Below are positions 1 through 64,000 of a stretch of 64,000 nucleotides of DNA, in pieces. This DNA comes from a virus (Duplodnaviria; Heunggongvirae; Uroviricota; Caudoviricetes). The translations under genes and the position numbers were made by a program. Within the stretch, counting starts at the first letter, position 1. Each line of letters opens with the position of its first letter. The DNA lies in IMG/VR virus record IMGVR_UViG_3300044295_000306. One strand, 5' to 3'. The notes beneath the pieces are model-generated. The model was not told the origin of the DNA. It saw nothing but the letters and a program-made list of their open reading frames with translations, and did not search any database.

Positions 1-126
1 GGTTTGAACTTCTTTACATATGTCCGAATAGTATTCAGAATCATATGCCGAACCAAATTCACATCCACTTTAGTCTTACTAGAACCAATCTGTTCCATAA
101 GATTGGAAATAGCGACCTGATTAAAA

Positions 127-501
127 TCAAAAATGATCATTATATTTCTTCTCAATATTAAAAATTAATTGTGTAACATATTCCGTATCAAGTTCAGTCG
201 AGAAATTATCCTCAAAAGGAATTACAGATATCTCATGCTTATTTATATCATACCAACAGCAGATACAAACTTCCTCTTTAGGTCTATGAATTCTAATATC
301 ATGAATAGTTCGATGTGGAGGAAATACTTCACTCTTCAATGAATCCCTATGTATATACACATTATAACACTCATGTTCCTGAGTTGAATCTATATCTTCA
401 AAACATATCATAATGCCAGGATAATAAATCTTATCATTTCTAAATCTCTTTATCCATGACTTGATTATATCTGTATATACTCTGTCATCGTCCAAAAACA
501 T
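127..501 (-). CDS. hypothetical protein
   Basis: 124-aa minus ORF; stop overlaps start of next ORF at 501. Confidence 0.4.
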   Translation of the reverse strand: MFLDDDRVYTDIIKSWIKRFRNDKIYYPGIMICFEDIDSTQEHECYNVYIHRDSLKSEVFPPHRTIHDIRIHRPKEEVCICCWYDINKHEISVIPFEDNFSTELDTEYVTQLIFNIEKKYNDHF

Positions 502-1577
502 TACAATACTCTCAGCAAAACAGTATCGGCATTGATTCTACCGTTAAGTTTAATCTCTTTTGCTTTGATATTACCGATCAAATTACGCAAAAACACTTTA
601 CCTTCTGTAGGAATCTTACTAATAACTTGATCGGGTTTCCGAACAGTTTTCGCAATAGATTTAGATTCTGAATAATTCAATACAGAAGTACCTTTGAATC
701 CAAAACCAGATACATCATCAGCATAATAACATCCGACTTTCCGTGTTTTGATATTGTACACCCATAGACTTTGGGCACCAATGATCTTCTGCGGATCAAT
801 CGATTTAATACCAAGTTTCTTATCTTCCTTACAATACTTGATCTTTCCAACAAGCTGTTCAGCGGTCTTTACTTTACGTTTTCGCGGTTTTCGTGTTTTC
901 TTGGATTCACCAATCAGTTTTTGTGTATCATCAATAATCGATTGGATATAATCAATAAGTTTCTTGATTCCACTCTTTTTAAGATTAGAATAACCTTCAA
1001 TCAATTGTGGATTGGTAGACTTAGAAACAAATTCCAAATCATCACGAATATCTTTAAAATGCTTAACAATGAAGATACAATGAACGCTCTTCATGTTTTT
1101 TTCAATCATCACACCAAGAGGAGAACTACTTTTCTTGAATGAAGAATGGACATATTCATCAATACAACCTTCAAGTTCTCCAATACATTCACGCGCTTTT
1201 TCTTCAATTCTATCACGAATCGAAACGGTTTGTTTGATAACTTCTTTCTTAGCTTTCTTTTCCTTATGTTTCAGGAAATCAATCTTATCAGTAAAATAAA
1301 TCATATCTTTTGGAGATAGTTTAGCACCGCGAGAAAGCATACGGCATAACCAACCAAAAGTATTTGGCATTGTATCGATTCGATTATCAGTTGAAGTGAT
1401 TTTGTTCTTTTTCAGATAATCATTAATATACTTCTTGGCATTCTTAGAATCACGATTAGATGAATACCAATTGAGACTTTGAATAAGAGTTGTCTTTTCA
1501 AGGATAGAATCATTAAAGGTAGGTTCGCCACCAGTAAGGATTTTCTCATATTCTTGCTCAGTAAGCTTTTTAGCCAT
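501..1577 (-). CDS. hypothetical protein (Lys-rich, 358 aa)
   Basis: long minus ORF, no recognisable motif. Confidence 0.45.
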   Translation of the reverse strand: MAKKLTEQEYEKILTGGEPTFNDSILEKTTLIQSLNWYSSNRDSKNAKKYINDYLKKNKITSTDNRIDTMPNTFGWLCRMLSRGAKLSPKDMIYFTDKIDFLKHKEKKAKKEVIKQTVSIRDRIEEKARECIGELEGCIDEYVHSSFKKSSSPLGVMIEKNMKSVHCIFIVKHFKDIRDDLEFVSKSTNPQLIEGYSNLKKSGIKKLIDYIQSIIDDTQKLIGESKKTRKPRKRKVKTAEQLVGKIKYCKEDKKLGIKSIDPQKIIGAQSLWVYNIKTRKVGCYYADDVSGFGFKGTSVLNYSESKSIAKTVRKPDQVISKIPTEGKVFLRNLIGNIKAKEIKLNGRINADTVLLRVL

Positions 1578-1865
1578 TTAAATAATCTCAAAAAATGATT
1601 TATATTGTGCGTCTTTAATTACAAATCCGATACCATCATCAAGATTTTCATTTCGATGTTTCGGATAAACAACACTTACAGCATAATCCATAGCTTCTTG
1701 AATGTTATCAAATGACACTGAATTACCAAAACAATCTCGGATAATCGTTGGTTCAAGTGAGAAATATAGTGTTTCAGGATTGAATTCTTGATACACTTTA
1801 GCTAGATTTTTAACATATCCGGCGCGATAGCCATCAAGTGTTTTGAGAATATAGATACCTGCCAT
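1578..1865 (-). CDS. hypothetical protein
   Basis: 95-aa ORF directly abutting neighbours. Confidence 0.4.
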   Translation of the reverse strand: MAGIYILKTLDGYRAGYVKNLAKVYQEFNPETLYFSLEPTIIRDCFGNSVSFDNIQEAMDYAVSVVYPKHRNENLDDGIGFVIKDAQYKSFFEII

Positions 1866-2077
1866 TATCGTTCCAGAATCACATAATCACCAAAATACTT
1901 ATCAAACACTTGAATTAGATTCTCATAATCGCCAGAAGTCATTTCGGTAATGATTTCGTTTTTGTTTAATCCAAGTTCTTTCGCATAACGATTAGCATAT
2001 CCCATTAAACAATATGCATTACCCTCAGGACCAGTCAGATCAATTACAGGTTTATTATTTCTTTTTTTACGGATCAT
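1865..2077 (-). CDS. hypothetical protein
   Basis: 70-aa ORF; ATGA start/stop overlap with downstream ORF; sigma70-like promoter at 2105-2140. Confidence 0.4.
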   Translation of the reverse strand: MIRKKRNNKPVIDLTGPEGNAYCLMGYANRYAKELGLNKNEIITEMTSGDYENLIQVFDKYFGDYVILER

Positions 2078-2155
2078 TTCATCACCTCACATAATAATTA
2101 TATCATTTCCATAGATATTTGTCAATGAACGTAAGTCATTGATTTTATTGATAAA

Positions 2156-2233
2156 TGGTGGGCCCAGCAGGACTTGCACCCGCACTCCTTCGATCGAAGG
2201 AGTCGAACGCTTTACTGTTTAAGCTATAGGCCC
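2156..2233 (-). tRNA. tRNA-like gene, isotype undetermined (atypical anticodon arm)
   Basis: RC shows acceptor GGGCCCU/UGGGCCC, T-arm GCGGG-UGCAAGU-CCUGC, encoded CCA; anticodon region is a 20-nt perfect palindrome ACUCCUUCGAUCGAAGGAGU giving a 9-nt loop. Confidence 0.4.
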
Positions 2234-2235
2234 TT

Positions 2236-2841
2236 TTAAATCTGTAATAGTGTTGATTCATCATAAGAACCAAGAGTACCCTTAACAAAGGTATTAAATG
2301 CAAGACTACATCTTACATTAGATCCTTTCTTAAAATCAACACCATGTGTTAAACTGGAAGGAAAGATAAGAAGATCACCAGTATTGACCGAAAATGGCCA
2401 TGTAACTGAATTCCATTGATTATTAGATTCTGCTGGTATTCTTAATTGATTGAATGTTTCATTATAGAAATTAATCGAATCATTCAATGCATTGATATAA
2501 AGAACACCCGAAACAATACTATTAGGATGATTATGTTTGTGGTGTGCTTGACCCTCGGAAGTCCAATTAAGCCAAGATTGTGTTATTTGAAACTTAACAT
2601 CAAACTTAGGTCTAATGATTTCTTGCATGTAAGTATGTAGATTAGCTTCGATAAATTTTTTAATGTTATCACAGATAGGATTGTTTAATACAAATCTATC
2701 ATCTGATAGTTCATTTCTGCCTAGATTGGGCACAGTAATATTACGGAGTTTTTCGAAAAATTGATTTTCCTCGGATGTCCATTCCCTGAAAATATTTGAG
2801 TAATATACAGGAGTTGGAAAAATATCAAAAATATGATTCAT
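2236..2841 (-). CDS. 2OG-Fe(II) oxygenase superfamily protein
   Basis: His-rich HKHNHPNS...LTHGV motifs typical of 2-oxoglutarate/Fe(II) dioxygenase fold. Confidence 0.5.
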   Translation of the reverse strand: MNHIFDIFPTPVYYSNIFREWTSEENQFFEKLRNITVPNLGRNELSDDRFVLNNPICDNIKKFIEANLHTYMQEIIRPKFDVKFQITQSWLNWTSEGQAHHKHNHPNSIVSGVLYINALNDSINFYNETFNQLRIPAESNNQWNSVTWPFSVNTGDLLIFPSSLTHGVDFKKGSNVRCSLAFNTFVKGTLGSYDESTLLQI

Positions 2842-2858
2842 AAATAATTTTATTTTCT

Positions 2859-3209
2859 ATGCAAGGTATTCATTTAATAGGGGATTTTAGTGATTGTCTT
2901 GAAAATACAAGACTCATTAATCTTGTAAATTTTCAAGCGTTATGCTTGAAATATGTTGAGGAATCAAGATTAACATCACTAAATTATATATTTCATCAAT
3001 TTGATGAGGGTGGATTTACTGGTGCTATTGTTCTCGCTGAATCTCATTTAGCTATTCATACATGGCCAGAAAAAAATGGATTTACTCTAGATGTTTATGT
3101 ATGTAATTATTCACAAGATAATACTATTAAAGCAAAATGTCTATTCAATTTAGTTGTGGATTATTTTAATCCTATTAATAGGATTATTCAAGAAATAACT
3201 AGAAGTTAG
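2859..3209 (+). CDS. speD: S-adenosylmethionine decarboxylase proenzyme (small bacterial class 1 type)
   Basis: ESHLAIHTWPE pyruvoyl-processing motif plus N-terminal G-HLIGDF-C signature; one of few plus-strand genes. Confidence 0.65.
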   Translation: MQGIHLIGDFSDCLENTRLINLVNFQALCLKYVEESRLTSLNYIFHQFDEGGFTGAIVLAESHLAIHTWPEKNGFTLDVYVCNYSQDNTIKAKCLFNLVVDYFNPINRIIQEITRS

Positions 3210-3304
3210 TGGTACTCCCCCACGGAATCGAACCGTGCCGTTGCAGCCCATCTGACCGCTCTCCCGGACTTATAAGATCCAGCCGCTCACCAAAGCTGAG
3301 GAGC
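3210..3304 (-). tRNA. type-II (long variable arm) tRNA with anticodon UAU (non-canonical combination)
   Basis: acceptor GCUCCUC/GGGGAGU, anticodon stem CUGGAU/GUCCGG loop CUUAUAA, 26-nt variable region, T-arm CACGG-UUCGAUU-CCGUG, A73, CCA encoded. Confidence 0.5.
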
Positions 3305-3310
3305 AATTAT

Positions 3311-3387
3311 TGGTACCTCTCCTCGGATTCGAACCGAGAAACTACTCCTTTTGAGAGAGTTGACTTTACCAATTTGTCCAGAGAGGC
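3311..3387 (-). tRNA. type-I tRNA with anticodon CAA (Leu anticodon in short-variable-arm body)
   Basis: acceptor GCCUCUC/GAGAGGU, anticodon stem ACUCU/GGAGU loop CUCAAAA, T-arm CUCGG-UUCGAAU-CCGAG, CCA encoded. Confidence 0.5.
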
Positions 3388-3506
3388 AATACATCAGGAT
3401 AGTTTTCTACTTTTTATTTATAGTGAGAAATCGAAACTCACTTTGATATTATTTTTCAAATATCTATCTAAAATGTAATTAGTTGCAGAACCTATCCTAT
3501 TTTTAA

Positions 3507-4925
3507 TTACAGACTATATCGATCTTTCATTACAGTTTCCATCATAATATATTCTGGTGTGAAATTATCCAGATTACCCTTAAGCAATGAAGTAAGAATA
3601 CTAGGACTGAATCCAGAAACAAGTGCAGTACCAGATTCATTAAATTTCACAGGCACGTTATCATGTGCATGTAGATTCCAGAAAACAACACGAGGAGCAT
3701 TATAACCATTCGCTTCATACTTCCGACGAATCATTTCAATTGCACTGTCATCGTGTTGAGTACAAGAATCAAATTGCATGTCTGAAAGAATCAATAGCAT
3801 TTCAGGCATTTCACTTTGTGGAACTTTACCAGCAACCGCTACATTCAAAATCTTTTTAAATGCAGCAACGATATCGGTATTCATACTCCATTTTGATCTA
3901 ATCATCTGATCAATTTTTTCGTGAATATTACCGGTCAAATGCATCAATTCAGGTGAACCAGAGAAAGTCAAGAACGTATCCTTAAACTTCCCTTTATTCT
4001 TTTCAGCTAGATATAGACCCAAACTGACTGATACATCAAGACAAGTAAGATTCTTGTTTCCACCAACAGAACAAATCATTGATCCAGAAACGTCAACTAG
4101 TGGAAGAATGTTTGCATTACCAACATAGTTAGGCAAAGCTTCCCATTGTTTTTGAATAAGATCCTTTTCCACTTTATCGTAAGTTTGATTAAAACCAAAA
4201 GCACCAATACGACCCTTCAATACATCATGAGGAAAAATAGCGGATGCATTCACTTTTACATTCTTTTCACCTTTTACAAGGGAATCAACATATTCAGCAT
4301 ACTTTGGAGTATGACGATTGAATGCTTTCTTATACCGTGCTGCTGCAATAGAAGGAACATGACTGAAATTGATATTTTCCCAATCATTCGCACACATTTG
4401 AGTTTCAACAACCTTAGTCAATTCTACCAAACGCTTCCGATAGAATTTTGGAGTCCAACCAAAATATGAACGCAATTCAACAGCCTTTTCACCCTTTCGA
4501 GGCATCCATTTTGCACAAAGTCCATGACCAGCATCAAGAGCATTCTTGATCAAATCAAATGCAACATTACGAACATCACCAGATTCAAAAACAAGAAGAT
4601 CGTCCCAACGACCCACTTCAGGAACTTTATGAAGAAGTCGAATAGCATCTTGTGGATAATTTTGTGCAAGATATTTTAGAATTTGCCGAAAGATTTCACG
4701 TTCACCAGCGCCACCGCGAACATCACGTGCCCATTGTGCAATACGCAATGCAATTTCAGCATCTTCAACATAAGCACCCACAAAAGAAGGAATAATGTTT
4801 TGACCGCGGGATGCGCCGATCTTGAAAAAAAGATCAACATTCTTATTTGCGGTTTCAACACGGGCTCGCATACCATTAGTGGTACGAGTTTCTTGATTAA
4901 TAACAGCATTAACGAAAGTATTCAT
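3507..4925 (-). CDS. TROVE-like/DUF2828-type protein with C-terminal von Willebrand A (MIDAS) domain
   Basis: N-terminal LFFKIGASRG... region, C-terminal VDVSGSM MIDAS motif; 472 aa. Confidence 0.5.
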   Translation of the reverse strand: MNTFVNAVINQETRTTNGMRARVETANKNVDLFFKIGASRGQNIIPSFVGAYVEDAEIALRIAQWARDVRGGAGEREIFRQILKYLAQNYPQDAIRLLHKVPEVGRWDDLLVFESGDVRNVAFDLIKNALDAGHGLCAKWMPRKGEKAVELRSYFGWTPKFYRKRLVELTKVVETQMCANDWENINFSHVPSIAAARYKKAFNRHTPKYAEYVDSLVKGEKNVKVNASAIFPHDVLKGRIGAFGFNQTYDKVEKDLIQKQWEALPNYVGNANILPLVDVSGSMICSVGGNKNLTCLDVSVSLGLYLAEKNKGKFKDTFLTFSGSPELMHLTGNIHEKIDQMIRSKWSMNTDIVAAFKKILNVAVAGKVPQSEMPEMLLILSDMQFDSCTQHDDSAIEMIRRKYEANGYNAPRVVFWNLHAHDNVPVKFNESGTALVSGFSPSILTSLLKGNLDNFTPEYIMMETVMKDRYSL

Positions 4926-5149
4926 AATATTTACCTTTTTTCATCTGAATAGTTGTTATGATTTTTTAAAGATGATCATAAACATCTAACGGTTGCAGCT
5001 TTCGCTGCCCATGTATTTGCTGAACCTATTCATTTCTCAATCAACGGGATATCTTTTTCTTTTTTCAATAAAAGATTTTTTAATTGCTGAATGTATCCCA
5101 TATTTCTACAGATTCATCTTTATGCCAATTTACAGTTGGATTTGGTTTG

Positions 5150-5195
5150 ATTGCTGAACTGAATCTATTTCACTTATATTACTTTATTTACTGCA
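5150..5195 (-). promoter_or_regulatory. sigma70-like promoter (TTGACA-17-TAATAT)
   Basis: RC reads GCTTGACAAAATGCAGTAAATAAAGTAATAT upstream of 3507..4925. Confidence 0.5.
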
Positions 5196-5228
5196 TTTTG
5201 TCAAGCATTAGGAAACACTTTTTATTAC

Positions 5229-5301
5229 TGGCACCCCTAGAAGGAGTCAAACCTCCGCAAGCTGGATTAGAAGTCCTGCCGCCGGATTCGCCGGTAGGGG
5301 T
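5229..5301 (-). tRNA. tRNA, probably Arg(UCU), compact D-arm
   Basis: acceptor ACCCCUA/UAGGGGU perfect, T-arm GGAGG-UUUGACU-CCUUC, anticodon stem CAGGA/UCCAG (one A.A) loop CUUCUAA, CCA encoded. Confidence 0.4.
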
Positions 5302-5308
5302 ATTGTTC

Positions 5309-5393
5309 TGGTGCGAAAGGCGGGAATCGAACCCGCAAGCCCAAAGGCGTCGCGGTTTAAGCGCGATGTGTTTGCCTGTTTCACCACTCTCGC
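5309..5393 (-). tRNA. tRNA-Leu(UAA)
   Basis: acceptor GCGAGAG/CUUUCGC, anticodon stem UCGCG/CGCGA loop CUUAAAC, long variable arm, T-arm GCGGG-UUCGAUU-CCCGC, A73, CCA. Confidence 0.65.
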
Positions 5394-5404
5394 AATTCAT
5401 ACAA

Positions 5405-5435
5405 CCATTATACTATAAATTAACTATTTTGTCAA
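5405..5435 (-). promoter_or_regulatory. sigma70-like promoter (TTGACA-17-TATAAT)
   Basis: RC GCTTGACAAAATAGTTAATTTATAGTATAAT; its -10 region duplicates the 5' part of the adjacent tRNA. Confidence 0.5.
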
Positions 5436-5444
5436 GCATTTTTT

Positions 5445-5519
5445 TGGTGCTCTTAATAAGAATCAAACTTATATTTCCGCTTTACCAAAGCGGTGTAATA
5501 GTCATTATACTATAAGAGC
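5445..5519 (-). tRNA. tRNA-Thr(GGU)
   Basis: acceptor GCUCUUA/UAAGAGC, anticodon stem CCGCU/AGCGG loop UUGGUAA, T-arm AUAAG-UUUGAUU-CUUAU, CCA. Confidence 0.6.
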
Positions 5520-5524
5520 ATGTT

Positions 5525-5598
5525 TGGTGCCTCTTGACAGAATCGAACTGCCGTAACGGCCTTGTAAGGACCGAGTTCTACCATTAAACTAAAGAGGC
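5525..5598 (-). tRNA. tRNA-Val(UAC)
   Basis: acceptor GCCUCUU/AAGAGGC, anticodon stem CGGUC/GGCCG loop CUUACAA, T-arm GGCAG-UUCGAUU-CUGUC, CCA. Confidence 0.6.
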
Positions 5599-6162
5599 AT
5601 TTTCTTTCTTAATTCTTTCCATTAAATCATCAAAAAGAATTGGTGTATAATCAAGATGCTCAACCGACACACAATGATACCATGGATCGATCTTATTATC
5701 TTTCATAACACGCCTATCATGTAAATGTCCATGAATATTACCTGCAAATCTCCCTTTACTATCAGGATGAACGGGTACATGACTGAGAATAAAGTTATTC
5801 ATTACATGGTATGCTCTTATATCTCTAAAATACTTAACATATTCTTCTAGTTTAAAGATATCATGATTACCCTTAATAAGAACTTTATCTCCATTAAGCT
5901 TTTCGAGGGTAGGAAATGCTTTTTTGTTAATAAGAACATCACCAAGATGATAGACTTTATCTTTAGGACCAACAACGCTATTCCATTTAGCGATCATATC
6001 TTGATCCATTTGGAATGGATCATTCCATGGACGGAGTTTGGAAACTCCATCAGAGCCTGTAAATTTACAAACACCGAGGTGTCCGAAATGGGTATCTGCT
6101 ACTAAAAAAGTTTTCATAATTTTATATATGTTAGTGGGGTAATCTATGGGTAACGATCCCAT
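5584..6162 (-). CDS. calcineurin-like metallophosphoesterase (Ser/Thr phosphatase family)
   Basis: DTHFGH and GNHD metal-binding motifs. Confidence 0.6.
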   Translation of the reverse strand: MGSLPIDYPTNIYKIMKTFLVADTHFGHLGVCKFTGSDGVSKLRPWNDPFQMDQDMIAKWNSVVGPKDKVYHLGDVLINKKAFPTLEKLNGDKVLIKGNHDIFKLEEYVKYFRDIRAYHVMNNFILSHVPVHPDSKGRFAGNIHGHLHDRRVMKDNKIDPWYHCVSVEHLDYTPILFDDLMERIKKENASLV

Positions 6163-6211
6163 TCTATCACTTTCACAGAGTGAGGTGCTAAACCTTTACA
6201 CTAAGATTACC
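6135..6211 (-). tRNA. tRNA-His(GUG) with encoded G-1 and C73
   Basis: acceptor GUAAUCU/AGAUUAC, extra 5' G opposite C73, anticodon stem UCACU/AGUGA loop CUGUGAA, T-arm AUGGG-AUCGUUA-CCCAU, CCA. Confidence 0.6.
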
Positions 6212-6216
6212 ATTGT

Positions 6217-6291
6217 TGGTCTCACCGAGAGGAATCAAACCTCTATCATGACCTTAGGAGTGTCTTATTCTATTCATTGAACTACGGTGAG
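6217..6291 (-). tRNA. tRNA, probably Arg(CCU) (weak anticodon stem)
   Basis: acceptor CUCACCG/CGGUGAG, D-stem GUUC/GAAU, loop CUCCUAA, T-arm AGAGG-UUUGAUU-CCUCU, CCA. Confidence 0.45.
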
Positions 6292-6294
6292 ATG

Positions 6295-6365
6295 TGCCGA
6301 ATAATGGAATCGAGCCATTGTCTATGTTTTACGAGAACATTGTTTTACCACTAAACTAATTCGGC
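6295..6365 (-). tRNA. tRNA-Thr(CGU), CCA not encoded
   Basis: acceptor GCCGAAU/AUUCGGC, D-stem GUUU/AAAC, anticodon stem AUGUU/AACAU loop CUCGUAA, T-arm AAUGG-CUCGAUU-CCAUU. Confidence 0.55.
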
Positions 6366-6370
6366 TAATC

Positions 6371-6445
6371 TGGAGCGGATATCCGGTAACGATCCGGAAT
6401 CTAAACTTTGGCAAAGTTTCGTGCGTCCATTCTCACTCTATCCGC
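6371..6445 (-). tRNA. tRNA-Gly(GCC)
   Basis: acceptor GCGGAUA/UAUCCGC, anticodon stem AAACU/AGUUU loop UUGCCAA, T-arm UCCGG-AUCGUUA-CCGGA, CCA. Confidence 0.55.
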
Positions 6446-6960
6446 ATTTGTTTCCATCTATTTCGTATAGCATCTGAGATTTTTTTTCTATGCTCAACAG
6501 ATTTTTTTCTGCCCTTTAGTGTTTCGGAAATTTTTTTCCTATTGTTTTCATTTTTCATCGGATGATTTTCCATTATTTTTAGCTTATGGTTTTCCGATAA
6601 TTTAATTCCTTTTTTTGCTTCAGATATCTTTTTCTTTGTTTCATCAGATAGTTTTGCTCCGGTTCTGAGTCCTTTACCTGAGCGATTTATATATCCGAAA
6701 CCACCTTTACCACCATCACAGATATTATATGAATTTTCATTCAAAACCACAAGTTCTTTCTCTTTATTTCGCATATCATTCTCATTATCAAAAATATGGA
6801 GAATTTCTTTTGTGAAATTGTCCATGCCGTATTTTTCAATGGCCTTTTTGATAATTTTTCCAGAGCCCATATAGCCGTCATTCAGGCAGTCTGTCTGGTG
6901 CATTCCGATATAAAACTTGTTGTTTATTTTATTTGTGACTTTATATACCGTATAGAACAT
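6433..6960 (-). CDS. GIY-YIG homing endonuclease
   Basis: N-terminal FYTVYKVTNKINNKFYIGMH GIY-YIG motif, basic C-terminal DNA-binding tail; 3' end overlaps tRNA-Gly. Confidence 0.65.
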   Translation of the reverse strand: MFYTVYKVTNKINNKFYIGMHQTDCLNDGYMGSGKIIKKAIEKYGMDNFTKEILHIFDNENDMRNKEKELVVLNENSYNICDGGKGGFGYINRSGKGLRTGAKLSDETKKKISEAKKGIKLSENHKLKIMENHPMKNENNRKKISETLKGRKKSVEHRKKISDAIRNRWKQMRIE

Positions 6961-7033
6961 TATATTTCTCCTATAATGTTCTATTTAGTCATGCAAGGTG
7001 GCAGGCTACCATTACATCATGACCGCTTTATTT

Positions 7034-7516
7034 CTATGCTGCACGATACTGACTCATGACTTCTTTATAACGATCAGCACAGTAAGATGCCGCAAAAGCT
7101 TGTGGTTTTACTAGAGGAACAACATTACAAGTTCCACGAATATAACCGATAGCTTGTTGTACAACACAGCTTGAACCATGCATTTCATCTGGATTAATAT
7201 CTAGATGAACTTCTACTTCACGATCTTCCAGTACATCAGCAAGTTTTTGAAACATTTCGCTTGCTTTATATACTTCATTCATCAATCTCATTGCAGGTTT
7301 ATCTTTGCGTTGATCATAATCACGTTCTCTTGTTACTTCACCGAATACACGACAACCATGTTTACCATCAACGTGAACAACAACAACGACAGTATAATCA
7401 GCATACCATACGCCATTATTTCTAAATCTTTCCGAATCTGCACCAATATAGATACGAGATTCAGGACTTTGCGCGTCAATGAAAGCTTTTACTTCGTTTA
7501 AATTAATTTTCTTCAT
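7034..7516 (-). CDS. hypothetical protein, possible RNase H-like (DUF458-like) fold
   Basis: IYIGADSE...VVVVVH motif pattern; weak. Confidence 0.3.
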   Translation of the reverse strand: MKKINLNEVKAFIDAQSPESRIYIGADSERFRNNGVWYADYTVVVVVHVDGKHGCRVFGEVTRERDYDQRKDKPAMRLMNEVYKASEMFQKLADVLEDREVEVHLDINPDEMHGSSCVVQQAIGYIRGTCNVVPLVKPQAFAASYCADRYKEVMSQYRAA

Positions 7517-7535
7517 GTTATCACCTCTACGTTAA

Positions 7536-7611
7536 TGGCGTCCCGAGAGAGATTCGAACTCCCACCCTTAGTTTTGGAGACTAATATGCTGCCGTTAAAC
7601 ACTATCGAGAC
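7536..7611 (-). tRNA. tRNA-Trp(CCA)
   Basis: acceptor GUCUCGA/UCGGGAC, anticodon stem UUAGU/ACUAA loop CUCCAAA, T-arm GGGAG-UUCGAAU-CUCUC, G73, CCA. Confidence 0.55.
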
Positions 7612-7614
7612 ATT

Positions 7615-7688
7615 TGGTACCCAGAACTGGTAACGATCCAGTGTCTCTCGGTTATCAGCCGAGGGCTCTACCTTTGAGCTATCCGGGT
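7615..7688 (-). tRNA. tRNA-Ile(GAU)
   Basis: acceptor ACCCGGA/UCUGGGU, D-stem GCUC/GAGC, anticodon stem CUCGG/CCGAG loop CUGAUAA, T-arm ACUGG-AUCGUUA-CCAGU, CCA. Confidence 0.6.
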
Positions 7689-7693
7689 ATAAC

Positions 7694-7769
7694 TGGTGCC
7701 TCCTTGTGGTTACGCTCCACACTCCCACGCTCTTCAGGCGTATGCTTTCACTAGATTAGCTTAGGAGGC
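7694..7769 (-). tRNA. tRNA-Phe(GAA) (unusual T-loop AGCGUAA)
   Basis: acceptor GCCUCCU/AGGAGGC, anticodon stem UACGC/GCGUG loop CUGAAGA, T-stem UGUGG/CCACA, CCA. Confidence 0.5.
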
Positions 7770-8129
7770 TTATCCTGCACTTCTTGTAATAAAGTTAGTT
7801 CTTACCTTCTTGGGTTTGAAATACTTATTAATTAATTCTTTACAAATCTCTACATCAACTGTTTTACAACTAAACACATCGATATAAAAATCACCATTAT
7901 CATCTACAAAATGTCCTGTGATTGAACTAGTCTCAATCATTTGACACAAACTAAATCCTGATTTGGTTGGATCATGTTGAGCAAAATGAACAATAGAAGG
8001 TTCACCATATGCAACCATTTCAATCGCAGGAACAAGTTCTTTTACAAAACTATAAATCTTATCTTTTGATCTAACACAATCAAGTTCACCCTGACTGCAA
8101 TCAAACATTGCATGATAACCCCAATACAT
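7770..8129 (-). CDS. S-adenosylmethionine decarboxylase-like paralog (divergent)
   Basis: ETSSITGHFVDDNGDFYIDVFSC aligns to ESHLTIHTWPE...IDLFTC of class-1 AdoMetDC; N-terminal G-H-F-C pattern conserved. Confidence 0.45.
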   Translation of the reverse strand: MYWGYHAMFDCSQGELDCVRSKDKIYSFVKELVPAIEMVAYGEPSIVHFAQHDPTKSGFSLCQMIETSSITGHFVDDNGDFYIDVFSCKTVDVEICKELINKYFKPKKVRTNFITRSAG

Positions 8130-8148
8130 AATATATATCCTTTTAGTC

Positions 8149-8223
8149 TGGTGGTAATAAAGGGACTTGAACCCCTACCTTACTCCGTATGAAGGAGGCG
8201 CACTACCATTATGCTATATTACC
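8149..8223 (-). tRNA. tRNA with CAU anticodon (Met or Ile2)
   Basis: acceptor GGUAAUA/UAUUACC, D-stem GCAU/GUGC, loop UUCAUAC, T-arm AGGGG-UUCAAGU-CCCUU, CCA. Confidence 0.55.
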
Positions 8224-8740
8224 TTATTGTTAATATTATTGTTTCATCTGTATTAATCTGTATTTTATCTCTTTTTCTCTTTAATGTCAATTCTTCAAAA
8301 GAAATATATTTTCTATCATAATAAGAATCAAATAATCTTACTCTCTCTTTAGCCAAATCAACATTAGATACTACACTCCAATGATACCAAGGATTACTTA
8401 TAGAAATTATAGCAATGTTATCATCACTCTTACTTAGTTCTTCATATAAACAAGCAAGATATTCTTCAATACAATCAAAATGATCCAATTCAAATGTCTG
8501 ATCATATTTTATTTTTGAAAAACCTTTTTGCTTCTTTAATACATTTAGAAGAAATATAATATCTTCAACATAAGAACCTTGAATATATCTCATATGGAAT
8601 GTTCGTGCTTTTACTGTAATCAATTTATTCAGTATATTCTCAGCTTTTTTTGTTGTTAGTTCTTTCTTATAATGTAAAGCATTGATTATTGAATAAAATC
8701 CACACATTCCATCTAAACTTCCTTGCTTAAATGCTTCCAT
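8219..8740 (-). CDS. hypothetical protein, possible papain-like cysteine peptidase fold
   Basis: GMCGFYSIINAL N-terminal Cys motif and downstream His; weak. Confidence 0.3.
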   Translation of the reverse strand: MEAFKQGSLDGMCGFYSIINALHYKKELTTKKAENILNKLITVKARTFHMRYIQGSYVEDIIFLLNVLKKQKGFSKIKYDQTFELDHFDCIEEYLACLYEELSKSDDNIAIISISNPWYHWSVVSNVDLAKERVRLFDSYYDRKYISFEELTLKRKRDKIQINTDETIILTIR

Positions 8741-8756
8741 GATATAACTTTCAAAG

Positions 8757-8831
8757 TGGTACCACCTGAAGGAATCAAACCCTCAATTCAAGGTCCGTAG
8801 CCAAGCGTGATATTCGTTTCACCAAGGTGGT
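8757..8831 (-). tRNA. tRNA-Arg(ACG) (anticodon stem with U.U mismatches)
   Basis: acceptor ACCACCU/AGGUGGU, D-stem GUGA/UCAC, loop CUACGGA, T-arm GAGGG-UUUGAUU-CCUUC, CCA. Confidence 0.5.
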
Positions 8832-8837
8832 ATTAAT

Positions 8838-8925
8838 TGGTGCTGGGCACAGGATTCGAACCTGCGTAGGAATTTCTTCCGCTTGCTTACAAGGCAAGTG
8901 CTTTTAGCCACTCAGCCAACCCAGC
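8838..8925 (-). tRNA. type-II (Ser/Leu-like body) tRNA with anticodon UGU (non-canonical)
   Basis: acceptor GCUGGGU/GCCCAGC, D-region UGGCUGAGUGGCUAAAAGC Ser-like, anticodon stem CUUGC/GCAAG loop CUUGUAA, variable arm CGGAAGAAAUUCCUAC, A73, CCA. Confidence 0.5.
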
Positions 8926-8929
8926 ATAT

Positions 8930-9004
8930 TGGTGGAGACTGGGGGAGTCGAACCCCCGACTTCGCGGTGCAAGCGCAATGTTTTCCCAACTATACTAAGT
9001 CCCC
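8930..9004 (-). tRNA. tRNA-Ala(UGC)
   Basis: acceptor GGGGACU/AGUCUCC (G3.U70), anticodon stem UUGCG/CGCGA loop CUUGCAC, T-arm GGGGG-UUCGACU-CCCCC, CCA. Confidence 0.6.
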
Positions 9005-9117
9005 AAATTCTTTACGGTTACGAACTTCCGTAGTCATTTTATCGTAATGACCGATAGATTGTCGCAGACAACCCGAATAACACGCTATCGAGAAAGGATA
9101 ATATCAATAGAATTTCA

Positions 9118-9158
9118 ATGAAGTCTGTACATTATACTATATAACATTATTTTTGTCA
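9118..9158 (-). promoter_or_regulatory. internal sigma70-like promoter in tRNA cluster (TTGACA-17-TATAAT)
   Basis: RC CCAGTTGACAAAAATAATGTTATATAGTATAATGTACAG. Confidence 0.5.
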
Positions 9159-9160
9159 AC

Positions 9161-9238
9161 TGGTAGGAATGGAGGGATTCGAACCCATCACTTGGCAGAT
9201 TAAAAGTCTGCTGTGCTAACCGTTAACACTACATTCCC
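9161..9238 (-). tRNA. tRNA-Lys(UUU)
   Basis: acceptor GGGAAUG/CAUUCCU, D-stem GUGU/GCAC, anticodon stem GCAGA/UCUGC loop CUUUUAA, T-arm UUCGAAU loop, CCA. Confidence 0.6.
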
Positions 9239-9244
9239 AATTCA

Positions 9245-9320
9245 TGGTGGAGACAGAGGGACTTGAACCCATCAACCTCCCGGTTAAGAGCCGGTTACTC
9301 TACCATTGAGTTATATCTCC
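9245..9320 (-). tRNA. tRNA-Lys(CUU)
   Basis: acceptor GGAGAUA/UGUCUCC, D-stem ACUC/GAGU, loop CUCUUAA, T-loop UUCAAGU, CCA. Confidence 0.55.
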
Positions 9321-9326
9321 ATTTCT

Positions 9327-9404
9327 TGGAGTAGTGAGTCGGAATCGAACCGACGGCTTTAGAGTTTTGCAGACTCTTGCATTGGGCCTCTCTGCCATCA
9401 CTAC
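9327..9404 (-). tRNA. tRNA-Cys(GCA)
   Basis: acceptor GUAGUGA/UCACUAC, anticodon stem AGAGU/ACUCU loop CUGCAAA, T-arm GUCGG-UUCGAUU-CCGAC, U73, CCA. Confidence 0.6.
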
Positions 9405-9412
9405 ATTATTTT

Positions 9413-9496
9413 TGGTGCCCGAAGAGGGACTTGAACCCCCACGCCTTGCGGCACATGCTTCTAAGACATGCGTGGCTGCCATTACACCATTCGGGC
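9413..9496 (-). tRNA. tRNA-Leu(UAG)
   Basis: acceptor GCCCGAA/UUCGGGC, anticodon stem CAUGU/GCAUG loop CUUAGAA, long variable arm, T-arm GGGGG-UUCAAGU-CCCUC, A73, CCA. Confidence 0.65.
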
Positions 9497-9503
9497 AATA
9501 CAT

Positions 9504-9597
9504 TGGTGGAAGATAGAGGATTCGAACCTCTGGTCCGATTTTCATCGGACTACGATTTAGCAAATCGCTGCAATCGACCGGACTCTGCCAATCTTCC
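9504..9597 (-). tRNA. tRNA-Ser(GCU)
   Basis: acceptor GGAAGAU/AUCUUCC, anticodon stem GCGAU/AUCGU loop UUGCUAA, long variable arm GUCCGAU..AUCGGAC, T-arm AGAGG-UUCGAAU-CCUCU, CCA. Confidence 0.65.
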
Positions 9598-9604
9598 TTA
9601 ATTT

Positions 9605-9681
9605 TGGTTGCGGGAAACAGGAGTCGAACCTGATATCTCTGGCTTATGAGACCAGTATGTAAACCGTTTCACTCTCCCGCA
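9605..9681 (-). tRNA. tRNA with CAU anticodon (second copy; Met or Ile2)
   Basis: acceptor UGCGGGA/UCCCGCA, anticodon stem CUGGU/GCCAG loop CUCAUAA, T-loop UUCGACU, CCA. Confidence 0.55.
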
Positions 9682-9687
9682 TTTGTT

Positions 9688-9740
9688 TGGTGGTAGGCCA
9701 ACTATCTCATGAAAATAGTCGAATCCGGAATATGCCTACC
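9688..9740 (-). other. 53-nt tRNA-like minihelix / truncated tRNA pseudogene
   Basis: perfect 7-bp acceptor stem GGUAGGC/GCCUACC plus ACCA, single internal 5-bp hairpin ACUAU-UUUCAUGAG-AUAGU, no D- or T-arm. Confidence 0.4.
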
Positions 9741-9746
9741 GTTGAT

Positions 9747-9832
9747 TGGTGCGTCAGGTAGGATTCGAACCTACTCAGCCTGAGGCGACGGATTTACAGT
9801 CCGTTGTAACTCTCCCACTTTACCGCTGACGC
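9747..9832 (-). tRNA. tRNA-Tyr(GUA), bacterial type with long variable arm
   Basis: acceptor GCGUCAG/CUGACGC, D-stem GUAA/UUAC, anticodon stem ACGGA/UCCGU loop CUGUAAA, variable stem CCU/AGG, T-arm GUAGG-UUCGAAU-CCUAC, A73, CCA. Confidence 0.65.
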
Positions 9833-9852
9833 ATTGTTAGTTTGCTCAATTC

Positions 9853-9928
9853 TGGTCTCTCTAAAAGGATTTGAACCTTTACCTCATGCTCCCAAAGCAC
9901 GAACGCTGCCAGATTACGCCATAGAGAG
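9853..9928 (-). tRNA. tRNA-Pro(UGG)
   Basis: acceptor CUCUCUA/UAGAGAG, anticodon stem CGUGC/GCAUG loop UUUGGGA (G37), T-arm AAAGG-UUCAAAU-CCUUU, CCA. Confidence 0.6.
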
Positions 9929-10099
9929 ATATCTATCTATATAAGATTGAATTTCATTCTTATATCTGCTGTGCATATATTGAATTCTTGGGAGGATTAT
10001 TTTAGTGCCTCCCGGTCACCATCATCAACGCATTACCGTTTACCCCATGCTCGGTTATTTTCACGGCTTTCTTTGACTTAAATTAAAAGATGATCCTTT

Positions 10100-10214
10100 T
10101 ACGATATGTGGCCACACGCCGCGGACCCACGGCCCTATATCAACCCAATAGGAAAGGATCATTGACTGGCGCCGATACGGGGTTACGATCCCCGACTATA
10201 GCCTTGACAGGGCC
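10100..10214. other. GC-rich structured island inside AT-rich tRNA cluster, contains plus-strand promoter
   Basis: local GC far above background; GGCCCUAUA...UAUAG..GGGCC long-range stem; GGGG-TTACGAT-CCCC hairpin; TTGACA-18-TACACT facing the plus-strand ORF. Confidence 0.35.
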
Positions 10215-10553
10215 ATGTGCAGACCACTACACTATATCGGCTTTATATATAACTTTATGATTTATTATTACATTATGGTCGACCCTGATAAACCTAATAA
10301 ATGTAAATTAGGTATCACTAAAGATCCACAACAACGTATTAAAGCTTATAAAACGGCTGCTCCTAATTGCTATTTCTTAGCAGTCTATATTATACCTGAA
10401 AAATATCACGAAAAACGTATTCTTGATATCATTAAAGATGTTTTTCGTGTTGAAAGTGAATATGTTCATTGTCCACCTTCTCTTATTAAAAACATCGTTG
10501 AATGTTATTTTACAGATAATAACATTATTACTGGCGGAGAGGGAGGGACTTGA
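10215..10553 (+). CDS. T5orf172/GIY-YIG-superfamily homing-endonuclease-like protein (true start probably near 10275)
   Basis: KCKLGITKDPQQRIKAYKT motif; plus strand; 3' end overlaps minus-strand tRNA-Ser. Confidence 0.4.
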   Translation: MCRPLHYIGFIYNFMIYYYIMVDPDKPNKCKLGITKDPQQRIKAYKTAAPNCYFLAVYIIPEKYHEKRILDIIKDVFRVESEYVHCPPSLIKNIVECYFTDNNIITGGEGGT

Positions 10554-10625
10554 ACCCCCACACCCCTTACAGGGGCCCTCTGTTTTCAAGACAGCTGCCG
10601 CTAGGCCAACTCGGCTAACCTCTCC
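10532..10625 (-). tRNA. tRNA-Ser(UGA)
   Basis: acceptor GGAGAGG/CCUCUCC, loop CUUGAAA, long variable arm, T-arm GGGGG-UUCAAGU-CCCUC, G73, CCA. Confidence 0.6.
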
Positions 10626-10631
10626 TAATTC

Positions 10632-10704
10632 TGGAGCGTCCAGGCGGATTCGAACCGTCTCCGACAGCTTGGAAGGCTGTGTCCTCTCCCAGGAGAATGA
10701 ACGC
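10632..10704 (-). tRNA. tRNA-Gly(UCC)
   Basis: acceptor GCGUUCA/UGGACGC, anticodon stem ACAGC/GCUGU loop CUUCCAA, T-arm GACGG-UUCGAAU-CCGCC, U73, CCA. Confidence 0.55.
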
Positions 10705-10711
10705 ATATTCT

Positions 10712-10785
10712 TGGCAGCCCCGCTTGGAATCGAACCAAGATCGATAGATTCAAAATCTATTGTTTTACCATTACACTACGAGGCA
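10712..10785 (-). tRNA. tRNA-Gln(UUG)
   Basis: acceptor (U)GCCUCG/CGGGGCU, anticodon stem AUAGA/UCUAU loop UUUUGAA, T-arm CUUGG-UUCGAUU-CCAAG, G73, CCA. Confidence 0.55.
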
Positions 10786-10794
10786 ATTGTCTGA

Positions 10795-10819
10795 CTCCGC
10801 CCAGAGGAATCGAACCTCT
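10795..10819 (-). pseudogene. tRNA 3' fragment (T-arm plus 3' acceptor strand only)
   Basis: AGAGG-UUCGAUU-CCUCU T-arm followed by GGGCGGA with no matching 5' acceptor strand. Confidence 0.35.
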
Positions 10820-10845
10820 CTAATACGGAATCATATTATGATTTG

Positions 10846-10920
10846 CTGACCGAGCTGGAATCGAACCAGCCTATTCTTGATTAACAGTCAAGCCCGCCTC
10901 ACCTTGAACGGTATCGGTCA
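10846..10920 (-). tRNA. tRNA-Asn(GUU), no encoded CCA, embedded in 21-bp extended helix
   Basis: acceptor UGACCGA/UCGGUCA continued by perfect flanking inverted repeat ATATTATGATTTGC (10833-10846) / GCAAATCATAATAT (10921-10934); anticodon stem CUUGA/UCAAG loop CUGUUAA; T-arm GCUGG-UUCGAUU-CCAGC. Confidence 0.55.
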
Positions 10921-11065
10921 GCAAATCATAATATTTTCATTTCTTCTATACCATATTGAAATGCTCAACTTTTTCAGATTGACTAGAAATTGTAGATCAG
11001 TGTTGGCTGCCACCAACTAATCATCTAACCCCTTTTGGCAGTTAGAGGCTTAAGCATTTCAATAT

Positions 11066-11140
11066 GCAAACTCATTGTAGGCAGGACTCGAACCTGCAAG
11101 TGGCGTTTATTTCCACCGGCCCTCAATGAGAGCCTATGTT
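11066..11140 (-). other. degenerate tRNA-like element (acceptor-like stem + T-arm, no D-arm)
   Basis: CUCAUUG/CAAUGAG 7-bp stem, T-arm GCAGG-UUCGAGU-CCUGC, internal GUGG..CCAC hairpin; lies between CCATATTGAA-type inverted repeats. Confidence 0.3.
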
Positions 11141-11212
11141 TATCCATTCCATCACTACGAGTTTCTGGGCTCATGACTTCCCAGTATGGAGCAGGGTAAT
11201 TAAGCCTGCTTT

Positions 11213-11349
11213 ACCATATTGAAGCATACTAAGGAGTTGAACCTCCTACAACCATTGTAAGGTTGTCCTCACCGAAGAAATATGACATTCAATAATTAAA
11301 TTCTGTGATCAGCAGGTTAATTATTGACTGCTAATATGCTTCAATATGG
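11213..11349 (-). other. tRNA-like element with ~40-nt insertion, enclosed by 14-bp inverted repeat
   Basis: CCATATTGAAGCAT (11213-11226) / ATGCTTCAATATGG (11336-11349) form acceptor-like 14-bp helix; internal ACAACC-UUACAAU-GGUUGU hairpin and AGGAG-GUUCAAC-CUCCU T-arm-like hairpin. Confidence 0.3.
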
Positions 11350-11425
11350 CGCTCTCACGGGGATTCGAACCCACGCTTTCTGCCTTGAAAGGGCAGCGTC
11401 CTCAATACCAATAGACGATGAGAGC
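11347..11425 (-). tRNA. tRNA-Glu(UUC)
   Basis: acceptor GCUCUCA/UGAGAGC, anticodon stem CUGCC/GGCAG loop CUUUCAA, T-loop UUCGAAU, G73, CCA. Confidence 0.55.
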
Positions 11426-11452
11426 AAGTGTTTCCTAATTGTTAAAGAGCAC

Positions 11453-11490
11453 TACAAAAACAAAACCCCAAGCTTTTTAGACTTGGGGTT
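11453..11490 (-). terminator. Rho-independent terminator (minus strand)
   Basis: AACCCCAAG-UCUAAAAAG-CUUGGGGUU 9-bp stem followed by UUUUGUUUUUGU on the minus strand; second hairpin GGGGUUUGUGU..ACACAAACCCC just upstream. Confidence 0.55.
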
Positions 11491-11515
11491 TGTGTTAAAA
11501 CTTTTATTACCTACT

Positions 11516-11620
11516 TCACACAAACCCCTTCAAAAATCCAGCATATAGTTGATCGCATGTTGAGCGATTACCTAATGTCCAAATTGTTGATTGTTCGGGC
11601 TTATTCATTATCGATTTCAT
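11516..11620 (-). CDS. candidate leaderless 34-codon micro-ORF within a ~170-nt promoter-to-terminator transcript
   Basis: ATG lies ~7 nt after the -10 box of the promoter at 11627-11655; MKSIMNKPEQSTIWTLGNRSTCDQLYAGFLKGFV. Confidence 0.25.
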   Translation of the reverse strand: MKSIMNKPEQSTIWTLGNRSTCDQLYAGFLKGFV

Positions 11621-11626
11621 GTAACT

Positions 11627-11655
11627 ATTATACCTTAATATCTCTATTTTGTCAA
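11627..11655 (-). promoter_or_regulatory. sigma70-like promoter (TTGACA-17-TATAAT)
   Basis: RC GCTTGACAAAATAGAGATATTAAGGTATAAT. Confidence 0.55.
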
Positions 11656-11668
11656 GCATTATTTCTAT

Positions 11669-11983
11669 TTATACAACATTTTCATCATAAGTAGCTGTTC
11701 CTAAAGAAAATTTGATGATTTTCATGGAATCCCACCTAATTGACCGCCATTCTTTCTTATCTAGATCAACAACAGCAATAACATCTTTAGAAACACGCCT
11801 GCTAGATGGCTTAGTCGCATCAAATGAAGGTACATCATTCTCATTCAATGAACAACGCATTACTCTTTCGGTACCATCTTTCTTAGTAAAAGTTACTTCA
11901 ACTTCTTCTGTTCTAAGTAACTGTTTAAACCATTCTTTCTTATAATCATTCCGAAAATTAAACTTTCCCATTACTTTCTCCAA
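11669..11983 (-). CDS. hypothetical protein
   Basis: 104-aa minus ORF. Confidence 0.4.
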   Translation of the reverse strand: MEKVMGKFNFRNDYKKEWFKQLLRTEEVEVTFTKKDGTERVMRCSLNENDVPSFDATKPSSRRVSKDVIAVVDLDKKEWRSIRWDSMKIIKFSLGTATYDENVV

Positions 11984-12392
11984 TCGTTTGAGCGTATTCT
12001 TTTAATTTTTTAATCATACTACGCCCCAAGATTTTAGTCAAGTAATCTTTGATCCAAATATCGGACTTTTCGGTTTTCCTCAATACACAACCACCATATA
12101 CTGTTCTATTACTTAAACTCATTACATGACTAATATACACATGAGGTTCTAAAAGAATAGCCTCAAAGTTATCATCTAACTCAAAAATACCATTCTCATC
12201 CTCTTTTAGAAAAACAACATGCCACATATCCCCTAAAGGAGATCCTGAATCAATCCTTTCTCCACGCTCAGAATCATCATTATACTTAAAGAAATATGTA
12301 TTAAATCCTGATTCTTCCTTTTCTCTAAAAGGAACAAAATAAAATCCATCATAATCTTCCTGTGACGTAACATCACTCATAATACTTACCAC
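11958..12392 (-). CDS. hypothetical protein
   Basis: 144-aa minus ORF. Confidence 0.4.
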   Translation of the reverse strand: MVSIMSDVTSQEDYDGFYFVPFREKEESGFNTYFFKYNDDSERGERIDSGSPLGDMWHVVFLKEDENGIFELDDNFEAILLEPHVYISHVMSLSNRTVYGGCVLRKTEKSDIWIKDYLTKILGRSMIKKLKEYAQTIGESNGKV

Positions 12393-13152
12393 GACGCAAT
12401 GCGTCTTTATCCTTCTTTCGATTATAAAGTTTCTTCAAAGGAACAACCCGTTGCCGATACTTGGGCTCACGAACTTCCTTAGCATACTGATTACGCATTT
12501 TCTATAACCTCACAATTGAATAATAAACTGACAGACAAATAAAATAAATCGCCACATATGTCATTGCCCTAACTCTCCACATCATCGCAGCAAAAAACAT
12601 TCCAAGCATGAATGAAAATATATTCAAACTCTGAAATGATATGTTTAGTAAGGCATAATTTTCCATATAATTATATTATTATTCCGTATATTTGTCAAGC
12701 CAATATAAAATCTTCAGCAAAATCCTCAGCATTGCTAAGTGTATGAAAATTAACGATTTTTACAACATAACCCTCTTCCACACATTCCGTCTTATATTTA
12801 AAGGTACTTCCTTTCGCATTCATCAATACAACAGAATACTTAGTCGAATCATCATTAAGATACTGAGAAATAATATTAGTCATTTTTAAGATCACTTAAT
12901 CCAATATGAATGAAAATAAACCCTAACGTAATAAAGAACATTATAAATGTCAAAGAACTATCTGTATGCGATTCAAAATAACTAGTAATTGACATAATCA
13001 AAACAAATCCTACAATACATTCAACAATACCTGATTTCATCTGAAAATCTCTTCAACAATAAAAATAATAACAAACCACTCAACTAATGTAAATCTACAT
13101 ATAATCCAATAATACCATTTATAACCAGTGAGTCTTTCGTGTAATGTCAGTT

Positions 13153-14463
13153 TCATTTTATATTACTAGATGAATCAGCTTTATCCTTATCAGCACGAAG
13201 TTCAATAAAGATTGGTAAAAACAAACTCTCATTACCAGTCTTTACATCCTTGATTCTTGCATTATACTTGATAGCACAAATTCCACCAATTACATCTTCC
13301 TTAATAGATTCTCTATCACAATCAGTAAATCCAGATCCAACAGATACATTAATAACATTATCAGATGAAGCAAGGATCAATGCACCAAGTTTACCGATAT
13401 TCTTACCAGTTCCTTCTTGCCAACCAACAATCCTTAAATCACATTCCAATTCACCCTTCATCTTGATTTGATGCTTGACTCTTTTATTTTCCCATGGAGA
13501 TTCCAGATTCTTGATAATCAATCCTTCTTCACCACGCTCAAGCATTCTATTAAATAATCCATTAGCTTCATCAAAACTATTAATAGAGTAATACTCAACC
13601 AATCGAATCTTCTTATTATCCATTACCTTTTCAAGAAGATAATCAAATCTTTTCTTATACGAAACATTACTCTTACCATTCCTAAAGTCTTGAATAGGAA
13701 TAATGTCCCACAATGTAGCGGTTACGGTACTTGCTTCTTTTGTAGTAATAGTACCCTTAAGTGTTTTAGAGAGAATACCATTTGATGTTTGTCGATTAAG
13801 GAATTTACCTTTTTCATCACAACAAATCAATTCGCCATCAAATACAACATTCTTTCCATCTGCTAGTTTAATGAATTCTTTTTCAAGATATCCAAGGAGA
13901 TCAATCTCTTTACCATTCCTAGTACGAAAATCTACCTTGTTATTGTTACAAATAGCATTAAATCTCATTCCATCAAGCTTCAATTGAGCAATAGCTGGGA
14001 ATTTAATGTATTTGTTTGATTTATCACTATACTGATCACATAGCATTACTGGATATTCAGGAATAAGATTCTTCCAAATCTTGTTCACAGTCTTACCAGA
14101 TACACCACATCGCAAATCTTTACTCAAAATCATTGCGAAAATCTTTGCTTCATCTTCAGGTAATTGACCTAATGTTCTTGATACCAGATCAATAGCAGCA
14201 TTTCCAGTTACATCCCGATTAGAAAGCATTTCCAATACATCAAAAATATAATCAAAATGAACTTTCTGCTCAGATTCACTATAATCAGGAATCTTTCGAA
14301 TATAATAATTCTTCATCGGATTCAATGCAGCATCAAATACCCGTTGAAGTACCTTATTTTTCATGTTCTTCCTAAGAATGTCCTCCTTAGCAAGTCTAGA
14401 TGAATTATCAGTAAGTTCTTGAATAATTTTAAATACCATTTTATACTCTTTTTCTCTACACAA
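13153..14463 (-). CDS. ATP-dependent DNA ligase
   Basis: nucleotidyltransferase motifs KLDGMR (I), FDGELI (III), EGLIIK (IV), KHQIKMK (V). Confidence 0.8.
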   Translation of the reverse strand: MCREKEYKMVFKIIQELTDNSSRLAKEDILRKNMKNKVLQRVFDAALNPMKNYYIRKIPDYSESEQKVHFDYIFDVLEMLSNRDVTGNAAIDLVSRTLGQLPEDEAKIFAMILSKDLRCGVSGKTVNKIWKNLIPEYPVMLCDQYSDKSNKYIKFPAIAQLKLDGMRFNAICNNNKVDFRTRNGKEIDLLGYLEKEFIKLADGKNVVFDGELICCDEKGKFLNRQTSNGILSKTLKGTITTKEASTVTATLWDIIPIQDFRNGKSNVSYKKRFDYLLEKVMDNKKIRLVEYYSINSFDEANGLFNRMLERGEEGLIIKNLESPWENKRVKHQIKMKGELECDLRIVGWQEGTGKNIGKLGALILASSDNVINVSVGSGFTDCDRESIKEDVIGGICAIKYNARIKDVKTGNESLFLPIFIELRADKDKADSSSNIK

Positions 14464-14469
14464 CCATTA

Positions 14470-14505
14470 TACCATTCAATGAAAATCTTGTCAAGTAGTT
14501 ATTGG
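14470..14505 (-). promoter_or_regulatory. sigma70-like promoter (TTGACA-17-TATAAT) for DNA ligase
   Basis: RC CTACTTGACAAGATTTTCATTGAATGGTATAATGG. Confidence 0.5.
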
Positions 14506-14815
14506 TAAGATCCAAAAATAAGTTTATACCCACTCCTACCCCTAATCATCTCCATAGCCTGATTAAATGGAATATTCCTGAATACGATTTTCTTCCCATT
14601 TACCATAAAAACAACAGTTATTGTGTATTCTTTATACATTATGAAGCTTCCGATACAGAAATAATATCATATGCATAACCCGAATAGTCCATTTCAAAGA
14701 AATTCAATGCATCCATGGCATTTTCAGCATAAATCGTCGCAACTACATCACATTCATTAGCCTTATCATAGTAATTTACATAAAATTTCTTTTCTTCGCT
14801 CATCATAGTCCTCAT

Positions 14816-15040
14816 TTATACAAAAAGTCCTATTACATAACACAACAAAAGCCCAGCATTTACCGTAATCATAGCTTTTTCCCGTATCATTATCGACCAT
14901 ACGAGAAAAAGAAACGCCGAAATATTTAAAAGATATATGTTTAACGGATATACCCGAAAGGAAGTAGCGAGCGCACCTCCAAGACAAATAAAAACAGCAA
15001 CCCACTTGATAATAATAGCTCTCATGTCTCTTTCTCTCAT
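14816..15040 (-). CDS. small membrane protein
   Basis: two hydrophobic helices; short leader after promoter at 15051-15079. Confidence 0.35.
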   Translation of the reverse strand: MRERDMRAIIIKWVAVFICLGGALATSFRVYPLNIYLLNISAFLFLVWSIMIREKAMITVNAGLLLCYVIGLFV

Positions 15041-15050
15041 TTATAGCATT

Positions 15051-15079
15051 ATAATACTATAAAAAAGGACATTTGTCAA
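15051..15079 (-). promoter_or_regulatory. sigma70-like promoter (TTGACA-17-TATTAT)
   Basis: RC TTGACAAATGTCCTTTTTTATAGTATTAT. Confidence 0.5.
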
Positions 15080-15091
15080 GTATTATCCCAA

Positions 15092-15136
15092 ATATCGACA
15101 TCCTCGATATGTGTCAGATATCGACATCCTCGATAT
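15092..15136. promoter_or_regulatory. two tandem copies of a 19-bp palindrome ATATCGACATCCTCGATAT (candidate operator)
   Basis: 7-bp arms ATATCGA/TCGATAT with 5-bp spacer, copies at 15092-15110 and 15118-15136, 13 bp upstream of the -35 box. Confidence 0.45.
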
Positions 15137-15331
15137 TATAAGTCGTTGATTATATTAGATAAGTTTTCCAGTGCCTCTTTAGCAAGTTCAGCACATGGAC
15201 CAAGAATAATAGCATTTAATTCTGGATATGTATGCGTATCCAGACTCATTATCCTTGTTAAATACTCATGTATTAGTAAAATTTGATCATTACTCATATT
15301 ATAAGATCCTGTTTTTACTACTTATACATCA

Positions 15332-15592
15332 TTACACGATCCTACCAACCTCTTCGTAAATAAATTTTTCAATAAGACTATTAACCAATTCCTTATTACC
15401 TAATGCATACGCCTCATATAACTTATTAGCCATATCATTAGCAGATTCTCTTACTTTATAACCTCGCGCCTCAAGTTCTTCAATCAATTCATCATCTTCA
15501 AAATAATCTAAATTTATTTCAACTTCAGTATATTTCGTAGTCATCTTATACTCCTTTGCCGTATTTTTCCTTAAGACTTTGATATAATACAA
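15332..15592 (-). CDS. hypothetical protein
   Basis: 86-aa ORF. Confidence 0.35.
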   Translation of the reverse strand: MYYIKVLRKNTAKEYKMTTKYTEVEINLDYFEDDELIEELEARGYKVRESANDMANKLYEAYALGNKELVNSLIEKFIYEEVGRIV

Positions 15593-15653
15593 ACCTTCCT
15601 CTTAAATCCTTGCCAATCCGCCAAATCATCATAATAAGCAGACATACTATCAC

Positions 15654-15887
15654 TCATTTTTTACCCTTTCCAATCATAAATCTCTTCAAATAATCATTAG
15701 CCGCACCTAAATCAGTAATATCTTCCTTATAACCATCCTCAATACCATAATGCTCTGCAATATACCTCTCCAATACATTACAGAAAAACTCCAAAGTAAC
15801 CCTATCCACCCTCGAAGCAATCTCCATAACCCTATCCTTCGGCATCCTCAATAGCTGTTCCGCTATCGCCTTCTCAATCGGATCCAT
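15654..15887 (-). CDS. hypothetical protein
   Basis: 77-aa ORF. Confidence 0.35.
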   Translation of the reverse strand: MDPIEKAIAEQLLRMPKDRVMEIASRVDRVTLEFFCNVLERYIAEHYGIEDGYKEDITDLGAANDYLKRFMIGKGKK

Positions 15888-16461
15888 CTACCTCCTCCTT
15901 ACCATAAAGTAACATCATTACATCATATGCACAATCATGTACCGGATCATGTTTATATACCACCGACCTATCAAACCCTTCAATATCACAATACCCATCC
16001 GCACGATTATACATCAAGTCTACCGCAGTCCTTACATCACGCCACCTATTGTAATTAAATATAGTCTCCAAACCAATACTCTTCTGTAAATCATCAAATA
16101 CTATCTGATCCAAATTACCCCTAGCCCATACATAATAATTACCTTCCTTCCTCTCCTCCACCCATTCCTTAAACCTATAATACGCATCCTCAACCTTCAT
16201 ATCACCATCCTGAGGTATAAATGACTTCCTCTTAACCAAATCACATTGCTTATCCCACCAATCCACCGTTCCTCTATCAATATACCTATTCAATCTCTTC
16301 CTCTGATCTAATACATCCAACTTTATAAAAAAAGCAGATGAATATAACTCAGCATAATTATATACCTTACCACTCTCAAAGTATATACACGCCCATGATA
16401 ATATTACAGAATCCGATCTTGTACCTAATGTCTCAATATCAAAAATAAACATCTTAATCAC
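15874..16461 (-). CDS. DEDDh-family 3'-5' exonuclease (DexA-like)
   Basis: Exo I motif FIFDIETLG and Exo III motif HDCAYDVMML. Confidence 0.65.
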   Translation of the reverse strand: MIKMFIFDIETLGTRSDSVILSWACIYFESGKVYNYAELYSSAFFIKLDVLDQRKRLNRYIDRGTVDWWDKQCDLVKRKSFIPQDGDMKVEDAYYRFKEWVEERKEGNYYVWARGNLDQIVFDDLQKSIGLETIFNYNRWRDVRTAVDLMYNRADGYCDIEGFDRSVVYKHDPVHDCAYDVMMLLYGKEEVDGSD

Positions 16462-16953
16462 CTTCCAGACCTAGACCCAGACCTAGACCCAGTCCAAGAC
16501 AAAGACCTTGTCCTCTTTAATTGCTTCATCTTAATCACCTTCCAGACCAAGACCTAGACAAATACCTAGACCTAGACCAAGACCTAGACCAAGACCCAGA
16601 CCCAGACCCAGACCCAGACCCAGACCAAGACCTAGACCCAGACCCAGACCCAGACCCAGACCAAGACCTAGACAAAGACCTAGACCAAGACAAAAATCTT
16701 GTTCTCTTTAATTGCTTCATCTTAATCACCTTCCAGACCCAGACCTAGACCAAGACCAAGACCTAGACCAAGACCAATACCTAGACCCAGACCCAGACCT
16801 AGACCAAGACCCAGACCTAGACAAAGACCTAGACAAAGACCTAGACAAAGACCTAGCCAAAGACCTAGACCAAGACCTAGACCCAGACCAAGACCCAGAC
16901 AAAGACCTAGACAAAGACAAAGACAAAAATCTTGTTCTCTTTAATTGCTTCAT
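16462..16953 (-). repeat. tandem AGACC(N) hexanucleotide minisatellite in three higher-order units, each carrying a small SR/SG-repeat ORF
   Basis: units begin GGAAGGTGATTAAGATGAAGCAATTAAAGAG (SD + ATG, MKQLKRTR...) followed by (GGTCT)n-like runs; minus-strand ORFs of 23, 64 and 75 aa (16462-16537, 16535-16729, 16726-16953). Confidence 0.5.
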
Positions 16954-17243
16954 TACTTCAAAATACCAAACGATTCAATCGCCCCAATACTTACATACCA
17001 ATCATTGGGCAACTTCTGTGCATCCTGCCATCCCTTACTATCAAATGATCCAGTCTCATACACAATAGCCGCATCACTCAATAATACACACCTCTCATTC
17101 ACACCAACCAACTTGCCAGTATAAATGTAATTAGCACAAAACAATGTAACTCTCTCTCCCATCAACTTCTCCAAACCCTCACCACTAACTTCTTCAACTA
17201 GCTTTTTCATTTTTACTTCTCCTTTTAGCATGCCATGCGGCAA
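16953..17243 (-). CDS. hypothetical protein
   Basis: 96-aa ORF with AAGGAG SD upstream of internal MKKL start. Confidence 0.4.
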   Translation of the reverse strand: MPHGMLKGEVKMKKLVEEVSGEGLEKLMGERVTLFCANYIYTGKLVGVNERCVLLSDAAIVYETGSFDSKGWQDAQKLPNDWYVSIGAIESFGILK

Positions 17244-17262
17244 ATAAAATTACTACACATAA

Positions 17263-17291
17263 ATTCTAACATTATTAACATATTTTGTCAA
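17263..17291 (-). promoter_or_regulatory. sigma70-like promoter (TTGACA-17-TAGAAT)
   Basis: RC TTGACAAAATATGTTAATAATGTTAGAAT. Confidence 0.45.
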
Positions 17292-17306
17292 GAAATAACC
17301 ATACAA

Positions 17307-17373
17307 TTTTTTGGCCGGAAAATTTCCAAAAACCAAAATACCAGTTTTTTGGCCGGAAAAATTTCCAAAAACC
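17307..17373. repeat. two direct copies of a ~28-bp element TTTTTTGGCCGGAAAA(A)TTTCCAAAAACC with nested inverted repeats
   Basis: copies at 17307-17334 and 17345-17373. Confidence 0.5.
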
Positions 17374-17496
17374 GATATTCCTCAAAACTAGCCCCACGTG
17401 GAGCCCTCAACCCGGTTCCTATTTTGAATTTCCAAAATAAGAACTATACGGATTCTAAAAATTATTATCTAATTCATTTGTTATGCCTTTGTTTAA

Positions 17497-17538
17497 TCAG
17501 TATGGAAGTATTACATCGAATAATAGGAATTCAGTCAA
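17497..17538 (-). promoter_or_regulatory. conserved promoter/5'UTR module copy with no ORF immediately downstream
   Basis: TTGACT-17-TGTAAT then ACTTCCATACTGATTAAACAAAGG; followed only by ATG-AAT-TAG. Confidence 0.45.
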
Positions 17539-17544
17539 GCTGTA

Positions 17545-17865
17545 TTAAGGCTTCAAGGCTGTGGACAGGTTGGCTTTGTACAGGTCGGCTTCTGTCAGGT
17601 TGGCTTTGTACAGGTCGGCTTCTGTCAGGTAGGCGTCGGACAGGTCGGCTTTGAACAGGTAGGCTTCGGACATGTCGGCTTTGAACAGGTTGGCGTTGGA
17701 CAGGTTGGCGTTGGACAGGTTGGCTCCGGACAGGTTGGCTTTGAACAGGTTGGCGTAGGAAAGATTTACGTTCTCGGAAACAGCTTCCTCGACGGCTTGT
17801 TTGATCGTTTTAGCTGTTTTGGATTCAAACAGGACTTGATCGTTGATGGATTTAATTTGAATCAT
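17545..17865 (-). CDS. pentapeptide-repeat protein, family member 1
   Basis: N-terminus [29 protein letters not shown] then A(N/D)LSxA(N/D)LS repeats. Confidence 0.6.
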   Translation of the reverse strand: MIQIKSINDQVLFESKTAKTIKQAVEEAVSENVNLSYANLFKANLSGANLSNANLSNANLFKADMSEAYLFKADLSDAYLTEADLYKANLTEADLYKANLSTALKP

Positions 17866-17884
17866 CGCCGGCGCCTTTGTTTAT

Positions 17885-17926
17885 TCAGTATGGAAGTATT
17901 ATATCGAATAATCGGAATTTAGTCAA
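17885..17926 (-). promoter_or_regulatory. conserved promoter module (TTGACT-17-TATAAT + conserved 5'UTR)
   Basis: RC TTGACTAAATTCCGATTATTCGATATAATACTTCCATACTGAATAAACAAAGG...ATG. Confidence 0.55.
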
Positions 17927-17931
17927 ATTAT

Positions 17932-18363
17932 TTAAATATTCGGTATTTTATCAATCCATTCTGGTATTTCGGTCATACTGCCAAGCTTTGAGGCTACATA
18001 GCAGCGCATTACAGCCACGAGGACGGTAGGACCAAAGTTAAATCTATTAGGTTTGTTCAGGGATGCGACATATCGTTCCTTTGGGTTGGATCGATTTGTG
18101 TGCTCTATTGTAAGGCATTCAGGACTGGCCAGCATTCGATTGATGATTCGGCCGGCGGCTTCCCATTTCCGGCTGAATAGAAGGTCAGGTCCTGTAGTAT
18201 AAGAGCCGTCTAATTCGCCCTCTTCATTCAGATTAAGTCGAAAAAGGGAACCGCTCCATTTATCCACATATAATTGATTCTCTGGTATACCCTCACAACG
18301 GGCCACCAGCCAATCTAGTACACAACCTTCGGCTTGGGCCACTTCGATTTGTTTAGTATTCAT
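17932..18363 (-). CDS. DUF2591 (NinX-like) family phage protein
   Basis: N-terminal KQIEVAQAEGCVLDWLVARCEG pattern. Confidence 0.4.
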   Translation of the reverse strand: MNTKQIEVAQAEGCVLDWLVARCEGIPENQLYVDKWSGSLFRLNLNEEGELDGSYTTGPDLLFSRKWEAAGRIINRMLASPECLTIEHTNRSNPKERYVASLNKPNRFNFGPTVLVAVMRCYVASKLGSMTEIPEWIDKIPNI

Positions 18364-18393
18364 TATTGATCCTTCAGATCATGATCCTTCGGA

Positions 18394-19038
18394 TCATTGA
18401 ACAGTCCGAATTCGAATAATCTTGTTCATCTTACGACCATGGGCCACATAACCGATGACGGGGATATTTTTATCATAACATGCGCGACAATCCAAACACT
18501 TACCGCCTTGGCTCGGGGCGGTGCATACCTTTACACCTTCCGGAGTCGTCATACCCTCAGGAAGAATGGTCGATCCATGCAATCCTTTAGTGAAGGTACC
18601 GTCAATTTCATCGGAAGAGTATCGCACCATCACGTTCGGCAAAGCTTGCATCTGGCCCAGAATACCAGCAAACTTAGGGAATTTATACATACGGGTGGGC
18701 AGCCAGTGTTTGGTATTAGGAGTCTGAACCATAATCTGATACATTTTTTCGGCCAACTTGATTGAATACATATCCCCCGAATCGAACCAACGGAAATACT
18801 TTTCCTTGGCCAAAGCATTCACAAAATCCTTCACAAAGGATTCCCGTTTCCAGTCCTCCTTGTTATTGGCACGAACCTTTTTAACAGCCCCAAAATGATA
18901 CATTCCAGTGGTCGCATAGCAACCCGAACAGGCCGAAACAAGCTTACCATCCGATCCTACCGAACCCGGACAAGTTTCCAAAGCTTGAAGCGACCAGGAT
19001 TTAGTACCAAGCTTCAAGGTTTTCGAAAGATTCAGCAT
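18394..19038 (-). CDS. conserved Cys-rich phage protein (GP88-like)
   Basis: KSWSL..TCPGS..DGKLVSACSGCYATTGMY motif. Confidence 0.35.
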   Translation of the reverse strand: MLNLSKTLKLGTKSWSLQALETCPGSVGSDGKLVSACSGCYATTGMYHFGAVKKVRANNKEDWKRESFVKDFVNALAKEKYFRWFDSGDMYSIKLAEKMYQIMVQTPNTKHWLPTRMYKFPKFAGILGQMQALPNVMVRYSSDEIDGTFTKGLHGSTILPEGMTTPEGVKVCTAPSQGGKCLDCRACYDKNIPVIGYVAHGRKMNKIIRIRTVQ

Positions 19039-19055
19039 GACAGTACCTTGTTTAT

Positions 19056-19097
19056 TCAGTATGGAAGTATTATATCGAATAATCAGAATTTAGTCAA
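19056..19097 (-). promoter_or_regulatory. conserved promoter module
   Basis: TTGACT-17-TATAAT, identical 5'UTR block. Confidence 0.55.
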
Positions 19098-19771
19098 GCG
19101 ACTTTAATAAAACGATTACCAAGAAGAATTGATGCACCCGTCAGGTCGGCGCCGGACAGGTTGGCTTCGGACAGATTAGCCCCGGTCAGGTTGGCTTTGG
19201 TCAGGTTGGCTTCGAACAGATCGGCGCCGTACAGGTTGGCGTAGGACAGGTTGGCGTCGGACAGGTAGGCGTCGGACATGTCGGCTTTGAACAGGTTGGC
19301 GTTGGACAGGTTGGCGTTGGACAGGTTGGCTCCGGACAGGTTGGCTTTGAACAGGTTGGCGTTGGACAGGTTGGCGCCGGACAGGTAGGCGTCGGACAGG
19401 TTGGCGTCGCACAGGTTGGCGCCGGACAGGTTAGCGAAGGACAGGTCGGCGTCGGACAGGTTGGCTTTGGACAGGTTGGCGTTGGACAGGTTGGCGCCGG
19501 ACAGGTCGGCGTAGGACAGGTTGGCTTTGGACAGGTTGGCGTAGAACAGGTTGGCGCCGGACAGGTCGGCGAAGGACAGGTCGGCGTTGGACAGGTTGGC
19601 GTTGGACAGGTCGGCTTTGTACAGGTCGGCGTTGGACAGGTTGGCTTTGGACAGGTCGGCTTTGGACAGGTCGACCATCTTTGCAACAGCTTCCTCAACG
19701 GCTTCCTTGATCGTTTTAGCCGTTTCTGATTCAAACAGGACTTGATCGTTGATGGATTTAATTTGAATCAT
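19094..19771 (-). CDS. pentapeptide-repeat protein, family member 2
   Basis: [29 protein letters not shown] + ~35 ANLSx pentapeptides. Confidence 0.65.
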
Positions 19772-19790
19772 CGGCGGCGCCTTTGTTTAA

Positions 19791-19832
19791 TCAGTATGGA
19801 AGTATTATATCGAATAATCAGAATTTAGTCAA
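19791..19832 (-). promoter_or_regulatory. conserved promoter module
   Basis: same module. Confidence 0.55.
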
Positions 19833-20450
19833 GAGCATTGAAGCGTTGGACAGGTCGGCTTTGGACAGGTCGGCTTTGGACAGGTCGGCTTTGGACAGGT
19901 TGGCTTTGTACAGGTAGGCGTTGGACAGGTTGGCTCCGGTCAGGTCGGCTTCGGACAGGTCGGCTTTGGACAGGTTGGCTTTGTACAGGTAGGCGTTGGA
20001 CAGGTTGGCTTCGGACAGGAACGCTCCGGTCAGGTCGGCTTCGGACAGGTCGGCTTTGGACAGGTTGGCGTCGGACAGGTCGGCTTCGGTCAGGTCGGCT
20101 TCGGACAGGTTGGCGTCGGATAGATCGGCTTTGGACAGGTTGGCGTCGGACAGGTCGGCTTCGGACAGGTCGGCTTCGGACAGGTTGGCGTCGGATAGAT
20201 CGGCTTTATACAGATTAACTTTGGACAGATCAGCCCCGGCCAGATTAGTCCCGGACAGATTAGCTTTGGATAGATTAGCTTTGTACAGATAAGCCCCGGC
20301 CAGATTAGCTTTAGAAAGATCAACCCTGGACAGATCAGCCCTGAACAGGTTTACCTTTAATTTAACGGCTTCCTCGACGGCTTTCTTGATCGTTTTAGCC
20401 GTTTCTGATTCAAACAGGACTTGATCGTTGATGGATTTAATTTGAATCAT
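19818..20450 (-). CDS. pentapeptide-repeat protein, family member 3
   Basis: conserved N-terminus + ADLSx repeats. Confidence 0.65.
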
Positions 20451-20468
20451 TTGTTATACTTTGTTTAA

Positions 20469-20510
20469 TCAGTATGGAAGTATTATATCGAATAATCAGA
20501 ATTTTGTCAA
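20469..20510 (-). promoter_or_regulatory. conserved promoter module
   Basis: TTGACA-17-TATAAT. Confidence 0.55.
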
Positions 20511-20553
20511 GCGGCTGGTTCACGCCGCCGAAGCGGCTTTAATCTAGGCTAGC

Positions 20554-20949
20554 CTACCGGTAGGCTTCGGACAGGTTGGCTTCGGACAGATCAGCGCCGG
20601 TCAGGTTAGCGCCGTACAGGTCGGCTCCGGTCAGGGTCGCTTTGTACAGGTTGGCTTTGGACAGGTTGGCGTAGGACAGGTTTGCTTTGGACAGGTTGGC
20701 GTAGGACAGATCGGCGTCGGTCAGGTCGGCGTAGGTCAGATCGGCGTTGGTCAGGTTGGCGTCGGACAGGTTGGCGTTGATCAGGTCGGCGTTGATCAGG
20801 TAGGCTTTGGACAGGTTAGCGCCGTACAGGTTGGCGTAGGACAGGCCGACCATCTTTGCAATAGCTTCCTCAACGGCTTCCTTGATCGTTTTAGCCGTTT
20901 CTAATTCAAACAGGACTTGATCGTTGATGGATTTAATTTGAATCATCTT
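20554..20949 (-). CDS. pentapeptide-repeat protein, family member 4 (start placed at conserved MIQIKS; track ORF extends to 21102)
   Basis: conserved N-terminus [29 protein letters not shown] + repeats; promoter module at 20967-21008. Confidence 0.55.
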
Positions 20950-21004
20950 CCAGCGCCTTTGTTTATTCAGTATGGAGATATTATAGTGAATATTCGGTAT
21001 TTTG

Positions 21005-21379
21005 TCAAGCGGCTGGAAGAACCCCAGGAAATTCGCCGGCGATATAGCCGTAAGAGATTCCCAGACAGTATTCCAAATAATTATTGTCGCCCTTGGTATC
21101 ATACGCTTGATGGAGCCATTCTATAGCCATTTCACGGCTTTTGGCTCCACAGGACATAAGCTGAAGGATTCGGCGCTCAAAATCATCTTCGGCCAGAATC
21201 TGACGGCTCTGCTCTTCATTCCAGGAAGCATCAGCGGCCTTCATTAGATCATTCCAAGTGGATTGTTTTTGATCGTCCGTGGCTGTGGACCAGAAGGTCC
21301 AGAAGTCGATAGACGGACGAATTCCATATGCATCTTTGTGGAGATCGGAGACCGTATCATTGCAATAGGTATAGATCAT
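21005..21379 (-). CDS. hypothetical protein
   Basis: 124-aa ORF, promoter module at 21409-21440. Confidence 0.4.
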
Positions 21380-21546
21380 TTGGATATATTCTTGTTTATT
21401 CAGTATGGAAGTATTATATCGAATATTCGGTATTTTGTCAAATGGTATATTATACAGAAAGAGGAGGGTTTAGCCCCCTGGCGGGTAGGGGTTAGGATTT
21501 TCAGGTGGATTAGGGACGAGTTCTAAAGGTGGCTAGTGTCATTTTA

Positions 21547-22380
21547 TCAACCGCAAATTGTATATTCAGCCAGGTTTTTCCAGTTGCTACCACCACCCTT
21601 ACGGATGATAGTAACCTGAATGAGAGTCCGTAGTGTTAATTCCTTTACTTTGTCTGCTAAGGATTCGATCAGGTCGATAGCATCTTGTTTATATTGTTGT
21701 TTATATTCTTGCATAAAATCATCTTGGGAGAGCAGGAATCGCATTCTATCGATTTTCTGTTGGCGCGTCATAGAAAGATCAACGGCCATGGAGCGGGAGA
21801 TGATGGCTTGATCCATTTGAATGGATGAAAGATTGGAAATGAAGATTACACGACCACGGAATTCAAAGCTAGTCGGCAAATCCTCATCGCGGATATCGGC
21901 TCTCCAGGAGATAATACGGCGACTGTAAGAATCCAGCGCGGCTTTAAGTAGATTAAGGGACACTGGATCCTTCAGAACGGAATCGCAATCATCGAAAACG
22001 ATGACGCCATTTTGATTCTCATACAAGGTCCTGTAGAGACCTTTAGGCGTAGAATAGCCTTTAACTACGATGAAGGACTTTTTTGTACTCAGGGAAGATC
22101 CGACTTCAAAGGATGCGAGGTCGGAATAATCTTGCATGCCACAGGATTGGAGGGCTTTTAAGACGTTAAAGGTTTTGCCGAGGCCGCCCGGGCCGGTGAT
22201 TACGACTGAGGATTGGTCGCCTTTACAGAGGAGTTGGACCATATCTTGGACAAAGCCGAATCGTTCATTGATGGTGAATCTGGAGGAGGGAACGGTTTCA
22301 AGCGCAGGCGTTTGGTTAGTAACGCGGTTCATGTAGTTTTTGGTTTTGCGAAAGCCGTTCTTGGGTACGCCGCGGGGCAT
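21547..22380 (-). CDS. P-loop ATPase (AAA-like)
   Basis: Walker A GPGGLGKT, Walker B IVFDDCDS. Confidence 0.55.
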   Translation of the reverse strand: MPRGVPKNGFRKTKNYMNRVTNQTPALETVPSSRFTINERFGFVQDMVQLLCKGDQSSVVITGPGGLGKTFNVLKALQSCGMQDYSDLASFEVGSSLSTKKSFIVVKGYSTPKGLYRTLYENQNGVIVFDDCDSVLKDPVSLNLLKAALDSYSRRIISWRADIRDEDLPTSFEFRGRVIFISNLSSIQMDQAIISRSMAVDLSMTRQQKIDRMRFLLSQDDFMQEYKQQYKQDAIDLIESLADKVKELTLRTLIQVTIIRKGGGSNWKNLAEYTICG

Positions 22381-22399
22381 GGATTACTCCGTTAATCAA

Positions 22400-22441
22400 T
22401 CAGTATGGAAGTATTATATCGAATAATCGGTATTTTGTCAA
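22400..22441 (-). promoter_or_regulatory. conserved promoter module
   Basis: TTGACA-17-TATAAT. Confidence 0.55.
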
Positions 22442-22653
22442 AGGTAGTTTACGGCGATATCATATGCAGGAAGTTTAATGCCGTAATTATCAAACAAGGA
22501 AACAATTTCCTTGAAATATTGATCTTGAAAAAGTTTGGCGGTTTTAATATCGTTCTTTTTAAACATTGCGTCGATCATTTCGCATGAGACCATGATTGAA
22601 TTGATACGGCTAGCCAGATCGCGTTGGACTTTTTTCGAGAGTTTGGCGGTCAT
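22438..22653 (-). CDS. hypothetical protein
   Basis: 71-aa ORF; module at 22674-22715. Confidence 0.35.
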   Translation of the reverse strand: MTAKLSKKVQRDLASRINSIMVSCEMIDAMFKKNDIKTAKLFQDQYFKEIVSLFDNYGIKLPAYDIAVNYL

Positions 22654-22952
22654 ATTTGGCTTTCCTTGTTTATTCAGTATGGAAGTATTATATCGAATAA
22701 TCGGAATTTAGTCAAGTGTTTGATTGGTGGGTGGTGCGGAGGAGGGAGATATTAGGTGCGATGAAGTCTAAATTGGAGAGGTCGATATTGGCTTGTTTGG
22801 CTTGGATGAGGGTTTCTTTACAGGATTTGGCGGTGGTGGATTGGAAGAGGACTTTATTGGTGGATGAAATGATTTGGAAGATCATTAGGAAGTCCTTTAT
22901 ATATTCAATATAGGGTCATTATATCGAATAATCGGTATTTTGTCAAATGATA

Positions 22953-23333
22953 TTACGGTATGTTAGTACCAGATAAATCAGCATCGGTTAGATCGGCACC
23001 CCAGAGATTTGCTTCTAACAGGTTTGCCTCTTTCAGGTCGGCTTGACACAAATTCGCAAAAGATAGACTGGAAAATGCTAGATTAGCGCGCCAAAGGGTA
23101 GCACCCTTAAGATATGCATATTTAAGATCGGCGCCTTTGAGATTGGCACCTTTCATGTATGCACAATAGAATAGACCATCTTGGAGATTAGCGCCAGCTA
23201 GATCAGCCCCGCCCAAATCGATTTCTGCCAAATTAATATTCAGTTTAACGGCTTCCTCGACGGCTTGTTTGATTGTTTTAGCTGTTTTAGATTCAAACAA
23301 TACTTGACCGGTAATGGATTTGATTTGGATCAT
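22953..23333 (-). CDS. pentapeptide-repeat protein, family member 5
   Basis: MIQIKSITGQVLFESKTAKTIKQAVEEAV + A(D/N)L(K/S)GA repeats; module at 23351-23392. Confidence 0.6.
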   Translation of the reverse strand: MIQIKSITGQVLFESKTAKTIKQAVEEAVKLNINLAEIDLGGADLAGANLQDGLFYCAYMKGANLKGADLKYAYLKGATLWRANLAFSSLSFANLCQADLKEANLLEANLWGADLTDADLSGTNIP

Positions 23334-23392
23334 TTGTTATACTTTCTTTATCAGTATGGAAGTATTATATCGAATAATAGGTATTTTGTCAA

Positions 23393-23641
23393 TCAATTTT
23401 CGTGAACAGTCCCGAGGTATTTGTTGAGGATCTGTGCATCTTCTTCGGGGCGGCTCTTGACTTTCAATGAAGTGCTTTCACCGTAGCAAACATAACGGTT
23501 ATCTTCAATGAAACAGAATCCAGCGCCAATTACTTTGCCACCAATCACTTGGGCCATTTCTGAATGATTGATATAATCGCTGAATACGATACCAACCGTT
23601 ACAGTTTGGTCCAAAATGACATACTTGCTACGATAAGACAT
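23393..23641 (-). CDS. hypothetical protein
   Basis: 82-aa ORF; variant module (TTGACG) at 23663-23704. Confidence 0.35.
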   Translation of the reverse strand: MSYRSKYVILDQTVTVGIVFSDYINHSEMAQVIGGKVIGAGFCFIEDNRYVCYGESTSLKVKSRPEEDAQILNKYLGTVHEN

Positions 23642-23870
23642 GACTTGTTCACGCTTCTGTTGTTCAGTATAAGAATATTATATTAGGATTAGGATTTTTC
23701 GTCAAGCGTTTTTTGAAGAATGATAAGCCTGGTATTGATGACAGAGAGTCCATATATAATGGTACTGTAGCCCAAAATCTTGTATAACGTAACATCCAAC
23801 GTCATCAAATAGCTTACCACAAGGGCAATGGCCAAGCCTTCAAGATTATCCACACTAAAGAATTTCATGA

Positions 23871-24251
23871 TTAACCTGCAACCTTTAAAAGGGCATCCAA
23901 TACTTCAAGCTGAGAACCACTCAGCATCGGGACTGGCCCGGGCGCTGCAGGAAGATCAAGATAAGAATACCGAGACCGGATATATACATACAGGTTATCC
24001 ACAATATCTTTACTTTCTTTGATCATAAAGCCGGTATTTTCACGAAGAATCTTAATGGCACTAACCTTATTACCATTCTTGATTTCGCTAACAACCCTGT
24101 AAAGATATTCTTCTGACTTTTTCGGTTTATTGGTCAGATTGATAAAAGTTTCTGGATCTTCTTTGGCCAGGCGAACAATCATCGCTCGAAAGTCCAGGTC
24201 GGAATTCATGAGCAGATCGATGGCTTGTTTATAATACATATCTTTGGTCAT
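23871..24251 (-). CDS. small protein with ribosomal bL12 (L7/L12) C-terminal-domain-like motif, paralog A
   Basis: KVSAIKILRENTGFMIKESKDIVDNL resembles bL12 CTD [23 protein letters not shown]; module at 24269-24311. Confidence 0.45.
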   Translation of the reverse strand: MTKDMYYKQAIDLLMNSDLDFRAMIVRLAKEDPETFINLTNKPKKSEEYLYRVVSEIKNGNKVSAIKILRENTGFMIKESKDIVDNLYVYIRSRYSYLDLPAAPGPVPMLSGSQLEVLDALLKVAG

Positions 24252-24317
24252 TTGAAAATCCTTGTTTATTCAGTATGGAAGTATTATATCGAATAATGGA
24301 TATTATGTCAAGCGGTA

Positions 24318-24509
24318 TTATTCGCCCCAATCATCCTTTTCGCCATCTTTTTCGCGGTATAAATCAAGGCGATATGAGCGAACTGGCGACAGAAAAACTA
24401 TTTTATTACAACAACTTACACGGACTTTGACAGTGCGATCATATGTATCGGTATTAATTAGAGCCACCTCAGGCACTTTTGCAATACGATTACAATTTGG
24501 GCATTTCAT
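24318..24509 (-). CDS. small zinc-ribbon protein
   Basis: CPNC...CC pairs; module at 24527-24569. Confidence 0.4.
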   Translation of the reverse strand: MKCPNCNRIAKVPEVALINTDTYDRTVKVRVSCCNKIVFLSPVRSYRLDLYREKDGEKDDWGE

Positions 24510-24574
24510 GTTTTATTATCCTGCTATTCAGTAGCAGTTAATTATAGTGAATAATAGGTATTTTGTCAACTAAT

Positions 24575-24886
24575 TTACATAGACCAATAGGTCTCGGATG
24601 ACGGATCGCAGCAAATAGGAGTATCCGTTGCAATTTGAATCTTTTTGCCTGACATTAAGTTGGTGACAGTCTTATAAGTTGGAAAGTATTCAAAAGAATA
24701 ACCATCCACAGACTTATAATGCCGTCTGAGCTTTCGGACTTCCCGTTTCATATCGGTTTTATCATGTTTATCATACTGAAATGAACAGATAAACCGTTTA
24801 CCGATCTTATTCGGACTGCCATACTTAGCCCCACGGGTAAGACGTTTATCTTTCTTATACAGTCGTAAGGTATAGGAATGTTTCAT
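24575..24886 (-). CDS. hypothetical basic protein
   Basis: 103-aa ORF; module at 24898-24940. Confidence 0.4.
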   Translation of the reverse strand: MKHSYTLRLYKKDKRLTRGAKYGSPNKIGKRFICSFQYDKHDKTDMKREVRKLRRHYKSVDGYSFEYFPTYKTVTNLMSGKKIQIATDTPICCDPSSETYWSM

Positions 24887-24937
24887 TGTTATTTCCTAAT
24901 CAATATGGAAACAGTATACCAAATAATAGGAATTTTG

Positions 24938-25303
24938 TCAACCGATTAGTTTATTATAGATATCTCTATTAAGTCCTTCGAGTTTTTTAACTTTCAATCT
25001 TTCAGGACCGGGAGTCCATGATAGCTTATTTAATACATACATTCGCATGACAAGATTATCCATAATTTGTTTGGCGTCATACAAACCCAAACCTTCTTTA
25101 GCCCGAATCAATTTAACTGATTCATATAATTTACGGTTTGCGATCATGTCGCAAACTTCATCGGCATAAGATTTATGTGGATCGACAAGTTCCACAAAAG
25201 TTTCTGGATATCTTTTGGCCAATTTAATAACAATACTTTTATAATCCAAATCCTCTTGTGCTAGGATATCGATTACCTTTTTATAGGTATTAATAATTTC
25301 CAT
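24938..25303 (-). CDS. small protein with bL12 C-terminal-domain-like motif, paralog B
   Basis: LYESVKLIRAKEGLGLYDAKQIMDNL matches bL12 CTD [11 protein letters not shown] core; shares DLD(F/Y)..I(V/I)(R/K)LAK..PETF with paralog A. Confidence 0.45.
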   Translation of the reverse strand: MEIINTYKKVIDILAQEDLDYKSIVIKLAKRYPETFVELVDPHKSYADEVCDMIANRKLYESVKLIRAKEGLGLYDAKQIMDNLVMRMYVLNKLSWTPGPERLKVKKLEGLNRDIYNKLIG

Positions 25304-25420
25304 GTTGTTTATATCGATTCCTAATAGGATTTTCTTGGGATTCTAGATAGTCGGCCAGCAATCCTAGTGCGGCTAGGATGATACAAAATAGACCGACACT
25401 AAGGATTGCTTCGAGCATGA

Positions 25421-25759
25421 TTAAACTTCCGCGGTAGCACCGATACCGGCGCGCACGGTGACGGTAACAGGACCAGGTTTGCGTGAAGCTTTCTTAGCTG
25501 CAATACCGATCTTAGGTTCTTGAAGCTTTTTAATGCGAGCTTGAAGTTCCTTAATCTTGGCTTCGCGCTTTTCTTTTCGCGCTTTAGCCTTTTCGGCCTT
25601 GCTTTTTTGCAGGGCTTCCTTGGCTTCCTGTCGAGCCTTTTTAATCTGATCTTGAATAATATTAATTCGCGCGAGATTGTCCTTGACGGTTTGCCGAATC
25701 TGGCCATTCTCTTGCTGAATAAGTTTCACGGTCTTGCGAAGATCATTAACAGTAGTCAT
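25421..25759 (-). CDS. coiled-coil basic protein
   Basis: Lys/Glu/Ala heptad-like region; module at 25781-25820. Confidence 0.4.
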   Translation of the reverse strand: MTTVNDLRKTVKLIQQENGQIRQTVKDNLARINIIQDQIKKARQEAKEALQKSKAEKAKARKEKREAKIKELQARIKKLQEPKIGIAAKKASRKPGPVTVTVRAGIGATAEV

Positions 25760-25826
25760 TTTGGTAATTCCTTTTAATTAAGTGTGAAAATATTATATCG
25801 AATAATAGGTATTTTGTCAATCAATA

Positions 25827-26078
25827 TTATTTTACTTCGATTTCTTCAATACTAAAAATATAAGGACATTCAAATTCCACGATACCATTTACCTTAGTAT
25901 ATGCATCGATTTCAATTTGCTTTTGTTTTTCGGCTGCCTCGAGGGTAGAGTATATGGGTTTGAAGGACCAATCCTCACCACCGTCAATGCTTGTGCCAAT
26001 TAGCTGATAGACTTTCATCGCTTCATTCCAAAGTAGTATGGAAGTATTATAGTGAATATTCGGTATTTTGTCAATCAA
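25827..26078 (-). CDS. hypothetical protein
   Basis: 83-aa ORF; C-terminal 40 nt duplicated at 26069-26110 in a 37-codon mini-paralog. Confidence 0.35.
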   Translation of the reverse strand: MIDKIPNIHYNTSILLWNEAMKVYQLIGTSIDGGEDWSFKPIYSTLEAAEKQKQIEIDAYTKVNGIVEFECPYIFSIEEIEVK

Positions 26079-26201
26079 TATTATTTTACTTCGATTTCTT
26101 CAATACTAAACAATGCAATTGGATTCCATTTTAAAGTCAAATTTTTACAGTTTACACACACCCTGTCTTTTGGATCAGAAAAGGTCTCTTCCATACATTG
26201 A

Positions 26202-26447
26202 TTACCTATTATACCATATAATATGAGTAGCGTTATTGGGAATTTCTTTTAATCGTGAAGGTTTGATAAAAATATCAGGATCGCATTTATTATCCCTTAC
26301 TGGATGTCCGAACCCATCGCAATCCAAGAATCCCCCATTTTTACAAAATCTTTTAAATTCTTCGATAGTATAAACATCATCCTCTGTTTCTGGACCAGAG
26401 CCATAGTTACCACTTGAAGAAAAATTAACTGTTTTAGTATAAGCCAT
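26202..26447 (-). CDS. hypothetical protein
   Basis: 81-aa ORF. Confidence 0.35.
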   Translation of the reverse strand: MAYTKTVNFSSSGNYGSGPETEDDVYTIEEFKRFCKNGGFLDCDGFGHPVRDNKCDPDIFIKPSRLKEIPNNATHIIWYNR

Positions 26448-26496
26448 ACTTTATAGAGGGGTCTTTACTTTAGTGATAACGATAAAGTTTGTGTAA

Positions 26497-26715
26497 TCAC
26501 TGGTCATATCCAATACAATCGATTTGGATATGTTCTGAATCAATCAGAATATCACTAGGATCGGTATTAGGCCATTTGTTGTTAATGGCTTCTAACAGAT
26601 CGCTAAGTGACAAAATCTGTGAAGAAGGAATATATAAAGTGTTGTCGGTATCATCAGGACGAAACTGAGTAATACCACGCGAATTTTTTGAGTAGCCCAT
26701 GCTAAAGTATTCCAA
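26497..26715 (-). CDS. hypothetical protein
   Basis: 72-aa ORF. Confidence 0.35.
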   Translation of the reverse strand: MEYFSMGYSKNSRGITQFRPDDTDNTLYIPSSQILSLSDLLEAINNKWPNTDPSDILIDSEHIQIDCIGYDQ

Positions 26716-27071
26716 AACTTTTAAAAGAATAGATCAACATGAATACACCAGCGAGCCCGGGCATCACCTGAAAAATAAAGGCTGATATGAAATTTTTGGT
26801 ATTCATAAGAAAGGCAATAATGGTAAAATAGATACCAAAAACAACAAAAACATAATTAGCCACAGTTTGCATGATATTAATCCTTAAAAAGGATTCACAG
26901 GAATGATTACTTGTTTGGTATTGTCCACTCGGTCATTGAACACATAGGGCTCAAAACTTTCATTATGGAATATACCGTTGCATTCATCGTTGACCGTAAC
27001 TTCCAAATTAGGATCAAATTCTTTAAGGCAATCGATAAGTTCTTGAACGGTCATTTTCCAAACTTTCTTTA

Positions 27072-27111
27072 TCAGTATGGAAGTATTATAGTGAATATTC
27101 GGTATTTTGTC
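27072..27111 (-). promoter_or_regulatory. conserved promoter module
   Basis: TTGACA-17-TATAAT. Confidence 0.5.
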
Positions 27112-27173
27112 AAATTATTTTTTAACCAACATACCAACAGATTCTTTAGCACGATCCAGCAATTCATACAAGG

Positions 27174-27818
27174 CTAGGCGTTGGACAGATTGGCGTTGGA
27201 CAGATTGGCTTTGGACAGGTCCAAGGCGCCGGACAGGTTGGCGTTGATCAGGTCGGCGTCGGACAGGTCGGCGAAGGACAGGTAGGCGTCGGACAGGTTG
27301 GCGCCGGACAGGTCGGCGAAGGACAGGTTGGCGTAGGACAGGTTGGCGTAGGACAGGTTGGCGTAGGACAGGTTGGCGTTGGACAGGTCGGCGTCGGACA
27401 GGTAGGCGTAGGACAGGTTGGCTCCGGACAGGTTGGCGTAGGACAGGTTTGCTTTGGACAGATCGGCGACGTACAGGTTGGCGTAGGACAGGTCGGCGTT
27501 GGACAGGTTGGCGCCGGACAGGTCGGCGTAGGACAGGTTGGCTTTGGACAGGTTGGCGTAGAACAGGTTGGCGCCGGACAGGTCGGCTTCGGACAGGTCG
27601 GCTTCGGACAGGTTGGCGTCGGATAGATCGGCTTTATACAGATTAACTTTGGACAGATCAGCCCCGGCCAGATTAGTCCCGGACAGATCAACCCTGGACA
27701 GATCAGCCCTGAACAGGTTTACCTTTAATTTAACGGCTTCCTCGACGGCTTGTTTGATTGTTTTAGCTGTTTTAGATTCAAACAATACTTGACCGGTAAT
27801 GGATTTGATTTGGATCAT
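27174..27818 (-). CDS. pentapeptide-repeat protein, family member 6
   Basis: conserved N-terminus + ~37 pentapeptides; module at 27838-27878. Confidence 0.65.
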   Translation of the reverse strand: MIQIKSITGQVLFESKTAKTIKQAVEEAVKLKVNLFRADLSRVDLSGTNLAGADLSKVNLYKADLSDANLSEADLSEADLSGANLFYANLSKANLSYADLSGANLSNADLSYANLYVADLSKANLSYANLSGANLSYAYLSDADLSNANLSYANLSYANLSYANLSFADLSGANLSDAYLSFADLSDADLINANLSGALDLSKANLSNANLSNA

Positions 27819-27870
27819 TTGTTATGCCTTTGTTTAATCAGTGTAGAAGTATTATATCAAATAATGGATA

Positions 27871-28326
27871 TTATGTCAATAAACTATTGACATTAATAAA
27901 TTCACAGACTAATCCTGTATCATCATTGGTAAATGATGCATTAGGTACAACATCATCGATTAGGACATTAACTTGGTGGTCAAAATGAAATCGGCAAAAG
28001 TTTTGAAATGCTCCTGTTTTGCCACGGATTGAAACAAAATCCGTAATGCTATCAAATTGCAATCCTGTCATTAGTGTATCGGCTCGCATCATATCTTCAA
28101 CGGAGGGGCGAGCGGCGATATTGACTTTAAGGACTTTTTCTAGTGTAGATTTGAATCGGCGATCAAAATCATCTTGATCTTTTTTATTCCAGATTGCGAA
28201 TGAAAAGATATGGACTTTTTTGACGTTATTTTGTTGAAGAAACTCCCGGACAGGAGTGGTATGCAATAACATGCCATCTGCCCAGGAAGTGATTACAGTT
28301 TCTTCTAGATCGAGGAATACATTCAT
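27871..28326 (-). CDS. hypothetical protein
   Basis: 151-aa ORF; module at 28338-28378. Confidence 0.4.
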   Translation of the reverse strand: MNVFLDLEETVITSWADGMLLHTTPVREFLQQNNVKKVHIFSFAIWNKKDQDDFDRRFKSTLEKVLKVNIAARPSVEDMMRADTLMTGLQFDSITDFVSIRGKTGAFQNFCRFHFDHQVNVLIDDVVPNASFTNDDTGLVCEFINVNSLLT

Positions 28327-28382
28327 GATTATGTTCTATCAATGAATGCATTATACGATAAATTGGTTATTTTGTCAATCTA

Positions 28383-28961
28383 TTAAAAGATACAGTTTAG
28401 ACCAACGATGGTGCTAAGAACAATAAATGCCCCAGCCGTAAAAATCTTAATCTCAGCCAAGTTGCTTGAAATTTCACTCGCTGTAAGATACCGACGATTG
28501 AACAGTCCTTTAAGCACCGGTCGTGTTTCATACTTACAATCATGAAACCGTTTAGTAATCAACAACCACACTGCCATGCCAAAACCAAAGACAAGAATAA
28601 AGCTACCTACAAGGACGCCCAAGATATCCTTGCCCATGACTTTATAAACAACGATAACCGTTACAATCTTGCCTAGTTGGGTACCAGAGAATTCATTGGC
28701 TGCTACACCAACTTCCTTTGCAGCGGATACCAATGCTGTTCCGATGTTTGAACCAAGATCAGCCCAAGCGGCGGCTTCATTGCGAACCGTTGCACTTAGA
28801 TTCTCAGGACTTTTCATCTTGTCCCTTTGTGCAACAAGGGAATTGATTTGTTCTTGACTTAGTCCTCGGGTATCGATGGCTGTAGTGCCACCAAATGCAA
28901 GTCCATAAAAGCCCATCATTAGGGCAATAATAAAAAGTTTTTTCATCCGAAGAATCTCCAT
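28383..28961 (-). CDS. membrane protein
   Basis: N-terminal signal/TM plus three C-terminal hydrophobic helices. Confidence 0.45.
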   Translation of the reverse strand: MEILRMKKLFIIALMMGFYGLAFGGTTAIDTRGLSQEQINSLVAQRDKMKSPENLSATVRNEAAAWADLGSNIGTALVSAAKEVGVAANEFSGTQLGKIVTVIVVYKVMGKDILGVLVGSFILVFGFGMAVWLLITKRFHDCKYETRPVLKGLFNRRYLTASEISSNLAEIKIFTAGAFIVLSTIVGLNCIF

Positions 28962-29146
28962 GCGATAACAGCTAGGTTAAAAAACATTGCAAACATATTG
29001 ACGATTTTAGGTAAAGGGTGCTCACTTATACCAGCGACATAGGCAGTTAGAGCCACGCATAATACGTTAATGTAAGTCATAGTATGATTCATTTGTTTTT
29101 CCGTTTATTCATTATGAATGTATTATACGATAAATTGATTATTTTG

Positions 29147-29440
29147 TCAAAATTTACGGAGAATGGCCGCGACAAGTGCAGCTTGTTTAACATTTCTACA
29201 ATATTCTTCATATTCTTCCTCAACCCTGGCACGAAGAATAGGATTATTCCTGAAATCATTAACAGTATATTTTGTGAAATCAATTAACCATTTTTGATGC
29301 TTTTTTGGTCCTTCAGCACCACATCCTCCACATACAACCAAATGATATTTTATGGTTCGCTCATATTCACCATATCCACCACGTTCATCATATTCTTTTT
29401 GTTCAGCTTTACTACCACAAAATGGACATAATGCTATCAT
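29147..29440 (-). CDS. Lar-like restriction-alleviation zinc-finger protein
   Basis: N-terminal LCPFCGS...VVCGGCGA pattern typical of Lar family; module at 29109-29150. Confidence 0.45.
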   Translation of the reverse strand: MIALCPFCGSKAEQKEYDERGGYGEYERTIKYHLVVCGGCGAEGPKKHQKWLIDFTKYTVNDFRNNPILRARVEEEYEEYCRNVKQAALVAAILRKF

Positions 29441-29766
29441 AATTAACCTCTAAACTTTCTCGCTCCACAAACACCACATATCAAGTACAAAGAAAATGGC
29501 TTTCCATCTACTCTCCATAGATGAAAGCCATTAGAACAATTTAATCTTTTACTAATCACACGACTTAAATCGATAAAATGTGGCTGAATACATCATCGTG
29601 AATTCATCTTTCATAATATTATACATGCGCGTTCCATATCCCATAGGATGAAAACTCAAACACTCAAGTCGGAATTCCTCATTCAATTCCTCTATACTTC
29701 CAGCAGTCCATTGCTGTTTAAGAGAAGAAACATTATCAACAATATTTTTTTTGCTGACGGTCATTA

Positions 29767-30237
29767 TTACTCCATCACACATTGTTCCGCTGGCCAGGTC
29801 AATTCGGCAAAAAACTTGCTTCTATAAGTCCGATAGAACCAACCACCGTTATTAGGACGGAAGACATAATTATATTCTTCCTTTTGACCACTCATTGCAT
29901 ACATTTCAAAATTCCAGAAAGAACGTGCTGCACAGCCTTCTTCTCCACGATCACGTCCATAAAAGAGACACATTTTTGAATGCGCTTCATATTCCGGAGT
30001 ATCAAAAGGAGGCGCACTAAAACTCCGCTTATAACCAATCGATTCACCAAGAAAACTAAGATCGCCCTCTTTCATCAGATTGTCCAGTTTCTCGAAATCT
30101 GACCAATTTTCAAGGAGAAGCTTACCATTATGCGAGGGATAACCATCCCAATGACAATAGACTTGTTTAACAGTACCATCAGGATATTCAAGAGCGATAG
30201 TTGAACGGGTAGCCATTTCGATTCCTTGTTTATTCAA
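29767..30237 (-). CDS. hypothetical protein
   Basis: 156-aa ORF; last copy of conserved module at 30234-30276. Confidence 0.4.
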   Translation of the reverse strand: MNKQGIEMATRSTIALEYPDGTVKQVYCHWDGYPSHNGKLLLENWSDFEKLDNLMKEGDLSFLGESIGYKRSFSAPPFDTPEYEAHSKMCLFYGRDRGEEGCAARSFWNFEMYAMSGQKEEYNYVFRPNNGGWFYRTYRSKFFAELTWPAEQCVME

Positions 30238-30566
30238 TATAGAGATATTATATCAAATAATAGGTATTTTGTCAAACGAATAAATTAACAAAATACCGCA
30301 TATAGCACCAATAAAATAAGCAAAAAACGCAATATATCAACTAAAATAATTGTTGCAAATAGAAGGATATCAAACAGCTTCATAAGCTAATTTCCATTCA
30401 ATTTCATTAATCGATACAACAGAAAAAGTGGCAGAAAAACGTGGTGCTGCTAATTTTACCAACCCATCAGCGGGATATGCTATAACAGTATCTAAAGACC
30501 ATGTTCGATTAGGATCATTAATCCAGCGCCAGTATATTTTATCACCAAGATTAGGTTTTTTGTTCA

Positions 30567-30890
30567 TCATGATTGATCTGTTGTCCAAAACTTACCACAA
30601 TCATAACATCTGTATTCGATCCAATAACTATCTCTTGAAGGATCATAATTGCCCGTATTACCTTTATATTCACGAACGGCATTATTATGCTTGCATTTAT
30701 TCATTAGCTTTTCTTTTTTGTTCTCTAATATATTGATTTGTTTTTCGAGAGCATCCACTTGTTTTTTAATAGCGGTAGACTTTTTTCCAAAATATCGAGC
30801 AGCATCAGAAACATCACAAACAGCCATTCCTTCTTTTAGATCAATTATCATCCTGCGATAAGGATCAACTTCATATCGTGTTTTATTCAT
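30567..30890 (-). CDS. hypothetical protein with C-terminal zinc ribbon
   Basis: CKHNN...CYDCGKFW. Confidence 0.35.
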   Translation of the reverse strand: MNKTRYEVDPYRRMIIDLKEGMAVCDVSDAARYFGKKSTAIKKQVDALEKQINILENKKEKLMNKCKHNNAVREYKGNTGNYDPSRDSYWIEYRCYDCGKFWTTDQS

Positions 30891-30926
30891 TTGATTTATT
30901 TTTTATCTTTGAGATAATTGCTTGAT

Positions 30927-31310
30927 TTAGCGATCAGTCTGTTCTTTCAATGCATCTTCAAATTCTTCTAAGCGTTGCTTTGTAATATTAGTTAAGCAAG
31001 ATGTTCCAGCTAATCCTGCCATAGTGCCACCTTCATAAAAGGAATTCTCTAAATTACAACGAAGGTCTTTATATTTAATCCAAGCAAGTTGCACTGCTTT
31101 CAAATCCTGTTGTTGTTTTGGTGTAAGTAATTTTCTGTATGAGTTATAGGTTGCATTTAATTTTTTTGTGACTTCTTCAAGCTCTTTATTGGCACATTGC
31201 TTCATCTCAAACATTCCCGCACCACCATCTTTGCAGTCAAGTGCATATGAATTTTGAATAAAACAAAAAAATAAGAAAACAAAAAGCAAGTTAGCTTTAT
31301 GAAAATTCAT
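30927..31310 (-). CDS. secreted DUF1311 (LprI-like) protein
   Basis: signal peptide then C..A.T..EL..V...LN..Y......L......L...Q..W..Y.D..C pattern. Confidence 0.5.
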   Translation of the reverse strand: MNFHKANLLFVFLFFCFIQNSYALDCKDGGAGMFEMKQCANKELEEVTKKLNATYNSYRKLLTPKQQQDLKAVQLAWIKYKDLRCNLENSFYEGGTMAGLAGTSCLTNITKQRLEEFEDALKEQTDR

Positions 31311-31603
31311 TTCATCATCCTTTGTTGTGTTGAAAATCTAAAAAGTCCGAAACTTCTCTACGCGGAATAAATTTAACATTTTTCATTTTACAATTTAGCC
31401 CAATCAGGTATTTCTGGACAGGTCAATTCGTAAAAAGCAATTACTCTAGTTCCAGTTGAATTAGACCACGGTCTAATTCCATCCCAATATACTATCCATT
31501 GAGATAAATTATTTTGATCGCGCAAAATTAACCAAGATGGTTTAACTGGAAATACATACTCATTATCGCTAATACGGCAATTGACCCATCCGTTAGACAT
31601 ATA

Positions 31604-32395
31604 TTATTTACCCAGCATCAGACTATTAAAATTAGCCGGTACCACAATAGTCTGGACCTTGCCATTTTTGATACCTTCACTGATATTTAAAGATGCTTGT
31701 GCATTCATATATGCAATGCTTTGGGAACTTTGATTAGCCAATGCATTCATACGTTCAGCTTCCTTCCTAGCAGTTTGAACCTCAACCTCTTTTCGTGCTA
31801 GTTCATTCTTTGACTTAACCAATTCATTGGCACTAGCTACAATACTATCAGCAGGAAGAATATTCTTAATCAAAACCTGTGATACCATAATAGTTCCACC
31901 AAGCTTTTCTTCTGTCAAACTTTGTTGAATATGATTCTTAATATGACTTTCAATCTCTTGCCTTGAATCATTCATAGTCAACGCTTCATAATCTCGGGCA
32001 CTCTTATATGCGGCATTTCGAGCAACCTGAAGAATATAGTTATACATCAGGTAAATTTCACCATGATCAACTGAATGGAATCCACGATTCTTGGTACCAT
32101 AAATCTCACTAACTTGTTGTGGATTAATACTATAAACAACTACCATATCAAAATCTTTCATGGTACTGTTGTCTTTAGCGATAGGAGTCATGTTTTCAAT
32201 AACAACATTAACGTCCTTGACTGGAAACTTGAGAACATCACCGATCAACACCTGATTAAAACTACCAGGCATTAGTTCGCCTTGTTGAATCTGTTTATCA
32301 AATCCAACACGAACACCAACTTCACCTGTCTCAATTCGTGTACAACCAGTTGCAAAAACAGAAGCAACCATAACACTCATGATAAGCTTTTTCAT
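31604..32395 (-). CDS. SPFH/Band-7 (prohibitin-like) lipoprotein
   Basis: lipobox ATGC after signal peptide; SPFH-like core with C-terminal coiled coil. Confidence 0.5.
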   Translation of the reverse strand: MKKLIMSVMVASVFATGCTRIETGEVGVRVGFDKQIQQGELMPGSFNQVLIGDVLKFPVKDVNVVIENMTPIAKDNSTMKDFDMVVVYSINPQQVSEIYGTKNRGFHSVDHGEIYLMYNYILQVARNAAYKSARDYEALTMNDSRQEIESHIKNHIQQSLTEEKLGGTIMVSQVLIKNILPADSIVASANELVKSKNELARKEVEVQTARKEAERMNALANQSSQSIAYMNAQASLNISEGIKNGKVQTIVVPANFNSLMLGK

Positions 32396-32781
32396 TTAAA
32401 TATCCTCTTCTTCAAAAGAAACACTATTAAATCGTTTATTGGGAAAATCTTTGAGAATTACTTTTGTATGCCACGAATGAACATCAACTTTCTCAACTTC
32501 ATAATATTGACCTTCAACCAATAATCCCTTAGGGTCATCATTACCGCCCCAATTTACTACAGTTTGGCTTGCTGTTTCATCACCAAGATATTTCATTCGC
32601 ATCATTTATTCCTTAAAAAAATACAACGATCAACGTAAGAATACTTACAGCGAGTATAGCACACAAAGCACTATACGTCAATCTCTTTGCTAGTTTAAAT
32701 TTTTCCATTCCAGTAAGTTTTAAAAAAGCATCTATACCAAAATAGAAAAAACCAAAAACAACTAAAAAGACCAAGAACATT

Positions 32782-33207
32782 CTAATCATGTTCGCACTCT
32801 TCTACATCTACACCTTTTTGTGTAACAATAACTCGAACATGATCACCAAAAACAACTTGCAAACAATTTTCCAACGATGAAAGTGTTTCATCAAGTTCTC
32901 GAAGATCAGCCCAATCTTTTGGATCATATCCTTCTTCAACGGTTCCATAAACTTCGAACCATCCGTCACCATAAAAAGAATCAGAAAAATCTTCAACATT
33001 AGATGCAAAAAGTCCATTATATCTAAAAACACACTCATCACCATCATTGAAATATGGTGTATATTGTTGCCATCCAATAGCTTTAATGTTTGGATGTTCC
33101 TTCATGAAATTCTTCAAAACAGGTTCGATCTGTTTTTGTGCCATTTCCATAAACTTTCGTTGTTGTTCTTCAAACTCATTACTAAGATCCTTGAGAATTT
33201 TAAGCAT
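32782..33207 (-). CDS. hypothetical protein
   Basis: 141-aa ORF. Confidence 0.35.
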   Translation of the reverse strand: MLKILKDLSNEFEEQQRKFMEMAQKQIEPVLKNFMKEHPNIKAIGWQQYTPYFNDGDECVFRYNGLFASNVEDFSDSFYGDGWFEVYGTVEEGYDPKDWADLRELDETLSSLENCLQVVFGDHVRVIVTQKGVDVEECEHD

Positions 33208-33218
33208 GATATTATCCC

Positions 33219-33566
33219 TTAATCAAAATTAAAAACATTTCTACGTTTAACAGTACCGCTCATCCAACCTTCAATGGGCATTTTATCTAGCCAATCTTGC
33301 ATTGTGGGAATAAATCCCAAATCCTGAATTATATGTTCTTCTGCGATATCTCGGACAGATAATTCTTTTCCTTCTGAATTAATTAAAACAGAACCAAACA
33401 CTTTTTCAACTACATAGATACCCCATGCACTATGCAACATTGAACGGTGTCTAACATCAGCTACATTAGACTTGGAAAAATCAATGAATTCATGAATGGG
33501 CATATAATCATCAAGCTTGCCACCATGTTGTTTCACAGAAATCTTAGCATGAATTAGAGGTTTCAT
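33219..33566 (-). CDS. hypothetical protein
   Basis: 115-aa ORF. Confidence 0.35.
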   Translation of the reverse strand: MKPLIHAKISVKQHGGKLDDYMPIHEFIDFSKSNVADVRHRSMLHSAWGIYVVEKVFGSVLINSEGKELSVRDIAEEHIIQDLGFIPTMQDWLDKMPIEGWMSGTVKRRNVFNFD

Positions 33567-33743
33567 TTGTCTTTTTCTTTCTCATTATCGGGTCGGCAAT
33601 AAGCATAAGCGGGTTTTTGATGTTGAGTAGCCTGTTGAATAATTCTCTCACACTCACTCAAAGATACATTCCGTGCTAAAACAGGATAATTTGAACAAAA
33701 TCCTAAAAAGGTACTATAACAGACAATTACCAAATAATTCATT

Positions 33744-34130
33744 TTATTTCACCAAAACATCGTTTTTTCCAAATGGCAGTATGATTTTGAAACTATTAGT
33801 GTTGACAATCACACGATCAATATTATTGATTCGCATATTACTCCGAAGTGTACTTTCTTTAGGATCATTACGCTTTACAACTTCATCATAAGTTTCAATC
33901 TTGCCGCCAAGGAAATAAATACCACTTTTCTTGATAATCTCACTGTCCAAATCTTCAGGACCTCGATAGCGCGTAAAAAACCTAAATCCATAAGGTTTCG
34001 CATTGTATCGTTCAGTGATCTTTTTACTCATTTTAATGGCAGTATTAACATCCCATGACTCGATTTCCTTGATAGTGCTTTCACTAAAGAAAGTGCCGGG
34101 ACTCAGAAACTCGACAAAATGTTTAATCAA
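33744..34130 (-). CDS. hypothetical protein
   Basis: 128-aa ORF. Confidence 0.35.
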   Translation of the reverse strand: MIKHFVEFLSPGTFFSESTIKEIESWDVNTAIKMSKKITERYNAKPYGFRFFTRYRGPEDLDSEIIKKSGIYFLGGKIETYDEVVKRNDPKESTLRSNMRINNIDRVIVNTNSFKIILPFGKNDVLVK

Positions 34131-34190
34131 TTTAATCTCACATTGTAATAATCACAGGATCATTATATCAAATAATTAGATTTTTGTCAA

Positions 34191-34550
34191 CTACCAATCT
34201 TCCGCCTTATCATAACCCTCAGGAAATTCATGTATATCCGGTATCTGAATAGAGAAATCCTCTCTTGTTATCTCACCCTTTTTCGTGTTTCTTATTATAT
34301 TAAGATGGGATGATACCTCGGGATTATTCTTCCAATGCTTATGCGATTCTTTATTCTTCTGACTCCATTCTTCCTGTGTATAATTACCTAATGCGCGAGC
34401 ACCTTTTCTCGGTGAAGCAATCTCACTACATTTCCGAGAACATATAAGAGCGCGTCCTTTATGCTTGATAAAACATACAGGACATTCTTTCTCCTTATAC
34501 TGTCTCCAGTATCCCTTTTCTCTTATCTTCCGTTCCATTGAACATACCAC
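34191..34550 (-). CDS. hypothetical zinc-binding protein
   Basis: CPVC...CSRKC motif; promoter at ~34150-34190. Confidence 0.35.
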   Translation of the reverse strand: MVCSMERKIREKGYWRQYKEKECPVCFIKHKGRALICSRKCSEIASPRKGARALGNYTQEEWSQKNKESHKHWKNNPEVSSHLNIIRNTKKGEITREDFSIQIPDIHEFPEGYDKAEDW

Positions 34551-35245
34551 CGATAAAATGCTTCTTCTAGGGTTTCATTTTTTCGCCATTCACAACTCCA
34601 ACCCATCAATCCACCCTTCCAAGTATTCACTTTTTCACCTATCGGAGTATCAGAATTACAATTAACAGTTCTTTGAATCTTCCTAGGCCAGGGCAACCAT
34701 TTGAACCATTTCCAACGCCATTCTCTTTCTTCACCAGCTAAACTAATTTTTGCAGTTTGTATTTTACCATCCTCAGTATAATGAACAAAATCAATATAGT
34801 TAATAGTTTGAACTCCTATACCATCCATATCCCTATATGGAGATTTTGTGTTTTCGATTAATTCATGCCAATAGAATTCTTGACTATTTTTCTTAGTATA
34901 ATTATTACGCCAATATAAATCACCATTCGGCAAAAGTAAATCATGTCTTACAATATTCCAGTCCCAAGGCAAACTCACTACTTTTGTATGATTCCAATGA
35001 AAATGAATTTCTCTTTCAAAATAAGTAATGCCATATCTTTTAATATCGTAATCCTCAAAAGTCTCTTTATAAGGAGTTACTTTCCATAGATAAAAAGTAA
35101 TGTAAAATTTCCATATTCCAATTCTAAAAAATAACCGATCTTTATATTGATCAAAAGGAGATTCATATTGATCACTAGGAAATCCCAAATAGAATGTAAA
35201 AATTTTATAACGGGATAAAGAAGCTTCAAGATATTTTAATCGCAT
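34523..35245 (-). CDS. hypothetical Trp-rich protein
   Basis: 240-aa ORF. Confidence 0.4.
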   Translation of the reverse strand: MRLKYLEASLSRYKIFTFYLGFPSDQYESPFDQYKDRLFFRIGIWKFYITFYLWKVTPYKETFEDYDIKRYGITYFEREIHFHWNHTKVVSLPWDWNIVRHDLLLPNGDLYWRNNYTKKNSQEFYWHELIENTKSPYRDMDGIGVQTINYIDFVHYTEDGKIQTAKISLAGEEREWRWKWFKWLPWPRKIQRTVNCNSDTPIGEKVNTWKGGLMGWSCEWRKNETLEEAFYRWYVQWNGR

Positions 35246-35459
35246 TTTTGTCCCTCTTCATCTGACCATGCCCAATTAACAATAATCCAATCCATTATAC
35301 AATCTTCTTTTGAATAATTAGCCTCAACATATTCCTTACCAAATTTATTACACATGGCACCATACCAATAATCATAATACTCTTTTAGAATTTCTTCTTC
35401 TGAAAGAGTAACTATTTTATCTTTTTCATCGGGATCATATTCGTGATAGGAATAATATC

Positions 35460-35648
35460 TCATGGTGTCTCGCAAGTTGGTTCAAGGGGCGGTTTACAAT
35501 TTGGACAAGTTTTTTCTTGAGGAGAAACACCTGCACCACAATTAGGACATTTCCATCCTATAGGAATTGTTATTCCTCTTTTTGTACATGAACCATTCCA
35601 TATACATTCATAATCATAACAATTTAAACCAGTTTTTGGACAAATCAT
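35460..35648 (-). CDS. small zinc-ribbon protein
   Basis: CPNC...CPNC pairs. Confidence 0.35.
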   Translation of the reverse strand: MICPKTGLNCYDYECIWNGSCTKRGITIPIGWKCPNCGAGVSPQEKTCPNCKPPLEPTCETP

Positions 35649-36083
35649 TAATATTCCCTAATTCTTAAAATAATTTTTAATCTTATCAACATATGTTGAT
35701 GCTGGTTCTCTTTGATCTACAGAATCTTGTACAATATTACAACATTTATTAACGATAGCATTAGAAAATTCGTCTAATTCTTCACTAGAAAGAACATAAA
35801 AATCACAATCACTAATATATGATCTTGCATTTTTAATCTTAACAACATTATAAATCTTTAAAAATTTATCATTCATTTATTGGACCTTTTTCTTCAATAC
35901 TTTCTTTTATGAAAGTTTCTTTACATTCTAAACATTTATATTTTTTACTTATAATGTTTGTTCGCTTAGATATCAACTTACCATAATTATCATAAATGTC
36001 ATAGGAATTGAACATTGGAACAAAAATAGATTCTTCTACAAATCTACAACTATCATTTACACAATTTGGATTTATCTTTTTCA

Positions 36084-36425
36084 TCATGACCAAGTTCTAT
36101 GTTTTTCGGCTACCCATTCCATACCATCATATTCTTCAATATCCCATTCCACATCATCAGGAATATCAATAATTTTTAATTTAGCAAACGAACCATTCGC
36201 TGTACTACCCAATTCTTCAATGACTTCAATTAAAGTAGAATCATTTCGAGCGATTTCACGATCATAAAAATAATTATTATCGTTCTTTTCATTGATATAG
36301 TAATGTTTAATGAATCCTTGATCATCATCAATGATAAGATTCCAATCTTTCTTTTTCGCATACAATTCCATTGCGCGTTCAGAAAGACCAAAACCACCAT
36401 AACAGGTATTAATTACAATTTTCAT
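36084..36425 (-). CDS. hypothetical protein
   Basis: 113-aa ORF in run of translationally coupled small ORFs 35236-36625. Confidence 0.3.
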   Translation of the reverse strand: MKIVINTCYGGFGLSERAMELYAKKKDWNLIIDDDQGFIKHYYINEKNDNNYFYDREIARNDSTLIEVIEELGSTANGSFAKLKIIDIPDDVEWDIEEYDGMEWVAEKHRTWS

Positions 36426-36624
36426 TTTATTATTCCATCATTAATAAGTTTCTCAAAAGTATCAAATAACTTATTAAATTTCATATCATATAAATGTTCA
36501 ATTGCATCAATCTTTTTTTGGATTGTTTCTACATTCATTTTATCACATAATGAACTTAAAGTTTTAAGATCATCAGTAACATGCCAGCATCGCATTATTT
36601 CCTCTTCTAGATCAAATCTATCCA

Positions 36625-37653
36625 TTATTTTTCCCCTAAAAGAAACTTGTTAGATATAGTTTTAAAAGAAATCTTCGAATCACGAATATTCTTATAAACA
36701 TATCCTTCTTTTTCTACTCTAAGATTAAGGAAAGAAGGTCCTTCCGCAAGCTTCAATAGACTTGCAACAGTAACATCTTTATCCAAACTTCTAACAGTCA
36801 TCACAGGCACATGATTAAGAGCCATATAAAAACAAAAATCATGTCTCTCTCTTGCAGAAATATATATCTGCCGATCAATATCAAAGATATCAAACAGATA
36901 AAACTTCAATTCTTGCAGATTGTACTTGTTTCCCTGAACACCTAGACCAATCAATTCACCTTGTAAAGCAATATTTCTTGATCCAAACACTTCACGAATT
37001 CTATCATGAATTCTCTCTTGAATAGCTACTTTCCAAAATGAATTGTTATCATCCCGCTTCAAATCAAGATTTCTCGAACATACACCATCATAACCTTGAT
37101 TTACATAAACTGTCATTGAAGAACCATCCAATTTTTCAGTGATTTCCCATAGTTCATTAGAACCTTTCCATTGTTCCAATTCATGAACCAGATTCTGAAT
37201 TCTTTCTTGATCGGTTTTCGGAATAAATGAAGGAAATGATCCTCTCACAGTTCCTCTCAACTGAGCAGGAATTTCCATTTCCCATTTGTTAATGTTTAAT
37301 TCTTCTGAAACATCCTCACCCAATTCTACTTGTCTCGGAATAATATTGCAAGGAAGCAATAAACCTTGACTGATTTGCCCACGCAGTTTAACAGTCCTCA
37401 GTCTTTCACCCGCAATATTCTGATATACTCTGGGTTCTTTTCCTTTAGAAAGAAACGATGCAATAGAATTGGGAATCCAACTATCAATCTCACAGTAGAT
37501 AGCCAAATCACCAATCTTATATTCACCCCTCTTAACAACAACCTGCCATCCATCAACAGTAGCTACCTCAATAGCATCCGCATTAGGAATAGACTTGATA
37601 TCATTAATTTTCCGAATAGTCGCAAGTTTTCTCATAATATACTCCAGTTTCAC
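36625..37653 (-). CDS. Rnl2-like ATP-dependent RNA ligase with N-terminal tRNA-binding (Myf/EMAP-type OB) domain
   Basis: N-terminal IRKINDIKSIPNADAIEVATVDGWQVVVKRGEYKIGDL (tRNA_bind-like); ligase motifs EKLDGSS (I), LQGELIG (III), EGYVYK (IV), FKTISNKF (V). Confidence 0.6.
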   Translation of the reverse strand: MKLEYIMRKLATIRKINDIKSIPNADAIEVATVDGWQVVVKRGEYKIGDLAIYCEIDSWIPNSIASFLSKGKEPRVYQNIAGERLRTVKLRGQISQGLLLPCNIIPRQVELGEDVSEELNINKWEMEIPAQLRGTVRGSFPSFIPKTDQERIQNLVHELEQWKGSNELWEITEKLDGSSMTVYVNQGYDGVCSRNLDLKRDDNNSFWKVAIQERIHDRIREVFGSRNIALQGELIGLGVQGNKYNLQELKFYLFDIFDIDRQIYISARERHDFCFYMALNHVPVMTVRSLDKDVTVASLLKLAEGPSFLNLRVEKEGYVYKNIRDSKISFKTISNKFLLGEK

Positions 37654-37688
37654 TCATAATAACATAATTAAATAATTTTGTCAACTAC

Positions 37689-38270
37689 TTACTTAGCTAA
37701 TGGATTATCTAATGCCTTTTTGATTTTTTCATCTACTTCACGACGAATAGCTCTTAATTCCACATCCTGACTCTTATTAGCATCTTGTAGTTCTTTTCTA
37801 ACCGTCTGAATGCTTCTATCTATTTCACGCTGAACAATCTTCATTTCTTTATTGGCATTTTCAAGAGATTCATTCATTTCTCTTTGATTTTGACGTCCAT
37901 TACGTTCCAATCCATCAACAACACCTTCCAATCTTCTGATATCTGTTTTTAAATCATTCTTGATATCTTGTGTGTATTGAACAGATTTATCAGAATTTTG
38001 TTGAACTAATTCCAATTTCTTTTCGATTTCAGTTAGATCAGGCGAAACATATTCAGCAATTTTTTTCTTCATTCCTTGATAATCTTTATATACTTCAAAA
38101 CATCCATATAATCCACCTAGTAAAGATGAAGCTAATGTGAATGCTACCATTAATTTGGCTGGTGTGAATTCATATCCGCCAATGCTTATGACGGTATCTT
38201 TACTCGCATACTTTTTTGCGGCCGCTTCTAGTTCATCTACTTTTTTGTTTATATTCTTGTCGTCTGACAT
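37689..38270 (-). CDS. membrane-anchored coiled-coil protein
   Basis: one TM helix then Glu/Lys/Arg coiled coil. Confidence 0.4.
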   Translation of the reverse strand: MSDDKNINKKVDELEAAAKKYASKDTVISIGGYEFTPAKLMVAFTLASSLLGGLYGCFEVYKDYQGMKKKIAEYVSPDLTEIEKKLELVQQNSDKSVQYTQDIKNDLKTDIRRLEGVVDGLERNGRQNQREMNESLENANKEMKIVQREIDRSIQTVRKELQDANKSQDVELRAIRREVDEKIKKALDNPLAK

Positions 38271-38279
38271 TTCTTTTCC

Positions 38280-40061
38280 TTATTTGTATTGTAAGTCTTT
38301 CATTTCTTCAAATCTCCTATCACTAGCTCCATACATTCCTCTCAACAATCTTGCATTATCTACATTTCTCTGATTTGAATAAACATCAACACTTCTATAA
38401 AATACAACATCTTTTAAAACAATATTACTATATGCATCAAAAGCCATATTAAAACCCATTGCGGTAATAATAGTATTCTGATTTGCAACTTGTTGTTCTA
38501 ATGTCTTTGCTCCAGCTGTCTCTTTCATAGCATCACCACCTTTAGATGCAGCTTCTTTTCTCGCAGCGTTCATTTTTGCTTGTTGTAATTGTTCACCTCT
38601 TGTCATCGGTTTTGGGCCCTGATCGGGTGCTGATCCTTGAGGACTAGGACTTGAACCTGACGCTGGTCCCCCAGTTTGTTTTTGTTGTGGAGCTGGTCCA
38701 GGTTGTGGTGCGCCTTGAGGTGGTTGTTGTTGAACAAGAGGTACTGATGAAACAACATTAGCGGGTGAAGCTGATGGTGCGGCTGCATTTGAATTATTTG
38801 TTATAACACTATTAACATTATTATCCGAAACAAGTTTAGGGGTACTTGTTGTAGTTTGTGTAGTAATTTCTTGTGCTTTTGGTGCTGTTGCTGCTATAAC
38901 ACCTGCCGTTGCTATTGTAGATGCTATTCCTTGATTCTCAAAAAGCATTTTTCTAGCATATGCATCAGAATAATTAGGACAATTTCTATCATATAGTCCA
39001 TTTAAATTACATTGTTGAGAATAATAAGCAGCCGCATAACCTGGGCAATCTGTTGCAAATAAAGCATTTAATGAACATTGCTGATTATGATATGTTGTTG
39101 CATAACCTGGGCAATCTGTTGCAAATAAAGCATTTAATGAACATTGTTGATTGTGATATGCTGTTGCATAATCTGGACAGTCTGTTGCGAATAAAGCATT
39201 TAATGAACATTGTTGATTGTGATATGCTGTTGTATAGCCAGGACATCCAGAATCATAAAGAGGATTTAATGAACACTGGAGATTATAATAGGCGATGCTA
39301 TATCCTGGGCAACCTGAATCATATAATGCGCTTATAGTGCATTGTTGGGAATAATATGCTGATGCATAACCTGGGCATGCAGAATTATATAATGCACTTA
39401 TGGTACATTGTTGTGTTAGGTATGCTGTGGCATAATCGGGACATGAAGGATCAGATAATGGATTTGATGTACATGCATATGTTTCTGTGCCGGTAAATGA
39501 TATTGTTGAAGGAATTCCTGATGTTGTTAAACCTCTTCCATTGTATATTTGGCTATATTGGCCTTGGGATATATTGCCAGATATTCCTACTGTTACATTA
39601 TGATTTGTAACATTGACTTGATTATAATTGATTGTTATAGCGCCGGTTGGACGTATTTCTACGTTGAAGGTATTTCTATTATTGGTACCATATTCTTTGG
39701 TATTTTGCCATGTATATCTCATGAATGTAGAATCAGTTTGGGTAAAGAATTTTGTTTGGCTATCACCTATTAGGTCTACCCAGAGAGGCATAATTGCAAA
39801 ATTGAATGCTGAGTTTGATCCTACATTATTGAGATTTTGGCCATCACAACACCATCCATGTGTTGGATTTAAAAATCCTACTACACCATTTGAAAAGAAA
39901 AATGATGTAGTGAACGATCTATTATAGAATGGAAAACTAAATGGTAGGTTTACTTGAGCCCAACCATCATCACTTAGATTATAATATGTTGTTGTGGTAT
40001 TTTGTGCGGATGATGTTATTGCTGAGAAAAACAGCAACAATCCTATTAGAAAACGAATCAT
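38280..40061 (-). CDS. secreted Cys-repeat protein with Pro/Gln-rich linker
   Basis: signal peptide; ~7 tandem 22-aa repeats QQCSLNALFATDCPGYATAYHN encoded by ~66-bp DNA repeats (38930-39440). Confidence 0.5.
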   Translation of the reverse strand: MIRFLIGLLLFFSAITSSAQNTTTTYYNLSDDGWAQVNLPFSFPFYNRSFTTSFFFSNGVVGFLNPTHGWCCDGQNLNNVGSNSAFNFAIMPLWVDLIGDSQTKFFTQTDSTFMRYTWQNTKEYGTNNRNTFNVEIRPTGAITINYNQVNVTNHNVTVGISGNISQGQYSQIYNGRGLTTSGIPSTISFTGTETYACTSNPLSDPSCPDYATAYLTQQCTISALYNSACPGYASAYYSQQCTISALYDSGCPGYSIAYYNLQCSLNPLYDSGCPGYTTAYHNQQCSLNALFATDCPDYATAYHNQQCSLNALFATDCPGYATTYHNQQCSLNALFATDCPGYAAAYYSQQCNLNGLYDRNCPNYSDAYARKMLFENQGIASTIATAGVIAATAPKAQEITTQTTTSTPKLVSDNNVNSVITNNSNAAAPSASPANVVSSVPLVQQQPPQGAPQPGPAPQQKQTGGPASGSSPSPQGSAPDQGPKPMTRGEQLQQAKMNAARKEAASKGGDAMKETAGAKTLEQQVANQNTIITAMGFNMAFDAYSNIVLKDVVFYRSVDVYSNQRNVDNARLLRGMYGASDRRFEEMKDLQYK

Positions 40062-40561
40062 TTGTCACTCTTAACATCTTTCGGTTTTCTATCAGGATTT
40101 CTATCCCACAAATCTTTAGCTTCTTCGCCTATTTTACCATCAATAGGACAAGGAGTGCCAGCATTTAGCATTGCACTGAATACTCTTTCATCTTGGCACA
40201 TTAATGAAACGGCTGCAACTTTCATTCCCATGTCATAGAGGTTTTTAGAAAGTTTAATTCTTTCACAGTTCATATCACGGGTAGTTGCGCCAAATGACAT
40301 ACCAAATATCTGTGTTTGAACTGCACCAGAAGCACCTACAATGCAAAGATCATTATTGATTGATGTAATTGCAGGAGCTACTGCTGTAGGTGGTGGTGTT
40401 CTAATTGTTGTTACCGAATTAGAATCTGATTTATTATATGAGCTTGAGGTGCTTGTGGAAGTAGAAGTCGAATCAGTTACAATAGGTTCGCTCTGAGCTT
40501 CTGCGAATTTGAAACATAACAAAAACATAACAAAAAGCACCATTAAATGCTTTTTGAACAT
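40058..40561 (-). CDS. secreted Ser/Thr-rich protein
   Basis: signal peptide, TSTSTSTSSS tract. Confidence 0.4.
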   Translation of the reverse strand: MFKKHLMVLFVMFLLCFKFAEAQSEPIVTDSTSTSTSTSSSYNKSDSNSVTTIRTPPPTAVAPAITSINNDLCIVGASGAVQTQIFGMSFGATTRDMNCERIKLSKNLYDMGMKVAAVSLMCQDERVFSAMLNAGTPCPIDGKIGEEAKDLWDRNPDRKPKDVKSDK

Positions 40562-41134
40562 GAGAAATCCCTTTTAGTTCTGGATTGTTAATGATGTTGG
40601 ATCTATATTTATTACATAATTGATAAATTGTACTGCAATATCTTCGTCATCAAAATATCTAATAATAGTATTACCAGTAAATTGAGAAACGAACAATAAC
40701 ATTATATATTTATCAAAGCGCGATAGCTTAATAAACCAGCCATCGCGCAATGCTGTTTCAAATGATACTATATTATTTTTTGTTGGTTTTACTGATACAG
40801 CCTGTTTCGATAAATTCTTTCGCATTTTTACCCATTCCAGCAACAATTTCATTTGCCTTATTGGTATATATAGCGAAAACAGAATTTGTCATTTCATTAA
40901 ATGATTTGGTATAAAAATCAACCTCTTTTACCTTGAAATCAATCAACTTCTTAGCAAATTCCTTCTGATAATCAAAAAATAATTCCATTATAGTTTCCTC
41001 CTAGCATTCTTCATCATCACAATTATTTCAATTACAGTATTGTAAAATTCCTTAAGCTTTTCCATAAAATCTCCTTTCATTATTATTTATTAACCTATGT
41101 TGCATTGCAGCACAGTCATTATAATGATATTTTT

Positions 41135-41560
41135 CTATGAAGTCAATAGGGTTTTCAGATGATTTCTTTGAATTTTACACGAACACCATTGATTATAATA
41201 ATCATCTTTAAGGAGTGCATCCCTCATGAAAATCTCTTTAGATTCCATATAGGAGCATTCTCCTCTTGATTTACATAAATGAATTATTTCTCTTTTAAAA
41301 TTATCTTTACCGTATTTTTCTATATCTTCAAGTAAAATCTTATTAGAACCCCAATAATTTTGCCAATTGGAATCGACTCTAATCTTTTTCTTTTTACCTT
41401 TTACTTGTTTGGTTTTTGCTCTGGTAAGATATTTTCTACCTATATACTTTTTGTTATTCAAAAGATTTGTTATACAATAAACAAATCCATACAATGAATC
41501 ATTTTCGTCTATAGTGAATATCGTATTATTGTAGATCCACGAATTCATCATCATTTTCAT
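41135..41560 (-). CDS. GIY-YIG homing endonuclease (second copy)
   Basis: GFVYCITNLLNNKKYIGRK and NYWGS..K.L..IEKYGKDNF..EII motifs. Confidence 0.55.
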   Translation of the reverse strand: MKMMMNSWIYNNTIFTIDENDSLYGFVYCITNLLNNKKYIGRKYLTRAKTKQVKGKKKKIRVDSNWQNYWGSNKILLEDIEKYGKDNFKREIIHLCKSRGECSYMESKEIFMRDALLKDDYYNQWCSCKIQRNHLKTLLTS

Positions 41561-41749
41561 CTAAATCCATGATCATATATCCACCACAAAATGGACACAT
41601 ACAAGGTCCATCTTCAGCTTCTAATTCATCATATTCTATTGCAAACTCTGTTTCGCATTCTTCACAAGTGTGTTGTATCTTTTTCATGAAAATTTCCTTT
41701 TATAAATATACAATACACTCTACTTATACTCTCTTAAATCGAGGTCAAA

Positions 41750-42193
41750 ATGCAAACAGAATTAACTGAATCAATGAAAAAGGTTCTTGCAAATACCTTT
41801 TCTTTGTACTTGAAATCACATAATTTTCATTGGAATGTTGAAGGCATGTTCTTCTCTGAATTGCACGACTTCTTCGGCAATCTTTACTCAGAATTGTGGG
41901 CAGCGGTAGATCCTATTGCTGAACATATCCGCTATCTAGATTCTTATGCACCAGGTGCATTAAGTAGATATATAGAACTTTCATCTATTCAAGATGAATT
42001 GACAGTTCCTACAGCTAGAGATATGATTACGATTCTTCTTGCAGATAATGATATTGTTCGTGCATCACTTTATGATGCATTCAAACAAGCCAATGCGGCC
42101 AATGAACAGGGACTTTCTAATTTCATCCAAGATAGAATAGGTGCTCATGATAAACACCACTGGATGTTGAGAAGTTTTCTTAAACTGGTATAA
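41750..42193 (+). CDS. dps: Dps-family ferritin-like DNA-protection protein
   Basis: FHWNVEGMFFSELHDFFGNLY...DPIAEHIRYL ferroxidase-site pattern; plus strand. Confidence 0.7.
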   Translation: MQTELTESMKKVLANTFSLYLKSHNFHWNVEGMFFSELHDFFGNLYSELWAAVDPIAEHIRYLDSYAPGALSRYIELSSIQDELTVPTARDMITILLADNDIVRASLYDAFKQANAANEQGLSNFIQDRIGAHDKHHWMLRSFLKLV

Positions 42194-42809
42194 AACCTAA
42201 TCTTTTATCATCTTCAATCTCTTCTTGACTGCAAGAGATTAATTCCGACGATATATCGATATTATCACTAGCCCAGACTACTTTAATTTCATTATAATCA
42301 TGATTTAAAAAGTCTGGATTTCTTCTAAAATGAATCTCTATTGGTTTTTCACCAATAAATTCTACATTAATATATTCTGCATATTTAATTCTGAAAAAGA
42401 TAGGATGTTGGAGATATATCTCTTTATTCGTCTTTTTCCATGATAAAAATTTATACAGTTTATCTGGATCTCTAATACCTTCTACAGCTAATATTGGCTT
42501 GAAATAATATTGATCAAATTTATAATCTATGCTGTATTGTGGACCTTCAAAATATTCACACCAGAAATAACCAGGCTTAATGATAGTTTGATTCTTTTTA
42601 AGATATACAATCTTTGCACCACGTCCCATACCCGATAAATTATATATTGGACGAATAACATACTTACCATCCTGTGGCACAGGAACACCACAAGGTCCAC
42701 AGTTATAATCTAATTGATCAGAAAACCAAAGTTTGTTAAAGTAATTTCTTAAGTGTGGATATTTAATCCAGCATTCTGCATCTTCTATCATGCCCAAACA
42801 TCTGCCCAA
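42180..42809 (-). CDS. hypothetical protein
   Basis: 209-aa ORF overlapping nrdB start by ATGA-type coupling. Confidence 0.4.
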   Translation of the reverse strand: MGRCLGMIEDAECWIKYPHLRNYFNKLWFSDQLDYNCGPCGVPVPQDGKYVIRPIYNLSGMGRGAKIVYLKKNQTIIKPGYFWCEYFEGPQYSIDYKFDQYYFKPILAVEGIRDPDKLYKFLSWKKTNKEIYLQHPIFFRIKYAEYINVEFIGEKPIEIHFRRNPDFLNHDYNEIKVVWASDNIDISSELISCSQEEIEDDKRLGFIPV

Positions 42810-43771
42810 GAACCGGATAGTGCTCCTTTTGCATAATCTGTTGATTTGTTTTCAAAAAAGTTTGTATGTATTGGTGCATTTACCATAGATTCTACCCACG
42901 GTAATGGATTCTTTTTTACTTTAAATATGCCTTTCAGGCCAAGAGATATTAATCTTCTATCTGCAATATATCTGATATATTGTTTTACATCGTGTTCTGA
43001 TAAATTTTCCATTGCGCCTTGTGAGAATGCTAGGTCAATAAATTTATCTTCAAGATCAACCATTTTAGTTGCAATGGTATAAATCTTTCCTTTCAATTCA
43101 TCGTTCCAGATTTCTTTATTCTCTTCGATATAAGTTCTAAAGAGTTTAATCATACTCTCCGCATGAATTGTTTCATCAATAATTGACCAGCTAATAATTT
43201 GACCCATACCCTTCATTAAACCATGGCGAGGGAAATTCAACAACATAATGAATGAAGAAAATAATTGCATACCTTCCGTAAATGCTGAAAATGCCGCTAT
43301 ATTAGTTGCTACAGATTCTATTGTTCCACTCTTATTGGAAAGATCAATAAAGTATTCATGTTTAGCTTTCATTGATTCATATTCAAGAAAATCATTATAA
43401 ATTGAATCTGGCATGCCTAATGTTTCAATTAAATGAGAATATGCAGCAACATGCAAAGCTTCTCTTGCTGCAAATCCACATAACATCATTCTTATTTCTG
43501 GTTGTGGAAAGTATGGTAGATAATTCTTGACATAACCACCAGCTACATCAATATCACCTTGTGTAAAGAATCGGAATATCTGTGTAAGAAAATGTTTCTG
43601 TTCTTTTGTTAATTTATTTTTCCAATCTTTTACATCTTCAATCATCGGTACTTCAAGATGAATCCAATGACTTTGTTCATGTTTTAACCAAGCTTCATAT
43701 GCAAATTCATAACTGAATGGACGAAAATAATTTCTTTCATCTGTTAATTTATACTTAACTTTTTTAATCAT
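42788..43771 (-). CDS. nrdB: ribonucleotide reductase class Ia small subunit
   Basis: di-iron carboxylate motifs (E..H pairs), FSAFTEGMQLFSSF, C-terminal tail. Confidence 0.8.
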   Translation of the reverse strand: MIKKVKYKLTDERNYFRPFSYEFAYEAWLKHEQSHWIHLEVPMIEDVKDWKNKLTKEQKHFLTQIFRFFTQGDIDVAGGYVKNYLPYFPQPEIRMMLCGFAAREALHVAAYSHLIETLGMPDSIYNDFLEYESMKAKHEYFIDLSNKSGTIESVATNIAAFSAFTEGMQLFSSFIMLLNFPRHGLMKGMGQIISWSIIDETIHAESMIKLFRTYIEENKEIWNDELKGKIYTIATKMVDLEDKFIDLAFSQGAMENLSEHDVKQYIRYIADRRLISLGLKGIFKVKKNPLPWVESMVNAPIHTNFFENKSTDYAKGALSGSWADVWA

Positions 43772-43798
43772 ATATTTAAACTTTCTTCATTTAGTTAG

Positions 43799-45589
43799 CT
43801 AACCTTCACATGCCAAACAAATATCATCATCACCGGCTAGCTTTTTCAAATCAATTTCTTCAATAACTTGTCTTTGTATTTTCTTTGATATCTTATCAGC
43901 TTTACCAATCTTTTCAGAACGACAATAATAAAGCGTTTTCATTTTCTGTTTCCATGCTTGGAAATGAACGGCATGAAGATACTTAATATTTACATCAGGT
44001 CTAAAAAATAAATTAACACTCTGCGATTGATCGATAAACTCTTGGCGATGCGCTGCATGATCAATAACCCATCTTTGATCTATCTCAATTGCCGTCTTGA
44101 ATATCTCTTTTTCCTCATCAGTCAATATATCAAGATGTTGTACAGATCCATCATTTGCAATAATAGATGACCAGATTTCTGGCAATTCTTCTTCACTTAC
44201 TTTAGTCTTTAAAACATTATCTAAAAACTTGTTCTTTGTTAGATAAGCACCAGATAAAGTATCTTGTCTATAAGCATTTGCTCTATATGGTTCTATAGAA
44301 GGTGACGTATTGCCCATAATAATACTACTAGAAGCATTAGGCGCTACAGACATTACATGACAAAAACGGAATCCAGTACCCGTTGCGTCAGGTGCTTCTC
44401 CTCTTTCTGCTCCAAGTTCTCTGTTGGCTTCATCCAGCTTCTTTCGAATATGTTTAAACATTTTCATATTAGCAGAAGTCGCTAATACGGATTCCCATGG
44501 TATATTATTTTTCTGTAAATATGCATGAAATCCTAATGCACCGACACCAATACTACGCTCACGACTGGCAGAATATTTAGCTCTTTTGATAGTATTTGGT
44601 GCATGTTTAATGAAATACTCCAATACATTATCAAGCATTTCGGCTACATCACGAAGAAATAGTTTATTGGACTTCCATTCATCAAAATATTCGAGATTTA
44701 CAGAAGAAAGACAACATACAGCAGTTCTATTCTTATCTGAGCAAAGTACAATTTCTGAACAAAGATTAGATTGTTTAATTGATAGACCCAATTTCTTTTG
44801 AAATTCTGGCATCATTCTATTACTTGTATCGATGAAATGAAGATATGGTTCTCCTGTATGCATACGCATTTCAAGGATTCTTTGCCATAATTCTTTTGCT
44901 GATATCTTTTCTTTTACTTCATCGCCGTGAGGATCTTTAAGTTCCCAGGTATCATCATAATTTGGATCGATCATGCTTTTTTCGATGATTTCCATGAAAT
45001 TATCAGTGATATTGATACCATGATGAAGATTTAATGCTTTCATGTTTTGATCGCCTGTTGGCTTTCTCATTTCAAGAAACATTAAGATATCAGGATGCGA
45101 TATATCGAGATAAGCAGCATACGAACCGCGTCTAGTCCTTCCTTGCCTATATGCAAGAGAACTAGCATCATAGGTCCGCAAATGAGGCATAACGCCAACA
45201 GATTTATCATCTGCACTTCTAATACCCACTCCAATTCCAATACCTCCCCCTAACATTGATAGCCAATTTACTTCCGACAAACAGTCAACCAAACCTTCCG
45301 CAGAATCATCCAAGTAGGGGAGAAAACAAGAAATAGGCAAACCACGCTTGCTCCTACCAAAAGAAAGAATAGGAGTAGAATAAGATAACCAATGCCTACT
45401 AGAATATTCATAAAGTCTTTGAGCGTGTTCAGTATTGCTAGAAAACATTTTTGAAACATATGCAAATCTTTCTTGTGGTGAAACTTCATCATCTTTCATA
45501 TAAGATTCTTTTAATCTTTTAATTCCTAATTCATCAAATAATTGATCCCTATTTAAATCTATCTCAATACCATGCATTTCTTTTTTCAT
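43799..45589 (-). CDS. nrdA: ribonucleotide reductase large subunit (short form, apparently without ATP-cone)
   Basis: active site NLCSEIVL, CCLSSVNL, C-terminal CLACEG redox pair. Confidence 0.8.
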   Translation of the reverse strand: MKKEMHGIEIDLNRDQLFDELGIKRLKESYMKDDEVSPQERFAYVSKMFSSNTEHAQRLYEYSSRHWLSYSTPILSFGRSKRGLPISCFLPYLDDSAEGLVDCLSEVNWLSMLGGGIGIGVGIRSADDKSVGVMPHLRTYDASSLAYRQGRTRRGSYAAYLDISHPDILMFLEMRKPTGDQNMKALNLHHGINITDNFMEIIEKSMIDPNYDDTWELKDPHGDEVKEKISAKELWQRILEMRMHTGEPYLHFIDTSNRMMPEFQKKLGLSIKQSNLCSEIVLCSDKNRTAVCCLSSVNLEYFDEWKSNKLFLRDVAEMLDNVLEYFIKHAPNTIKRAKYSASRERSIGVGALGFHAYLQKNNIPWESVLATSANMKMFKHIRKKLDEANRELGAERGEAPDATGTGFRFCHVMSVAPNASSSIIMGNTSPSIEPYRANAYRQDTLSGAYLTKNKFLDNVLKTKVSEEELPEIWSSIIANDGSVQHLDILTDEEKEIFKTAIEIDQRWVIDHAAHRQEFIDQSQSVNLFFRPDVNIKYLHAVHFQAWKQKMKTLYYCRSEKIGKADKISKKIQRQVIEEIDLKKLAGDDDICLACEG

Positions 45590-45605
45590 GCCTTCTCCAT
45601 TTTTA

Positions 45606-46259
45606 TTATTGTTCTAATGCTTTTGCTACATTCGGAAACTCATCTCCTATAATGTCCCAACATTGTTTTGCTATCTGTGCGTGTTCTTTCTGTGTTCCAT
45701 TTCCCATTCTTAATTGACAGTAATGAATCCAACTTCTCAATGTTCCTGCCATATACAGTCTGGATCCTGTCAGTCCTTCCGGTAATACTACTCTTGCTTG
45801 TTCTTTTGCAATACCATTATCAATAGCCCAACGATATGCTTTTTCTGCATACATTACCATTTCATTTTGATATAGGGACCATGCACTTTGTAAATCAGCA
45901 TTATCTACTTCAATACTATTTTGTCTGTTTTTGGTATCTTGTAATCTTGCTTCTCTTGTATGAAATTCCATAGATTTTGTAGGATCCGCATACCTTTGTG
46001 AGAATTCTTGAAATGAAAATGAACGATGACGTAATATCTGTCTTGCAATATCGCGTGTCGTATTTATTTCTACAACAATAGATACCATCTCAAAAGGACT
46101 CCAATGAGAATTCTTGATTAAATAATTAATCAATTTAAAACCAGCTTCATTAGTTTTCTGATTTGTGGGATTTGATATTCTAGCCATATATACAATCATT
46201 TCTTCGGCCGTCATATTATCTTCAGTTGGTGCAGTAACTCCAATTAATTTTACACTCAT
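45606..46259 (-). CDS. thyX: flavin-dependent thymidylate synthase
   Basis: ThyX motif RHRSFSFQEFSQRY. Confidence 0.85.
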   Translation of the reverse strand: MSVKLIGVTAPTEDNMTAEEMIVYMARISNPTNQKTNEAGFKLINYLIKNSHWSPFEMVSIVVEINTTRDIARQILRHRSFSFQEFSQRYADPTKSMEFHTREARLQDTKNRQNSIEVDNADLQSAWSLYQNEMVMYAEKAYRWAIDNGIAKEQARVVLPEGLTGSRLYMAGTLRSWIHYCQLRMGNGTQKEHAQIAKQCWDIIGDEFPNVAKALEQ

Positions 46260-46269
46260 AATATACTCC

Positions 46270-47337
46270 TTAATCGTTTGATTTCTTCCAATATGTGAAT
46301 CTTGTCATTGCTTTCAGATCAGAAACAGTATTCTTATCTATAATTTCATTTATTTCTGAAATCGGCATACCATTTATAATCATTTCATTTATATCTTTAC
46401 CATCAACATTATCTGGCCAAATTACAATATTTTCATGCTTTTTGATAGCTTTTCTCATCGCTCGAATAATCTCTCTATTCCGAGGCTCATTATCATATAT
46501 CAATACAGTCTTGATTTTATGATCCTTTTTGATTCTTTCTGAAGTACCAAGAAGATCGGAATTACATGCTGCAATGCAATTATTCAAAAAGAATGAATCA
46601 AACTGTCCTTCAACAATCATTACAGGCTTATTAAAATTAATTCTGTCTAATCCATATATCAACTTATCTTCACTCTCATTAGTTCTAAGTGTAATATATC
46701 TCAGTTTCTTTAAACCACTCTCTAATGCTCTACCAGAAATAGCTATAAGATTATCATTTGTGTCATAAAAAGGTATTACCACACGGGCATCTTCTTCTAA
46801 TTCTTTATCATGATCAGGATATACCTCATCAACAAATTTCTTATAATTTGTCGTAAATAAAAGATGTTTATAAACAAAATCAGGTAATTTTCTGTTTCTT
46901 AGATATAATCTACAAAAATGCTGTTCAGGTAAAACATCGCACCATTCAGCATTTTCATATAGTTTTCGTTTTTCATCTTTACCGAATTTTATTGCCGGTA
47001 TTTCAATCGGAGTATTAATATTCTTTGATGGTGTCTCACCAGATTTATATTTTTCTAATACATATTCATTATAAAGATTATTATCAACTTCTTTGATTAG
47101 ATTACCGAGAGATAAAGATTGTCCACAATTATGACATTTAAAAATAAGACTAGTAGTACGTCTAAAGATAAAACCACGTTTTTTAGACTGATTAGATTGA
47201 GAATCACCACAGAGCGGGCAACGGAAATTGAATAGATATTCTCCCTTTGTTACAAACTTATCTAGTCTAGAAGAGAGTAAATGCGTATATTTTAGATCAA
47301 TAAAAAGAGCCATAGTAAAATTCCAAAGAAAAAGCAT
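46270..47337 (-). CDS. DNA primase (zinc-finger + TOPRIM)
   Basis: CPLCGDS...CHNCGQS zinc ribbon; TOPRIM MIVEGQFDSFFL. Confidence 0.7.
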   Translation of the reverse strand: MLFLWNFTMALFIDLKYTHLLSSRLDKFVTKGEYLFNFRCPLCGDSQSNQSKKRGFIFRRTTSLIFKCHNCGQSLSLGNLIKEVDNNLYNEYVLEKYKSGETPSKNINTPIEIPAIKFGKDEKRKLYENAEWCDVLPEQHFCRLYLRNRKLPDFVYKHLLFTTNYKKFVDEVYPDHDKELEEDARVVIPFYDTNDNLIAISGRALESGLKKLRYITLRTNESEDKLIYGLDRINFNKPVMIVEGQFDSFFLNNCIAACNSDLLGTSERIKKDHKIKTVLIYDNEPRNREIIRAMRKAIKKHENIVIWPDNVDGKDINEMIINGMPISEINEIIDKNTVSDLKAMTRFTYWKKSND

Positions 47338-47823
47338 CAGACTATTTTACATAGTCCGATGCTTGTTGTCAACTACAATTTAACTTATTTTCTGAATAAT
47401 TTGGTCAATAATATAACCAATTACTAGAGCAGCACCAACAACAATCCATCTCCATCTTTCGATATCAGATATTCTTTCTTCTACCTTATCGAATTTTTCC
47501 ATAAGACATTGGTGCTGTTCCTTTTGCTCACGCCGAAGATCAATTAAATTAATACTTATGTTTTTAACTTCCGTTTCTAACACAGCTATCCTTTCGTTCG
47601 TGTCAAAAGATTCTATCGGGCTCATTACTTCTTACTTTCATCTTTCTTTTCAACTTCTAGCTTTTTATGAACTTTGATTGTTTTACAAACTTTTTTCGTA
47701 GTTCCATTTTTTTGTTGCTGATCAACACAAACTTGTTTTTGTTCAGCAGCTAAAGAGAAATTGAATGTTGTTAATGTTAATGCTAATGCCAATAAAAGTT
47801 TTTTCATGATTATTTTCCTTTAA

Positions 47824-48306
47824 TTAAATTTCAGGCTGTGGAGGTTGCATAGGTGCAGGTTTACCTCCAAAACCAGTTACTACTTGTGCATTAAAAACAG
47901 GTGTTACAGGACTAACAGGTGGTATATTTGTTGTTGTAACATATCCAGAACCAATTGGTGCTGTCAATGTTTGTGACATAGGACGTGGAGTTGATACAGT
48001 AGAAGCTATTGCGGGTTGTCTATTTGCAGCTTCTAATGCTTTTGCTCTAGATTCTTTATCATCACCAGCAAGCATAATACCAGAAAGAGTACCTGTCAAG
48101 AATGTTGCAATAGGAATAATAAGTTCAAAGAATTTATTATCAACAGGACTCATTCCATTCATTGGTTGTGTTACAAAGATAAGACTATACAACACAACAA
48201 AAACAATTCCAAATAATGTTAAACCAAGAATTAAACCGATAAAAAACTTCAATCGCGCATTTAATTCTTCTGACGTATATTTTTCGCCAAAATTAATCAT
48301 TGACAA
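47824..48306 (-). CDS. membrane protein with Pro-rich C-terminus (holin/spanin-region candidate)
   Basis: two TM helices; adjacent to endolysin. Confidence 0.3.
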   Translation of the reverse strand: MSMINFGEKYTSEELNARLKFFIGLILGLTLFGIVFVVLYSLIFVTQPMNGMSPVDNKFFELIIPIATFLTGTLSGIMLAGDDKESRAKALEAANRQPAIASTVSTPRPMSQTLTAPIGSGYVTTTNIPPVSPVTPVFNAQVVTGFGGKPAPMQPPQPEI

Positions 48307-48518
48307 GTTCCTTTACAAATAAGATTATTTCCACTAGATTTCTTTTCTTCTTTATCTTTTACATAATGTGATAAATCTTCTGGACAAGTTCCATTTGCAC
48401 TACAATATGGTTTCTTACAAAATGGCTGTTCCCAATTATCTGGATTCTGACATGGATAACGATATCTTTCTTCACATCCTAAAAGAACTAAAGCGAATAA
48501 AAGAATAATCTTTTTCAT
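48297..48518 (-). CDS. small Cys-rich lipoprotein
   Basis: lipobox LLGCE, multiple Cys. Confidence 0.35.
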   Translation of the reverse strand: MKKIILLFALVLLGCEERYRYPCQNPDNWEQPFCKKPYCSANGTCPEDLSHYVKDKEEKKSSGNNLICKGTCQ

Positions 48519-48520
48519 TA

Positions 48521-49144
48521 TTATATTCCTAATACATGCAATGCATGATTATAATGTTTAATTCGATCATCCAAACCTATTGTTCCACCATTGATTCTTT
48601 TTGTCAATGTAAGAATATCACCTTTATCTGCCCATTGATTCAAATTATTTGTTTCCCAGAACCAACATGCTGATTGAGCAGCACCTTCAAATGTCTGAAG
48701 ATATTCAGAAGCTTCCTCAACACTTATATTTATTGATGCAGCAAACCATGTATAATTATCTCTACCCGTCAATTGAATCAATCCTCTACCACAAAATCTA
48801 TAACCATCTCCAGTTGACTCATCACCATTACCCATTCGACTGGCATATACCCTATTTGCTATAGCTTCTTGTTTATTTGACTTACTTGCATATTCTTGCG
48901 CGAGTTCATCTGTCGGAAAATATTTTGGAAATACTTTTCTTAATGACTGCCATTTATAGTTAAGATTTTCTTTAAGAAATACAAATTCACCCGATTCATG
49001 GGCACATTGTGCTATAAACGCTGCTATTCTTTGTGGCGTGTTTATATCATAATCTGGTAATAACTGAGCTAATGCACGATGCCAATGATCAACATATGGA
49101 TTTTTAGGAAGTAATTGTTTTAATTGATCAAGTGTTAGTTCCAT
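48521..49144 (-). CDS. endolysin, glycoside hydrolase family 19 (chitinase-like lysozyme)
   Basis: AAFIAQCAHESGEF...GDGYRFCGRGLIQLTGRDNY GH19 signature. Confidence 0.8.
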   Translation of the reverse strand: MELTLDQLKQLLPKNPYVDHWHRALAQLLPDYDINTPQRIAAFIAQCAHESGEFVFLKENLNYKWQSLRKVFPKYFPTDELAQEYASKSNKQEAIANRVYASRMGNGDESTGDGYRFCGRGLIQLTGRDNYTWFAASINISVEEASEYLQTFEGAAQSACWFWETNNLNQWADKGDILTLTKRINGGTIGLDDRIKHYNHALHVLGI

Positions 49145-49355
49145 TATACTTTCCCCGCAATAGTAGAAGCTATATTAACTACATTAACAATCATATTTCT
49201 AAAATGTATGTTCTCTTCGAATTGTAAAGCTTGATTATCTATAGATTCTTGAAGAATTAATGTTTCAACAAGTTCTTTAAATTCACTTTCAGAAATTTGT
49301 TGTGCTTCATATAAATCTTTAAGTTCTTGCGCTTTTTGTGCTAATTCTTGTGGTG

Positions 49356-49799
49356 TCATTTTCTAGGTCTCTTTCCTATTACTCTTTGAATAGATTCGGC
49401 TGCCGATGATATCGATTTTAGTTTCAATTCACAATATGTCTTATTTACAGGTTCATTCTTTAAATATCTATTATTAAAATCATCAGCCATAATAAACAAT
49501 TTTTCTACTAATTGATATGTCTGCTCATTATCAGGTATATATTGTGAATAATGTTTTAAACCATATGCAGCATTATATAAAGATTGTGCATTTTCCGTCG
49601 AGGTATTTAAATCATAACAAGCGGTAATTGCAACAATTGATGCCGTTCTTATTTGTGTAACTTGTGTATATTCATATGAATCAAATGGCGCTATAGTATA
49701 TCTTTCATATAAACTCGTTACGGTACTACATCCCGAAAGCAATATAAAAGCAAATAGAATTATTATTTTTTTCATATGTGTATTTATTATAGTGCCCAC
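49356..49799 (-). CDS. lipoprotein (possible spanin component)
   Basis: lipobox LLSGCS after signal peptide; next to endolysin. Confidence 0.35.
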   Translation of the reverse strand: MGTIINTHMKKIIILFAFILLSGCSTVTSLYERYTIAPFDSYEYTQVTQIRTASIVAITACYDLNTSTENAQSLYNAAYGLKHYSQYIPDNEQTYQLVEKLFIMADDFNNRYLKNEPVNKTYCELKLKSISSAAESIQRVIGKRPRK

Positions 49800-50575
49800 T
49801 TAGTTGATAGATAATTTTTAACTGTAGTAATTTCACCTGAAGTTAGCGCGCGGGTCCAGAACATTAATTCACCTATATCTCCATCCCAATAATTTGAATT
49901 ACCAGTAGAATCAACACCACCATAGAAAGTTGATTCTGAAGCAGATGTTGTATTTGCTACCGTGCCTGTAAATGTTAATGAAAGATCATTACCATCTAAT
50001 TTGGATGTTAATCTAGTGGAATTATTAGACTGTGAACCATCAAATTTTATTATAATATTATGCCAATTTGTATCAACAACTTTAGTATCTACTGTAAAAG
50101 TAGCACCAGAAAATCCTCCAATCCATTGTGTACCGTTTTGACCCCATCTAAATCCATTTGTATTTGTCGTAGAAAGTATTCTTGTACCTGCACTTGTGTT
50201 TGATGAACGAAATAAAATTGCCATCGTCACAGCGGATAAACTTTGCATATAAGCAACAGGATTAATTGTCAATGATGATGTTGCCGCCGGAGAAAATCTT
50301 GCAGCACCTAATCCATTTTTAACGGGTGTGAAAAAAGTGGGTCTTTTTCCACCAGTAGAATTCCAATCATGTGATGTTAATCCACCAGCATTTTGCCATG
50401 AAGTTATATTAGTATTGTTAGCAAGAGGTGTTGATGTTTTATTAAATTGTAATCCATCATTAGCATAATACCATACTTGTAAAGATGGTAATGCATTAGG
50501 CGAAGTATATTGCCACCAAAATTGTGTTGTTGAAATACTAGCCATTATGCAACACCAGCACCCGAAATAAACCAA
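49787..50575 (-). CDS. tail-fibre-associated / structural protein
   Basis: Thr/Ser/Asn/Gly-rich beta-type composition, overlaps fibre gene end. Confidence 0.35.
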   Translation of the reverse strand: MVYFGCWCCIMASISTTQFWWQYTSPNALPSLQVWYYANDGLQFNKTSTPLANNTNITSWQNAGGLTSHDWNSTGGKRPTFFTPVKNGLGAARFSPAATSSLTINPVAYMQSLSAVTMAILFRSSNTSAGTRILSTTNTNGFRWGQNGTQWIGGFSGATFTVDTKVVDTNWHNIIIKFDGSQSNNSTRLTSKLDGNDLSLTFTGTVANTTSASESTFYGGVDSTGNSNYWDGDIGELMFWTRALTSGEITTVKNYLSTKWAL

Positions 50576-52407
50576 GTATTAGCCGTTACCTTAATAGCAG
50601 TTGCCATACCATATGGCGATATAGTTCTAGTTCCTGTGCTACCAATACCACCAAGATATAAATTATCCGTTGTTATTGCTACGTTTGCAGTAACACCTCC
50701 AGCAGTAATAACAGAAAATGTTGAACCAAGTGGAAATGACACAGATGAATTTGCTGGAATAGTAATAGTAGAATTAGCAGTAACGTATATATGTTTACTC
50801 TGATCAGCAATAGTTAATGTATAATTGCTTGATTGACTATTTTGAGGAATTCCTAAATAACCAACACTATTCGCTACACTACTATTAGATGCCGGCGATA
50901 ATACACTATTTGCAGTTAAAGCAGTATTCGCGTAATTAAATGCGGCTTGTGCAAACACATTAACAGTATTAGCAAACGCATAAGCTGAATCAGTCTTTAC
51001 ATTAACAGTATTAGCGAATGCATAAGCAGCATCAGTCTTTACATTAACAGTATTAGCAAACGCATAAGCTGAATCAGTCTTTACATTAACAGTATTAGCG
51101 AATGCATAAGCAGCATCAGTCTTTACATTAACAGTATTAGCAAATGCATAAGCAGCATCAGTCTTTACATTAACAGTATTAGCGAATGCATAAGCAGCAT
51201 CAGTCTTTACATTAACAGTATTAGCAAATGCATAAGCTGAATCAGTCTTTACATTAACAGTATTAGCAAACGCATAAGCTGAATCAGTCTTTACATTAAC
51301 AGTATTAGCGAATGCATAAGCAGCATCAGTCTTTACATTAACAGTATTAGCAAATGCATAAGCTGAATCAGTCTTTACATTAACAGTATTAGCGAATGCA
51401 TAAGCTGAATCAGTCTTTACATTAACAGTATTAGCGAATGCATAAGCTGAATCAGTCTTTACATTAACAGTATTAGCGAATGCATAGGCTGATTGTGACA
51501 ATACATTAGCTGAATTTGCTGTATCTCTTGCAAATTGATCGATGCCTGAGCCACCTGAGCCACCAGTAGGATCTTGTGCGATCCATTTGCTTGTTGATGA
51601 ATTATATGTTAATACTTGACCATTTGTCGCATTTTTTATACTATGATCCGTATCACCTAAATCATATAACCAATATGAACCTGAACCACCTGATGCAGAT
51701 AGTACACCAAAATCCGAAACAACTTTATTAATTCTTCTGCTAACATCTTCATTTAATTTTGTAATAGACTCACTAATCTTTGTGATATCACCAGGATCAC
51801 CTTTTTCACCTTTTTCACCCCTCTCACCTTTTTCGCCTTGCGGGCCAGCTGGACCTTGAGGTCCTATTGGACCTCCACTTGGACCTATAGGACCAATAGG
51901 GCCAGTGTCACCCTTATCACCTTTTGATCCTTTTTCTCCTTTAGGTCCGGGTTTACCTTGTGAACCTGGATCACCTTTATTACCTTTTGGACCAATAGGA
52001 CCTTCTGGACCAATAGGACCTTCTGGACCTACAGGTCCTTGTATTCCCGGATATCCTTGAATTCCTCTTAATCCTGTTTCACCACGCTCACCTTGTGGAC
52101 CCATAGGACCAATAGGACCTTCTGGACCAGGATCTCCTTTATCACCCTTTTCACCTTTGTTTAATTTAAGTAAAATACCATCATTATCAGTAGCAGTAAC
52201 TTCTGTTACTATTTGTTTTATTGGTTCAGGTTCAGGTTCAGGTTCGGATTCAATTACAAGTTCAGACTCTTGAATGAATTCTTCTTGAATTTCATTTTTT
52301 TCTGAATACTTTTTATTTTTTCTTGTTTTGAATAAAATTTCTTCAAAAAGAGATTTGTGTTCAGGTTCTTTATTCTGTTTTTCATCATATTCACTAAATT
52401 TTTTCAT
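50545..52407 (-). CDS. collagen-like repeat tail fibre protein
   Basis: ~45 G-X-Y triplets (GPEGPIGPMGPQGERGETG...) then 12 tandem 14-aa repeats SAYAFANTVNVKTD (42-bp DNA repeats 50940-51480). Confidence 0.6.
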   Translation of the reverse strand: MKKFSEYDEKQNKEPEHKSLFEEILFKTRKNKKYSEKNEIQEEFIQESELVIESEPEPEPEPIKQIVTEVTATDNDGILLKLNKGEKGDKGDPGPEGPIGPMGPQGERGETGLRGIQGYPGIQGPVGPEGPIGPEGPIGPKGNKGDPGSQGKPGPKGEKGSKGDKGDTGPIGPIGPSGGPIGPQGPAGPQGEKGERGEKGEKGDPGDITKISESITKLNEDVSRRINKVVSDFGVLSASGGSGSYWLYDLGDTDHSIKNATNGQVLTYNSSTSKWIAQDPTGGSGGSGIDQFARDTANSANVLSQSAYAFANTVNVKTDSAYAFANTVNVKTDSAYAFANTVNVKTDSAYAFANTVNVKTDAAYAFANTVNVKTDSAYAFANTVNVKTDSAYAFANTVNVKTDAAYAFANTVNVKTDAAYAFANTVNVKTDAAYAFANTVNVKTDSAYAFANTVNVKTDAAYAFANTVNVKTDSAYAFANTVNVFAQAAFNYANTALTANSVLSPASNSSVANSVGYLGIPQNSQSSNYTLTIADQSKHIYVTANSTITIPANSSVSFPLGSTFSVITAGGVTANVAITTDNLYLGGIGSTGTRTISPYGMATAIKVTANTWFISGAGVA

Positions 52408-52994
52408 TTCACACTTTCATATATTTTCTTTTGTTCCTTATACCAATCTTGCCATCCAAGTAATTGTTCTCTTACTTGGTAATAGGTTGAATAGTTGTCT
52501 GTGATGACTTTAAGGAGTTCACTTGCTTTAACATCGGAGGTTCCTTCATCAATTCCTCCGGAACTTCTGGCCACGACATTTTGACTGGAACTATTGTGGA
52601 GCATGATTGCAGCGTTAGACAAAGTACAGCTACTATCATATTGTGTAACAACTTTTTCAATGTATTTAACATTCTCATCACTAGTTTCCTTTATGACTTT
52701 TACTTTATCAATATACTTAATTCGTATATTATCACTAGCTTTCTTAGCTTCTTCTTCCGCATCATGTATCTTGTTTTGATATTCTTGCATTTGCTCTTGA
52801 TATTTTTTCTGATTATAATATATACCTTCTGCAAATATGGTAGAAATAATGATAATTATAGCTATTGGAGATAAAATAAACTTATATATTCCTGAATATC
52901 TAGATGCAAAATACGCAACTATACCTATTACCAATAGCGTATGTACTATCATTATTATACTTGATTCAGGTATAAACGAAATCCAAGAAATCAT
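52404..52994 (-). CDS. membrane protein
   Basis: two N-terminal TM helices. Confidence 0.35.
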   Translation of the reverse strand: MISWISFIPESSIIMIVHTLLVIGIVAYFASRYSGIYKFILSPIAIIIIISTIFAEGIYYNQKKYQEQMQEYQNKIHDAEEEAKKASDNIRIKYIDKVKVIKETSDENVKYIEKVVTQYDSSCTLSNAAIMLHNSSSQNVVARSSGGIDEGTSDVKASELLKVITDNYSTYYQVREQLLGWQDWYKEQKKIYESVK

Positions 52995-53422
52995 TTTAGT
53001 TTCTTTAAAAATGGATTTTTCTTCTTTGGCATTATACCCGGCTCACCTTGTTTTCCCACACCTATACCTGCTACATTACCAGCACCTGCCGAATTAACTG
53101 CAACATCTTCTTTCTTTAATTCACCACGTTCTTTTTCATAATCAGCTTGTTGCTTTTTCAATTCTTTCATTTTATCTGCCCAAAACTTGGCGCGAGCATT
53201 TACATCATATCCGCCACGTTTCAATCCAGCTTCAAATCTAGCTTGTGATGATTTTCTTTCCATTTCGTGAAGATGTTTAAAGTATTGAACTTGTCTTTCA
53301 CGTTTTTCAGCACCAGACTTTGATGGATAAGTGCCTAGATTCTTTCCTGTCTTTTTTGAAACTAATCTATATCCGCCAGATACTTTTTCTATATGTTCTT
53401 TAATTTCTCTCAGCGTTTTCAT
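52991..53422 (-). CDS. hypothetical basic protein
   Basis: 143-aa ORF. Confidence 0.35.
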   Translation of the reverse strand: MKTLREIKEHIEKVSGGYRLVSKKTGKNLGTYPSKSGAEKRERQVQYFKHLHEMERKSSQARFEAGLKRGGYDVNARAKFWADKMKELKKQQADYEKERGELKKEDVAVNSAGAGNVAGIGVGKQGEPGIMPKKKNPFLKKLK

Positions 53423-53810
53423 TTAATCTCCTAAGCATACTTGCTATATTCATATCAACAGGTATATCTGATGATATTATATTCTTATCGTTTATTCCTT
53501 TAACTATATTTGGCATATAATTAAGAAATATTAAAAAAGTCTTAAGTGCTGAATAACATTCTACATCTATATGATAAAACAACATCCTTGTTGAAGCTTC
53601 AATACCAAACACATTGTAAATTACTACAAGATGATTTAGTATCAATCTCTCTTTCAAGTCATTGTTCTTTAAATAACGCCTAAACAATTTCTTTATATAA
53701 TTTAATCTCTTTAAATCTTCCTTGAATTCACTTTTTATACAGTTAGGCTTTTCATAAGCTTTTGCAGCATAAAGTATAAAATTATCATTATTTAAAGATT
53801 CAAAGAACAT
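53400..53810 (-). CDS. hypothetical protein
   Basis: 136-aa ORF. Confidence 0.35.
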   Translation of the reverse strand: MFFESLNNDNFILYAAKAYEKPNCIKSEFKEDLKRLNYIKKLFRRYLKNNDLKERLILNHLVVIYNVFGIEASTRMLFYHIDVECYSALKTFLIFLNYMPNIVKGINDKNIISSDIPVDMNIASMLRRLNENAERN

Positions 53811-53840
53811 TATATAATTACTACTCCAACTTTCAGTTAA

Positions 53841-54398
53841 TTACGAATCAGCAAATATTGTATCGTCATTTCCATCGCTTGTCATTGAACCCATTGCTAC
53901 CAATGTTTCTCTATGAACACGACCAGCACGACCACCCATTGTTATGGTAAATGATGCATTAGCATTTGTCGCTGTTGCTGAAGGCGCTGATGTGTAAAGA
54001 CCAGGTGTTAAAACATTGATTGCAAGAATCAATTTCGATGTTGCATTTACAGAAATTTGCGCGTTAGCAGCTAATGTTCCTTTACCGCCACCAGAAAAGC
54101 TTAGATAAACATTACCATCTGGACTATAAGCACCACTATTAGCAGTAATTGAAACAATCGGACCTGCACCAAGTGTAACTAGATTCCATCCAGCATGACC
54201 ACCTTTTGGATTTGCAGCAACTCCTTGTTCTGTTGCATCTACACCAAATATACCAACACCTTTATTAGTCTGGACTAAACTCATTTGAGTATTATCATAG
54301 ATAACATCGACGTTTGACTGTGTATTCTGTAATTTTACAGTTGAAGGTGCAAACTTTGGTACGCTTGTATTTGCGTCTGTATTAGACCATAGGGACAT
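53841..54398 (-). CDS. structural protein (Gly/Ala/Thr-rich)
   Basis: composition typical of fibre/baseplate beta proteins. Confidence 0.35.
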   Translation of the reverse strand: MSLWSNTDANTSVPKFAPSTVKLQNTQSNVDVIYDNTQMSLVQTNKGVGIFGVDATEQGVAANPKGGHAGWNLVTLGAGPIVSITANSGAYSPDGNVYLSFSGGGKGTLAANAQISVNATSKLILAINVLTPGLYTSAPSATATNANASFTITMGGRAGRVHRETLVAMGSMTSDGNDDTIFADS

Positions 54399-54409
54399 TT
54401 CTTTCTCCT

Positions 54410-54913
54410 TTATTTGAATCCTAATTCTTTAAGTTTTCTTATTGTTACTCTGATATTTACATGATGTATACCAATTCCACCCGCAGCATTAAATTCCTTT
54501 ATATTCTTCTCATAATCATCAATTAAAATATTCTGTTTATTACCTGATGTTGCGTAATCTTTCTTTTCATCTCTGGCTACGGCATGAAATCGATTCAAGG
54601 GAAGATGAAGATGTTTCTCAACCCAATCACGTTTTCCTTTTCTCGAATTATCGTCCCAATCAGCATAAGCAGTAAGAATATGTGCATTATATTTATTAAT
54701 ATAATTCCACAATGTCATAGAATTTTTCATTAAAGGCAAATTAGCCCAAAAATCTTCTGTCTGTGCTATCTTGTATTTTCTTTCAAATTTCTCTTTCTTA
54801 TCTTGATATGGTGCCTCAAAAGCATGTCCTAATACTTTTTCAGCACCACCAAGAAAATCTACTAGTACGCCGTCCATATCACAATAAATGATACCATAAT
54901 TATGTTTAATCAT
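54410..54913 (-). CDS. HAD-family 5'(3')-deoxyribonucleotidase
   Basis: N-terminal IIYCDMDGVLVDF HAD motif I. Confidence 0.6.
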   Translation of the reverse strand: MIKHNYGIIYCDMDGVLVDFLGGAEKVLGHAFEAPYQDKKEKFERKYKIAQTEDFWANLPLMKNSMTLWNYINKYNAHILTAYADWDDNSRKGKRDWVEKHLHLPLNRFHAVARDEKKDYATSGNKQNILIDDYEKNIKEFNAAGGIGIHHVNIRVTIRKLKELGFK

Positions 54914-55989
54914 TAAGCTTGTCTCAATATCAATGGTGTTAATGTTGGATCTTTAATAAACTTATCTTTCTTTCCTGTTAATTTAATATTCTTGTCTTTC
55001 ATCTTGTTTGGCTCTGTCTCAACAGATTCATTATATCTTTTCAATGCAGTAACGCCAAACTTTGAATATTTCGATGCATAATCTTGCTTGGCTTTTTCAG
55101 CAGATTCTACATCTTGATGATGGGATATATCTTTCGCTTTAGTTCTCCCTCTAGGAGAACTGCGGTCAGCTTTGAAAAAAACAGTGTATCTGTTTCCTTT
55201 TTGTCCTTCAGGAGACATAGGATGATTTACTGCTATCGCAACAAAACCAGATTTGTGATTTTTTTCTTTAGCTTCATTAACATGCTGTAAATCGACATTC
55301 CTGTTATCTTTTGAATATTGCTCCTTCATTTGCTTCTTCATTGCACTCTTAGCCAAATGCTTAACTCTTGAAAGTTGTGAGTGTTTTGCTCCAGACTTAT
55401 CAGTTACAGGTTCTTCCTTTTTCTTATAAGGTCCTTTAAATGGAGGCTCTTCTACTGCTTCACCCATTCTTTGTTTAGCTATACTCTTTACAACAGATAA
55501 TCTTGATACAGGTTGTGTTATCTTTGTCGCTTCACCGGGTGCAGTCTTATATGGCTTCTTATGTGTATCCATATGCTGTGAAGGTACCAAAACAGGAGCT
55601 TTAATCAATCTCTTTGGTGCACCAGATGAAAATCGACCTTGTTGTTCTGTTCCTTCCTGAACTGATCCCATATAATCATGTACAGTAGAAATATAATCTT
55701 GTGCTAATGTGATTTTTGATTGTACCCATTCTGGCAAATTATCATTGTCCTCAAGCATATCATGAAGTTCTTTCGCATCATGCATTATACTTCTGAGTTG
55801 TGTTTTTGCCATATCTCCTTCTTGATCATACTCATCTTCATCTTTTGCTTCCTTAACAGGCACACAATTAGGCACTTTCTTACCATTCTTCTCTTTCATA
55901 CCCACAGCCGTATAACCCGACCAGCAAGCATCTTTCAGCTTGCCAGTCGATTGTTTAATTTCAGAGATTGGTTTTGCCATATTACTCAC
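54913..55989 (-). CDS. hypothetical Lys-rich protein
   Basis: 358-aa ORF. Confidence 0.4.
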   Translation of the reverse strand: MSNMAKPISEIKQSTGKLKDACWSGYTAVGMKEKNGKKVPNCVPVKEAKDEDEYDQEGDMAKTQLRSIMHDAKELHDMLEDNDNLPEWVQSKITLAQDYISTVHDYMGSVQEGTEQQGRFSSGAPKRLIKAPVLVPSQHMDTHKKPYKTAPGEATKITQPVSRLSVVKSIAKQRMGEAVEEPPFKGPYKKKEEPVTDKSGAKHSQLSRVKHLAKSAMKKQMKEQYSKDNRNVDLQHVNEAKEKNHKSGFVAIAVNHPMSPEGQKGNRYTVFFKADRSSPRGRTKAKDISHHQDVESAEKAKQDYASKYSKFGVTALKRYNESVETEPNKMKDKNIKLTGKKDKFIKDPTLTPLILRQA

Positions 55990-57223
55990 CTTTAGCTGAC
56001 TTTGTAGCTGTAGCGTACATTACCTCTTTTGCTCTCTTACCATAGCGTTCCTTAAATCCAGCCATATTTTTCTTCATTGACTTAACAATTTCTTCTTTCT
56101 TTTCTGTCTCCGCTGGAGTCAATTCGCGCTCTTCAATCGCTTCAACTTCCTCTTTCGTCACAACTTTATGAGAAGCTTTTACAATCTTTTCACCAAATCT
56201 ATCTTTACCAACATTAATTAAAACATGATCAGGTTCTACTTTATGTACAATGCCTTTATATCCTGCACCACCTTTATATCTATATCCAGCATGAACCTTA
56301 TCACCAACCTTTAATTCAGATTTTTCTTCTTCTGTTAATTCAACTTCTTCATTCTCAACTTCTTCATTCTTAACAGCTTGCACTGATGCCTTAGCTACCT
56401 TTGCCTTTTCATCATCTTTAGCTGTTCCAGCTTCTTTTCTCTTTTGTTTTTCCAATTCTTTTGTGAATTGTTCATTGTCTGGCTCTTCTTCAATGATTTC
56501 TTCTAATATAACATGATCATATAATGCTTTCAATCCACCAGTTTTTAAATCTTCCATAATTTCTGAAAATGATTCACCTTGAAGCTTGACTTTATTTTTC
56601 GAACCTTTTGGACGTCCACGACCACGTTTTGGTGCTTCTGGCTCATCTGAATAAACTTTTGTGTCATAACGACGCACATTTGTACTACCTTTTGGACGTC
56701 CACGACCACGTTTTGGTGTATCAACACTTTTATTGTCATCATCTGATTCTGGTTCATCTTTTTGTGCTGAACCACCATATGCTGTTCCTGATACTTTACG
56801 AATATTAGTTGCTGCTGGTTTTGCGGGTGGATTTACTGGCTTACCAGCAGCTTTTGCTTTCGCGCGAGCAGCTTCTAAACGATCTTCAATACCTTCATTA
56901 ACATCATAACCTTTATGAGGTTTTAAAGATTTTACTTTTTGTTTATCGCTATCAAACCAATGTGGCATTCCACCACCTGCATCGCCATGATGATTATAAA
57001 CTTGCTGATCACCATATTTTTTAACATGATCATCAACAGCTTTAGCAAATTCTGGCGATAAACCATGTTTATGATATAAAGGAAGAACTTCCCTTTTATA
57101 ATGTTGATAACTTGGTTTTACAGCTTCATTAATATCTAATTTCTTTTGCATACCCTTAAGATCCTCTTGCATAATTTTTGCTGCTGCTTCGGCAATATTT
57201 TTTGTTAGTTTATCATTAAACAT
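55982..57223 (-). CDS. AT-hook DNA-binding protein
   Basis: two KRGRGRPKGS AT-hook motifs, Lys/Glu-rich. Confidence 0.45.
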   Translation of the reverse strand: MFNDKLTKNIAEAAAKIMQEDLKGMQKKLDINEAVKPSYQHYKREVLPLYHKHGLSPEFAKAVDDHVKKYGDQQVYNHHGDAGGGMPHWFDSDKQKVKSLKPHKGYDVNEGIEDRLEAARAKAKAAGKPVNPPAKPAATNIRKVSGTAYGGSAQKDEPESDDDNKSVDTPKRGRGRPKGSTNVRRYDTKVYSDEPEAPKRGRGRPKGSKNKVKLQGESFSEIMEDLKTGGLKALYDHVILEEIIEEEPDNEQFTKELEKQKRKEAGTAKDDEKAKVAKASVQAVKNEEVENEEVELTEEEKSELKVGDKVHAGYRYKGGAGYKGIVHKVEPDHVLINVGKDRFGEKIVKASHKVVTKEEVEAIEERELTPAETEKKEEIVKSMKKNMAGFKERYGKRAKEVMYATATKSAKGE

Positions 57224-57767
57224 TTTTATTTCCTTTTCTTATTAATTTAATTCTTATATGCAATTGATACTGCTTTCACATCACTACCCGTATCAACTTG
57301 CAATGTCTCTGTTCTATCTTTTTCAATAATGACTTCACTGTTGGTTAATAATGTAATTGTTCCTGTATTTGTTCCGGAGCCATCGGCGATAGTTATCAAA
57401 TGCTCTTGTGAACCAATATGTACAAGTCTAACAACGACAGCATTATTAACAGTTGTGTTTGATGCTGAATTTAATGTTTGCTCTCGACTCAAAACTCTTA
57501 TTAACACTTTAATCCTCTTCTATTTCGATTATTAAATCTTCTTTACCTTTTATTATCCTGTGAAACACTTCTTTTTCCACATAATACACCATATTCTCTT
57601 CCATTACAACAGGCATTTCATTATCCATCTGTAATTTCCAATCAATACCACTTAAAACTTTTATCTTTCTATCTTTCCTATCACGATGCCAAATCAATTC
57701 ACTCTCATCAACATCTTTCGAAAAAATACGATTTATAACACTTCCTGTTCTCGTATCATTATATGGA

Positions 57768-58346
57768 TTACCAATAGAAGTTTCCACCACCAGATAATCC
57801 TAAACTCTTTGCGTATCGAGGAGTATTACATGCCCAATATGCAGCACTTGTTCTATCTTTCTGAATAGAACACTTATGCCTTGCAGCAAATGACTTTCTT
57901 CTCTCAGGATTATTCATCTTAACAGATAATCCTGTAGTATCACCCCAACTTACTTTCTTGATACCACCATCAGGTTTCCTCACATATACATAAAACTTCT
58001 TAGTTCCACCACGCTTTGGCTGTCCAATAGGAGGATGCTTCTCTTCCTCTTCAATCATAGGACAATCTAATGGTACCATTTTACCTTCATGTTCAACAAT
58101 AATACCTAAATCAGTTTCTCTTAAAATAGAAAGATCAAGATTAGTTAATGATGAATGATCAAATGCACCATTATTCAACATCTCTCTTGCTTCACGAAAT
58201 AATTGAAAATATTTCTCTGAACCAACTCGAAAAATAGATTCAATCAATGGTACTTGTTCTTTTACATGCCAGTCAATAGCCTCACTTATAGTTGTCTCTT
58301 GAAGCTTTTCATCTAATTCAGTAAGATAATTCTTAAGATTTTTCAT
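57768..58346 (-). CDS. hypothetical protein
   Basis: 192-aa ORF. Confidence 0.4.
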   Translation of the reverse strand: MKNLKNYLTELDEKLQETTISEAIDWHVKEQVPLIESIFRVGSEKYFQLFREAREMLNNGAFDHSSLTNLDLSILRETDLGIIVEHEGKMVPLDCPMIEEEEKHPPIGQPKRGGTKKFYVYVRKPDGGIKKVSWGDTTGLSVKMNNPERRKSFAARHKCSIQKDRTSAAYWACNTPRYAKSLGLSGGGNFYW

Positions 58347-58347
58347 G

Positions 58348-60315
58348 TTAATCCCTTGTGCTTCCCAATGGAGGTCTTAAAAATTCAGGTCCATCTATTG
58401 CATCATCCTGATCCGTTTTACCAAACTCATCATCAATGTTTTGTGGCTTTAGATTTAATTTAATCTTCAATTTATTTAAACTGATTTTTTTGTGTACTTT
58501 CTCTTTTTCTTCGGCAATTTCTTGATATCCGTTTCTTCCATCTTCTTTTCTGGTACTATAGCTATTTCCTCTATCACTATAGATTCTTCCTTCTGAAATA
58601 ACTTTTTTACCTTCTCTATTAAAGCTTTCATTAGTATTCTCCGTTTCTGATATATCAGAATTATCGATTGTTGATATTCTTGTTTCTGTATCTTCTTCAC
58701 TTATGTCTGTTCCTAAAAGAAGCAATCTTCTTGAAGAATCATCAGACAATCCATAAGACTCTGAAATAATTTCATCAAAATCATCATCAATACTTTCTTT
58801 TACACCTTTAACAACAGGTACTAATCTATCATGAATGCTATGATACATAGTTTTACCATCTTTACCATATCTTCCAAAACCATAATATTCTAGACCCATC
58901 TGTTGTGCTTGTGCCGATGCATTAGAACCAGCTGGTGGTTTTTGTTTAGATACTTGAAGATTATCAGATGATTTTAATTGACCACCAATCCAGCTTTTAG
59001 CTTGTTCACCATTAACTGGCTTATCGATCCATTTATTAACATTTTTGAAAATACTCAAAAGCTCTTCTGTTTTTTGTTTTTTCAATTCATCTGGTACTTT
59101 ATCTGATTTCAAATCTATATCATTATCAAATTCGAGAAAATCATCACCAAACATATCCTTGAAAGCATCTTTAGATTTCTGAACACCTTCCCACTTTGCT
59201 TTTCTGAAGGGTTCTTTCACTTCTCTACTACCACTAGCACCACGTTTCTTGTTTCTTTCTTGGGATGTTTCATCAGAAGTAGTGACTAATATCATCTTGG
59301 TTTCATAACCAAGTTTTTTCAATACATCATTTAATTGACCATATTTTTCTGGATCATCACCAGTTCCATTTATAATTAAACCATTTCTTCCAGATATAGC
59401 CAATCTTTGACGAAGTTCTTTAATATTCTTCGCTTTACCTCTTAACACATCACGTTGCTGATCTTCTGAATCGGGCATCTTCTTATCTAAACCATTTTGA
59501 TCCATTAGATACTCAAATGCTTTGTCTGAATTAATCTCAATCAATCCTGATGTGGTACTAGTACCATATGCTGCATTGCCCGATTCACCAAAAATAGACT
59601 TCATCACAAAGTCTTTACCCGATCCTGGACCACCTGCCATGAAAACAGCTTTAAATATACCTCTATCATGAACACCTTCAGTAAGCATCTGATCAAATGC
59701 TTCATTTACAGATTCATGTAATCCCATACCTTTTCTAACATCATGATACATCTCTTTGGCATGTTCATGTGATACATGAGAAGGTATACCTTTTTTAAAT
59801 TCGTTATAATTACCATTCTTAGCATGTTCGCGCATCTTGGATGCTGACATACCTTCTGTTCCTTCCGCATCCGGATCACGTTCACCAGAACTATGAACAG
59901 TTATCTTTTTGAAATTATATAATGCACCTTTATGGGTACCATTGTATTGATGAAGCTTTTTCTTATATTCTTCAGTGCGATCTGAACCTGCAATCATGTG
60001 AAGATGAGTAACACCTGCTTTATGAAGTTTAGCAGCATGTTGAAGGAATGTTGGATGTTCTTTGGTAGCTACCGATATATTGGTATTTGGAAATGCTCGT
60101 TTAGCATGTTTTTGCTTCTGAGCGGCTGAAAGAGGATTTTTAGCTTTATCCTGGGATGCTGAAAGAACAACATGATGTTCTCCACCAACTTCCTTGGCTA
60201 TCTCTTTAACCTTATTGACTAATTTTTCATGACCGGTAGTTGGAGGATTCATGCGTCCAAACGCTAAGACGCCGTGTTTTTCCTCGGATTCTAATAGGAA
60301 TTCTTTAAATTTCAT
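58348..60315 (-). CDS. NadR-like bifunctional protein: NMN adenylyltransferase-type nucleotidyltransferase + P-loop kinase, acidic C-terminal tail
   Basis: N-terminal GVLAFGRMNPPTTGHEKL (HxGH-type) and internal GGPGSGKDF Walker A. Confidence 0.5.
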   Translation of the reverse strand: MKFKEFLLESEEKHGVLAFGRMNPPTTGHEKLVNKVKEIAKEVGGEHHVVLSASQDKAKNPLSAAQKQKHAKRAFPNTNISVATKEHPTFLQHAAKLHKAGVTHLHMIAGSDRTEEYKKKLHQYNGTHKGALYNFKKITVHSSGERDPDAEGTEGMSASKMREHAKNGNYNEFKKGIPSHVSHEHAKEMYHDVRKGMGLHESVNEAFDQMLTEGVHDRGIFKAVFMAGGPGSGKDFVMKSIFGESGNAAYGTSTTSGLIEINSDKAFEYLMDQNGLDKKMPDSEDQQRDVLRGKAKNIKELRQRLAISGRNGLIINGTGDDPEKYGQLNDVLKKLGYETKMILVTTSDETSQERNKKRGASGSREVKEPFRKAKWEGVQKSKDAFKDMFGDDFLEFDNDIDLKSDKVPDELKKQKTEELLSIFKNVNKWIDKPVNGEQAKSWIGGQLKSSDNLQVSKQKPPAGSNASAQAQQMGLEYYGFGRYGKDGKTMYHSIHDRLVPVVKGVKESIDDDFDEIISESYGLSDDSSRRLLLLGTDISEEDTETRISTIDNSDISETENTNESFNREGKKVISEGRIYSDRGNSYSTRKEDGRNGYQEIAEEKEKVHKKISLNKLKIKLNLKPQNIDDEFGKTDQDDAIDGPEFLRPPLGSTRD

Positions 60316-60344
60316 TTTGCCTCTACAGCAAATAAGGGTTTTTA

Positions 60345-61439
60345 TTATTTATAATCTTTTTCTTTTCTATACTTTGCCATAGCTGATCCTATTACCTGAT
60401 GCATATCATAGTACATATACTCAGAAAGTCTACCTCCAAAGATAACATTACTCTCATTTGCAGCTTTTTCTTTGTATTTTGTGTAATTTGTATTGTTTTT
60501 TTCGTCATTTATAGGATAATAAGGAATATCATTTCTACCACATGATACGGGATATTCTTTGGTTATGATAGTATATTTGGATGATACACCGGTAAAATGC
60601 TTATGTTCTACTATTCTTGTCCAGGGTACATCCAATGAAGGATAATTAACCATAGCAGTACCTTGATAGTTCTCTACATCAAGTTTTTCATGGACAAAAG
60701 ATAATCCACGATACTCTAAATCACCATATTCATAATCAAAGTATTCATCTATCTTACCGGTATATACAACTCTTTTTGTCATTCTTGTCAGATACTCTCT
60801 ATCTGATAAAAAATCGGTATTTAATTGAACATCGATTCCATCTAACATTCTTTCAAACAGTTTGTCATATCCATCGACGGGTATGCCTTGATATCTATCA
60901 TTAAAATAATTATTATCGTAGGTATATCTAACTGGTAATCGTTTGATGATAAAAGATGGTAAGTCTTTTGGTTCTTTTTTCCATTGTTTTTGGGTATAAC
61001 CTTTGATTAGAAGATCATATATTTCTTTACCTACCAGACTTAAAGCTTGTTCTTCTAGATTGGATGGTATACCTTTAAACTTTTGTTTTTCGATGATTGC
61101 TTTAGCGTCATCTGGTTTAATGATATTCCATATCTCTTGAAATGTATTCATATTGAATGGTAATGAGTATAATCTACCATTCACAAATGATTTAGGAGTT
61201 AGGATGAAGTTATTAAATTCAGAAAACTTATTGACAAAAGACCAGATATCTTTGGAATTCGTATGAAAAATATGTGGTCCGTATTGATGAACATCGATAT
61301 CTAAAGTTCTTGAACTGTATGCATTTCCGCCAATATGTGATCTTTTATCAAGTACAAGACATTTTTTACCATCATCTGTTGCTAGTCTTGCAAAAGTGGA
61401 ACCAAAAAAACCAGATCCCACAATCAAATAATCATACAT
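60345..61439 (-). CDS. glf: UDP-galactopyranose mutase
   Basis: N-terminal FAD site YDYLIVGSGFFGSTFA...HIGGNAYS. Confidence 0.75.
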   Translation of the reverse strand: MYDYLIVGSGFFGSTFARLATDDGKKCLVLDKRSHIGGNAYSSRTLDIDVHQYGPHIFHTNSKDIWSFVNKFSEFNNFILTPKSFVNGRLYSLPFNMNTFQEIWNIIKPDDAKAIIEKQKFKGIPSNLEEQALSLVGKEIYDLLIKGYTQKQWKKEPKDLPSFIIKRLPVRYTYDNNYFNDRYQGIPVDGYDKLFERMLDGIDVQLNTDFLSDREYLTRMTKRVVYTGKIDEYFDYEYGDLEYRGLSFVHEKLDVENYQGTAMVNYPSLDVPWTRIVEHKHFTGVSSKYTIITKEYPVSCGRNDIPYYPINDEKNNTNYTKYKEKAANESNVIFGGRLSEYMYYDMHQVIGSAMAKYRKEKDYK

Positions 61440-62241
61440 TCATTATTTTCCTATACAAATTCTGAAATTCATTACCTTCCATTTTGTCAAACATATGAAT
61501 AAATGGAGGATAATTATTCATTTCTATATTCTGTCCACCTTCTGTTTGCAGCTTGGATGGAACATCAATATTAGATGAATAATTGAATGTCATTATAGGA
61601 TATTCATCAAATTCGACTGGCTCAATACCAAAATGAGCATAACTGATAGCAAAAAGAATTTCATCTACTCTGCCGCCACGGAAATATCTTTTACATTTAT
61701 ACTTATCATAATTAAAAAATACATGCTTGGCGCACTCAAAGAATGGTGTAAGAAAAGTATTTTTTCTCAAATAGAAAAATCCACCATGTACATGAGGAAC
61801 ATGCTTACCAACTTCTTTAGATACTTCTCCAATAGTACCCCAATGCCAATTTGGATCATTGATTCTACCTTGCATAACAATACCGTAATTGTTATTCTGA
61901 CAGAAATTCCAAACATGATCGGGATTATACTGACACAAAACATCACTATCCACAATGATGTTTTCGTCGTAAGGTATGTAATAATCGAAATTAACTCGTG
62001 GATATAGACAATACTTCTCAAAGTTTGTCTCACATTGATAATATAAACCAGATAAAGGTTCAAATGAAACTAACTTATCAAATAATTCTTTTTCTTTTGC
62101 GTAATCTTTATCTTCATCATGAACTAATAGACTTATAGGTCTTTGATCACCTGATTTTCGTATAGTATTTGCTAAGAGACAGCATTCATCAATATATCTT
62201 TTTCCTAAAGCAATTAAAAAATAGCCTTGACTCATTTCCAC
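61432..62241 (-). CDS. putative glycosyltransferase
   Basis: position in sugar cluster; weak. Confidence 0.3.
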   Translation of the reverse strand: MEMSQGYFLIALGKRYIDECCLLANTIRKSGDQRPISLLVHDEDKDYAKEKELFDKLVSFEPLSGLYYQCETNFEKYCLYPRVNFDYYIPYDENIIVDSDVLCQYNPDHVWNFCQNNNYGIVMQGRINDPNWHWGTIGEVSKEVGKHVPHVHGGFFYLRKNTFLTPFFECAKHVFFNYDKYKCKRYFRGGRVDEILFAISYAHFGIEPVEFDEYPIMTFNYSSNIDVPSKLQTEGGQNIEMNNYPPFIHMFDKMEGNEFQNLYRKIMNV

Positions 62242-62873
62242 GATTCCAAATTAATGTTAAGTTCATTTATTCTTTTAATAATATTTCTTTCTTTTTCTTC
62301 TATTTCTAATTTCTTCACAAAGAATCTGGAATGCCATTCAACAGCAATGAAATTAACTCTTTCCATGATATTATCATTAATCATCTTTTCAAGAGTTTCA
62401 TATTCTGAACCCTCAATGTCCATCTTGATTATCAAAGTATCATCTTCTTTGAAGTTCTTAGAAATGAAATCGGATAGATCAATACATGGAACAGTAGCCT
62501 TTGTATTAAAATTTTGACGTAATTCACCGCCCCAAGGATTCCAGTTATCAAGATCAATCACAGAAGAACCCATTCCTGTTGCATCTTCATTGGGAGGTGT
62601 CTCAATATTAACAGTCAATGTGCCATAATGAGCAGAAACAGCTTCATTGTGTGGTATTACCCAAGGTGTTAATTTATGATATTCATCCATAAAGACTTTA
62701 TAGGTATTAGGATTAGCTTCGAATGTATGGATAATCCAACTGCTATCCATTTTGAATCTATCAATAAACTCTCTTAAACCTTGTCCATAATGAGTTCCTA
62801 AATCAAGAAATATATTCATTTTTTCTCCAATTCTTCCTGAATATATTTTAAAATGTTTCCCTTTGGAATCCAT
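62232..62873 (-). CDS. FkbM-family methyltransferase
   Basis: LIIKMDIEGSEYETL FkbM motif. Confidence 0.6.
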   Translation of the reverse strand: MDSKGKHFKIYSGRIGEKMNIFLDLGTHYGQGLREFIDRFKMDSSWIIHTFEANPNTYKVFMDEYHKLTPWVIPHNEAVSAHYGTLTVNIETPPNEDATGMGSSVIDLDNWNPWGGELRQNFNTKATVPCIDLSDFISKNFKEDDTLIIKMDIEGSEYETLEKMINDNIMERVNFIAVEWHSRFFVKKLEIEEKERNIIKRINELNINLESWK

Positions 62874-63727
62874 CCAAGAAGTTTATGTGCTTTTGTAGTA
62901 TTAGCCAATGTTTCTTTAGCTTCACCAATTCTAGGTGGAATAAACTTGATAGAATCTGATATTTTCATAGCTAATTCTAATACAGAATGATTAAGACCTG
63001 TACCTATATTAATCAATTCACCTTTATACACTGTTCCTTCTTTAATCTTGTCCATAGCTCTAATATTAGCATCAACTACATCATATACATGCGTAAAATC
63101 TCTTCGTTGACTACCATCACCAACAATAGTTAAAGGTTGATTATCTTTTCTCTGTCTCAAGAAAAGTCCAACAACAGGTGCATAAGGACCTTTAATAGGT
63201 TCTCTCGGACCATATACATTAAAATATCTGAAAACTACTGTAGATAAACCAAACAAATCTGAATACATTTTACATAGTTTTTCACCCGATACTTTAGAAA
63301 CTGAATAAGGATTTAAACAATCATCAGATAATTCTTCATGTAACGCACCTTTATTTCTCAATCCATACGCAGAAGATGTTGATGAGTATATAACTCCTTT
63401 AACACCAGCTTCTCTTGCACATTGTAATACGGTTCCTGTACCTAATGTATTAGTTTTAATAGCTAGAATGGGATTTTCAATAGCTGGCTGAATTCTTGAC
63501 TCAGCCGCTAAATGAAACACAAAATCAACGTCATTGTATAGATTTCGTGTTGATTCATAATCAGTTATATCAAATGGATAATAATCAGCTTCTCTATTAT
63601 AATAAAATCTCTCATGAACTGTTGATGATTCATTATCAATAACTTTAACTTTATAACCTTTATCAACAAGTTGATCAACTATATGTGATCCAATAAATCC
63701 AGCTCCACCTGTAACAATAACATTCAT
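62816..63727 (-). CDS. NAD-dependent epimerase/dehydratase (UDP-sugar 4-epimerase-like)
   Basis: VTGGAGFIGSH Rossmann motif; SDR catalytic YxxxK region. Confidence 0.8.
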   Translation of the reverse strand: MNVIVTGGAGFIGSHIVDQLVDKGYKVKVIDNESSTVHERFYYNREADYYPFDITDYESTRNLYNDVDFVFHLAAESRIQPAIENPILAIKTNTLGTGTVLQCAREAGVKGVIYSSTSSAYGLRNKGALHEELSDDCLNPYSVSKVSGEKLCKMYSDLFGLSTVVFRYFNVYGPREPIKGPYAPVVGLFLRQRKDNQPLTIVGDGSQRRDFTHVYDVVDANIRAMDKIKEGTVYKGELINIGTGLNHSVLELAMKISDSIKFIPPRIGEAKETLANTTKAHKLLGWIPKGNILKYIQEELEKK

Positions 63728-63728
63728 A

Positions 63729-63929
63729 TTAAACTCCAGTATTAAAAATAATCTGCTTCACTTCATCTTTAAATCTTGTGTAATCTATTTTTATATCTCT
63801 ACCACTTTGTTGCATTATCTTTGGATATACATTCTTGAACAATTCATCCATTTCACTAAACGCTTTATACTTATCATACTCACTACCAGTCTCTGGACGA
63901 GGTGGATGAAACATCTTGATAAAATGCAA
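63729..63929 (-). CDS. hypothetical protein
   Basis: 66-aa ORF. Confidence 0.3.
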   Translation of the reverse strand: MHFIKMFHPPRPETGSEYDKYKAFSEMDELFKNVYPKIMQQSGRDIKIDYTRFKDEVKQIIFNTGV

Positions 63930-64000
63930 TACAGCGGGATCAGTCTCTAGATATTCTGATAATATACAATCTATACCCCAGCCAGTATAAACATCATATG

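What the first reader, a model, noticed from the sequence alone, without database searches (positions are those of the whole stretch)
17545..27818. Six-member pentapeptide-repeat protein family with a shared 29-aa N-terminal domain
The genes at 17545-17865, 19094-19771, 19818-20450, 20554-20949, 22953-23333 and 27174-27818 all begin MIQIKSI(N/T)(D/G)QVLFE(S/L)(K/E)TAKTIK(Q/E/K)AVEEA(V/I). This is followed by 10 to ~37 A(N/D)LSxA(N/D)LS pentapeptides. Pentapeptide-repeat proteins such as Qnr, MfpA and AlbG form DNA-mimicking right-handed quadrilateral beta-helices that bind gyrase. A diversified phage family of DNA mimics under early promoters suggests anti-defence or host-topoisomerase manipulation. 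Repeat number varies between paralogs, so it may be hypervariable.
Basis: partly seen in the sequence, partly recalled or inferred. Interest (0 to 1): 0.75.

Follow-up and report, generated by a model that had tools for sequence, protein, structure and literature searches.

The report
Phage early pentapeptide-repeat gene family
A T4-like environmental phage carries seven early genes for small rod-shaped pentapeptide-repeat proteins; all share one N-terminal cap, and their repeat arrays change length and swap pieces between near-identical phage strains, which suggests, without proving, a fast-evolving host-takeover or anti-defence role.

Summary
Six minus-strand genes begin with the stated 29-residue motif and continue as 14-38 A(N/D)LSx pentapeptides. 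A seventh, degenerate copy lies at 22712-22885. All six pass Pfam PF00805, and two AlphaFold models (pLDDT 97-98) give an uninterrupted right-handed beta-helix with a beta-hairpin plus helix N-cap. Each gene has its own near-consensus sigma-70 promoter inside a hyperplastic early region of a T4-like phage.

New points:
- The N-cap is not private to this phage. It heads at least 288 protein clusters elsewhere, and here it is under purifying selection.
- The arrays use the genome's rarest codons and are mosaics of one another.
- In metagenome contigs of the same phage the flanks are 100% identical, while the arrays differ by 30- and 120-nt in-frame indels and apparent hybrid genes.

The Qnr/MfpA gyrase reading is not supported as membership. 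There is no C-terminal dimerisation helix and no loops, and the sequences are closer to the cyanobacterial Np275/HetL type. Function remains inferred. An early anti-defence or host-factor decoy is most likely, given one published phage precedent and Tad3/Lar genes nearby in sister strains. This is a new variant of a known kind, of moderate interest.

The parts
17545..17865 (-). PRP gene m17545, 106 aa: N-cap plus 14 pentapeptides
   Evidence: ORF. PF00805 E 3e-22. Register. A 96-aa allele lacking 30 nt occurs in contig L038.
17898..17926 (-). sigma-70-type promoter of m17545 (TTGACT-17-TATAAT)
19094..19771 (-). PRP gene m19094, 225 aa: N-cap plus 38 pentapeptides plus a short C-terminal hairpin
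   Evidence: AF2 pLDDT 97. Foldseek to PDB PRPs E 3.5e-15. The allele in L043 lacks 120 nt.
19804..19832 (-). promoter of m19094; its -35 region encodes the last codons of m19818
19818..20450 (-). PRP gene m19818, 210 aa: N-cap plus 35 pentapeptides
   Evidence: The L029 contig spans the whole gene (locus 6824-7456, also 210 aa) and is colinear with the window with a single mismatch, which lies outside it.
20482..20510 (-). promoter of m19818 (12/12 consensus)
20554..20946 (-). PRP gene m20554, 130 aa (start corrected from 20949): N-cap plus about 19 pentapeptides
   Evidence: Called as 130 aa in L029 and L030.
20980..21008 (-). promoter of m20554 (12/12)
22712..22885 (-). seventh, degenerate member m22712, 57 aa: diverged N-cap plus about 4 decayed pentapeptides
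   Evidence: hhalign probability 93%, E 2.6e-7 to the family profile. No Pfam hit. Sequence.
22918..22946 (-). promoter of m22712 (12/12)
22953..23333 (-). PRP gene m22953, 126 aa: N-cap plus 18 non-consensus pentapeptides, phage-like codon usage (GC3 0.35)
   Evidence: AF2 pLDDT 97.9.
23364..23392 (-). promoter of m22953 (12/12)
27174..27818 (-). PRP gene m27174, 214 aa: N-cap plus 36 pentapeptides; a mosaic of m22953, m19818 and m19094 segments
   Evidence: Alleles in L040 (+30 nt), L035/L038 (hybrid) and L030 (short hybrid).
27851..27879 (-). promoter of m27174 (12/12, TG-extended)

Best explanation
The locus is a lineage-specific expansion of one phage gene cassette. The cassette reads: strong early sigma-70 promoter, short leader, 29-residue N-cap, pentapeptide array, stop. 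It lies inside a hyperplastic early region of a T4-like environmental myovirus.

Shown:
- Each product is a small (57-225 aa), acidic (pI 4.3-4.8), cytoplasmic-type protein.
- Each is predicted to fold as an uninterrupted right-handed quadrilateral beta-helix of 3.5-9.5 coils.
- Each is capped at the N-terminus by a beta-hairpin plus helix.
- None has an added C-terminal domain.

Shown at the sequence level: the arrays evolve by unequal homologous recombination and gene conversion between repeats and between paralogs. This gives in-frame gains and losses of whole pentapeptides and mosaic or hybrid genes. Meanwhile the N-cap is held by purifying selection.

Inferred: the proteins are made in quantity immediately after infection. 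They act as inert rod-shaped binders or decoys that sequester a host factor, most plausibly a DNA-recognising defence or abortive-infection sensor. This would be the way the pentapeptide-repeat protein 24_60 of Vibrio phage 24 counters the RexAB-like Sucellos system. Under this reading, array length and the outward-facing fifth residue of each pentapeptide set the binding surface. I put the structural and evolutionary part at above 0.9 and the anti-defence/host-takeover decoy function at about 0.4.
For: Fold and family:
- PF00805 in all six.
- AF2 pLDDT 97.0 and 97.9, with strands at 2-6 and 11-15, a helix at 21-30, then one strand every 5 residues.
- Foldseek E 3.5e-15 to 1e-14 to the best solved PRPs.
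- Inward positions are A (about 90%) and L (about 94%), while position 5 is highly variable.

Early expression signals:
- 14 perfect and 7 11-of-12 TTGACA-17-TATAAT sites, all on the coding strand, one before each member.

Accessory, plastic context:
- 27 related IMG/VR phages (65-74% identity in the neighbouring AAA-like gene) have no PRP within 10 kb.
- Sister strains carry a 3.1-kb insertion 1.4 kb upstream that holds Tad3 (Type I Thoeris inhibitor, E 2e-34) and a Lar-like gene.
- The layout fits the promoter-cassette shuffling described for T4-like hyperplastic regions (PMC4122927).

Recombination:
- m27174 matches m22953 at 100% over nt 1-90.
- It matches m19818 at 100% over 67 nt and at 99% over 126 nt (m27174 nt 68-134 and 131-256).
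- It matches m19094 at 100% over 93 nt (nt 232-324).
- m17545 nt 110-211 is 99% identical to m19094 nt 410-511.

Strain variation confined to arrays:
- Flanks show 0 mismatches in 1354, 1228 and 1908 nt, against 30-nt and 120-nt indels and hybrid genes in the arrays.

N-cap constraint:
- 8-11 synonymous against 2-4 non-synonymous differences between the m22953/m27174 N-cap type and m17545, m19094 and m19818 (dN/dS 0.05-0.08); m20554 gives 10.5 against 6.5, 0.09.

Precedents:
- A phage PRP acts as an anti-defence factor (bioRxiv 10.1101/2024.07.02.601686).
- The early-left PRP orf232 of phages L and ST64T lies next to the anti-restriction gene ral and differs by one 15-bp repeat between >99.9% identical phages.
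- N-capped PRPs elsewhere sit among ERF, RusA, Dam and methylase early genes of phage-like contigs.
Against: - No functional data exist for these proteins, and no homology to the Vibrio phage 24 protein could be tested.
- PADLOC found nothing.
- The hexanucleotide-repeat region at 16472-16919 is equally polymorphic between strains. Array variation may therefore reflect only the instability of tandem repeats in a highly recombinogenic phage, not selection.
- The variant alleles come from short-read assemblies, which mishandle such repeats. The L030 and L038 hybrids could be swapped assembly paths.
- Arrays built almost entirely from the genome's rarest codons (GCC, CTG, TCC, AAC) argue against long-standing selection for high expression.
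- The shortest members (3.5-4.5 coils) and the 57-aa remnant may be decaying copies.
- Net charge is modest for a DNA mimic.
Confidence: 0.42

Rival explanations
1. Qnr/MfpA/AlbG-type topoisomerase ligands. The rods mimic B-DNA, bind host gyrase or topoisomerase IV, or the phage's own type II topoisomerase. They either shut the host enzyme down or protect it from poisons such as toxin-antitoxin gyrase toxins.
For: - Same fold as Qnr, MfpA, AlbG and EfsQnr (Foldseek E 6e-9 to 5e-6).
- Acidic proteins.
- Phage-encoded gyrase inhibitors of other folds exist (PMC10886550).
- HHpred-level links of a Listeria phage early PRP to gyrase-directed PRPs have been noted (PMC12282133).
Against: - There is no C-terminal helix. 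The review describes dimers joined via C-terminal helices as typical of these solenoid folds. Four of six members stop inside the array.
- No loop interrupts the register.
- Sequence similarity to Qnr (E 3e-10) and MfpA (E 1e-6) is far weaker than to Np275/276 and HetL types (E 1e-29 to 1e-51).
- Members of 3.5-5 coils are only about 17-24 A long, too short to mimic a gyrase-bound DNA segment unless they oligomerise.
- Seven paralogs of different lengths are not expected for one conserved target.
Confidence: 0.15
2. Functionless or decaying repeat cassettes. A recently acquired or amplified 15-nt unit spreads by slippage and unequal crossing-over behind duplicated promoters. The open reading frames persist only because 15-nt units cannot break the frame.
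For: - The arrays use GCC, CTG, TCC and AAC, which are 6-12% of synonymous usage elsewhere in the genome. GC3 is 0.66-0.79.
- Stops fall at arbitrary array positions or inside the next promoter.
- A 57-aa degenerate copy exists.
- The non-PRP hexanucleotide repeat is just as variable.
- Alternative frames are also open.
Against: - The N-cap has dN/dS 0.05-0.12 with dS up to about 1.1 between its two types, so it has been kept by selection over a non-trivial time.
- Every copy keeps a consensus promoter, a ribosome-binding site and an intact cap-array junction.
- m22953 has ameliorated, phage-like codons and diverse repeats yet is still intact and folds at pLDDT 98.
- The same cap-plus-array architecture recurs in at least 288 protein clusters.
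Confidence: 0.2
3. Protein-protein adaptors for a phage or host process unrelated to defence or DNA mimicry. The model is the cyanobacterial PRP HetL, which is involved in heterocyst differentiation (function from its PDB entry title). In this reading the conserved N-cap is the docking site and the helix is a spacer of adjustable length.
For: - The closest solved relatives are Np275/276, HetL and Alr5209-type PRPs, not the DNA mimics.
- The N-cap is the only strongly conserved surface.
- Relatives fuse the same cap-array module to many different C-terminal domains, as expected of a generic scaffold.
Against: - N-terminal caps of beta-solenoids are usually needed simply to seal the hydrophobic core, so conservation need not mean docking.
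- No partner is suggested by gene context.
- Absence from 27 related phages argues against a core phage process.
Confidence: 0.2
4. The repeats are read in another frame (PTCPxPTCP on the same strand, or DRSAL/WTGRL on the opposite strand), or are non-coding.
For: Other frames are open for up to 177 aa because of the 15-nt periodicity.
Against: - Only the A(N/D)LSx frame is continuous with an ATG placed 9-10 nt after an AAGG motif and about 40 nt after a consensus promoter.
- Only this frame gives a Pfam family and a pLDDT 97-98 fold.
- All other genes of the window are on the same strand.
Confidence: 0.01

Closest known systems
Cyanobacterial consensus-type pentapeptide-repeat proteins (Np275/Np276, HetL/All3740, Alr5209) and the synthetic 'beta1' solenoids derived from them
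   Same: They are the closest by sequence (E 3e-51 to 6e-29) and by structure (Foldseek E 3.5e-15 to 3.3e-14; TM up to 0.8 for 4yfo, E 5.7e-14). They share the highly regular A(D/N)LSx repeats without loops.
   Different: Those are cellular proteins of unknown or developmental function, or designed ones. The phage proteins have a beta-hairpin plus helix N-cap, no C-terminal cap, and occur as a seven-member promoter-cassette family.
Qnr / MfpA / AlbG / EfsQnr topoisomerase-directed DNA-mimic PRPs
   Same: Right-handed quadrilateral beta-helix, acidic, about 100-225 aa.
   Different: The phage proteins have no C-terminal dimerisation helix, no Qnr loops and only weak sequence similarity (E 3e-10 to 1e-6). 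No gyrase link is known.
Vibrio phage 24 gene 24_60 (pentapeptide-repeat anti-defence factor against the RexAB-like Sucellos system; bioRxiv 10.1101/2024.07.02.601686)
   Same: It is a phage-encoded PRP with a hard-to-assemble repeat region. It is the only phage PRP found in these searches with experimental evidence of function, which is anti-defence.
   Different: It is a single gene in a Vibrio phage.
orf232 of Salmonella phages L and ST64T (P22-like early-left operon)
   Same: It is an early PRP next to the anti-restriction gene ral. Two >99.9% identical phages differ by a 15-bp in-frame loss of one pentapeptide, the same kind of polymorphism seen here.
   Different: It has a different, helical N-terminal cap and carries a C-terminal globular domain. 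It is single-copy and sits in a temperate phage.
PeSL promoter cassettes of T4-like hyperplastic regions (Arbiol 2010; Comeau 2014; PMC2839356, PMC4122927)
   Same: Conserved early-promoter repeats of about 50-70 nt flank small accessory genes in a plastic region of a T4-type genome. They provide homology for indels and shuffling.
   Different: No clear stem-loop or terminator half was detected here; terminator-like sites were 14 against 11.5 expected. In this locus the coding repeats themselves also serve as recombination substrates.

Membership tests
Pentapeptide repeat family (Pfam PF00805) | Profile match above the curated gathering score | tested here: met
   78-220 bits against a cut-off of 20.2 for all six. 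The 57-aa seventh copy has no hit.
Pentapeptide repeat family | Right-handed quadrilateral beta-helix, four pentapeptides per coil | tested here: met
   AF2 pLDDT 97.0 and 97.9 with one strand per 5 residues. Best Foldseek matches are solved PRPs. This is prediction, not experiment.
Pentapeptide repeat family | A(D/N)LXX register with small (A) and large (L/F) inward residues | tested here: met
   Position 1 is A in 31-36 of 35-38 units and position 3 is L in 33-35 of 35-38 units. Only one +1 register slip occurs, near the end of m27174.
Qnr/MfpA/AlbG topoisomerase-protecting PRPs | C-terminal alpha-helix that mediates the tail-to-tail dimer | tested here: not met
   DSSP of both models shows no C-terminal helix. 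Products end inside the array or in a short hairpin. The feature is taken from PMC10886550.
Qnr proteins | Loops A and B interrupting the helix | tested here: not met
   The 5-residue register is uninterrupted in all six.
Qnr/MfpA/AlbG topoisomerase-protecting PRPs | Closest sequence relatives are Qnr, MfpA or AlbG | tested here: not met
   Qnr E 3e-10 and MfpA E 1e-6, against Np275/276, HetL and beta1 at E 6e-29 to 3e-51.
Qnr/MfpA/AlbG topoisomerase-protecting PRPs | Binds gyrase or protects it from poisons | not testable with these tools
   Needs supercoiling or protection assays with host enzymes.
DNA-mimic proteins (Ocr, ArdA, MfpA) | Dense, phosphate-like negative surface of DNA dimensions | tested here: inconclusive
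   Net charge -3 to -10 and pI 4.3-4.8. There is no strong face bias. The short members are shorter than one DNA turn.
N-capped PRP subfamily (beta-hairpin plus helix cap, xIxIKxxxGxVLFExxxxxIKxAVEEAV) | Profile of cap plus first two repeats matches at the protein N-terminus | tested here: met
   288 50%-identity clusters at E<=1e-3, nearly all aligned from profile position 1-4 to protein residue 1-10. Alignment A3. Structure.
T4-like hyperplastic-region promoter cassettes (PeSL) | Conserved early-promoter repeat at each cassette boundary | tested here: met
   22 copies of a 49-nt element. 21 sites with at least 11 of 12 consensus matches, all on the coding strand.
T4-like hyperplastic-region promoter cassettes (PeSL) | Stem-loop or terminator joined to the promoter | tested here: inconclusive
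   Terminator-like sites are not enriched (14 against 11.5 +/- 3.5) and none lies next to the PRP promoters.
Phage anti-defence PRP (24_60 type) | Sequence homology beyond the repeats; loss of the gene sensitises the phage to a defence system | not tested
   The 24_60 sequence is not held by the tools. Only the paper's text was read.

The most novel reading that the evidence does not exclude
The seven cassettes form a recombination-driven diversity generator for an intracellular phage effector. A selected, constant N-cap is joined to beta-helix rods whose length and surface are continually reshuffled by unequal crossing-over among paralogs. This would give a phage population a standing repertoire of decoys against variable host DNA-sensing defence proteins, or let it escape defence systems that sense the decoy. 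It would be functionally analogous to antigenic variation by repeat or cassette recombination. The apparent reciprocal hybrids (L038: m27174-N/m19094-C with loss of the intervening 8 kb; L030: m19094-N/m27174-C) would then be real deletion and duplication or mini-circle products.
Probability: 0.15. Interest if true: 0.8.

Novelty: new variant of a known kind. Interest (0 to 1): 0.5.

Why it matters
Pentapeptide-repeat proteins are common in phage genomes. In the literature searched here, only one has experimental evidence of function. They are also under-represented in short-read viromes because their repeats break assemblies.

This locus offers a compact natural experiment with several useful features:
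- It has one conserved cap and seven array lengths.
- Each copy has its own strong early promoter.
- Natural alleles differ only in the arrays, against 100% identical flanks.

If the proteins are anti-defence or takeover decoys, they would show how a repeat scaffold can be tuned by recombination. They would also give a ready set of length variants for structure-function work. If they are not, the locus is still a clear example of how coding repeats and promoter repeats drive plasticity in T4-like hyperplastic regions, and of how that plasticity is lost or scrambled in metagenome assemblies.

Tried and rejected
- **Phage database DNA search.** Megablast of 17000-28500 and 36000-60500 against 50,697 phage records gave no match. 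The phage has no close cultured relative; the best protein links are T4-like Pelagibacter phages and cyanophages at about 40%.
- **Protein-index searches.** Searches with m22953 and with the 40-aa N-terminus found no close homologue. I do not read this as rarity, because JGI contigs that encode the very same proteins exist. These indexes evidently do not hold them.
- **Family alignment against viral contigs.** No confirmed locus was found.
- **Family alignment against metagenome contigs.** This returned only L028, a high-GC bacterial PRP matched through its repeats. I rejected it as irrelevant.
- **PADLOC.** No defence-system family matched.
- **Alternative-frame reading.** Rejected; see the rival explanations.
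- **Relatives hiding PRPs at contig ends.** Relaxed tblastn and a six-frame regex over 27 related loci found none.
- **Are L030 and L038 true recombinants or assembly path swaps?** L030's first 180 nt cannot be tiled by long exact window segments and carries private SNPs, which favours a real variant. The question cannot be settled without reads.
- **Face-specific charge pattern as a DNA-mimic signature.** No clear pattern emerged.

Full report
**1. What is in the sequence**

The window is a phage-like segment. It is about 33-40% GC, all long ORFs are on the minus strand, and 30 tRNA genes lie at 3210-11425. Its larger genes match phage families (PHROGs) for DNA ligase, RNA ligase, primase, class I ribonucleotide reductase, cytidylyltransferase and tail fibre. 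The nearest cultured relatives are T4-like Pelagibacter phages and cyanophages at only about 40% amino-acid identity. No phage record matches at the DNA level.

All begin with the stated motif. The fourth starts at 20946, not 20949. After residue 32 each protein runs in an unbroken five-residue register of 14, 38, 35, 19, 18 and 36 units. A occupies position 1, N or D position 2 and L position 3. Position 4 is mostly S, and position 5 is highly variable.

A seventh copy at 22712-22885 (57 aa) keeps a diverged cap and about four decayed repeats.

**2. Identity and fold**

All six hit Pfam PF00805 at 78-220 bits against a cut-off of 20.2. AlphaFold2 models of the 225-aa and 126-aa members have mean pLDDT 97.0 and 97.9. 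They show strands at 2-6 and 11-15, a helix at 21-30, then one short strand every five residues to the end. Only the 225-aa protein adds a small terminal hairpin.

Foldseek places the long model among solved pentapeptide-repeat proteins:
- The best matches are the Np275/276-derived synthetic solenoids, Np275/276 itself and HetL (E 3.5e-15 to 3.3e-14).
- QnrB1, MfpA, AlbG and EfsQnr follow (E 6e-9 to 5e-6).

By sequence the order is the same and the gap is wider: E 3e-51 to 6e-29 against 3e-10 for Qnr and 1e-6 for MfpA. The A(N/D)LSx frame is the only one continuous with an ATG, a ribosome-binding site and a promoter.

**3. The N-terminal 'domain'**

It is real but not private to this phage. 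About a quarter of the PRP hits to m22953 begin with the same pattern, xIxIKxxxGxVLFExxxxxIKxxVEEAVK (my reading of the N-termini listed; alignment A3).

A 42-column profile of cap plus two repeats finds 288 clusters (50% identity) at E<=1e-3 among 1.84 billion representatives. Almost all align at the protein's first residues. Examples include MIQIKSILGRILY..., MIQIKNRFTEKVVFESK... and MINIKNMEGKIIFTSKTAKTIKQAVEEA....

Those relatives usually carry an extra C-terminal domain of several unrelated kinds; the window's members carry none. Relatives sit in phage-like contexts among ERF, RusA, Dam, methylase and integrase genes.

Within the window the cap exists in two DNA types. Between them, the m22953/m27174 type differs from m17545, m19094 and m19818 by 8-11 synonymous and 2-4 non-synonymous changes in 29 codons (dN/dS 0.05-0.08, dS 0.6-1.2); against m20554 the counts are 10.5 and 6.5 (0.09). 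It is therefore conserved by selection and not only by recent copying. The sample is small.

**4. Expression signals and genomic setting**

A 49-nt element is repeated 22 times between 17.5 and 29.2 kb. The consensus scan finds 14 perfect and 7 11-of-12 TTGACA-17-TATAAT sites, all on the coding strand. One lies about 40 nt before each PRP start, followed by a conserved leader and an AAGG motif. Genes are packed so tightly that the last codons or stop codon of m19818 and m19094 lie inside the -35 hexamer of the next promoter.

This is the architecture described for hyperplastic regions of T4-like phages, where conserved early-promoter cassettes mediate shuffling (PMC4122927, PMC2839356). I did not find the stem-loop half of those elements.

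The region is accessory:
- 27 IMG/VR phages share the neighbouring AAA-like gene at 65-74% identity but have no PRP within 10 kb. Most of the small neighbouring genes are also absent from them.
- Sister strains of this very phage carry a 3.1-kb insertion at window 29168/29172. It encodes a Tad3 Thoeris inhibitor (Pfam E 2e-34) and a Lar-like protein.

**5. How the family evolves**

*Codon usage.* Five of the seven members have arrays written almost wholly in GCC-AAC/GAC-CTG-TCC. These codons make up only 9%, 12%/9%, 6% and 10% of synonymous usage in the rest of the genome. Array-gene GC3 is 0.66-0.79, against 0.38-0.48 for the caps and 0.17-0.50 for neighbours. m22953 is the exception, with mixed, phage-like codons and diverse repeats. 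The arrays therefore look young: amplified from a few 15-nt seeds, or grafted from a GC-richer source onto a native cap.

*Mosaic paralogs.*
- m27174 is 100% identical to m22953 over nt 1-90.
- It is 100% identical to m19818 over nt 68-134, and 99% identical over a further 126 nt.
- It is 100% identical to m19094 over 93 nt.
- m17545 shares a 102-nt block at 99% with m19094.

**6. Strain-level variation**

Exact-protein look-ups show that this phage occurs in three JGI metagenomes and several SRA runs. Short-read contigs break either inside the long arrays or exactly between promoter copies; the Logan contigs equal window 21396-22427.

Where contigs overlap the window, non-repeat flanks are identical: 0 mismatches in 1354, 1228 and 1908 nt. 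The arrays differ:
- m17545 is 106 aa in two samples and 96 aa in L038. The deletion is a clean 30 nt between direct repeats, inside a contig with unique flanks.
- The m27174 locus has +30 nt in L040.
- m19094 in L043 lacks the 120-nt block that the window shares with m17545.
- In two samples the m27174 locus carries an m27174-N/m19094-C hybrid.

L038 joins that hybrid directly to the gene downstream of m19094, omitting 8 kb. L030 from the same sample starts with the reciprocal m19094-N/m27174-C hybrid. L030's first 180 nt contain private SNPs and cannot be tiled from long window segments. This favours a real variant, but a swapped assembly path cannot be excluded.

The exact 214- and 225-aa products of the window are not on record in any contig.

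Two published observations fit this picture. Phages L and ST64T, >99.9% identical, differ by loss of one 15-bp pentapeptide in an early PRP next to ral. Pentapeptide repeats are also 26-fold under-represented in short-read viral assemblies.

One caution applies. The unrelated hexanucleotide-repeat region at 16472-16919 holds all the remaining strain differences. High repeat instability alone could therefore explain the pattern.

**7. What the proteins most likely do**

Shown or strongly predicted: they are small, acidic (net -3 to -10, pI 4.3-4.8), loop-free beta-helical rods of 3.5-9.5 coils with a selected N-cap. They lie behind strong early-type promoters in an accessory island that, in sister strains, also holds known anti-defence genes.

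Inferred: they are made early and act by binding, not catalysis. The only experimental datum found in these searches for a phage PRP is that gene 24_60 of Vibrio phage 24 counters the RexAB-like abortive-infection system Sucellos, with escape mutations mapping in the repeats.

I therefore favour a decoy or inhibitor of a host defence or other host DNA-handling factor (about 0.4). The specific Qnr/MfpA reading gets about 0.15, for four reasons:
- The C-terminal dimerisation helix is absent. A review describes dimers joined via C-terminal helices as typical of these solenoid folds.
- The Qnr loops are absent.
- Sequence affinity points elsewhere.
- Several members are too short to imitate a gyrase-bound DNA segment unless they pair end to end.

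Functionless young repeats (about 0.2) and non-defence adaptors (about 0.2) remain open.

**8. Novelty and score**

Phage PRPs are widely annotated. Phage genomes with more than one PRP gene exist: Rheinheimera Barba phages have two adjacent PRP ORFs (gp043, gp044) that look like one gene split by a stop codon, plus a third gene (gp041) made of NTGNx five-residue repeats, a different motif that the record also labels 'pentapeptide'. Microcystis phages show up to 7 matching places.

The following combination did not turn up in these literature and database searches:
- A seven-member, single-cap, promoter-cassette family in a T4-like phage.
- Arrays in rare codons.
- Inter-paralog mosaics.
- Array-restricted polymorphism between otherwise identical strains.

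I rate it a new variant of a known kind, interest 0.5. It is a good experimental lead and a cautionary case for metagenome assembly, but it has no demonstrated function.

Noticed in passing
window 16461-16953 (minus strand): There are three tandem small ORFs (about 23, 64 and 75 aa), each starting MKQLKRTR. Each is preceded by GGAAGGTGATTAAGATG, a strong Shine-Dalgarno-like motif that overlaps the previous stop. The ORFs are made of (GGTCTN)n hexanucleotide repeats that read SRSWSGSGS... It is unclear whether they are coding. All strain differences downstream of m17545 fall inside this region (16472-16919).
   Followed up: partly
window 17491-29151 (minus strand): There are 22 copies of a 49-71-nt early-promoter element (TTGACAAAATACCGAATATTCGATATAATACTTCCATACTGAATAAAC). 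Fourteen have a perfect sigma-70 consensus and a 17-nt spacer. Short-read (Logan) contigs break exactly between copies. The elements resemble the PeSL cassettes of T4-like hyperplastic regions but lack an evident stem-loop.
   Followed up: partly
window about 29168-29172; L035:2067-5154 and L036: Sister strains of the same phage carry a 3.1-kb insertion here. It encodes a Tad3 Type I Thoeris inhibitor (Pfam E 2.4e-34), a Lar-like restriction-alleviation protein (E 1e-5, just below the cut-off) and five unknown ORFs. Two of the unknown ORFs look GC-rich and foreign. The window strain lacks the insertion.
   Followed up: partly
window 3210-11425 (minus strand): A cluster of 30 tRNA genes covers most amino acids, interspersed with small ORFs.
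   Followed up: no
window 23871-24251 and 24938-25303 (minus strand): Two paralogous early proteins of about 125 aa share similar N-termini (…DLDFRAMIVRLAKEDPETF… and …DLDYKSIVIKLAKRYPETF…). The first has a weak match to the ribosomal L7/L12 C-terminal domain (E 4e-5, just below the Pfam cut-off). It may be a translation-factor-binding mimic.
   Followed up: no
window 17263-17385 (minus strand): In the 300-nt non-coding gap after m17545 there are two 36-nt direct repeats, 39 nt apart. The first contains the palindrome GGAAATTTTCC next to GGCC; the second carries a slightly imperfect copy (GGAAATTTTTCC). They sit just upstream of a TTGACA-17-TAGAAT promoter for the 16953-17243 gene and look like a possible operator pair.
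   Followed up: no
window 17932-19038 (minus strand): A NinX-like gene (PF10765) and a GP88/DUF7227 gene, Cys-rich and 214 aa, sit between two PRP genes. The GP88-like gene is conserved at 64-72% identity in 7 of 27 related phages, unlike the PRPs.
   Followed up: no
L038 (JGI 3300051165) against window 19094-27818: The contig joins the gene upstream of m27174 directly to the genes downstream of m19094 through a hybrid PRP, omitting 8 kb that includes the AAA-like gene. L030 from the same sample begins with the reciprocal hybrid. This is either a real deletion or duplication pair produced by recombination between paralogs, or an assembly path swap.
   Followed up: partly
The large protein-search indexes do not return the window's own PRPs, although JGI contigs encoding identical proteins are retrievable by exact look-up. 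'No close homologue' from those searches should therefore not be read as rarity.
   Followed up: yes

Follow-up and report, generated by a model that had tools for sequence, protein, structure and literature searches.

The region between positions 23,871 and 25,303 of a 64,000-nucleotide stretch of caudovirus DNA (the whole stretch being hereafter the window) embeds two small genes whose products carry a motif resembling the C-terminal domain of the ribosomal stalk protein bL12. A preliminary description had proposed that the two proteins are free-standing mimics of this domain, which could titrate translation factors. This raises the question of how much of bL12 they actually share, and what the shared part might be for.

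Two Paralogous Genes and Their Genomic Setting

Gene A (23871..24251, minus strand) encodes 126 aa and gene B (24938..25303, minus strand) 121 aa, the coordinates including the stop codon in both cases. Both ORFs are present where they had been placed, on a strand that had been left unstated, and the peptide blocks quoted for A (DLDFRAMIVRLAKEDPETF and KVSAIKILRENTGFMIKESKDIVDNL) and for B (DLDYKSIVIKLAKRYPETF and LYESVKLIRAKEGLGLYDAKQIMDNL) were confirmed letter by letter. The two proteins share 35% identity over 102 residues (BLASTP, E 4e-18), and the HMM of the family described below matches both over nearly its whole length (132.6 bits for A and 114.1 bits for B); judged by the pairwise comparison, they are paralogous far beyond chance, as originally suggested. 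A is the better-conserved paralog of the pair, the hairpin of B (see below) having diverged.

Gene A is preceded by an AAGGA ribosome-binding site and by a predicted promoter of the consensus sigma-70 type (24283..24311, minus strand), with TTGACA at 24311-24306, a 17-nt spacer, and TATAAT at 24288-24283. It belongs to a 49-nt early-promoter element present in about 21 copies (repeat family D5). The copy nearest upstream of B lies at 25792..25820 on the minus strand (TTGACA at 25820-25815, TATAAT at 25797-25792); an operon starting there would have B as its third cistron, behind a 112-aa ORF (25421-25759) and a 42-aa ORF (25290-25418). The existence of many diverged homologs, together with the promoter and the ribosome-binding site upstream of A, argues that A and B are real genes.

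The window has a clear phage context (RNR, ligases, a primase, a tail fibre, and 30 tRNA genes) and encodes, moreover, Acb3, RtcB, and an RNA ligase. The phage also harbors a homolog of UDP-galactopyranose mutase. The relatives of A and B are found among small early genes, adjoining those for an RNA ligase and an ArfB-like RF-1 protein and lying near the anti-defence genes Gad2, Tad3, and Lar; the setting of the family is that of phage early or anti-defence regions. PADLOC retrieved no match for either A or B.

A Hairpin Homologous to Helices 4 and 5 of bL12

The Pfam profile of the bL12 C-terminal domain (PF00542, gathering score 25.9) matches A with 24.3 bits (E 3.9e-5), that is, 1.6 bits under the gathering score, and B with 15 bits (E 0.033); 62 of 67 family members match it at E <= 0.01, the best E being 3.3e-10. 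When a profile of A and B was compared with PDB sequences, bL12 accounted for all of the top 12 matches and for 13 of the 18 overall, the other five being weak matches of the N-terminal part to eS4 (E 0.19-0.43). Furthermore, hhalign comparison of the 67 members with 56 genuine bL12 sequences gave a probability of 97.65% (E 2.6e-12), and one of 98.65% (E 4.8e-16) when only the C-terminal parts were aligned. The resemblance first noticed in the C-terminal motif is thus statistically significant.

According to hhalign, about 30 residues align with bL12. The hairpin of A (residues 58-87, KNGNKVSAIKILRENTGFMIKESKDIVDNL; 23991..24080, minus strand) matches helices 4 and 5, and its alignment with E. 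coli K65-E88 is ungapped, residue n of A corresponding to residue n+3 of the mature E. coli protein. On the strength of these profile comparisons, this segment is homologous to helix 4-turn-helix 5 of the bL12 C-terminal domain. B has a bL12-type hairpin at residues 55-84 (ANRKLYESVKLIRAKEGLGLYDAKQIMDNL; 25052..25141, minus strand). The likeness by eye between LSGSQLEVLDALLKVAG and VSKDDAEALKKALEEAG is without statistical support.

The contact of EF-G and EF4 on bL12 has been mapped by NMR to residues 66-70 and 80-85 (PMC3505967), and the hairpin corresponds by homology to this surface for translational GTPases, in agreement with the original proposal. The positions kept in the family are K62, V63, A65, I66, K67, R70, T73, G74, L75, G76, L77, K78, E79, A80, K81, and D82 in A numbering, equivalent to E. 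coli K65, V66, V68, I69, K70, R73, T76, G77, L78, G79, L80, K81, E82, A83, K84, and D85, respectively. They span both NMR-perturbed regions, and outside these positions the domain has diverged past recognition; the residues P91, K95, E96, and G97, invariant in bL12, are unconserved in the columns of the family alignment. Conserved positions include R70 (100%), I66 (91%), and K67 (89%) in helix 4, and L77 (98%), K78 (91%), K81 (91%), and D82 (89%) in helix 5; among the factor-binding positions, K62 is conserved in 50% of the family and the others in 71-100%. The alignment columns show that the factor face is selectively retained in the family. In A itself, helix 4 carries K, V, I, K, and R, and helix 5 carries K, E, K, and D, an I standing where E. 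coli has L80; the factor-binding residues (E. coli 65-73 and 80-85) are therefore conserved in A and only partly in B, which carries substitutions at four of them (K65->L, V66->Y, K81->Y, and D85->Q in E. coli numbering).

A Family-Specific N-Domain and a Predicted All-Helical Fold

The hairpin is preceded by a helical, family-specific N-domain, which comprises residues 4-42 in A (24126..24242, minus strand; Y..AIDLLM...DF..M.V.LAK..PETF) and, according to the family alignments, the same residues in B (25178..25294, minus strand). In this domain P33 is invariant and I11, L28, A29, and F36 are conserved in at least 90% of the sequences. The N-domain of A has no Pfam match.

The AlphaFold model of A (pLDDT 95.2, pTM 0.75) consists of seven helices and zero strands, the prediction from the single sequence being uninformative (pLDDT 46). 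The high pLDDT throughout, together with the pTM, suggests a single rigid unit and not a pair of tethered domains. The modelled helix 5 extends about 10 residues beyond that of bL12, and no solved structure resembles the fold of the protein as a whole.

The likeness to the bL12 C-terminal domain (PF00542; PDB 1CTF and 1DD3) is confined to helices 4 and 5 and the TG.GL turn, aligned without gaps, and to the conserved GTPase-contact residues. The PF00542 match covers profile positions 9-42 of 67 in A, about half of the domain, and 16-36 of 67 in B. The complete alpha/beta arrangement of bL12 (strand 1, helices 4-5, strand 2, helix 6, and strand 3) is not found; its three-stranded sheet, the last strand included, is absent, and the tail and last helix of the family show no detectable homology to helix 6 and strand 3 (hhalign E 0.38). 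The uL11-contact region (K95 and its neighbours) is missing as well, as are the Ala/Pro-rich hinge and the N-terminal domain for dimerisation and uL10 binding: PF16320 matches neither A nor B at E <= 10 and none of 67 relatives at E <= 0.01, and when the N-domain was compared by hhalign with the corresponding domain of the 56 bL12 sequences, the probability was 0.2% (E 0.31). With both ends of the protein failing to align, homology to full-length bL12 was rejected. Against the TIGR00855 equivalog cut-off of 84.4, A scores 22.5 bits, and B has no match. Charge and gene location differ as well: the pI values of A and B (7.8 and 8.9) are neutral to basic, against 4.6 for the acidic E. coli bL12, and the two genes are found in an early region of a phage instead of an rplJL operon.

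These data speak against mimicry of the C-terminal domain as a domain: on the predicted model, all-helical and unlike the alpha/beta bL12 fold, A and B are not free-standing bL12 C-terminal domains. What stands of the mimic idea is the paralogy, the homology of helices 4-5, and the conserved contact positions.

A Two-Part Family and Its Relatives

A and B belong to a previously undescribed two-part family, for which metagenomes are so far the only source. Its proteins, of about 120-135 aa, have a conserved N-terminal domain of about 40 residues followed by the hairpin; both A and B show this order, with the N-domain consensus Y..AID.LM...DY..I.I.LAK..P..F. Homologs were found by exhaustive HMM search; a word-indexed search with A returned A alone and one with the family profile returned seven proteins. 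Both parts are present in 71 of the 153 proteins collected (150 best representatives plus three from the family-profile search), and the family therefore comprises at least 71 sequence clusters. A scan of metagenome contigs yielded chiefly genuine bL12 or motif-only proteins and one family member. None of 50,697 cultured-phage records encodes a member of the A/B family at full length: with either A or the family consensus as query, tblastn gave motif-only matches, and megablast of the 8 kb around the genes retrieved nothing.

In none of 15 loci does the N-domain occur without the hairpin. In a relative of 137 aa (L004/L005), this N-domain is linked to a bL12 C-terminal domain that is nearly complete (63.8 bits over model positions 8-69 of 72; TIGR00855 positions 41-123 of 125), an architecture that ties the origin of the family to bL12. 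In another protein, P0044, two whole N-domain plus hairpin units are fused. The hairpin alone, on the other hand, forms tandem arrays of 2-6 copies in at least 81 other sequence clusters, which points to an autonomous, reusable module. The arrays (metagenomic P0003-P0006, Pfam DUF6793, and NCBIfam PRK06771) share with A and B the same unit of about 30-40 residues, (G/N)NKI...VD; they differ from them in copy number, in their Pro/Ala-rich linkers, in their zinc-ribbon or transmembrane N-termini, and in lacking the family N-domain. A and B have one hairpin each and neither type of N-terminus, and score 20.3 and 16.9 bits against the PRK06771 cut-off of 90. The multivalency of the tandem hairpins recalls the multi-copy ribosomal stalk.

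Phage-encoded proteins with bL12 domains have already been reported by Mizuno et al. in 2019, from Ralstonia phages RSB3 and RSJ5 (ORF7), N4-like roseophages, and Salmonella phage FSL SP-076 (PMC6375957), so that the idea of such proteins is less new than it had first appeared. A and B resemble them as viral gene products with significant Ribosomal_L12 similarity and conserved factor-contact residues, and often in the early location of the genes. RSJ5 ORF7, however, opens directly with strand-helix 4-helix 5 and lacks the family N-domain; in A and B only the hairpin is retained, in a new scaffold. To our knowledge, none of the catalogued phage genes with bL12 similarity has a demonstrated mechanism.

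Possible Functions of A and B

The reading that we tentatively favour is that of early host-takeover proteins engaging translational GTPases off the ribosomal stalk. A and B would be made early by a jumbo phage that relies on the RNA polymerase of its host for their transcription, and they keep the bL12 hairpin inside a compact scaffold, predicted to be all-helical and joined to the N-domain. The hairpin would offer the partly basic, partly hydrophobic face with which bL12 meets G or G' domains, with EF-Tu, EF-G, IF2, RF3, and LepA as putative ligands. Since both the uL10-docking domain and the uL11-contact residues are missing, the proteins would act away from the stalk, either competing with stalk bL12 for factors or serving as adaptors whose N-domain links factor binding to a second partner. 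Both the choice of translation factors as ligand and the direction of any effect on translation are inferred. For the bL12 C-terminal domain in isolation, the Kd for EF-G and EF4 is 0.1-0.4 mM (PMC3505967); given this weak affinity, a competitor acting as a monomer would have to be very highly expressed or make additional contacts, which makes the simple titration proposed at first doubtful on quantitative grounds. The four key positions lost in B and a pI unlike that of acidic bL12 also count against the favoured reading, and the presence of the hairpin in membrane-anchored and zinc-ribbon proteins leaves room for ligands other than translation factors.

It is somewhat unlikely, though less so than the further alternatives, that the hairpin is a general protein-interaction module with another partner here, such as RNA polymerase or a host defence protein (as an anti-defence factor or decoy). 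The former partner would suit several of the cultured phages reported to have bL12 domains, since these are T7-like or N4-like phages with single-subunit RNA polymerases. Free mitochondrial bL12 (MRPL12) was reported to bind and stimulate the phage-type polymerase POLRMT (PMC3787750), and RSJ5 (Autographiviridae) has its bL12-domain copy in the early region. Nevertheless, the longest ORF of the window, of 655 aa, is too short for a single-subunit RNA polymerase, and the early genes here have host-type sigma-70 promoters. A defence partner agrees with the anti-defence genes near the relatives and with Acb3 in the window, and the reuse of the hairpin across unrelated architectures fits any such partner; against this stand the negative PADLOC result and the nature of the conserved residues, which form the factor-binding face, factor binding being the simplest reason for their retention. 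It is quite improbable that the bL12 likeness is functionally meaningless, the helix-turn-helix being kept for folding and the proteins acting through the N-domain or the tail. The shortness of the aligned segment, a fold without known counterpart, and the changes that B tolerates at four "functional" positions would agree with this; yet K67, R70, K78, K81, and D82, charged and solvent-facing in bL12, are 89-100% conserved in proteins of 23-38% identity to A, which is unusual for purely structural positions, and the N-domain never occurs without the hairpin in the loci considered.

Least probable of all appears a replacement of the stalk itself, in which highly diverged full-length bL12 homologs would dimerise and dock on uL10 through the N-domain, displace host bL12, and alter factor recruitment. 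A helical N-domain of about 40 aa followed by a part derived from the C-terminal domain does parallel the bL12 layout, L004/L005 carries this parallel further, the fusion P0044 hints at working in pairs, as bL12 dimers do, and the N-domain, in its best though non-significant hhalign alignment, shares the register of the bL12 N-terminal domain. A phage bL12-domain protein was also represented by peptides in 70S ribosome preparations, but in the same study the tagged phage protein failed to permit ribosome purification (PMC6375957). The N-domain comparison and PF16320 give this scenario no significant match, the hinge and the uL11-contact K95, E96, and G97 are lost, the TIGR00855 score is far under its cut-off, and the model favours one rigid body over tethered domains.

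Returning to the engagement of translational GTPases off the stalk, a more specific version of it, which we regard as unlikely, would be a minimal stalk mimic evolved by the phage: the hairpin would be mounted on a new helical fold, with the N-domain docked on a partner of the phage's choice, and would redirect or sequester EF-Tu, EF-G, or IF2 at an early stage of infection, perhaps in the form of an A-B heterodimer.

Implications for Phage Biology

The retained face and its setting suggest an interference of the phage with translation-factor traffic. As the family strips bL12 down to the patch that touches GTPases and places it under strong early promoters, it represents a clean test case. 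If the minimal stalk mimic were true, it would be a mode of translational takeover so far undescribed, which the hairpin-only arrays would embody in multivalent form. More generally, binding of EF-Tu, EF-G, or IF2 by the hairpin away from the ribosome would represent a new route of phage control over host translation and would supply a small, portable factor-binding module; if it has another ligand, a very conserved ribosomal surface would have been reused for a different purpose.

Locus and Phage Setting

The two paralogous ORFs A (23871-24251, 126 aa) and B (24938-25303, 121 aa) lie on the minus strand, as do nearly all genes of the window. The peptide blocks reported for them in the preliminary description are exact, and the paralogy is real, with 35% identity over 102 residues (BLASTP, E 4e-18). 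The window is phage DNA, encoding a ribonucleotide reductase, a DNA ligase, a primase, an RNA ligase, an RtcB-type protein and a tail fibre; moreover, JGI metagenome contigs of up to 307 kb encode the exact A sequence, which makes this a jumbo phage. Probing with the 8 kb around A and B (megablast) did not retrieve any DNA-level similarity to cultured phages.

An array of 30 tRNA genes (3210-11425) covers most amino acids and includes odd tRNA-Ile(tat) and tRNA-Asn(att) genes. Together with the RtcB-like protein (3507-4925), the RNA ligase (36625-37653) and an Rv2179c-like 3'-5' exoribonuclease (15874-16461) flanking or near it, the array appears to form a set for supplying and repairing tRNAs in defence against anticodon nucleases. 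Located a few kb away from A and B are an Acb3-type CBASS inhibitor (34523-35245, 97.6 bits), a Band_7/SPFH protein (31604-32395) and an LprI-family (lysozyme-inhibitor-like) protein (30927-31310).

Putative Early Promoters

A 49-nt intergenic element (gene strand, CTTGACAAAATACCGATTATTCGATATAATACTTCCATACTGAATAAAC) recurs about 21 times over 17.4-29.2 kb (17491-29151; e.g., 19050-19098, 21394-21442, 24264-24312 and 27066-27114), upstream of most of the small genes there. The element consists of a perfect TTGACA-N17-TATAAT promoter and a conserved leader (ACTTCCATACTGAATAAAC), which may itself be regulatory. Given these copies, the region looks, from its sequence, like a dense early-promoter block that the host RNA polymerase would read. 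A copy immediately precedes A (TTGACA 24311-24306, TATAAT 24288-24283, minus strand), followed by an AAGGA ribosome-binding site 8 nt ahead of the ATG. B has no copy to itself, the first one upstream being at 25820-25792; in the putative operon, B would be the third cistron, behind a 112-aa coiled-coil ORF and a 42-aa hydrophobic ORF.

The same block embeds an AAA-type ATPase (21547-22380, minus strand, 277 aa) with its own promoter copy, a GPGGLGKT P-loop and weak Pfam matches only, and a family of pentapeptide-repeat proteins present in multiple copies (A(D/N)LSx repeats; 18394-19038, 19094-19771, 19818-20450, 20554-21102, 22953-23333 and 27174-27818, all minus strand). Three of the latter, each with an early promoter, share the N-terminus MIQIKSI(T/N)(G/D)QVLFE..TAKTIK.AVEEA, and the repeats raise the local GC to 0.47-0.50. 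DNA mimicry or anti-defence activity is a possible function of these proteins. An overlapping "PTCP" ORF (27248-27691) merely reads the pentapeptide repeat in another frame.

Similarity to bL12 and Predicted Fold

A and B had been described as free-standing mimics of the bL12 C-terminal domain (CTD). The similarity is real over a segment of about 30 residues; a bL12 CTD is not present, since only about half of the profile is matched and the model is all-helical. PF00542 scored 24.3 bits with A (E 3.9e-5), just below the gathering score of 25.9, and 15 bits with B (E 0.033), covering positions 9-42 and 16-36 of 67, respectively; the TIGR00855 score of A was 22.5 bits (cut-off 84.4). When an A+B profile was searched against all PDB sequences, the best 12 matches were bL12 (1DD3, 1CTF, 1RQU and others), which accounted for 13 of the 18 matches and was confined to residues 51-86; the other five were weak matches of eS4 to the N-terminal part (E 0.19-0.43).

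Two alignments were then compared, one of 56 genuine bL12 proteins covering diverse bacteria and one of 67 A/B relatives. The full alignments matched over 30 columns (hhalign, probability 97.65%, E 2.6e-12), A58-87 corresponding to E. coli 62-91, i.e., to the helix-turn-helix of helices 4 and 5 (hereafter, the hairpin); with the C-terminal parts only, the probability was 98.65% (E 4.8e-16). PF00542 was matched at E <= 0.01 by 62 of the 67 relatives, and all 67 matched an HMM of genuine CTDs only at about positions 8-45 of 72. According to hhalign, the N-terminal 57 residues bear no relation to the bL12 N-terminal domain (probability 0.2%, E 0.31), nor does the family tail to bL12 helix 6/strand 3 (E 0.38). 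The AlphaFold2 model of A, built with the 67-sequence alignment, is very confident (pLDDT 95.2, pTM 0.75) and has seven helices (3-15, 21-31, 33-41, 45-58, 62-73, 77-94 and 112-125) and zero strands. Furthermore, the pI values of A and B (7.8 and 8.9) are neutral to basic, whereas that of E. coli bL12 is 4.6.

Conserved Residues and Contact Faces

The A/B family aligns with the E. coli bL12 residues without gaps. Its conservation, in A numbering with the E. coli equivalent in brackets, is as follows: K62 50% (K65), V63 71%, with a further 23% I (V66), A65 82% (V68), I66 91% (I69), K67 89% (K70), R70 100% (R73), T73 65% (T76), G74 82% (G77), G76 83% (G79), L77 98% (L80), K78 91% (K81), E79 83% (E82), A80 83% (A83), K81 91% (K84) and D82 89% (D85). 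NMR titrations place the contact with EF-G and EF4 at bL12 CTD residues 66-70 and 80-85, and that with uL11 at K95, residues 103-109 and the helix 4/helix 6 cleft (PMC3505967). In the column-by-column comparison, P91, K95, E96 and G97 of bL12 are not conserved across the family. The conserved columns, read against the NMR contact map, indicate that the factor face is kept and the uL11 face is lost. Where E. coli bL12 has K65, V66, K81 and D85, B, unlike A, has L, Y, Y and Q, respectively, and would thus probably bind differently.

Family and Relatives

An exhaustive HMM search with the A+B profile against 1.84 billion representative proteins retrieved 2396 matches at E <= 1e-3 and 234 at E <= 1e-10. 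We classified 153 proteins, the best 150 plus three from a separate family-profile search. Seventy-one (median length about 126 aa) have one hairpin preceded by a family-specific helical N-domain (residues 4-42 of both A and B; consensus Y..AID.LM....DYK.I.I.LAK..P..F). Another 81 lack the N-domain and carry 2-6 tandem hairpins joined by Pro/Ala-rich linkers, some with a zinc-ribbon or transmembrane N-terminus, and resemble multivalent "stalk-like" arrays (P0003-P0006 and 77 further clusters; Pfam DUF6793, NCBIfam PRK06771). The remaining one, the metagenomic P0044 (199 aa), is a single chain of two complete N-domain-hairpin units, a composition that suggests that A-like and B-like units act as a pair; helix 4 of the first unit is of the B-like "KLY..VK" type.

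No N-domain without a hairpin was found among 15 loci examined. The ten clusters checked, six of them family members, contain only unnamed metagenomic sequences, and no full-length member is encoded in 50,697 cultured-phage records; motif-only matches came from Ralstonia phage RSJ5 and Streptomyces phages of about 130 kb, and phrog_5819 and phrog_26927 (PHROGs) match in the hairpin region only.

A 137-aa protein of a 58-kb viral contig (IMG/VR UViG_3300035128_000037, 3926-4336, adjoining a ThyX-like gene) begins with the family N-domain (25 bits) and continues into a near-complete bL12 CTD (63.8 bits, model positions 8-69 of 72; TIGR00855 positions 41-123 of 125). As judged from this domain composition, it links the A/B family historically to the whole CTD and shows the N-domain to be an independent module; it is likely an evolutionary intermediate from bL12 to the hairpin-only family.

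Relatives lie within runs of small same-strand ORFs without Pfam matches, a trait typical of phage early regions, and the hairpin protein of the T7-like RSJ5 (ORF7) is within the early region. In a 33.9-kb contig (ENA ERZ1744923 NODE_4, 6001-7789), the member P0151 directly precedes an RNA ligase (PF09414) and a 121-aa protein with an RF-1/ArfB-like peptidyl-tRNA hydrolase domain, close to Gad2, Tad3, Lar and a Band_7 protein; this group may be a translation rescue and anti-defence module. A Band_7 gene is common to this locus and the surroundings of A and B. Further neighbours of relatives are UvsW, HU, an HD_4 protein and a GAF-HD protein.

Possible Roles

Domains of bL12 were reported in seven cultured phages and viral metagenomes by Mizuno et al. 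(2019; PMC6375957), who found the EF-G, EF-Tu and uL11 contact residues conserved and proposed that such proteins might offer translation-factor interfaces; the annotation is repeated in N4-like roseophage papers. What appears to be new is a large, two-part, metagenome-only family, the reduction of the CTD to a factor-binding hairpin in a predicted all-helical fold without known structural counterpart, and a loss that selectively affects the interfaces with uL10 and uL11.

That A and B take the place of bL12 in the stalk is improbable, as the tests for a bL12 N-terminal domain were negative, the model is a single rigid body and the uL11 face is lost. A purely structural role for the hairpin also seems rather improbable. 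A non-translational partner is somewhat unlikely; it could be an RNA polymerase, by analogy with MRPL12 and POLRMT (PMC3787750), or a defence protein, in view of the anti-defence neighbourhood. The likelihoods given here are separate, overlapping judgements, not parts of one total.

Our tentative reading, held at a little under even chances, is that A (and perhaps also B) serves the takeover of the host early on, its new scaffold displaying the factor-binding face of bL12 and so engaging translational GTPases away from the stalk. Simple stoichiometric titration of factors, as envisaged in the preliminary description, is disfavoured by the weak intrinsic affinity of the bL12 CTD for EF-G and EF4 (Kd 0.1-0.4 mM; PMC3505967). 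Such an affinity is better reconciled with very high expression or with an adaptor function, the N-domain giving a second contact. Pairing would be a third option, suggested by the P0044 fusion and the A/B duplication.

What the first reader, a model, noticed from the sequence alone, without database searches (positions are those of the whole stretch)
36625..37653. RNA ligase (Rnl2-type motifs) fused to an N-terminal tRNA-binding OB domain, in a genome with ~30 tRNAs
Nucleotidyltransferase motifs I (KLDG), III (QGELIG), IV (EGYVYK) and V (FKTISNKF) follow an N-terminal segment matching the Myf/EMAP/CsaA-type tRNA-binding fold (PNADAIEVATVDGWQVVVKRGEYKIGDL). Phage RNA ligases such as T4 Rnl1 repair tRNAs cleaved by host anticodon nucleases (PrrC, RloC, VapC-like). 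A ligase with a built-in tRNA-recognition domain suggests a dedicated tRNA-repair counter-defence. No polynucleotide kinase/phosphatase partner is recognisable in this window, which is notable.
Basis: partly seen in the sequence, partly recalled or inferred. Interest (0 to 1): 0.65.

Follow-up and report, generated by a model that had tools for sequence, protein, structure and literature searches.

The report
Ordinary Rnl5-family phage RNA ligase

Summary
The ORF is real: 36625..37653 (-), with the likely true start at ATG 37635, giving 336 aa.

The protein is a full-length member of the Rnl5 family (DraRnl/NgrRnl):
- It scores 206.7 bits on TIGR02306, against an equivalog cut-off of 151.
- It carries PF21189 plus PF09414.
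- It matches the NgrRnl crystal structure end to end (E=7e-80, 46% identity).
- All 12 ATP- or metal-contacting residues are conserved.

Rnl5 enzymes seal duplex nicks with a 3'-OH RNA strand and are weak on single-stranded RNA. "Built-in tRNA recognition" is therefore unsupported.

An RNA-repair role is plausible. In related phage contigs the ligase sits beside a P-loop kinase, phosphatases and a Ro60-like protein. Two of these partners lie inside this window's tRNA array.

Verdict: known kind, low novelty.

The parts
36625..37635 (-). Rnl5-family ATP-dependent RNA ligase gene (336 aa from ATG 37635; stop codon 36625-36627). The mechanical ORF extends to a GTG at 37653.
   Evidence: ORF. TIGR02306 scores 206.7 bits against a cut-off of 151. 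PF21189 plus PF09414. NgrRnl 5cot matches at E=7e-80 over the full length. phrog_968 'RNA ligase' at 1.7e-90. An identical public protein, P0001, is annotated 'RNA ligase (TIGR02306 family)'.
37270..37635 (-). N-terminal OB domain (aa 7-128 in 342-aa numbering). It contains R8, D57 and K123, the counterparts of NgrRnl Arg4, Asp53 and Lys121, which hold the ATP gamma-phosphate and the second metal.
36628..37269 (-). Nucleotidyltransferase (adenylyltransferase) domain, aa 129-342. Key residues: T147, R151, K174 (motif I nucleophile, codon 37132-37134), D176, R194, E233 (motif III), F254 (motif IIIa), E316 (motif IV), K331 (motif V). The protein ends 11 residues after K331, so there is no C-terminal domain.
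   Evidence: PF09414 over aa 169-331. Alignment to NgrRnl. Residue mapping and conservation.
37656..37684 (-). Sigma-70-like promoter candidate, TTGACA-17-TATTAT with TG before the -10 hexamer. It lies in the 53-bp gap between the upstream gene (which ends at 37689) and the ligase start. Consensus match only.
   Evidence: 11 of 12 matches; sequence. The region as a whole has no excess of such sites (42 found, 38.1 expected), so this is a candidate, not a demonstrated promoter.
37642..37645 (-). Shine-Dalgarno GGAG, 6 nt upstream of ATG 37635.
   Evidence: Read directly from the sequence.
3507..4925 (-). Possible functional associate (inferred). A DUF2828/DUF7788 protein with Ro60-like architecture (helical TROVE-like region plus vWA), encoded inside the tRNA array.
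   Evidence: Pfam. phrog_850 'RNA-binding protein' at 1.7e-140. The only Foldseek PDB hit at E<=0.001 is D. radiodurans Ro/Rsr 2nvo (E=9.7e-7, full length, but TM only 0.36; model pLDDT 74.7). A 64-68% identical homologue lies immediately upstream of Rnl5 in L018-L021.
5584..6162 (-). Possible functional associate (inferred). A calcineurin-like metallophosphoesterase inside the tRNA array, and a candidate 3'-end-healing enzyme.
   Evidence: Metallophos_2 at 23.3 bits, below the cut-off of 27. phrog_547 'phosphoesterase' at 1.1e-46. Homologues lie 1.7-2.1 kb from Rnl5 in L018 (58%) and L034 (46%), and 0.3 kb from it in L035 (36%).
2159..11425 (-). tRNA gene array: 30 genes by ARAGORN plus one more by Rfam. 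It lies about 25 kb from the ligase.

Best explanation
The gene encodes a catalytically intact Rnl5-family ATP-dependent RNA ligase (the DraRnl/NgrRnl family) in an uncultivated T4-like phage whose contig reaches at least 307 kb.

**Mechanism (by homology to NgrRnl and DraRnl)**
1. K174 attacks the ATP alpha-phosphate to form ligase-AMP. A two-metal mechanism uses D176, E233 and E316. K331 and R151, together with R8, D57 and K123 of the N-terminal OB domain, orient the pyrophosphate leaving group.
2. AMP is transferred to a 5'-phosphate at a nick.
3. The 3'-OH of an RNA strand attacks, sealing the nick.

**Expected substrate.** A 3'-OH/5'-PO4 nick in duplex RNA or an RNA:DNA hybrid whose 3'-OH strand is RNA, probably with Mn2+ as cofactor.

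**The OB domain.** It is evolutionarily related to tRNA-binding OB folds. In this family, however, it acts as a catalytic and nick-sensing accessory, not as a demonstrated tRNA reader.

**Biological role (inferred, about 50%).** It is the sealing component of a phage RNA-break-repair capacity. Possible partners are a metallophosphoesterase and a Ro60-like protein encoded in the tRNA array. This would be functionally analogous to T4 Rnl2.
For: **Family membership**
- TIGR02306 equivalog scores 206.7 bits against a cut-off of 151.15, over aa 10-339.
- PF21189 plus PF09414.
- NgrRnl matches at E=7.1e-80 and 46% identity over 324 aligned residues.
- All 12 NgrRnl ATP- or metal-contact residues are conserved, and they are nearly invariant in the 120 closest homologues.

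**Family biochemistry**
- Nick sealing requires an RNA 3'-OH strand; activity on single-stranded RNA is feeble; Mn2+ is preferred; the N domain is needed for step 1 (PMC4408790, PMC1807946).
- The OB domain contacts the ATP gamma-phosphate (PMC7261155).

**Not the phage's DNA ligase**
- A separate DNA ligase lies at 13153-14439.

**RNA-repair context in related phages**
- L018: Ro-like, 65-aa protein, Rnl5, PTP-like phosphatase, AAA_33 kinase, metallophosphoesterase.
- L013: kinase, phosphatase, Rnl5.
- A metallophosphoesterase lies next to Rnl5 in L034 and L035, and within about 4 kb in L041. A HAD_SAK_2 phosphatase lies about 3 kb away in L047.

**Phage type and distribution**
- T4-like core genes flank the window.
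- 347 phage records carry homologues, mostly annotated 'RNA ligase'.
Against: - No biochemical data exist for this protein or for any phage Rnl5.
- The physiological substrates of Rnl5 are unknown. The only genetic evidence, from D. radiodurans, points to DNA repair (PMC5397189).
- No 5'-kinase was found in the window, nor in the 10 kb beyond either end.
- Most Rnl5 neighbourhoods examined show no repair partner. S-CREM1 and JG004 have only small hypothetical ORFs nearby. Others sit beside recombination or replication genes, or beside DenV.
- The neighbourhood association was not tested against a null model.
Confidence: 0.85

Rival explanations
1. This is a dedicated tRNA-repair ligase whose N-terminal OB domain is a built-in tRNA-recognition module. 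It reseals tRNAs cut by host anticodon nucleases as a counter-defence, and it is linked to the phage's 30-tRNA array.
For: - The genome carries about 31 tRNAs.
- Two genes whose homologues neighbour Rnl5 elsewhere (Ro60-like and metallophosphoesterase) sit inside the tRNA array here.
- Anti-defence genes lie nearby: Acb3-like at 34523-35245 in the window, and a Tad3-like gene in the sister contig L001.
- One related locus, L024, has 20 tRNAs within 8 kb of its Rnl5.
- The jumbo-phage literature already proposes that phage ATP-dependent ligases supplement tRNAs against tRNA-cleaving defences (PMC7824862).
Against: - The OB domain is a universal Rnl5 feature, including in Deinococcus, fungi and Naegleria. 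Its demonstrated role is ATP gamma-phosphate and metal binding for step 1 (PMC7261155), and those residues are conserved here.
- Deleting the N domain does not impair sealing of a pre-adenylylated nick (PMC4408790, PMC1807946).
- Rnl5 prefers duplex nicks and is feeble on single-stranded RNA. Rnl1 and Rnl4 are the families tailored to stem-loop breaks (PMC4408790).
- No PF01588 profile match was found.
- 17 of 19 related viral loci have no tRNA within 10 kb of the ligase.
- The ligase lies about 25 kb from the array.
- No kinase was found that could heal 5'-OH ends.
Confidence: 0.12
2. A role in DNA metabolism. The ligase seals nicks in phage DNA whose 3' end carries ribonucleotides. Such nicks could be 'ribo-patches' left by repair polymerases, or RNA-primer remnants. 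In this role it complements the phage's conventional DNA ligase, as proposed for DraRnl in Deinococcus.
For: - Rnl5 enzymes join RNA-OH to 5'-pDNA on a DNA template. Two terminal ribonucleotides are enough for detectable sealing, although NgrRnl activity falls sharply compared with an all-RNA strand (PMC4408790).
- The D. radiodurans rnl knockout is sensitive to ionising radiation and reassembles its genome late (PMC5397189).
- Here the gene lies 5-8 kb from ribonucleotide reductase and ThyX.
- In relatives it sits beside a pyrimidine-dimer glycosylase (L040, and nearby in S-CREM1), and beside UvsX/RecA and helicase genes.
Against: - Related loci place the ligase in clusters with a P-loop kinase, PTP-like and metallo-phosphatases and a Ro60-like RNA-binding protein. 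This is typical of RNA end-healing.
- Large phages commonly intermix nucleotide-metabolism genes with other genes, so proximity is weak evidence.
- No experiment has been done in any phage.
Confidence: 0.25
3. It is a DNA ligase with an unrelated OB fold, or an inactive ligase relic.
For: Covalent nucleotidyltransferase motifs are shared between DNA ligases and RNA ligases.
Against: - No DNA-ligase Pfam or NCBIfam family matches the protein.
- A bona fide ATP-dependent DNA ligase is encoded at 13153-14439.
- All catalytic residues are intact.
Confidence: 0.01

Closest known systems
Rnl5 family: Naegleria gruberi NgrRnl (PDB 5COT, 5COU, 6VT*) and Deinococcus radiodurans DraRnl (DR_B0094; TIGR02306)
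   Same: - Same two-domain architecture: an N-terminal OB domain plus a C-terminal NTase domain, with no C-terminal appendage.
- Same length, about 340 aa.
- 46% identity to NgrRnl over the full length.
[quoted passage not shown]
- Motif I is KLDG, as in NgrRnl.
   Different: - The host is a T4-like phage rather than a cell. Phage homologues have been known since 2007 (Aeromonas phage 44RR2.8t).
- This protein has not been characterised biochemically.
- No structural feature distinguishing it from the family was found.
T4 RNA ligase 2 (Rnl2 family)
   Same: - The NTase domain falls in the same Pfam family, PF09414.
- Both are nick-sealing enzymes that require a 3'-OH RNA strand, and both are carried by T4-like phages with no proven physiological role.
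- The expected working mode is therefore the same.
   Different: - Rnl2 has a signature C-terminal domain needed for nick recognition and no N-terminal OB domain.
- This protein has the opposite arrangement, so it is not an Rnl2 family member.
T4 Rnl1 plus Pnkp tRNA-repair system (counter to the PrrC anticodon nuclease)
   Same: - A phage-encoded ATP-dependent RNA ligase that may belong to a heal-and-seal pathway.
- Related phage loci place a P-loop kinase and phosphatases next to Rnl5.
   Different: - The ligase family differs. There is no Rnl1 C-terminal tRNA-specificity domain.
- The family prefers duplex nicks over stem-loop breaks.
- No Pnkp is recognisable in the window, nor in the 10 kb beyond either end.
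tRNA_bind OB domains (PF01588: Trbp111, CsaA, EMAPII/AIMP1, Arc1p, MetRS C-terminal domain, PheRS-beta B2)
   Different: - No sequence-profile match to PF01588.
- In Rnl5 the domain packs on the NTase active site and binds the ATP gamma-phosphate.
- tRNA binding has never been shown for it.
Ro60/Rsr-associated bacterial RNA-repair operons (rsr-Y RNA-rtcBA), and the ROT/TROVE-containing phage RNA-repair systems described by Aravind and colleagues (PMC7824862)
   Same: - A Ro60-like protein (3507-4925) is encoded among tRNA genes.
- Its homologue is adjacent to Rnl5, a kinase and phosphatases in L018.
   Different: - The ligase here is Rnl5, not RtcB.
- No Y RNA was detected by Rfam.
- The components are dispersed over 31 kb in this genome.

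Membership tests
Rnl5 (DraRnl/NgrRnl, TIGR02306) | N-terminal OB domain fused to a C-terminal NTase domain, with no C-terminal appendage | tested here: met
   PF21189 covers aa 10-101 and PF09414 covers aa 169-331. The protein ends 11 residues after the motif V lysine. It aligns to NgrRnl over the full length.
Rnl5 (DraRnl/NgrRnl, TIGR02306) | Score above the curated equivalog HMM cut-off | tested here: met
   206.7 bits against a cut-off of 151.15; profile positions 2-340 of 341 are matched.
Rnl5 (DraRnl/NgrRnl, TIGR02306) | Motif I lysine nucleophile plus metal- and ATP-binding residues of motifs I, III, IIIa, IV and V, and Arg149 | tested here: met
   K174, D176, E233, F254, E316, K331, R151, T147 and R194 all match NgrRnl. 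They are invariant or conservatively substituted in 120 homologues.
Rnl5 (DraRnl/NgrRnl, TIGR02306) | OB-domain residues that engage the ATP gamma-phosphate and second metal (NgrRnl Arg4, Asp53, Lys121) | tested here: met
   R8, D57 and K123 are conserved. Across the 120 homologues the counts are 120/120, 120/120 and 118/120.
Rnl5 (DraRnl/NgrRnl, TIGR02306) | Seals 3'-OH/5'-PO4 duplex nicks only when the 3'-OH strand is RNA; prefers Mn2+ | not testable with these tools
   Needs a biochemical assay. The property is taken from PMC4408790 and PMC1807946.
Rnl2 (T4 Rnl2 / kinetoplastid REL1) | Signature C-terminal domain following the NTase domain | tested here: not met
   No sequence follows motif V. 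Only PF21189 and PF09414 are found.
Rnl1 (T4 Rnl1, tRNA-repair ligase) | Rnl1-type NTase domain and C-terminal tRNA-specificity domain | tested here: not met
   No Rnl1 family was reported by Pfam or NCBIfam at E<=1. No Rnl1 structure appears among the PDB sequence hits.
tRNA_bind domain (PF01588; Trbp111/CsaA/EMAPII/PheRS-B2) | Sequence-profile match to PF01588 | tested here: not met
   Not listed in the Pfam scan at max E-value 1. HMMER's filters may hide hits above about 0.1.
tRNA_bind domain (PF01588; Trbp111/CsaA/EMAPII/PheRS-B2) | Shared OB-fold topology, closer than to generic OB folds | tested here: met
tRNA_bind domain (PF01588; Trbp111/CsaA/EMAPII/PheRS-B2) | Binds tRNA (typically as a dimer, at the tRNA elbow) | not testable with these tools
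   Needs a binding assay. No report exists for any Rnl5 N domain in the papers read.
ATP-dependent DNA ligase | PF01068 adenylation domain plus a C-terminal DNA-ligase OB domain | tested here: not met
   No such hits for this protein. These domains are found instead in the separate gene at 13153-14439.
Heal-and-seal RNA-repair system (ligase + 5'-kinase + 3'-phosphatase/CPDase) | A polynucleotide 5'-kinase encoded with the ligase | tested here: not met
   No Pnk was found among the 51 window ORFs scanned. No homologue of the L018/L013 AAA_33 kinase is present (tblastn E>0.5). None appears in the precomputed Pfam annotation of the 10 kb beyond either end. The only P-loop kinase domain lies in the 655-aa cytidylyltransferase fusion at 58348-60315, inside a sugar-nucleotide gene cluster. 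The rest of the genome, more than 220 kb, could not be examined.
Heal-and-seal RNA-repair system (ligase + 5'-kinase + 3'-phosphatase/CPDase) | A 3'-end-healing phosphoesterase encoded with the ligase | tested here: inconclusive
   A calcineurin-like phosphoesterase lies at 5584-6162 (phrog_547 at 1.1e-46; Pfam below cut-off), 31 kb away and inside the tRNA array. Its homologues sit 0.3-2.1 kb from Rnl5 in L018, L034 and L035. Its activity on RNA ends is unknown.

The most novel reading that the evidence does not exclude
In this T4-like phage, three proteins form a dispersed tRNA repair or quality-control system: the Rnl5 ligase, the Ro60-like protein and the metallophosphoesterase. The last two are encoded inside the tRNA array, and in other phages their homologues are adjacent to Rnl5, a P-loop kinase and a PTP-like phosphatase. 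In this reading, the ligase's Trbp111-like OB domain does double duty by docking on nicked tRNA. That would give the long-orphan Rnl5 family its first physiological RNA substrate.
Probability: 0.12. Interest if true: 0.6.

Novelty: new member of a known kind. Interest (0 to 1): 0.22.

Why it matters
As it stands, this is a routine annotation. The exact protein is already in public data, labelled 'RNA ligase (TIGR02306 family)'. The family has crystal structures and detailed enzymology.

The residual value lies in one open question: the physiological substrates of Rnl5 ligases remain unknown. The phage gene neighbourhoods found here place Rnl5 beside a kinase, phosphatases and a Ro60-like protein. 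In this genome, two of those genes are relocated into the tRNA array. That offers a concrete, testable route to asking whether phage Rnl5 enzymes repair RNA, possibly tRNA, during infection.

Tried and rejected
- **Membership in PF01588 (tRNA_bind) by sequence.** No hit. Only fold-level similarity was found.
- **DNA-ligase classification.** Rejected.
- **Rnl1 or Rnl2 membership.** Rejected on architecture.
- **Nucleotide-level match of window 30000-45000 to known phages.** None. The phage is uncultivated, and T4-like by its core genes.
- **The 655-aa protein at 58348-60315 as a hidden polynucleotide kinase.**
  - It has a HIGH-type cytidylyltransferase domain plus a Zeta/AAA_33 kinase domain.
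  - It has no PDB sequence relatives.
  - It shows no similarity to the Rnl5-linked kinase of L018.
  - It sits among sugar-nucleotide enzymes.
  - It was therefore judged unlikely to be Pnk.
- **NT5C/HAD protein at 54410-54913 as a Pnkp-type phosphatase.** It matches the deoxyribonucleotidase PHROG, so it is unlikely.
- **Physical linkage of Rnl5 to tRNA genes across viral contigs.** Seen in only 2 of 19 loci.
- **A conserved immediate neighbour of Rnl5 across phages.** None in S-CREM1, JG004, or the contigs carrying P0029, P0074 and P0043. The adjacent 67-aa and 113-aa genes are syntenic only in close relatives and scattered elsewhere.
- **Y RNA near the Ro-like gene.** Rfam reports nothing but tRNAs.
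- **PDB sequence and profile searches for the Ro-like protein.** Nothing. Only the fold search found Ro.
- **Extending beyond the window by 10 kb on each side.** No Pnkp or RtcB. The 307-kb contig itself was not retrievable: it was not among the contigs returned by the look-up of encoding contigs and it is absent from IMG/VR.
- **The NgrRnl structure paper (PNAS).** Not held in the library.
Full report
**1. The observation**

An ORF occupies 36625..37653 on the minus strand, 342 aa from a GTG. Three lines of evidence point to ATG 37635 (336 aa) as the functional start:
- a GGAG lies 6 nt upstream of that ATG;
- the identical public protein P0001 starts there;
- homology to the solved relative begins at residue 7.

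The window holds 30 tRNA genes by ARAGORN, at 3210-11425 and all on the minus strand. Rfam adds one more at 2159-2233.

**2. What the protein is**

Profile searches are unambiguous.
- Pfam finds PF21189 'PHA02142 OB-fold domain' (aa 10-101, 1.1e-32) and PF09414 'RNA_ligase' (aa 169-331, 1e-27).
- NCBIfam's equivalog model TIGR02306 'RNA_lig_DRB0094' scores 206.7 bits against a cut-off of 151.15, covering the model end to end.
- PHROGs gives phrog_968 'RNA ligase' at 1.7e-90.
- Against PDB sequences, the top hits are the Naegleria gruberi RNA ligase structures (5COT and others) at E=7e-80 over residues 7-338. That is 46% identity over 324 aligned positions.

This is the Rnl5 family, founded on Deinococcus radiodurans DraRnl (DR_B0094) and NgrRnl. 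The papers describing it define it by exactly this architecture: an N-terminal OB domain, a C-terminal nucleotidyltransferase (NTase) domain, and no C-terminal appendage (PMC4408790, PMC1807946).

I mapped every residue that the NgrRnl papers identify as contacting ATP or the two metals. [quoted passage not shown] All twelve are conserved here, as R8, D57, K123, T147, R151, K174, D176, R194, E233, F254, E316 and K331. In the 120 closest database homologues they are invariant or conservatively substituted. The protein is therefore predicted to be catalytically competent.

The family is very large. The homologue search hit its 8000-candidate ceiling at E<=1e-10. In addition, 347 GenBank phage records encode a homologue, mostly annotated 'RNA ligase'. 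The best matches are Synechococcus phage S-CREM1 at 52% and Limnohabitans phage DC31 at 49%.

**3. The N-terminal domain**

At the sequence-profile level there is no PF01588 match.

The resemblance is not new and is not specific to this phage. Raymond and Shuman, citing Martins and Shuman 2004, already described the DraRnl N module as a putative homologue of the PheRS B2 OB fold (PMC1807946).

The function established for this domain is not tRNA recognition.
[quoted passage not shown] Together they orient the pyrophosphate leaving group (PMC7261155).
- Deleting the domain cripples lysine adenylylation and overall nick sealing, but improves sealing of a pre-adenylylated nick (PMC4408790, PMC1807946).
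- Those residues are invariant here.

**4. What Rnl5 enzymes do**

DraRnl and NgrRnl seal 3'-OH/5'-PO4 nicks in duplexes when the 3'-OH strand is RNA. They accept DNA or RNA as the 5'-phosphate and template strands, prefer Mn2+, do not seal all-DNA nicks, and are 'comparatively feeble' on single-stranded RNA (PMC4408790).

The same authors contrast two groups. Rnl1 and Rnl4 are tailored to breaks in stem-loops such as tRNA anticodon loops. Rnl2 and Rnl5 are tailored to duplex nicks.

The physiological substrates are unknown. The only genetics is the D. radiodurans rnl knockout. It is sensitive to ionising radiation and slow to reassemble its genome, which led to a 'ribo-patch' DNA-repair model, although RNA repair was not excluded (PMC5397189). 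Phage homologues have been noted since 2007 (Aeromonas phage 44RR2.8t). A comparative study of jumbo phages already proposes that phage ATP-dependent RNA ligases, with kinases, phosphoesterases and sometimes ROT/TROVE proteins, back up phage tRNAs against tRNA-cleaving defences (PMC7824862).

**5. Context in this genome**

The window has no nucleotide-level match to known phages. Genes just outside both ends are T4 core genes: gp32, gp59, DsbA, RNase H, UvsX, a gp41-type helicase and a split B-family DNA polymerase. The cluster records for P0001 and P0121 list a longest contig of 307,349 bp.

Features around the ligase:
- It is preceded by a near-consensus sigma-70-like site, TTGACA-17-TGtTATTAT, in a 53-bp intergenic gap. 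This is a consensus match only.
- It heads a run of tightly packed small genes that ends near an Acb3-like (anti-CBASS) gene at 34523-35245.
- A sister-strain contig also carries a Tad3-like gene that is absent from the window.
- A separate ATP-dependent DNA ligase lies at 13153-14439.

I scanned 51 window ORFs against Pfam: all 49 of at least 140 aa, plus the two small genes next to the ligase. No Pnkp, RtcB, 2H or HD candidate appeared. Relevant items:
- A calcineurin-like phosphoesterase at 5584-6162 (Pfam below cut-off; phrog_547 at 1.1e-46).
- A DUF2828/DUF7788 protein at 3507-4925 (phrog_850 'RNA-binding protein', 1.7e-140). Both of these lie inside the tRNA array.
- A 655-aa fusion of a cytidylyltransferase and a P-loop kinase at 58348-60315. 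It sits in a sugar-nucleotide gene cluster and is unlikely to be Pnk.
- A deoxyribonucleotidase-type HAD protein at 54410-54913.

A model of the DUF2828 protein (pLDDT 74.7) has exactly one Foldseek PDB hit at E<=0.001: D. radiodurans Ro/Rsr (2nvo, E=9.7e-7, aligned over the full length). The low TM score of 0.36 means this should be read as shared architecture, a helical TROVE-like region plus vWA, and not as a close match.

**6. Comparative neighbourhoods**

Twenty-nine IMG/VR loci encode relatives at 42-76% identity over the matched segment; full-length matches are 42-57%. tRNA genes lie within 10 kb of the ligase in only 2 of the 19 loci scanned.

Searching all window proteins against those loci, followed by Pfam scans of the neighbours and reciprocal searches, revealed clusters of the RNA-repair type.
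- **L018** (L019-L021 are the same phage). Gene order:
  - Ro-like DUF2828 (66% identical to the window copy);
  - a 65-aa protein;
  - Rnl5;
  - a 178-aa PTP/DSP-like phosphatase (Pfam hits just below threshold, including the 'Swiss Army Knife' PTP family);
  - a 78-aa protein;
  - a 172-aa AAA_33 P-loop kinase (62.8 bits);
  - a 181-aa protein;
  - a 201-aa metallophosphoesterase (58% identical to window 5584-6162).
- **L013** (independent). The kinase (60%) and the phosphatase (54%) lie within 2 kb upstream of Rnl5.
- **L034 and L035.** A metallophosphoesterase lies 1.7 kb and 0.3 kb from Rnl5, respectively.
- **L041.** A different Metallophos gene lies 3.2 kb away.
- **L047** (a lambdoid phage). 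A HAD_SAK_2 phosphatase lies about 3 kb away.

Other neighbourhoods show no such genes. Some of these place Rnl5 next to DenV, UvsX or helicase genes, or next to an NMNAT-Nudix gene.

I did not compute a null expectation, so the association is suggestive and not established. The window has no homologue of the L018 kinase or of the PTP-like phosphatase (tblastn E>0.5).

**7. Most likely mechanism**

Shown by sequence and structure homology:
- a three-step ATP-dependent ligase with K174 as the adenylylated nucleophile;
- two-metal catalysis through D176, E233 and E316;
- triphosphate positioning by K331 and R151, together with the OB-domain residues R8, D57 and K123.

Inferred from family biochemistry: the substrate is a 3'-OH/5'-phosphate nick in a duplex with an RNA 3'-OH strand, and Mn2+ is preferred.

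Inferred from neighbourhoods in related phages, at about 50% confidence: the biological job is sealing RNA breaks after end healing. The metallophosphoesterase and the Ro60-like protein of the tRNA array are possible partners, making the enzyme a functional analogue of T4 Rnl2.

The DNA 'ribo-patch' role (about 25%) cannot be excluded. The specific idea that the OB domain reads tRNA is possible but unsupported (about 12%).

**8. Comparison with known families, and novelty**

The protein meets every testable defining feature of Rnl5. It fails the architectural criteria for Rnl2 and Rnl1, and it fails all the criteria for DNA ligases. The exact sequence is already public and correctly labelled. 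It is an ordinary new member of a known, structurally solved family.

The tRNA-fold resemblance is real but was published long ago, and it has been reinterpreted mechanistically.

The only mildly interesting residue concerns gene order. Phage Rnl5 genes sometimes sit in kinase/phosphatase/Ro-like cassettes, and in this genome two of those cassette genes have been placed inside the tRNA array. This is a lead on the unresolved physiological role of Rnl5, and it fits the RNA-repair framework already proposed for jumbo phages.

Noticed in passing
window 3507-4925 (-): A 472-aa DUF2828/DUF7788 protein is encoded between tRNA genes. Its predicted structure has one significant PDB match, D. radiodurans Ro60/Rsr (2nvo, E=9.7e-7, full-length alignment, low TM of 0.36); the other hits are vWA domains only. 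It is very highly conserved, at 65-82% identity across many phage contigs. A homologue sits directly upstream of Rnl5 in L018-L021. Rfam detected no Y RNA.
   Followed up: partly
window 5584-6162 (-); L018 4499-5104; L034 7772-8260; L035 11342-12823: A calcineurin-like metallophosphoesterase (phrog_547) lies inside the tRNA array. Homologues lie 0.3-2.1 kb from Rnl5 in three independent viral contigs. The L035 copy is 493 aa and has a weak intein-like match in its extra region.
   Followed up: partly
L018 1-5104 and L013 7978-11017: An apparent heal-and-seal cassette surrounds Rnl5 in related phages. It comprises an AAA_33 P-loop kinase (172 aa), a PTP/DSP-like phosphatase (178 aa, Pfam hits just below threshold), a metallophosphoesterase and a Ro-like protein. 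Enrichment was not tested statistically.
   Followed up: partly
window 34523-35245 (-); L001 15139-15600: An Acb3-like protein (CBASS inhibitor family PF25187, 1.3e-27) is encoded about 1.4 kb downstream of the ligase, in the same run of small genes. A sister-strain contig also has a Tad3-like (anti-Thoeris, PF25185) gene that is absent from the window (tblastn). This suggests a variable anti-defence region.
   Followed up: partly
window 38280-40061 (-): A 593-aa protein lies two genes upstream of the ligase. It has a predicted signal peptide, seven and a half tandem 22-residue cysteine-containing repeats (CPGYAxAYxxQQCxLxALxxxx) and a Pro/Gln/Ser-rich region. It has no Pfam match. It is conserved in close relatives (L038, L039, L041).
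   Followed up: no
window 19094-21102 and 27174-27818 (-): Four separate pentapeptide-repeat proteins of 182-225 aa each, three of them in tandem. This is unusual gene dosage for a phage. One speculative possibility is DNA mimicry or gyrase protection.
   Followed up: no
window 58348-60315 (-): A 655-aa fusion of a HIGH-type cytidylyltransferase domain, a Zeta-toxin/AAA_33 P-loop kinase domain and an unassigned C-terminal region of about 260 aa. It sits next to UDP-galactopyranose mutase, an NAD-dependent epimerase and an FkbM methyltransferase (60345-63727), which suggests a glycan or sugar-nucleotide module.
   Followed up: partly
window 2159-2233, 3210-3304, 11073-11161 (-): The two tRNA callers disagree. 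Rfam finds a tRNA at 2159-2233 that ARAGORN misses. ARAGORN calls an unusually long (95-nt) tRNA-Ile(tat) and an 89-nt tRNA-Asn(att), and Rfam does not report either at its gathering threshold.
   Followed up: no
window 6433-6960 and 41135-41560 (-); L044 1508-2194: GIY-YIG (SegE-like) homing-endonuclease genes are present. One lies inside the tRNA array and one lies near the ribonucleotide reductase genes. Just outside the window, the B-family DNA polymerase gene is split by a GIY-YIG gene.
   Followed up: no
window 7034-7516 and 15874-16452 (-): Two further nuclease-like genes are present. One is an RNaseH_like (PF04308) protein inside the tRNA array. The other is an Rv2179c-like 3'-5' exoribonuclease domain protein.
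   Followed up: no
window 36422-36625 (-): The 67-aa gene overlaps the ligase stop by one base. It has homologues 1.6-7.5 kb from Rnl5 in three more distant loci (L041, L013, L028; 41-48% identity). Its function is unknown.
   Followed up: partly
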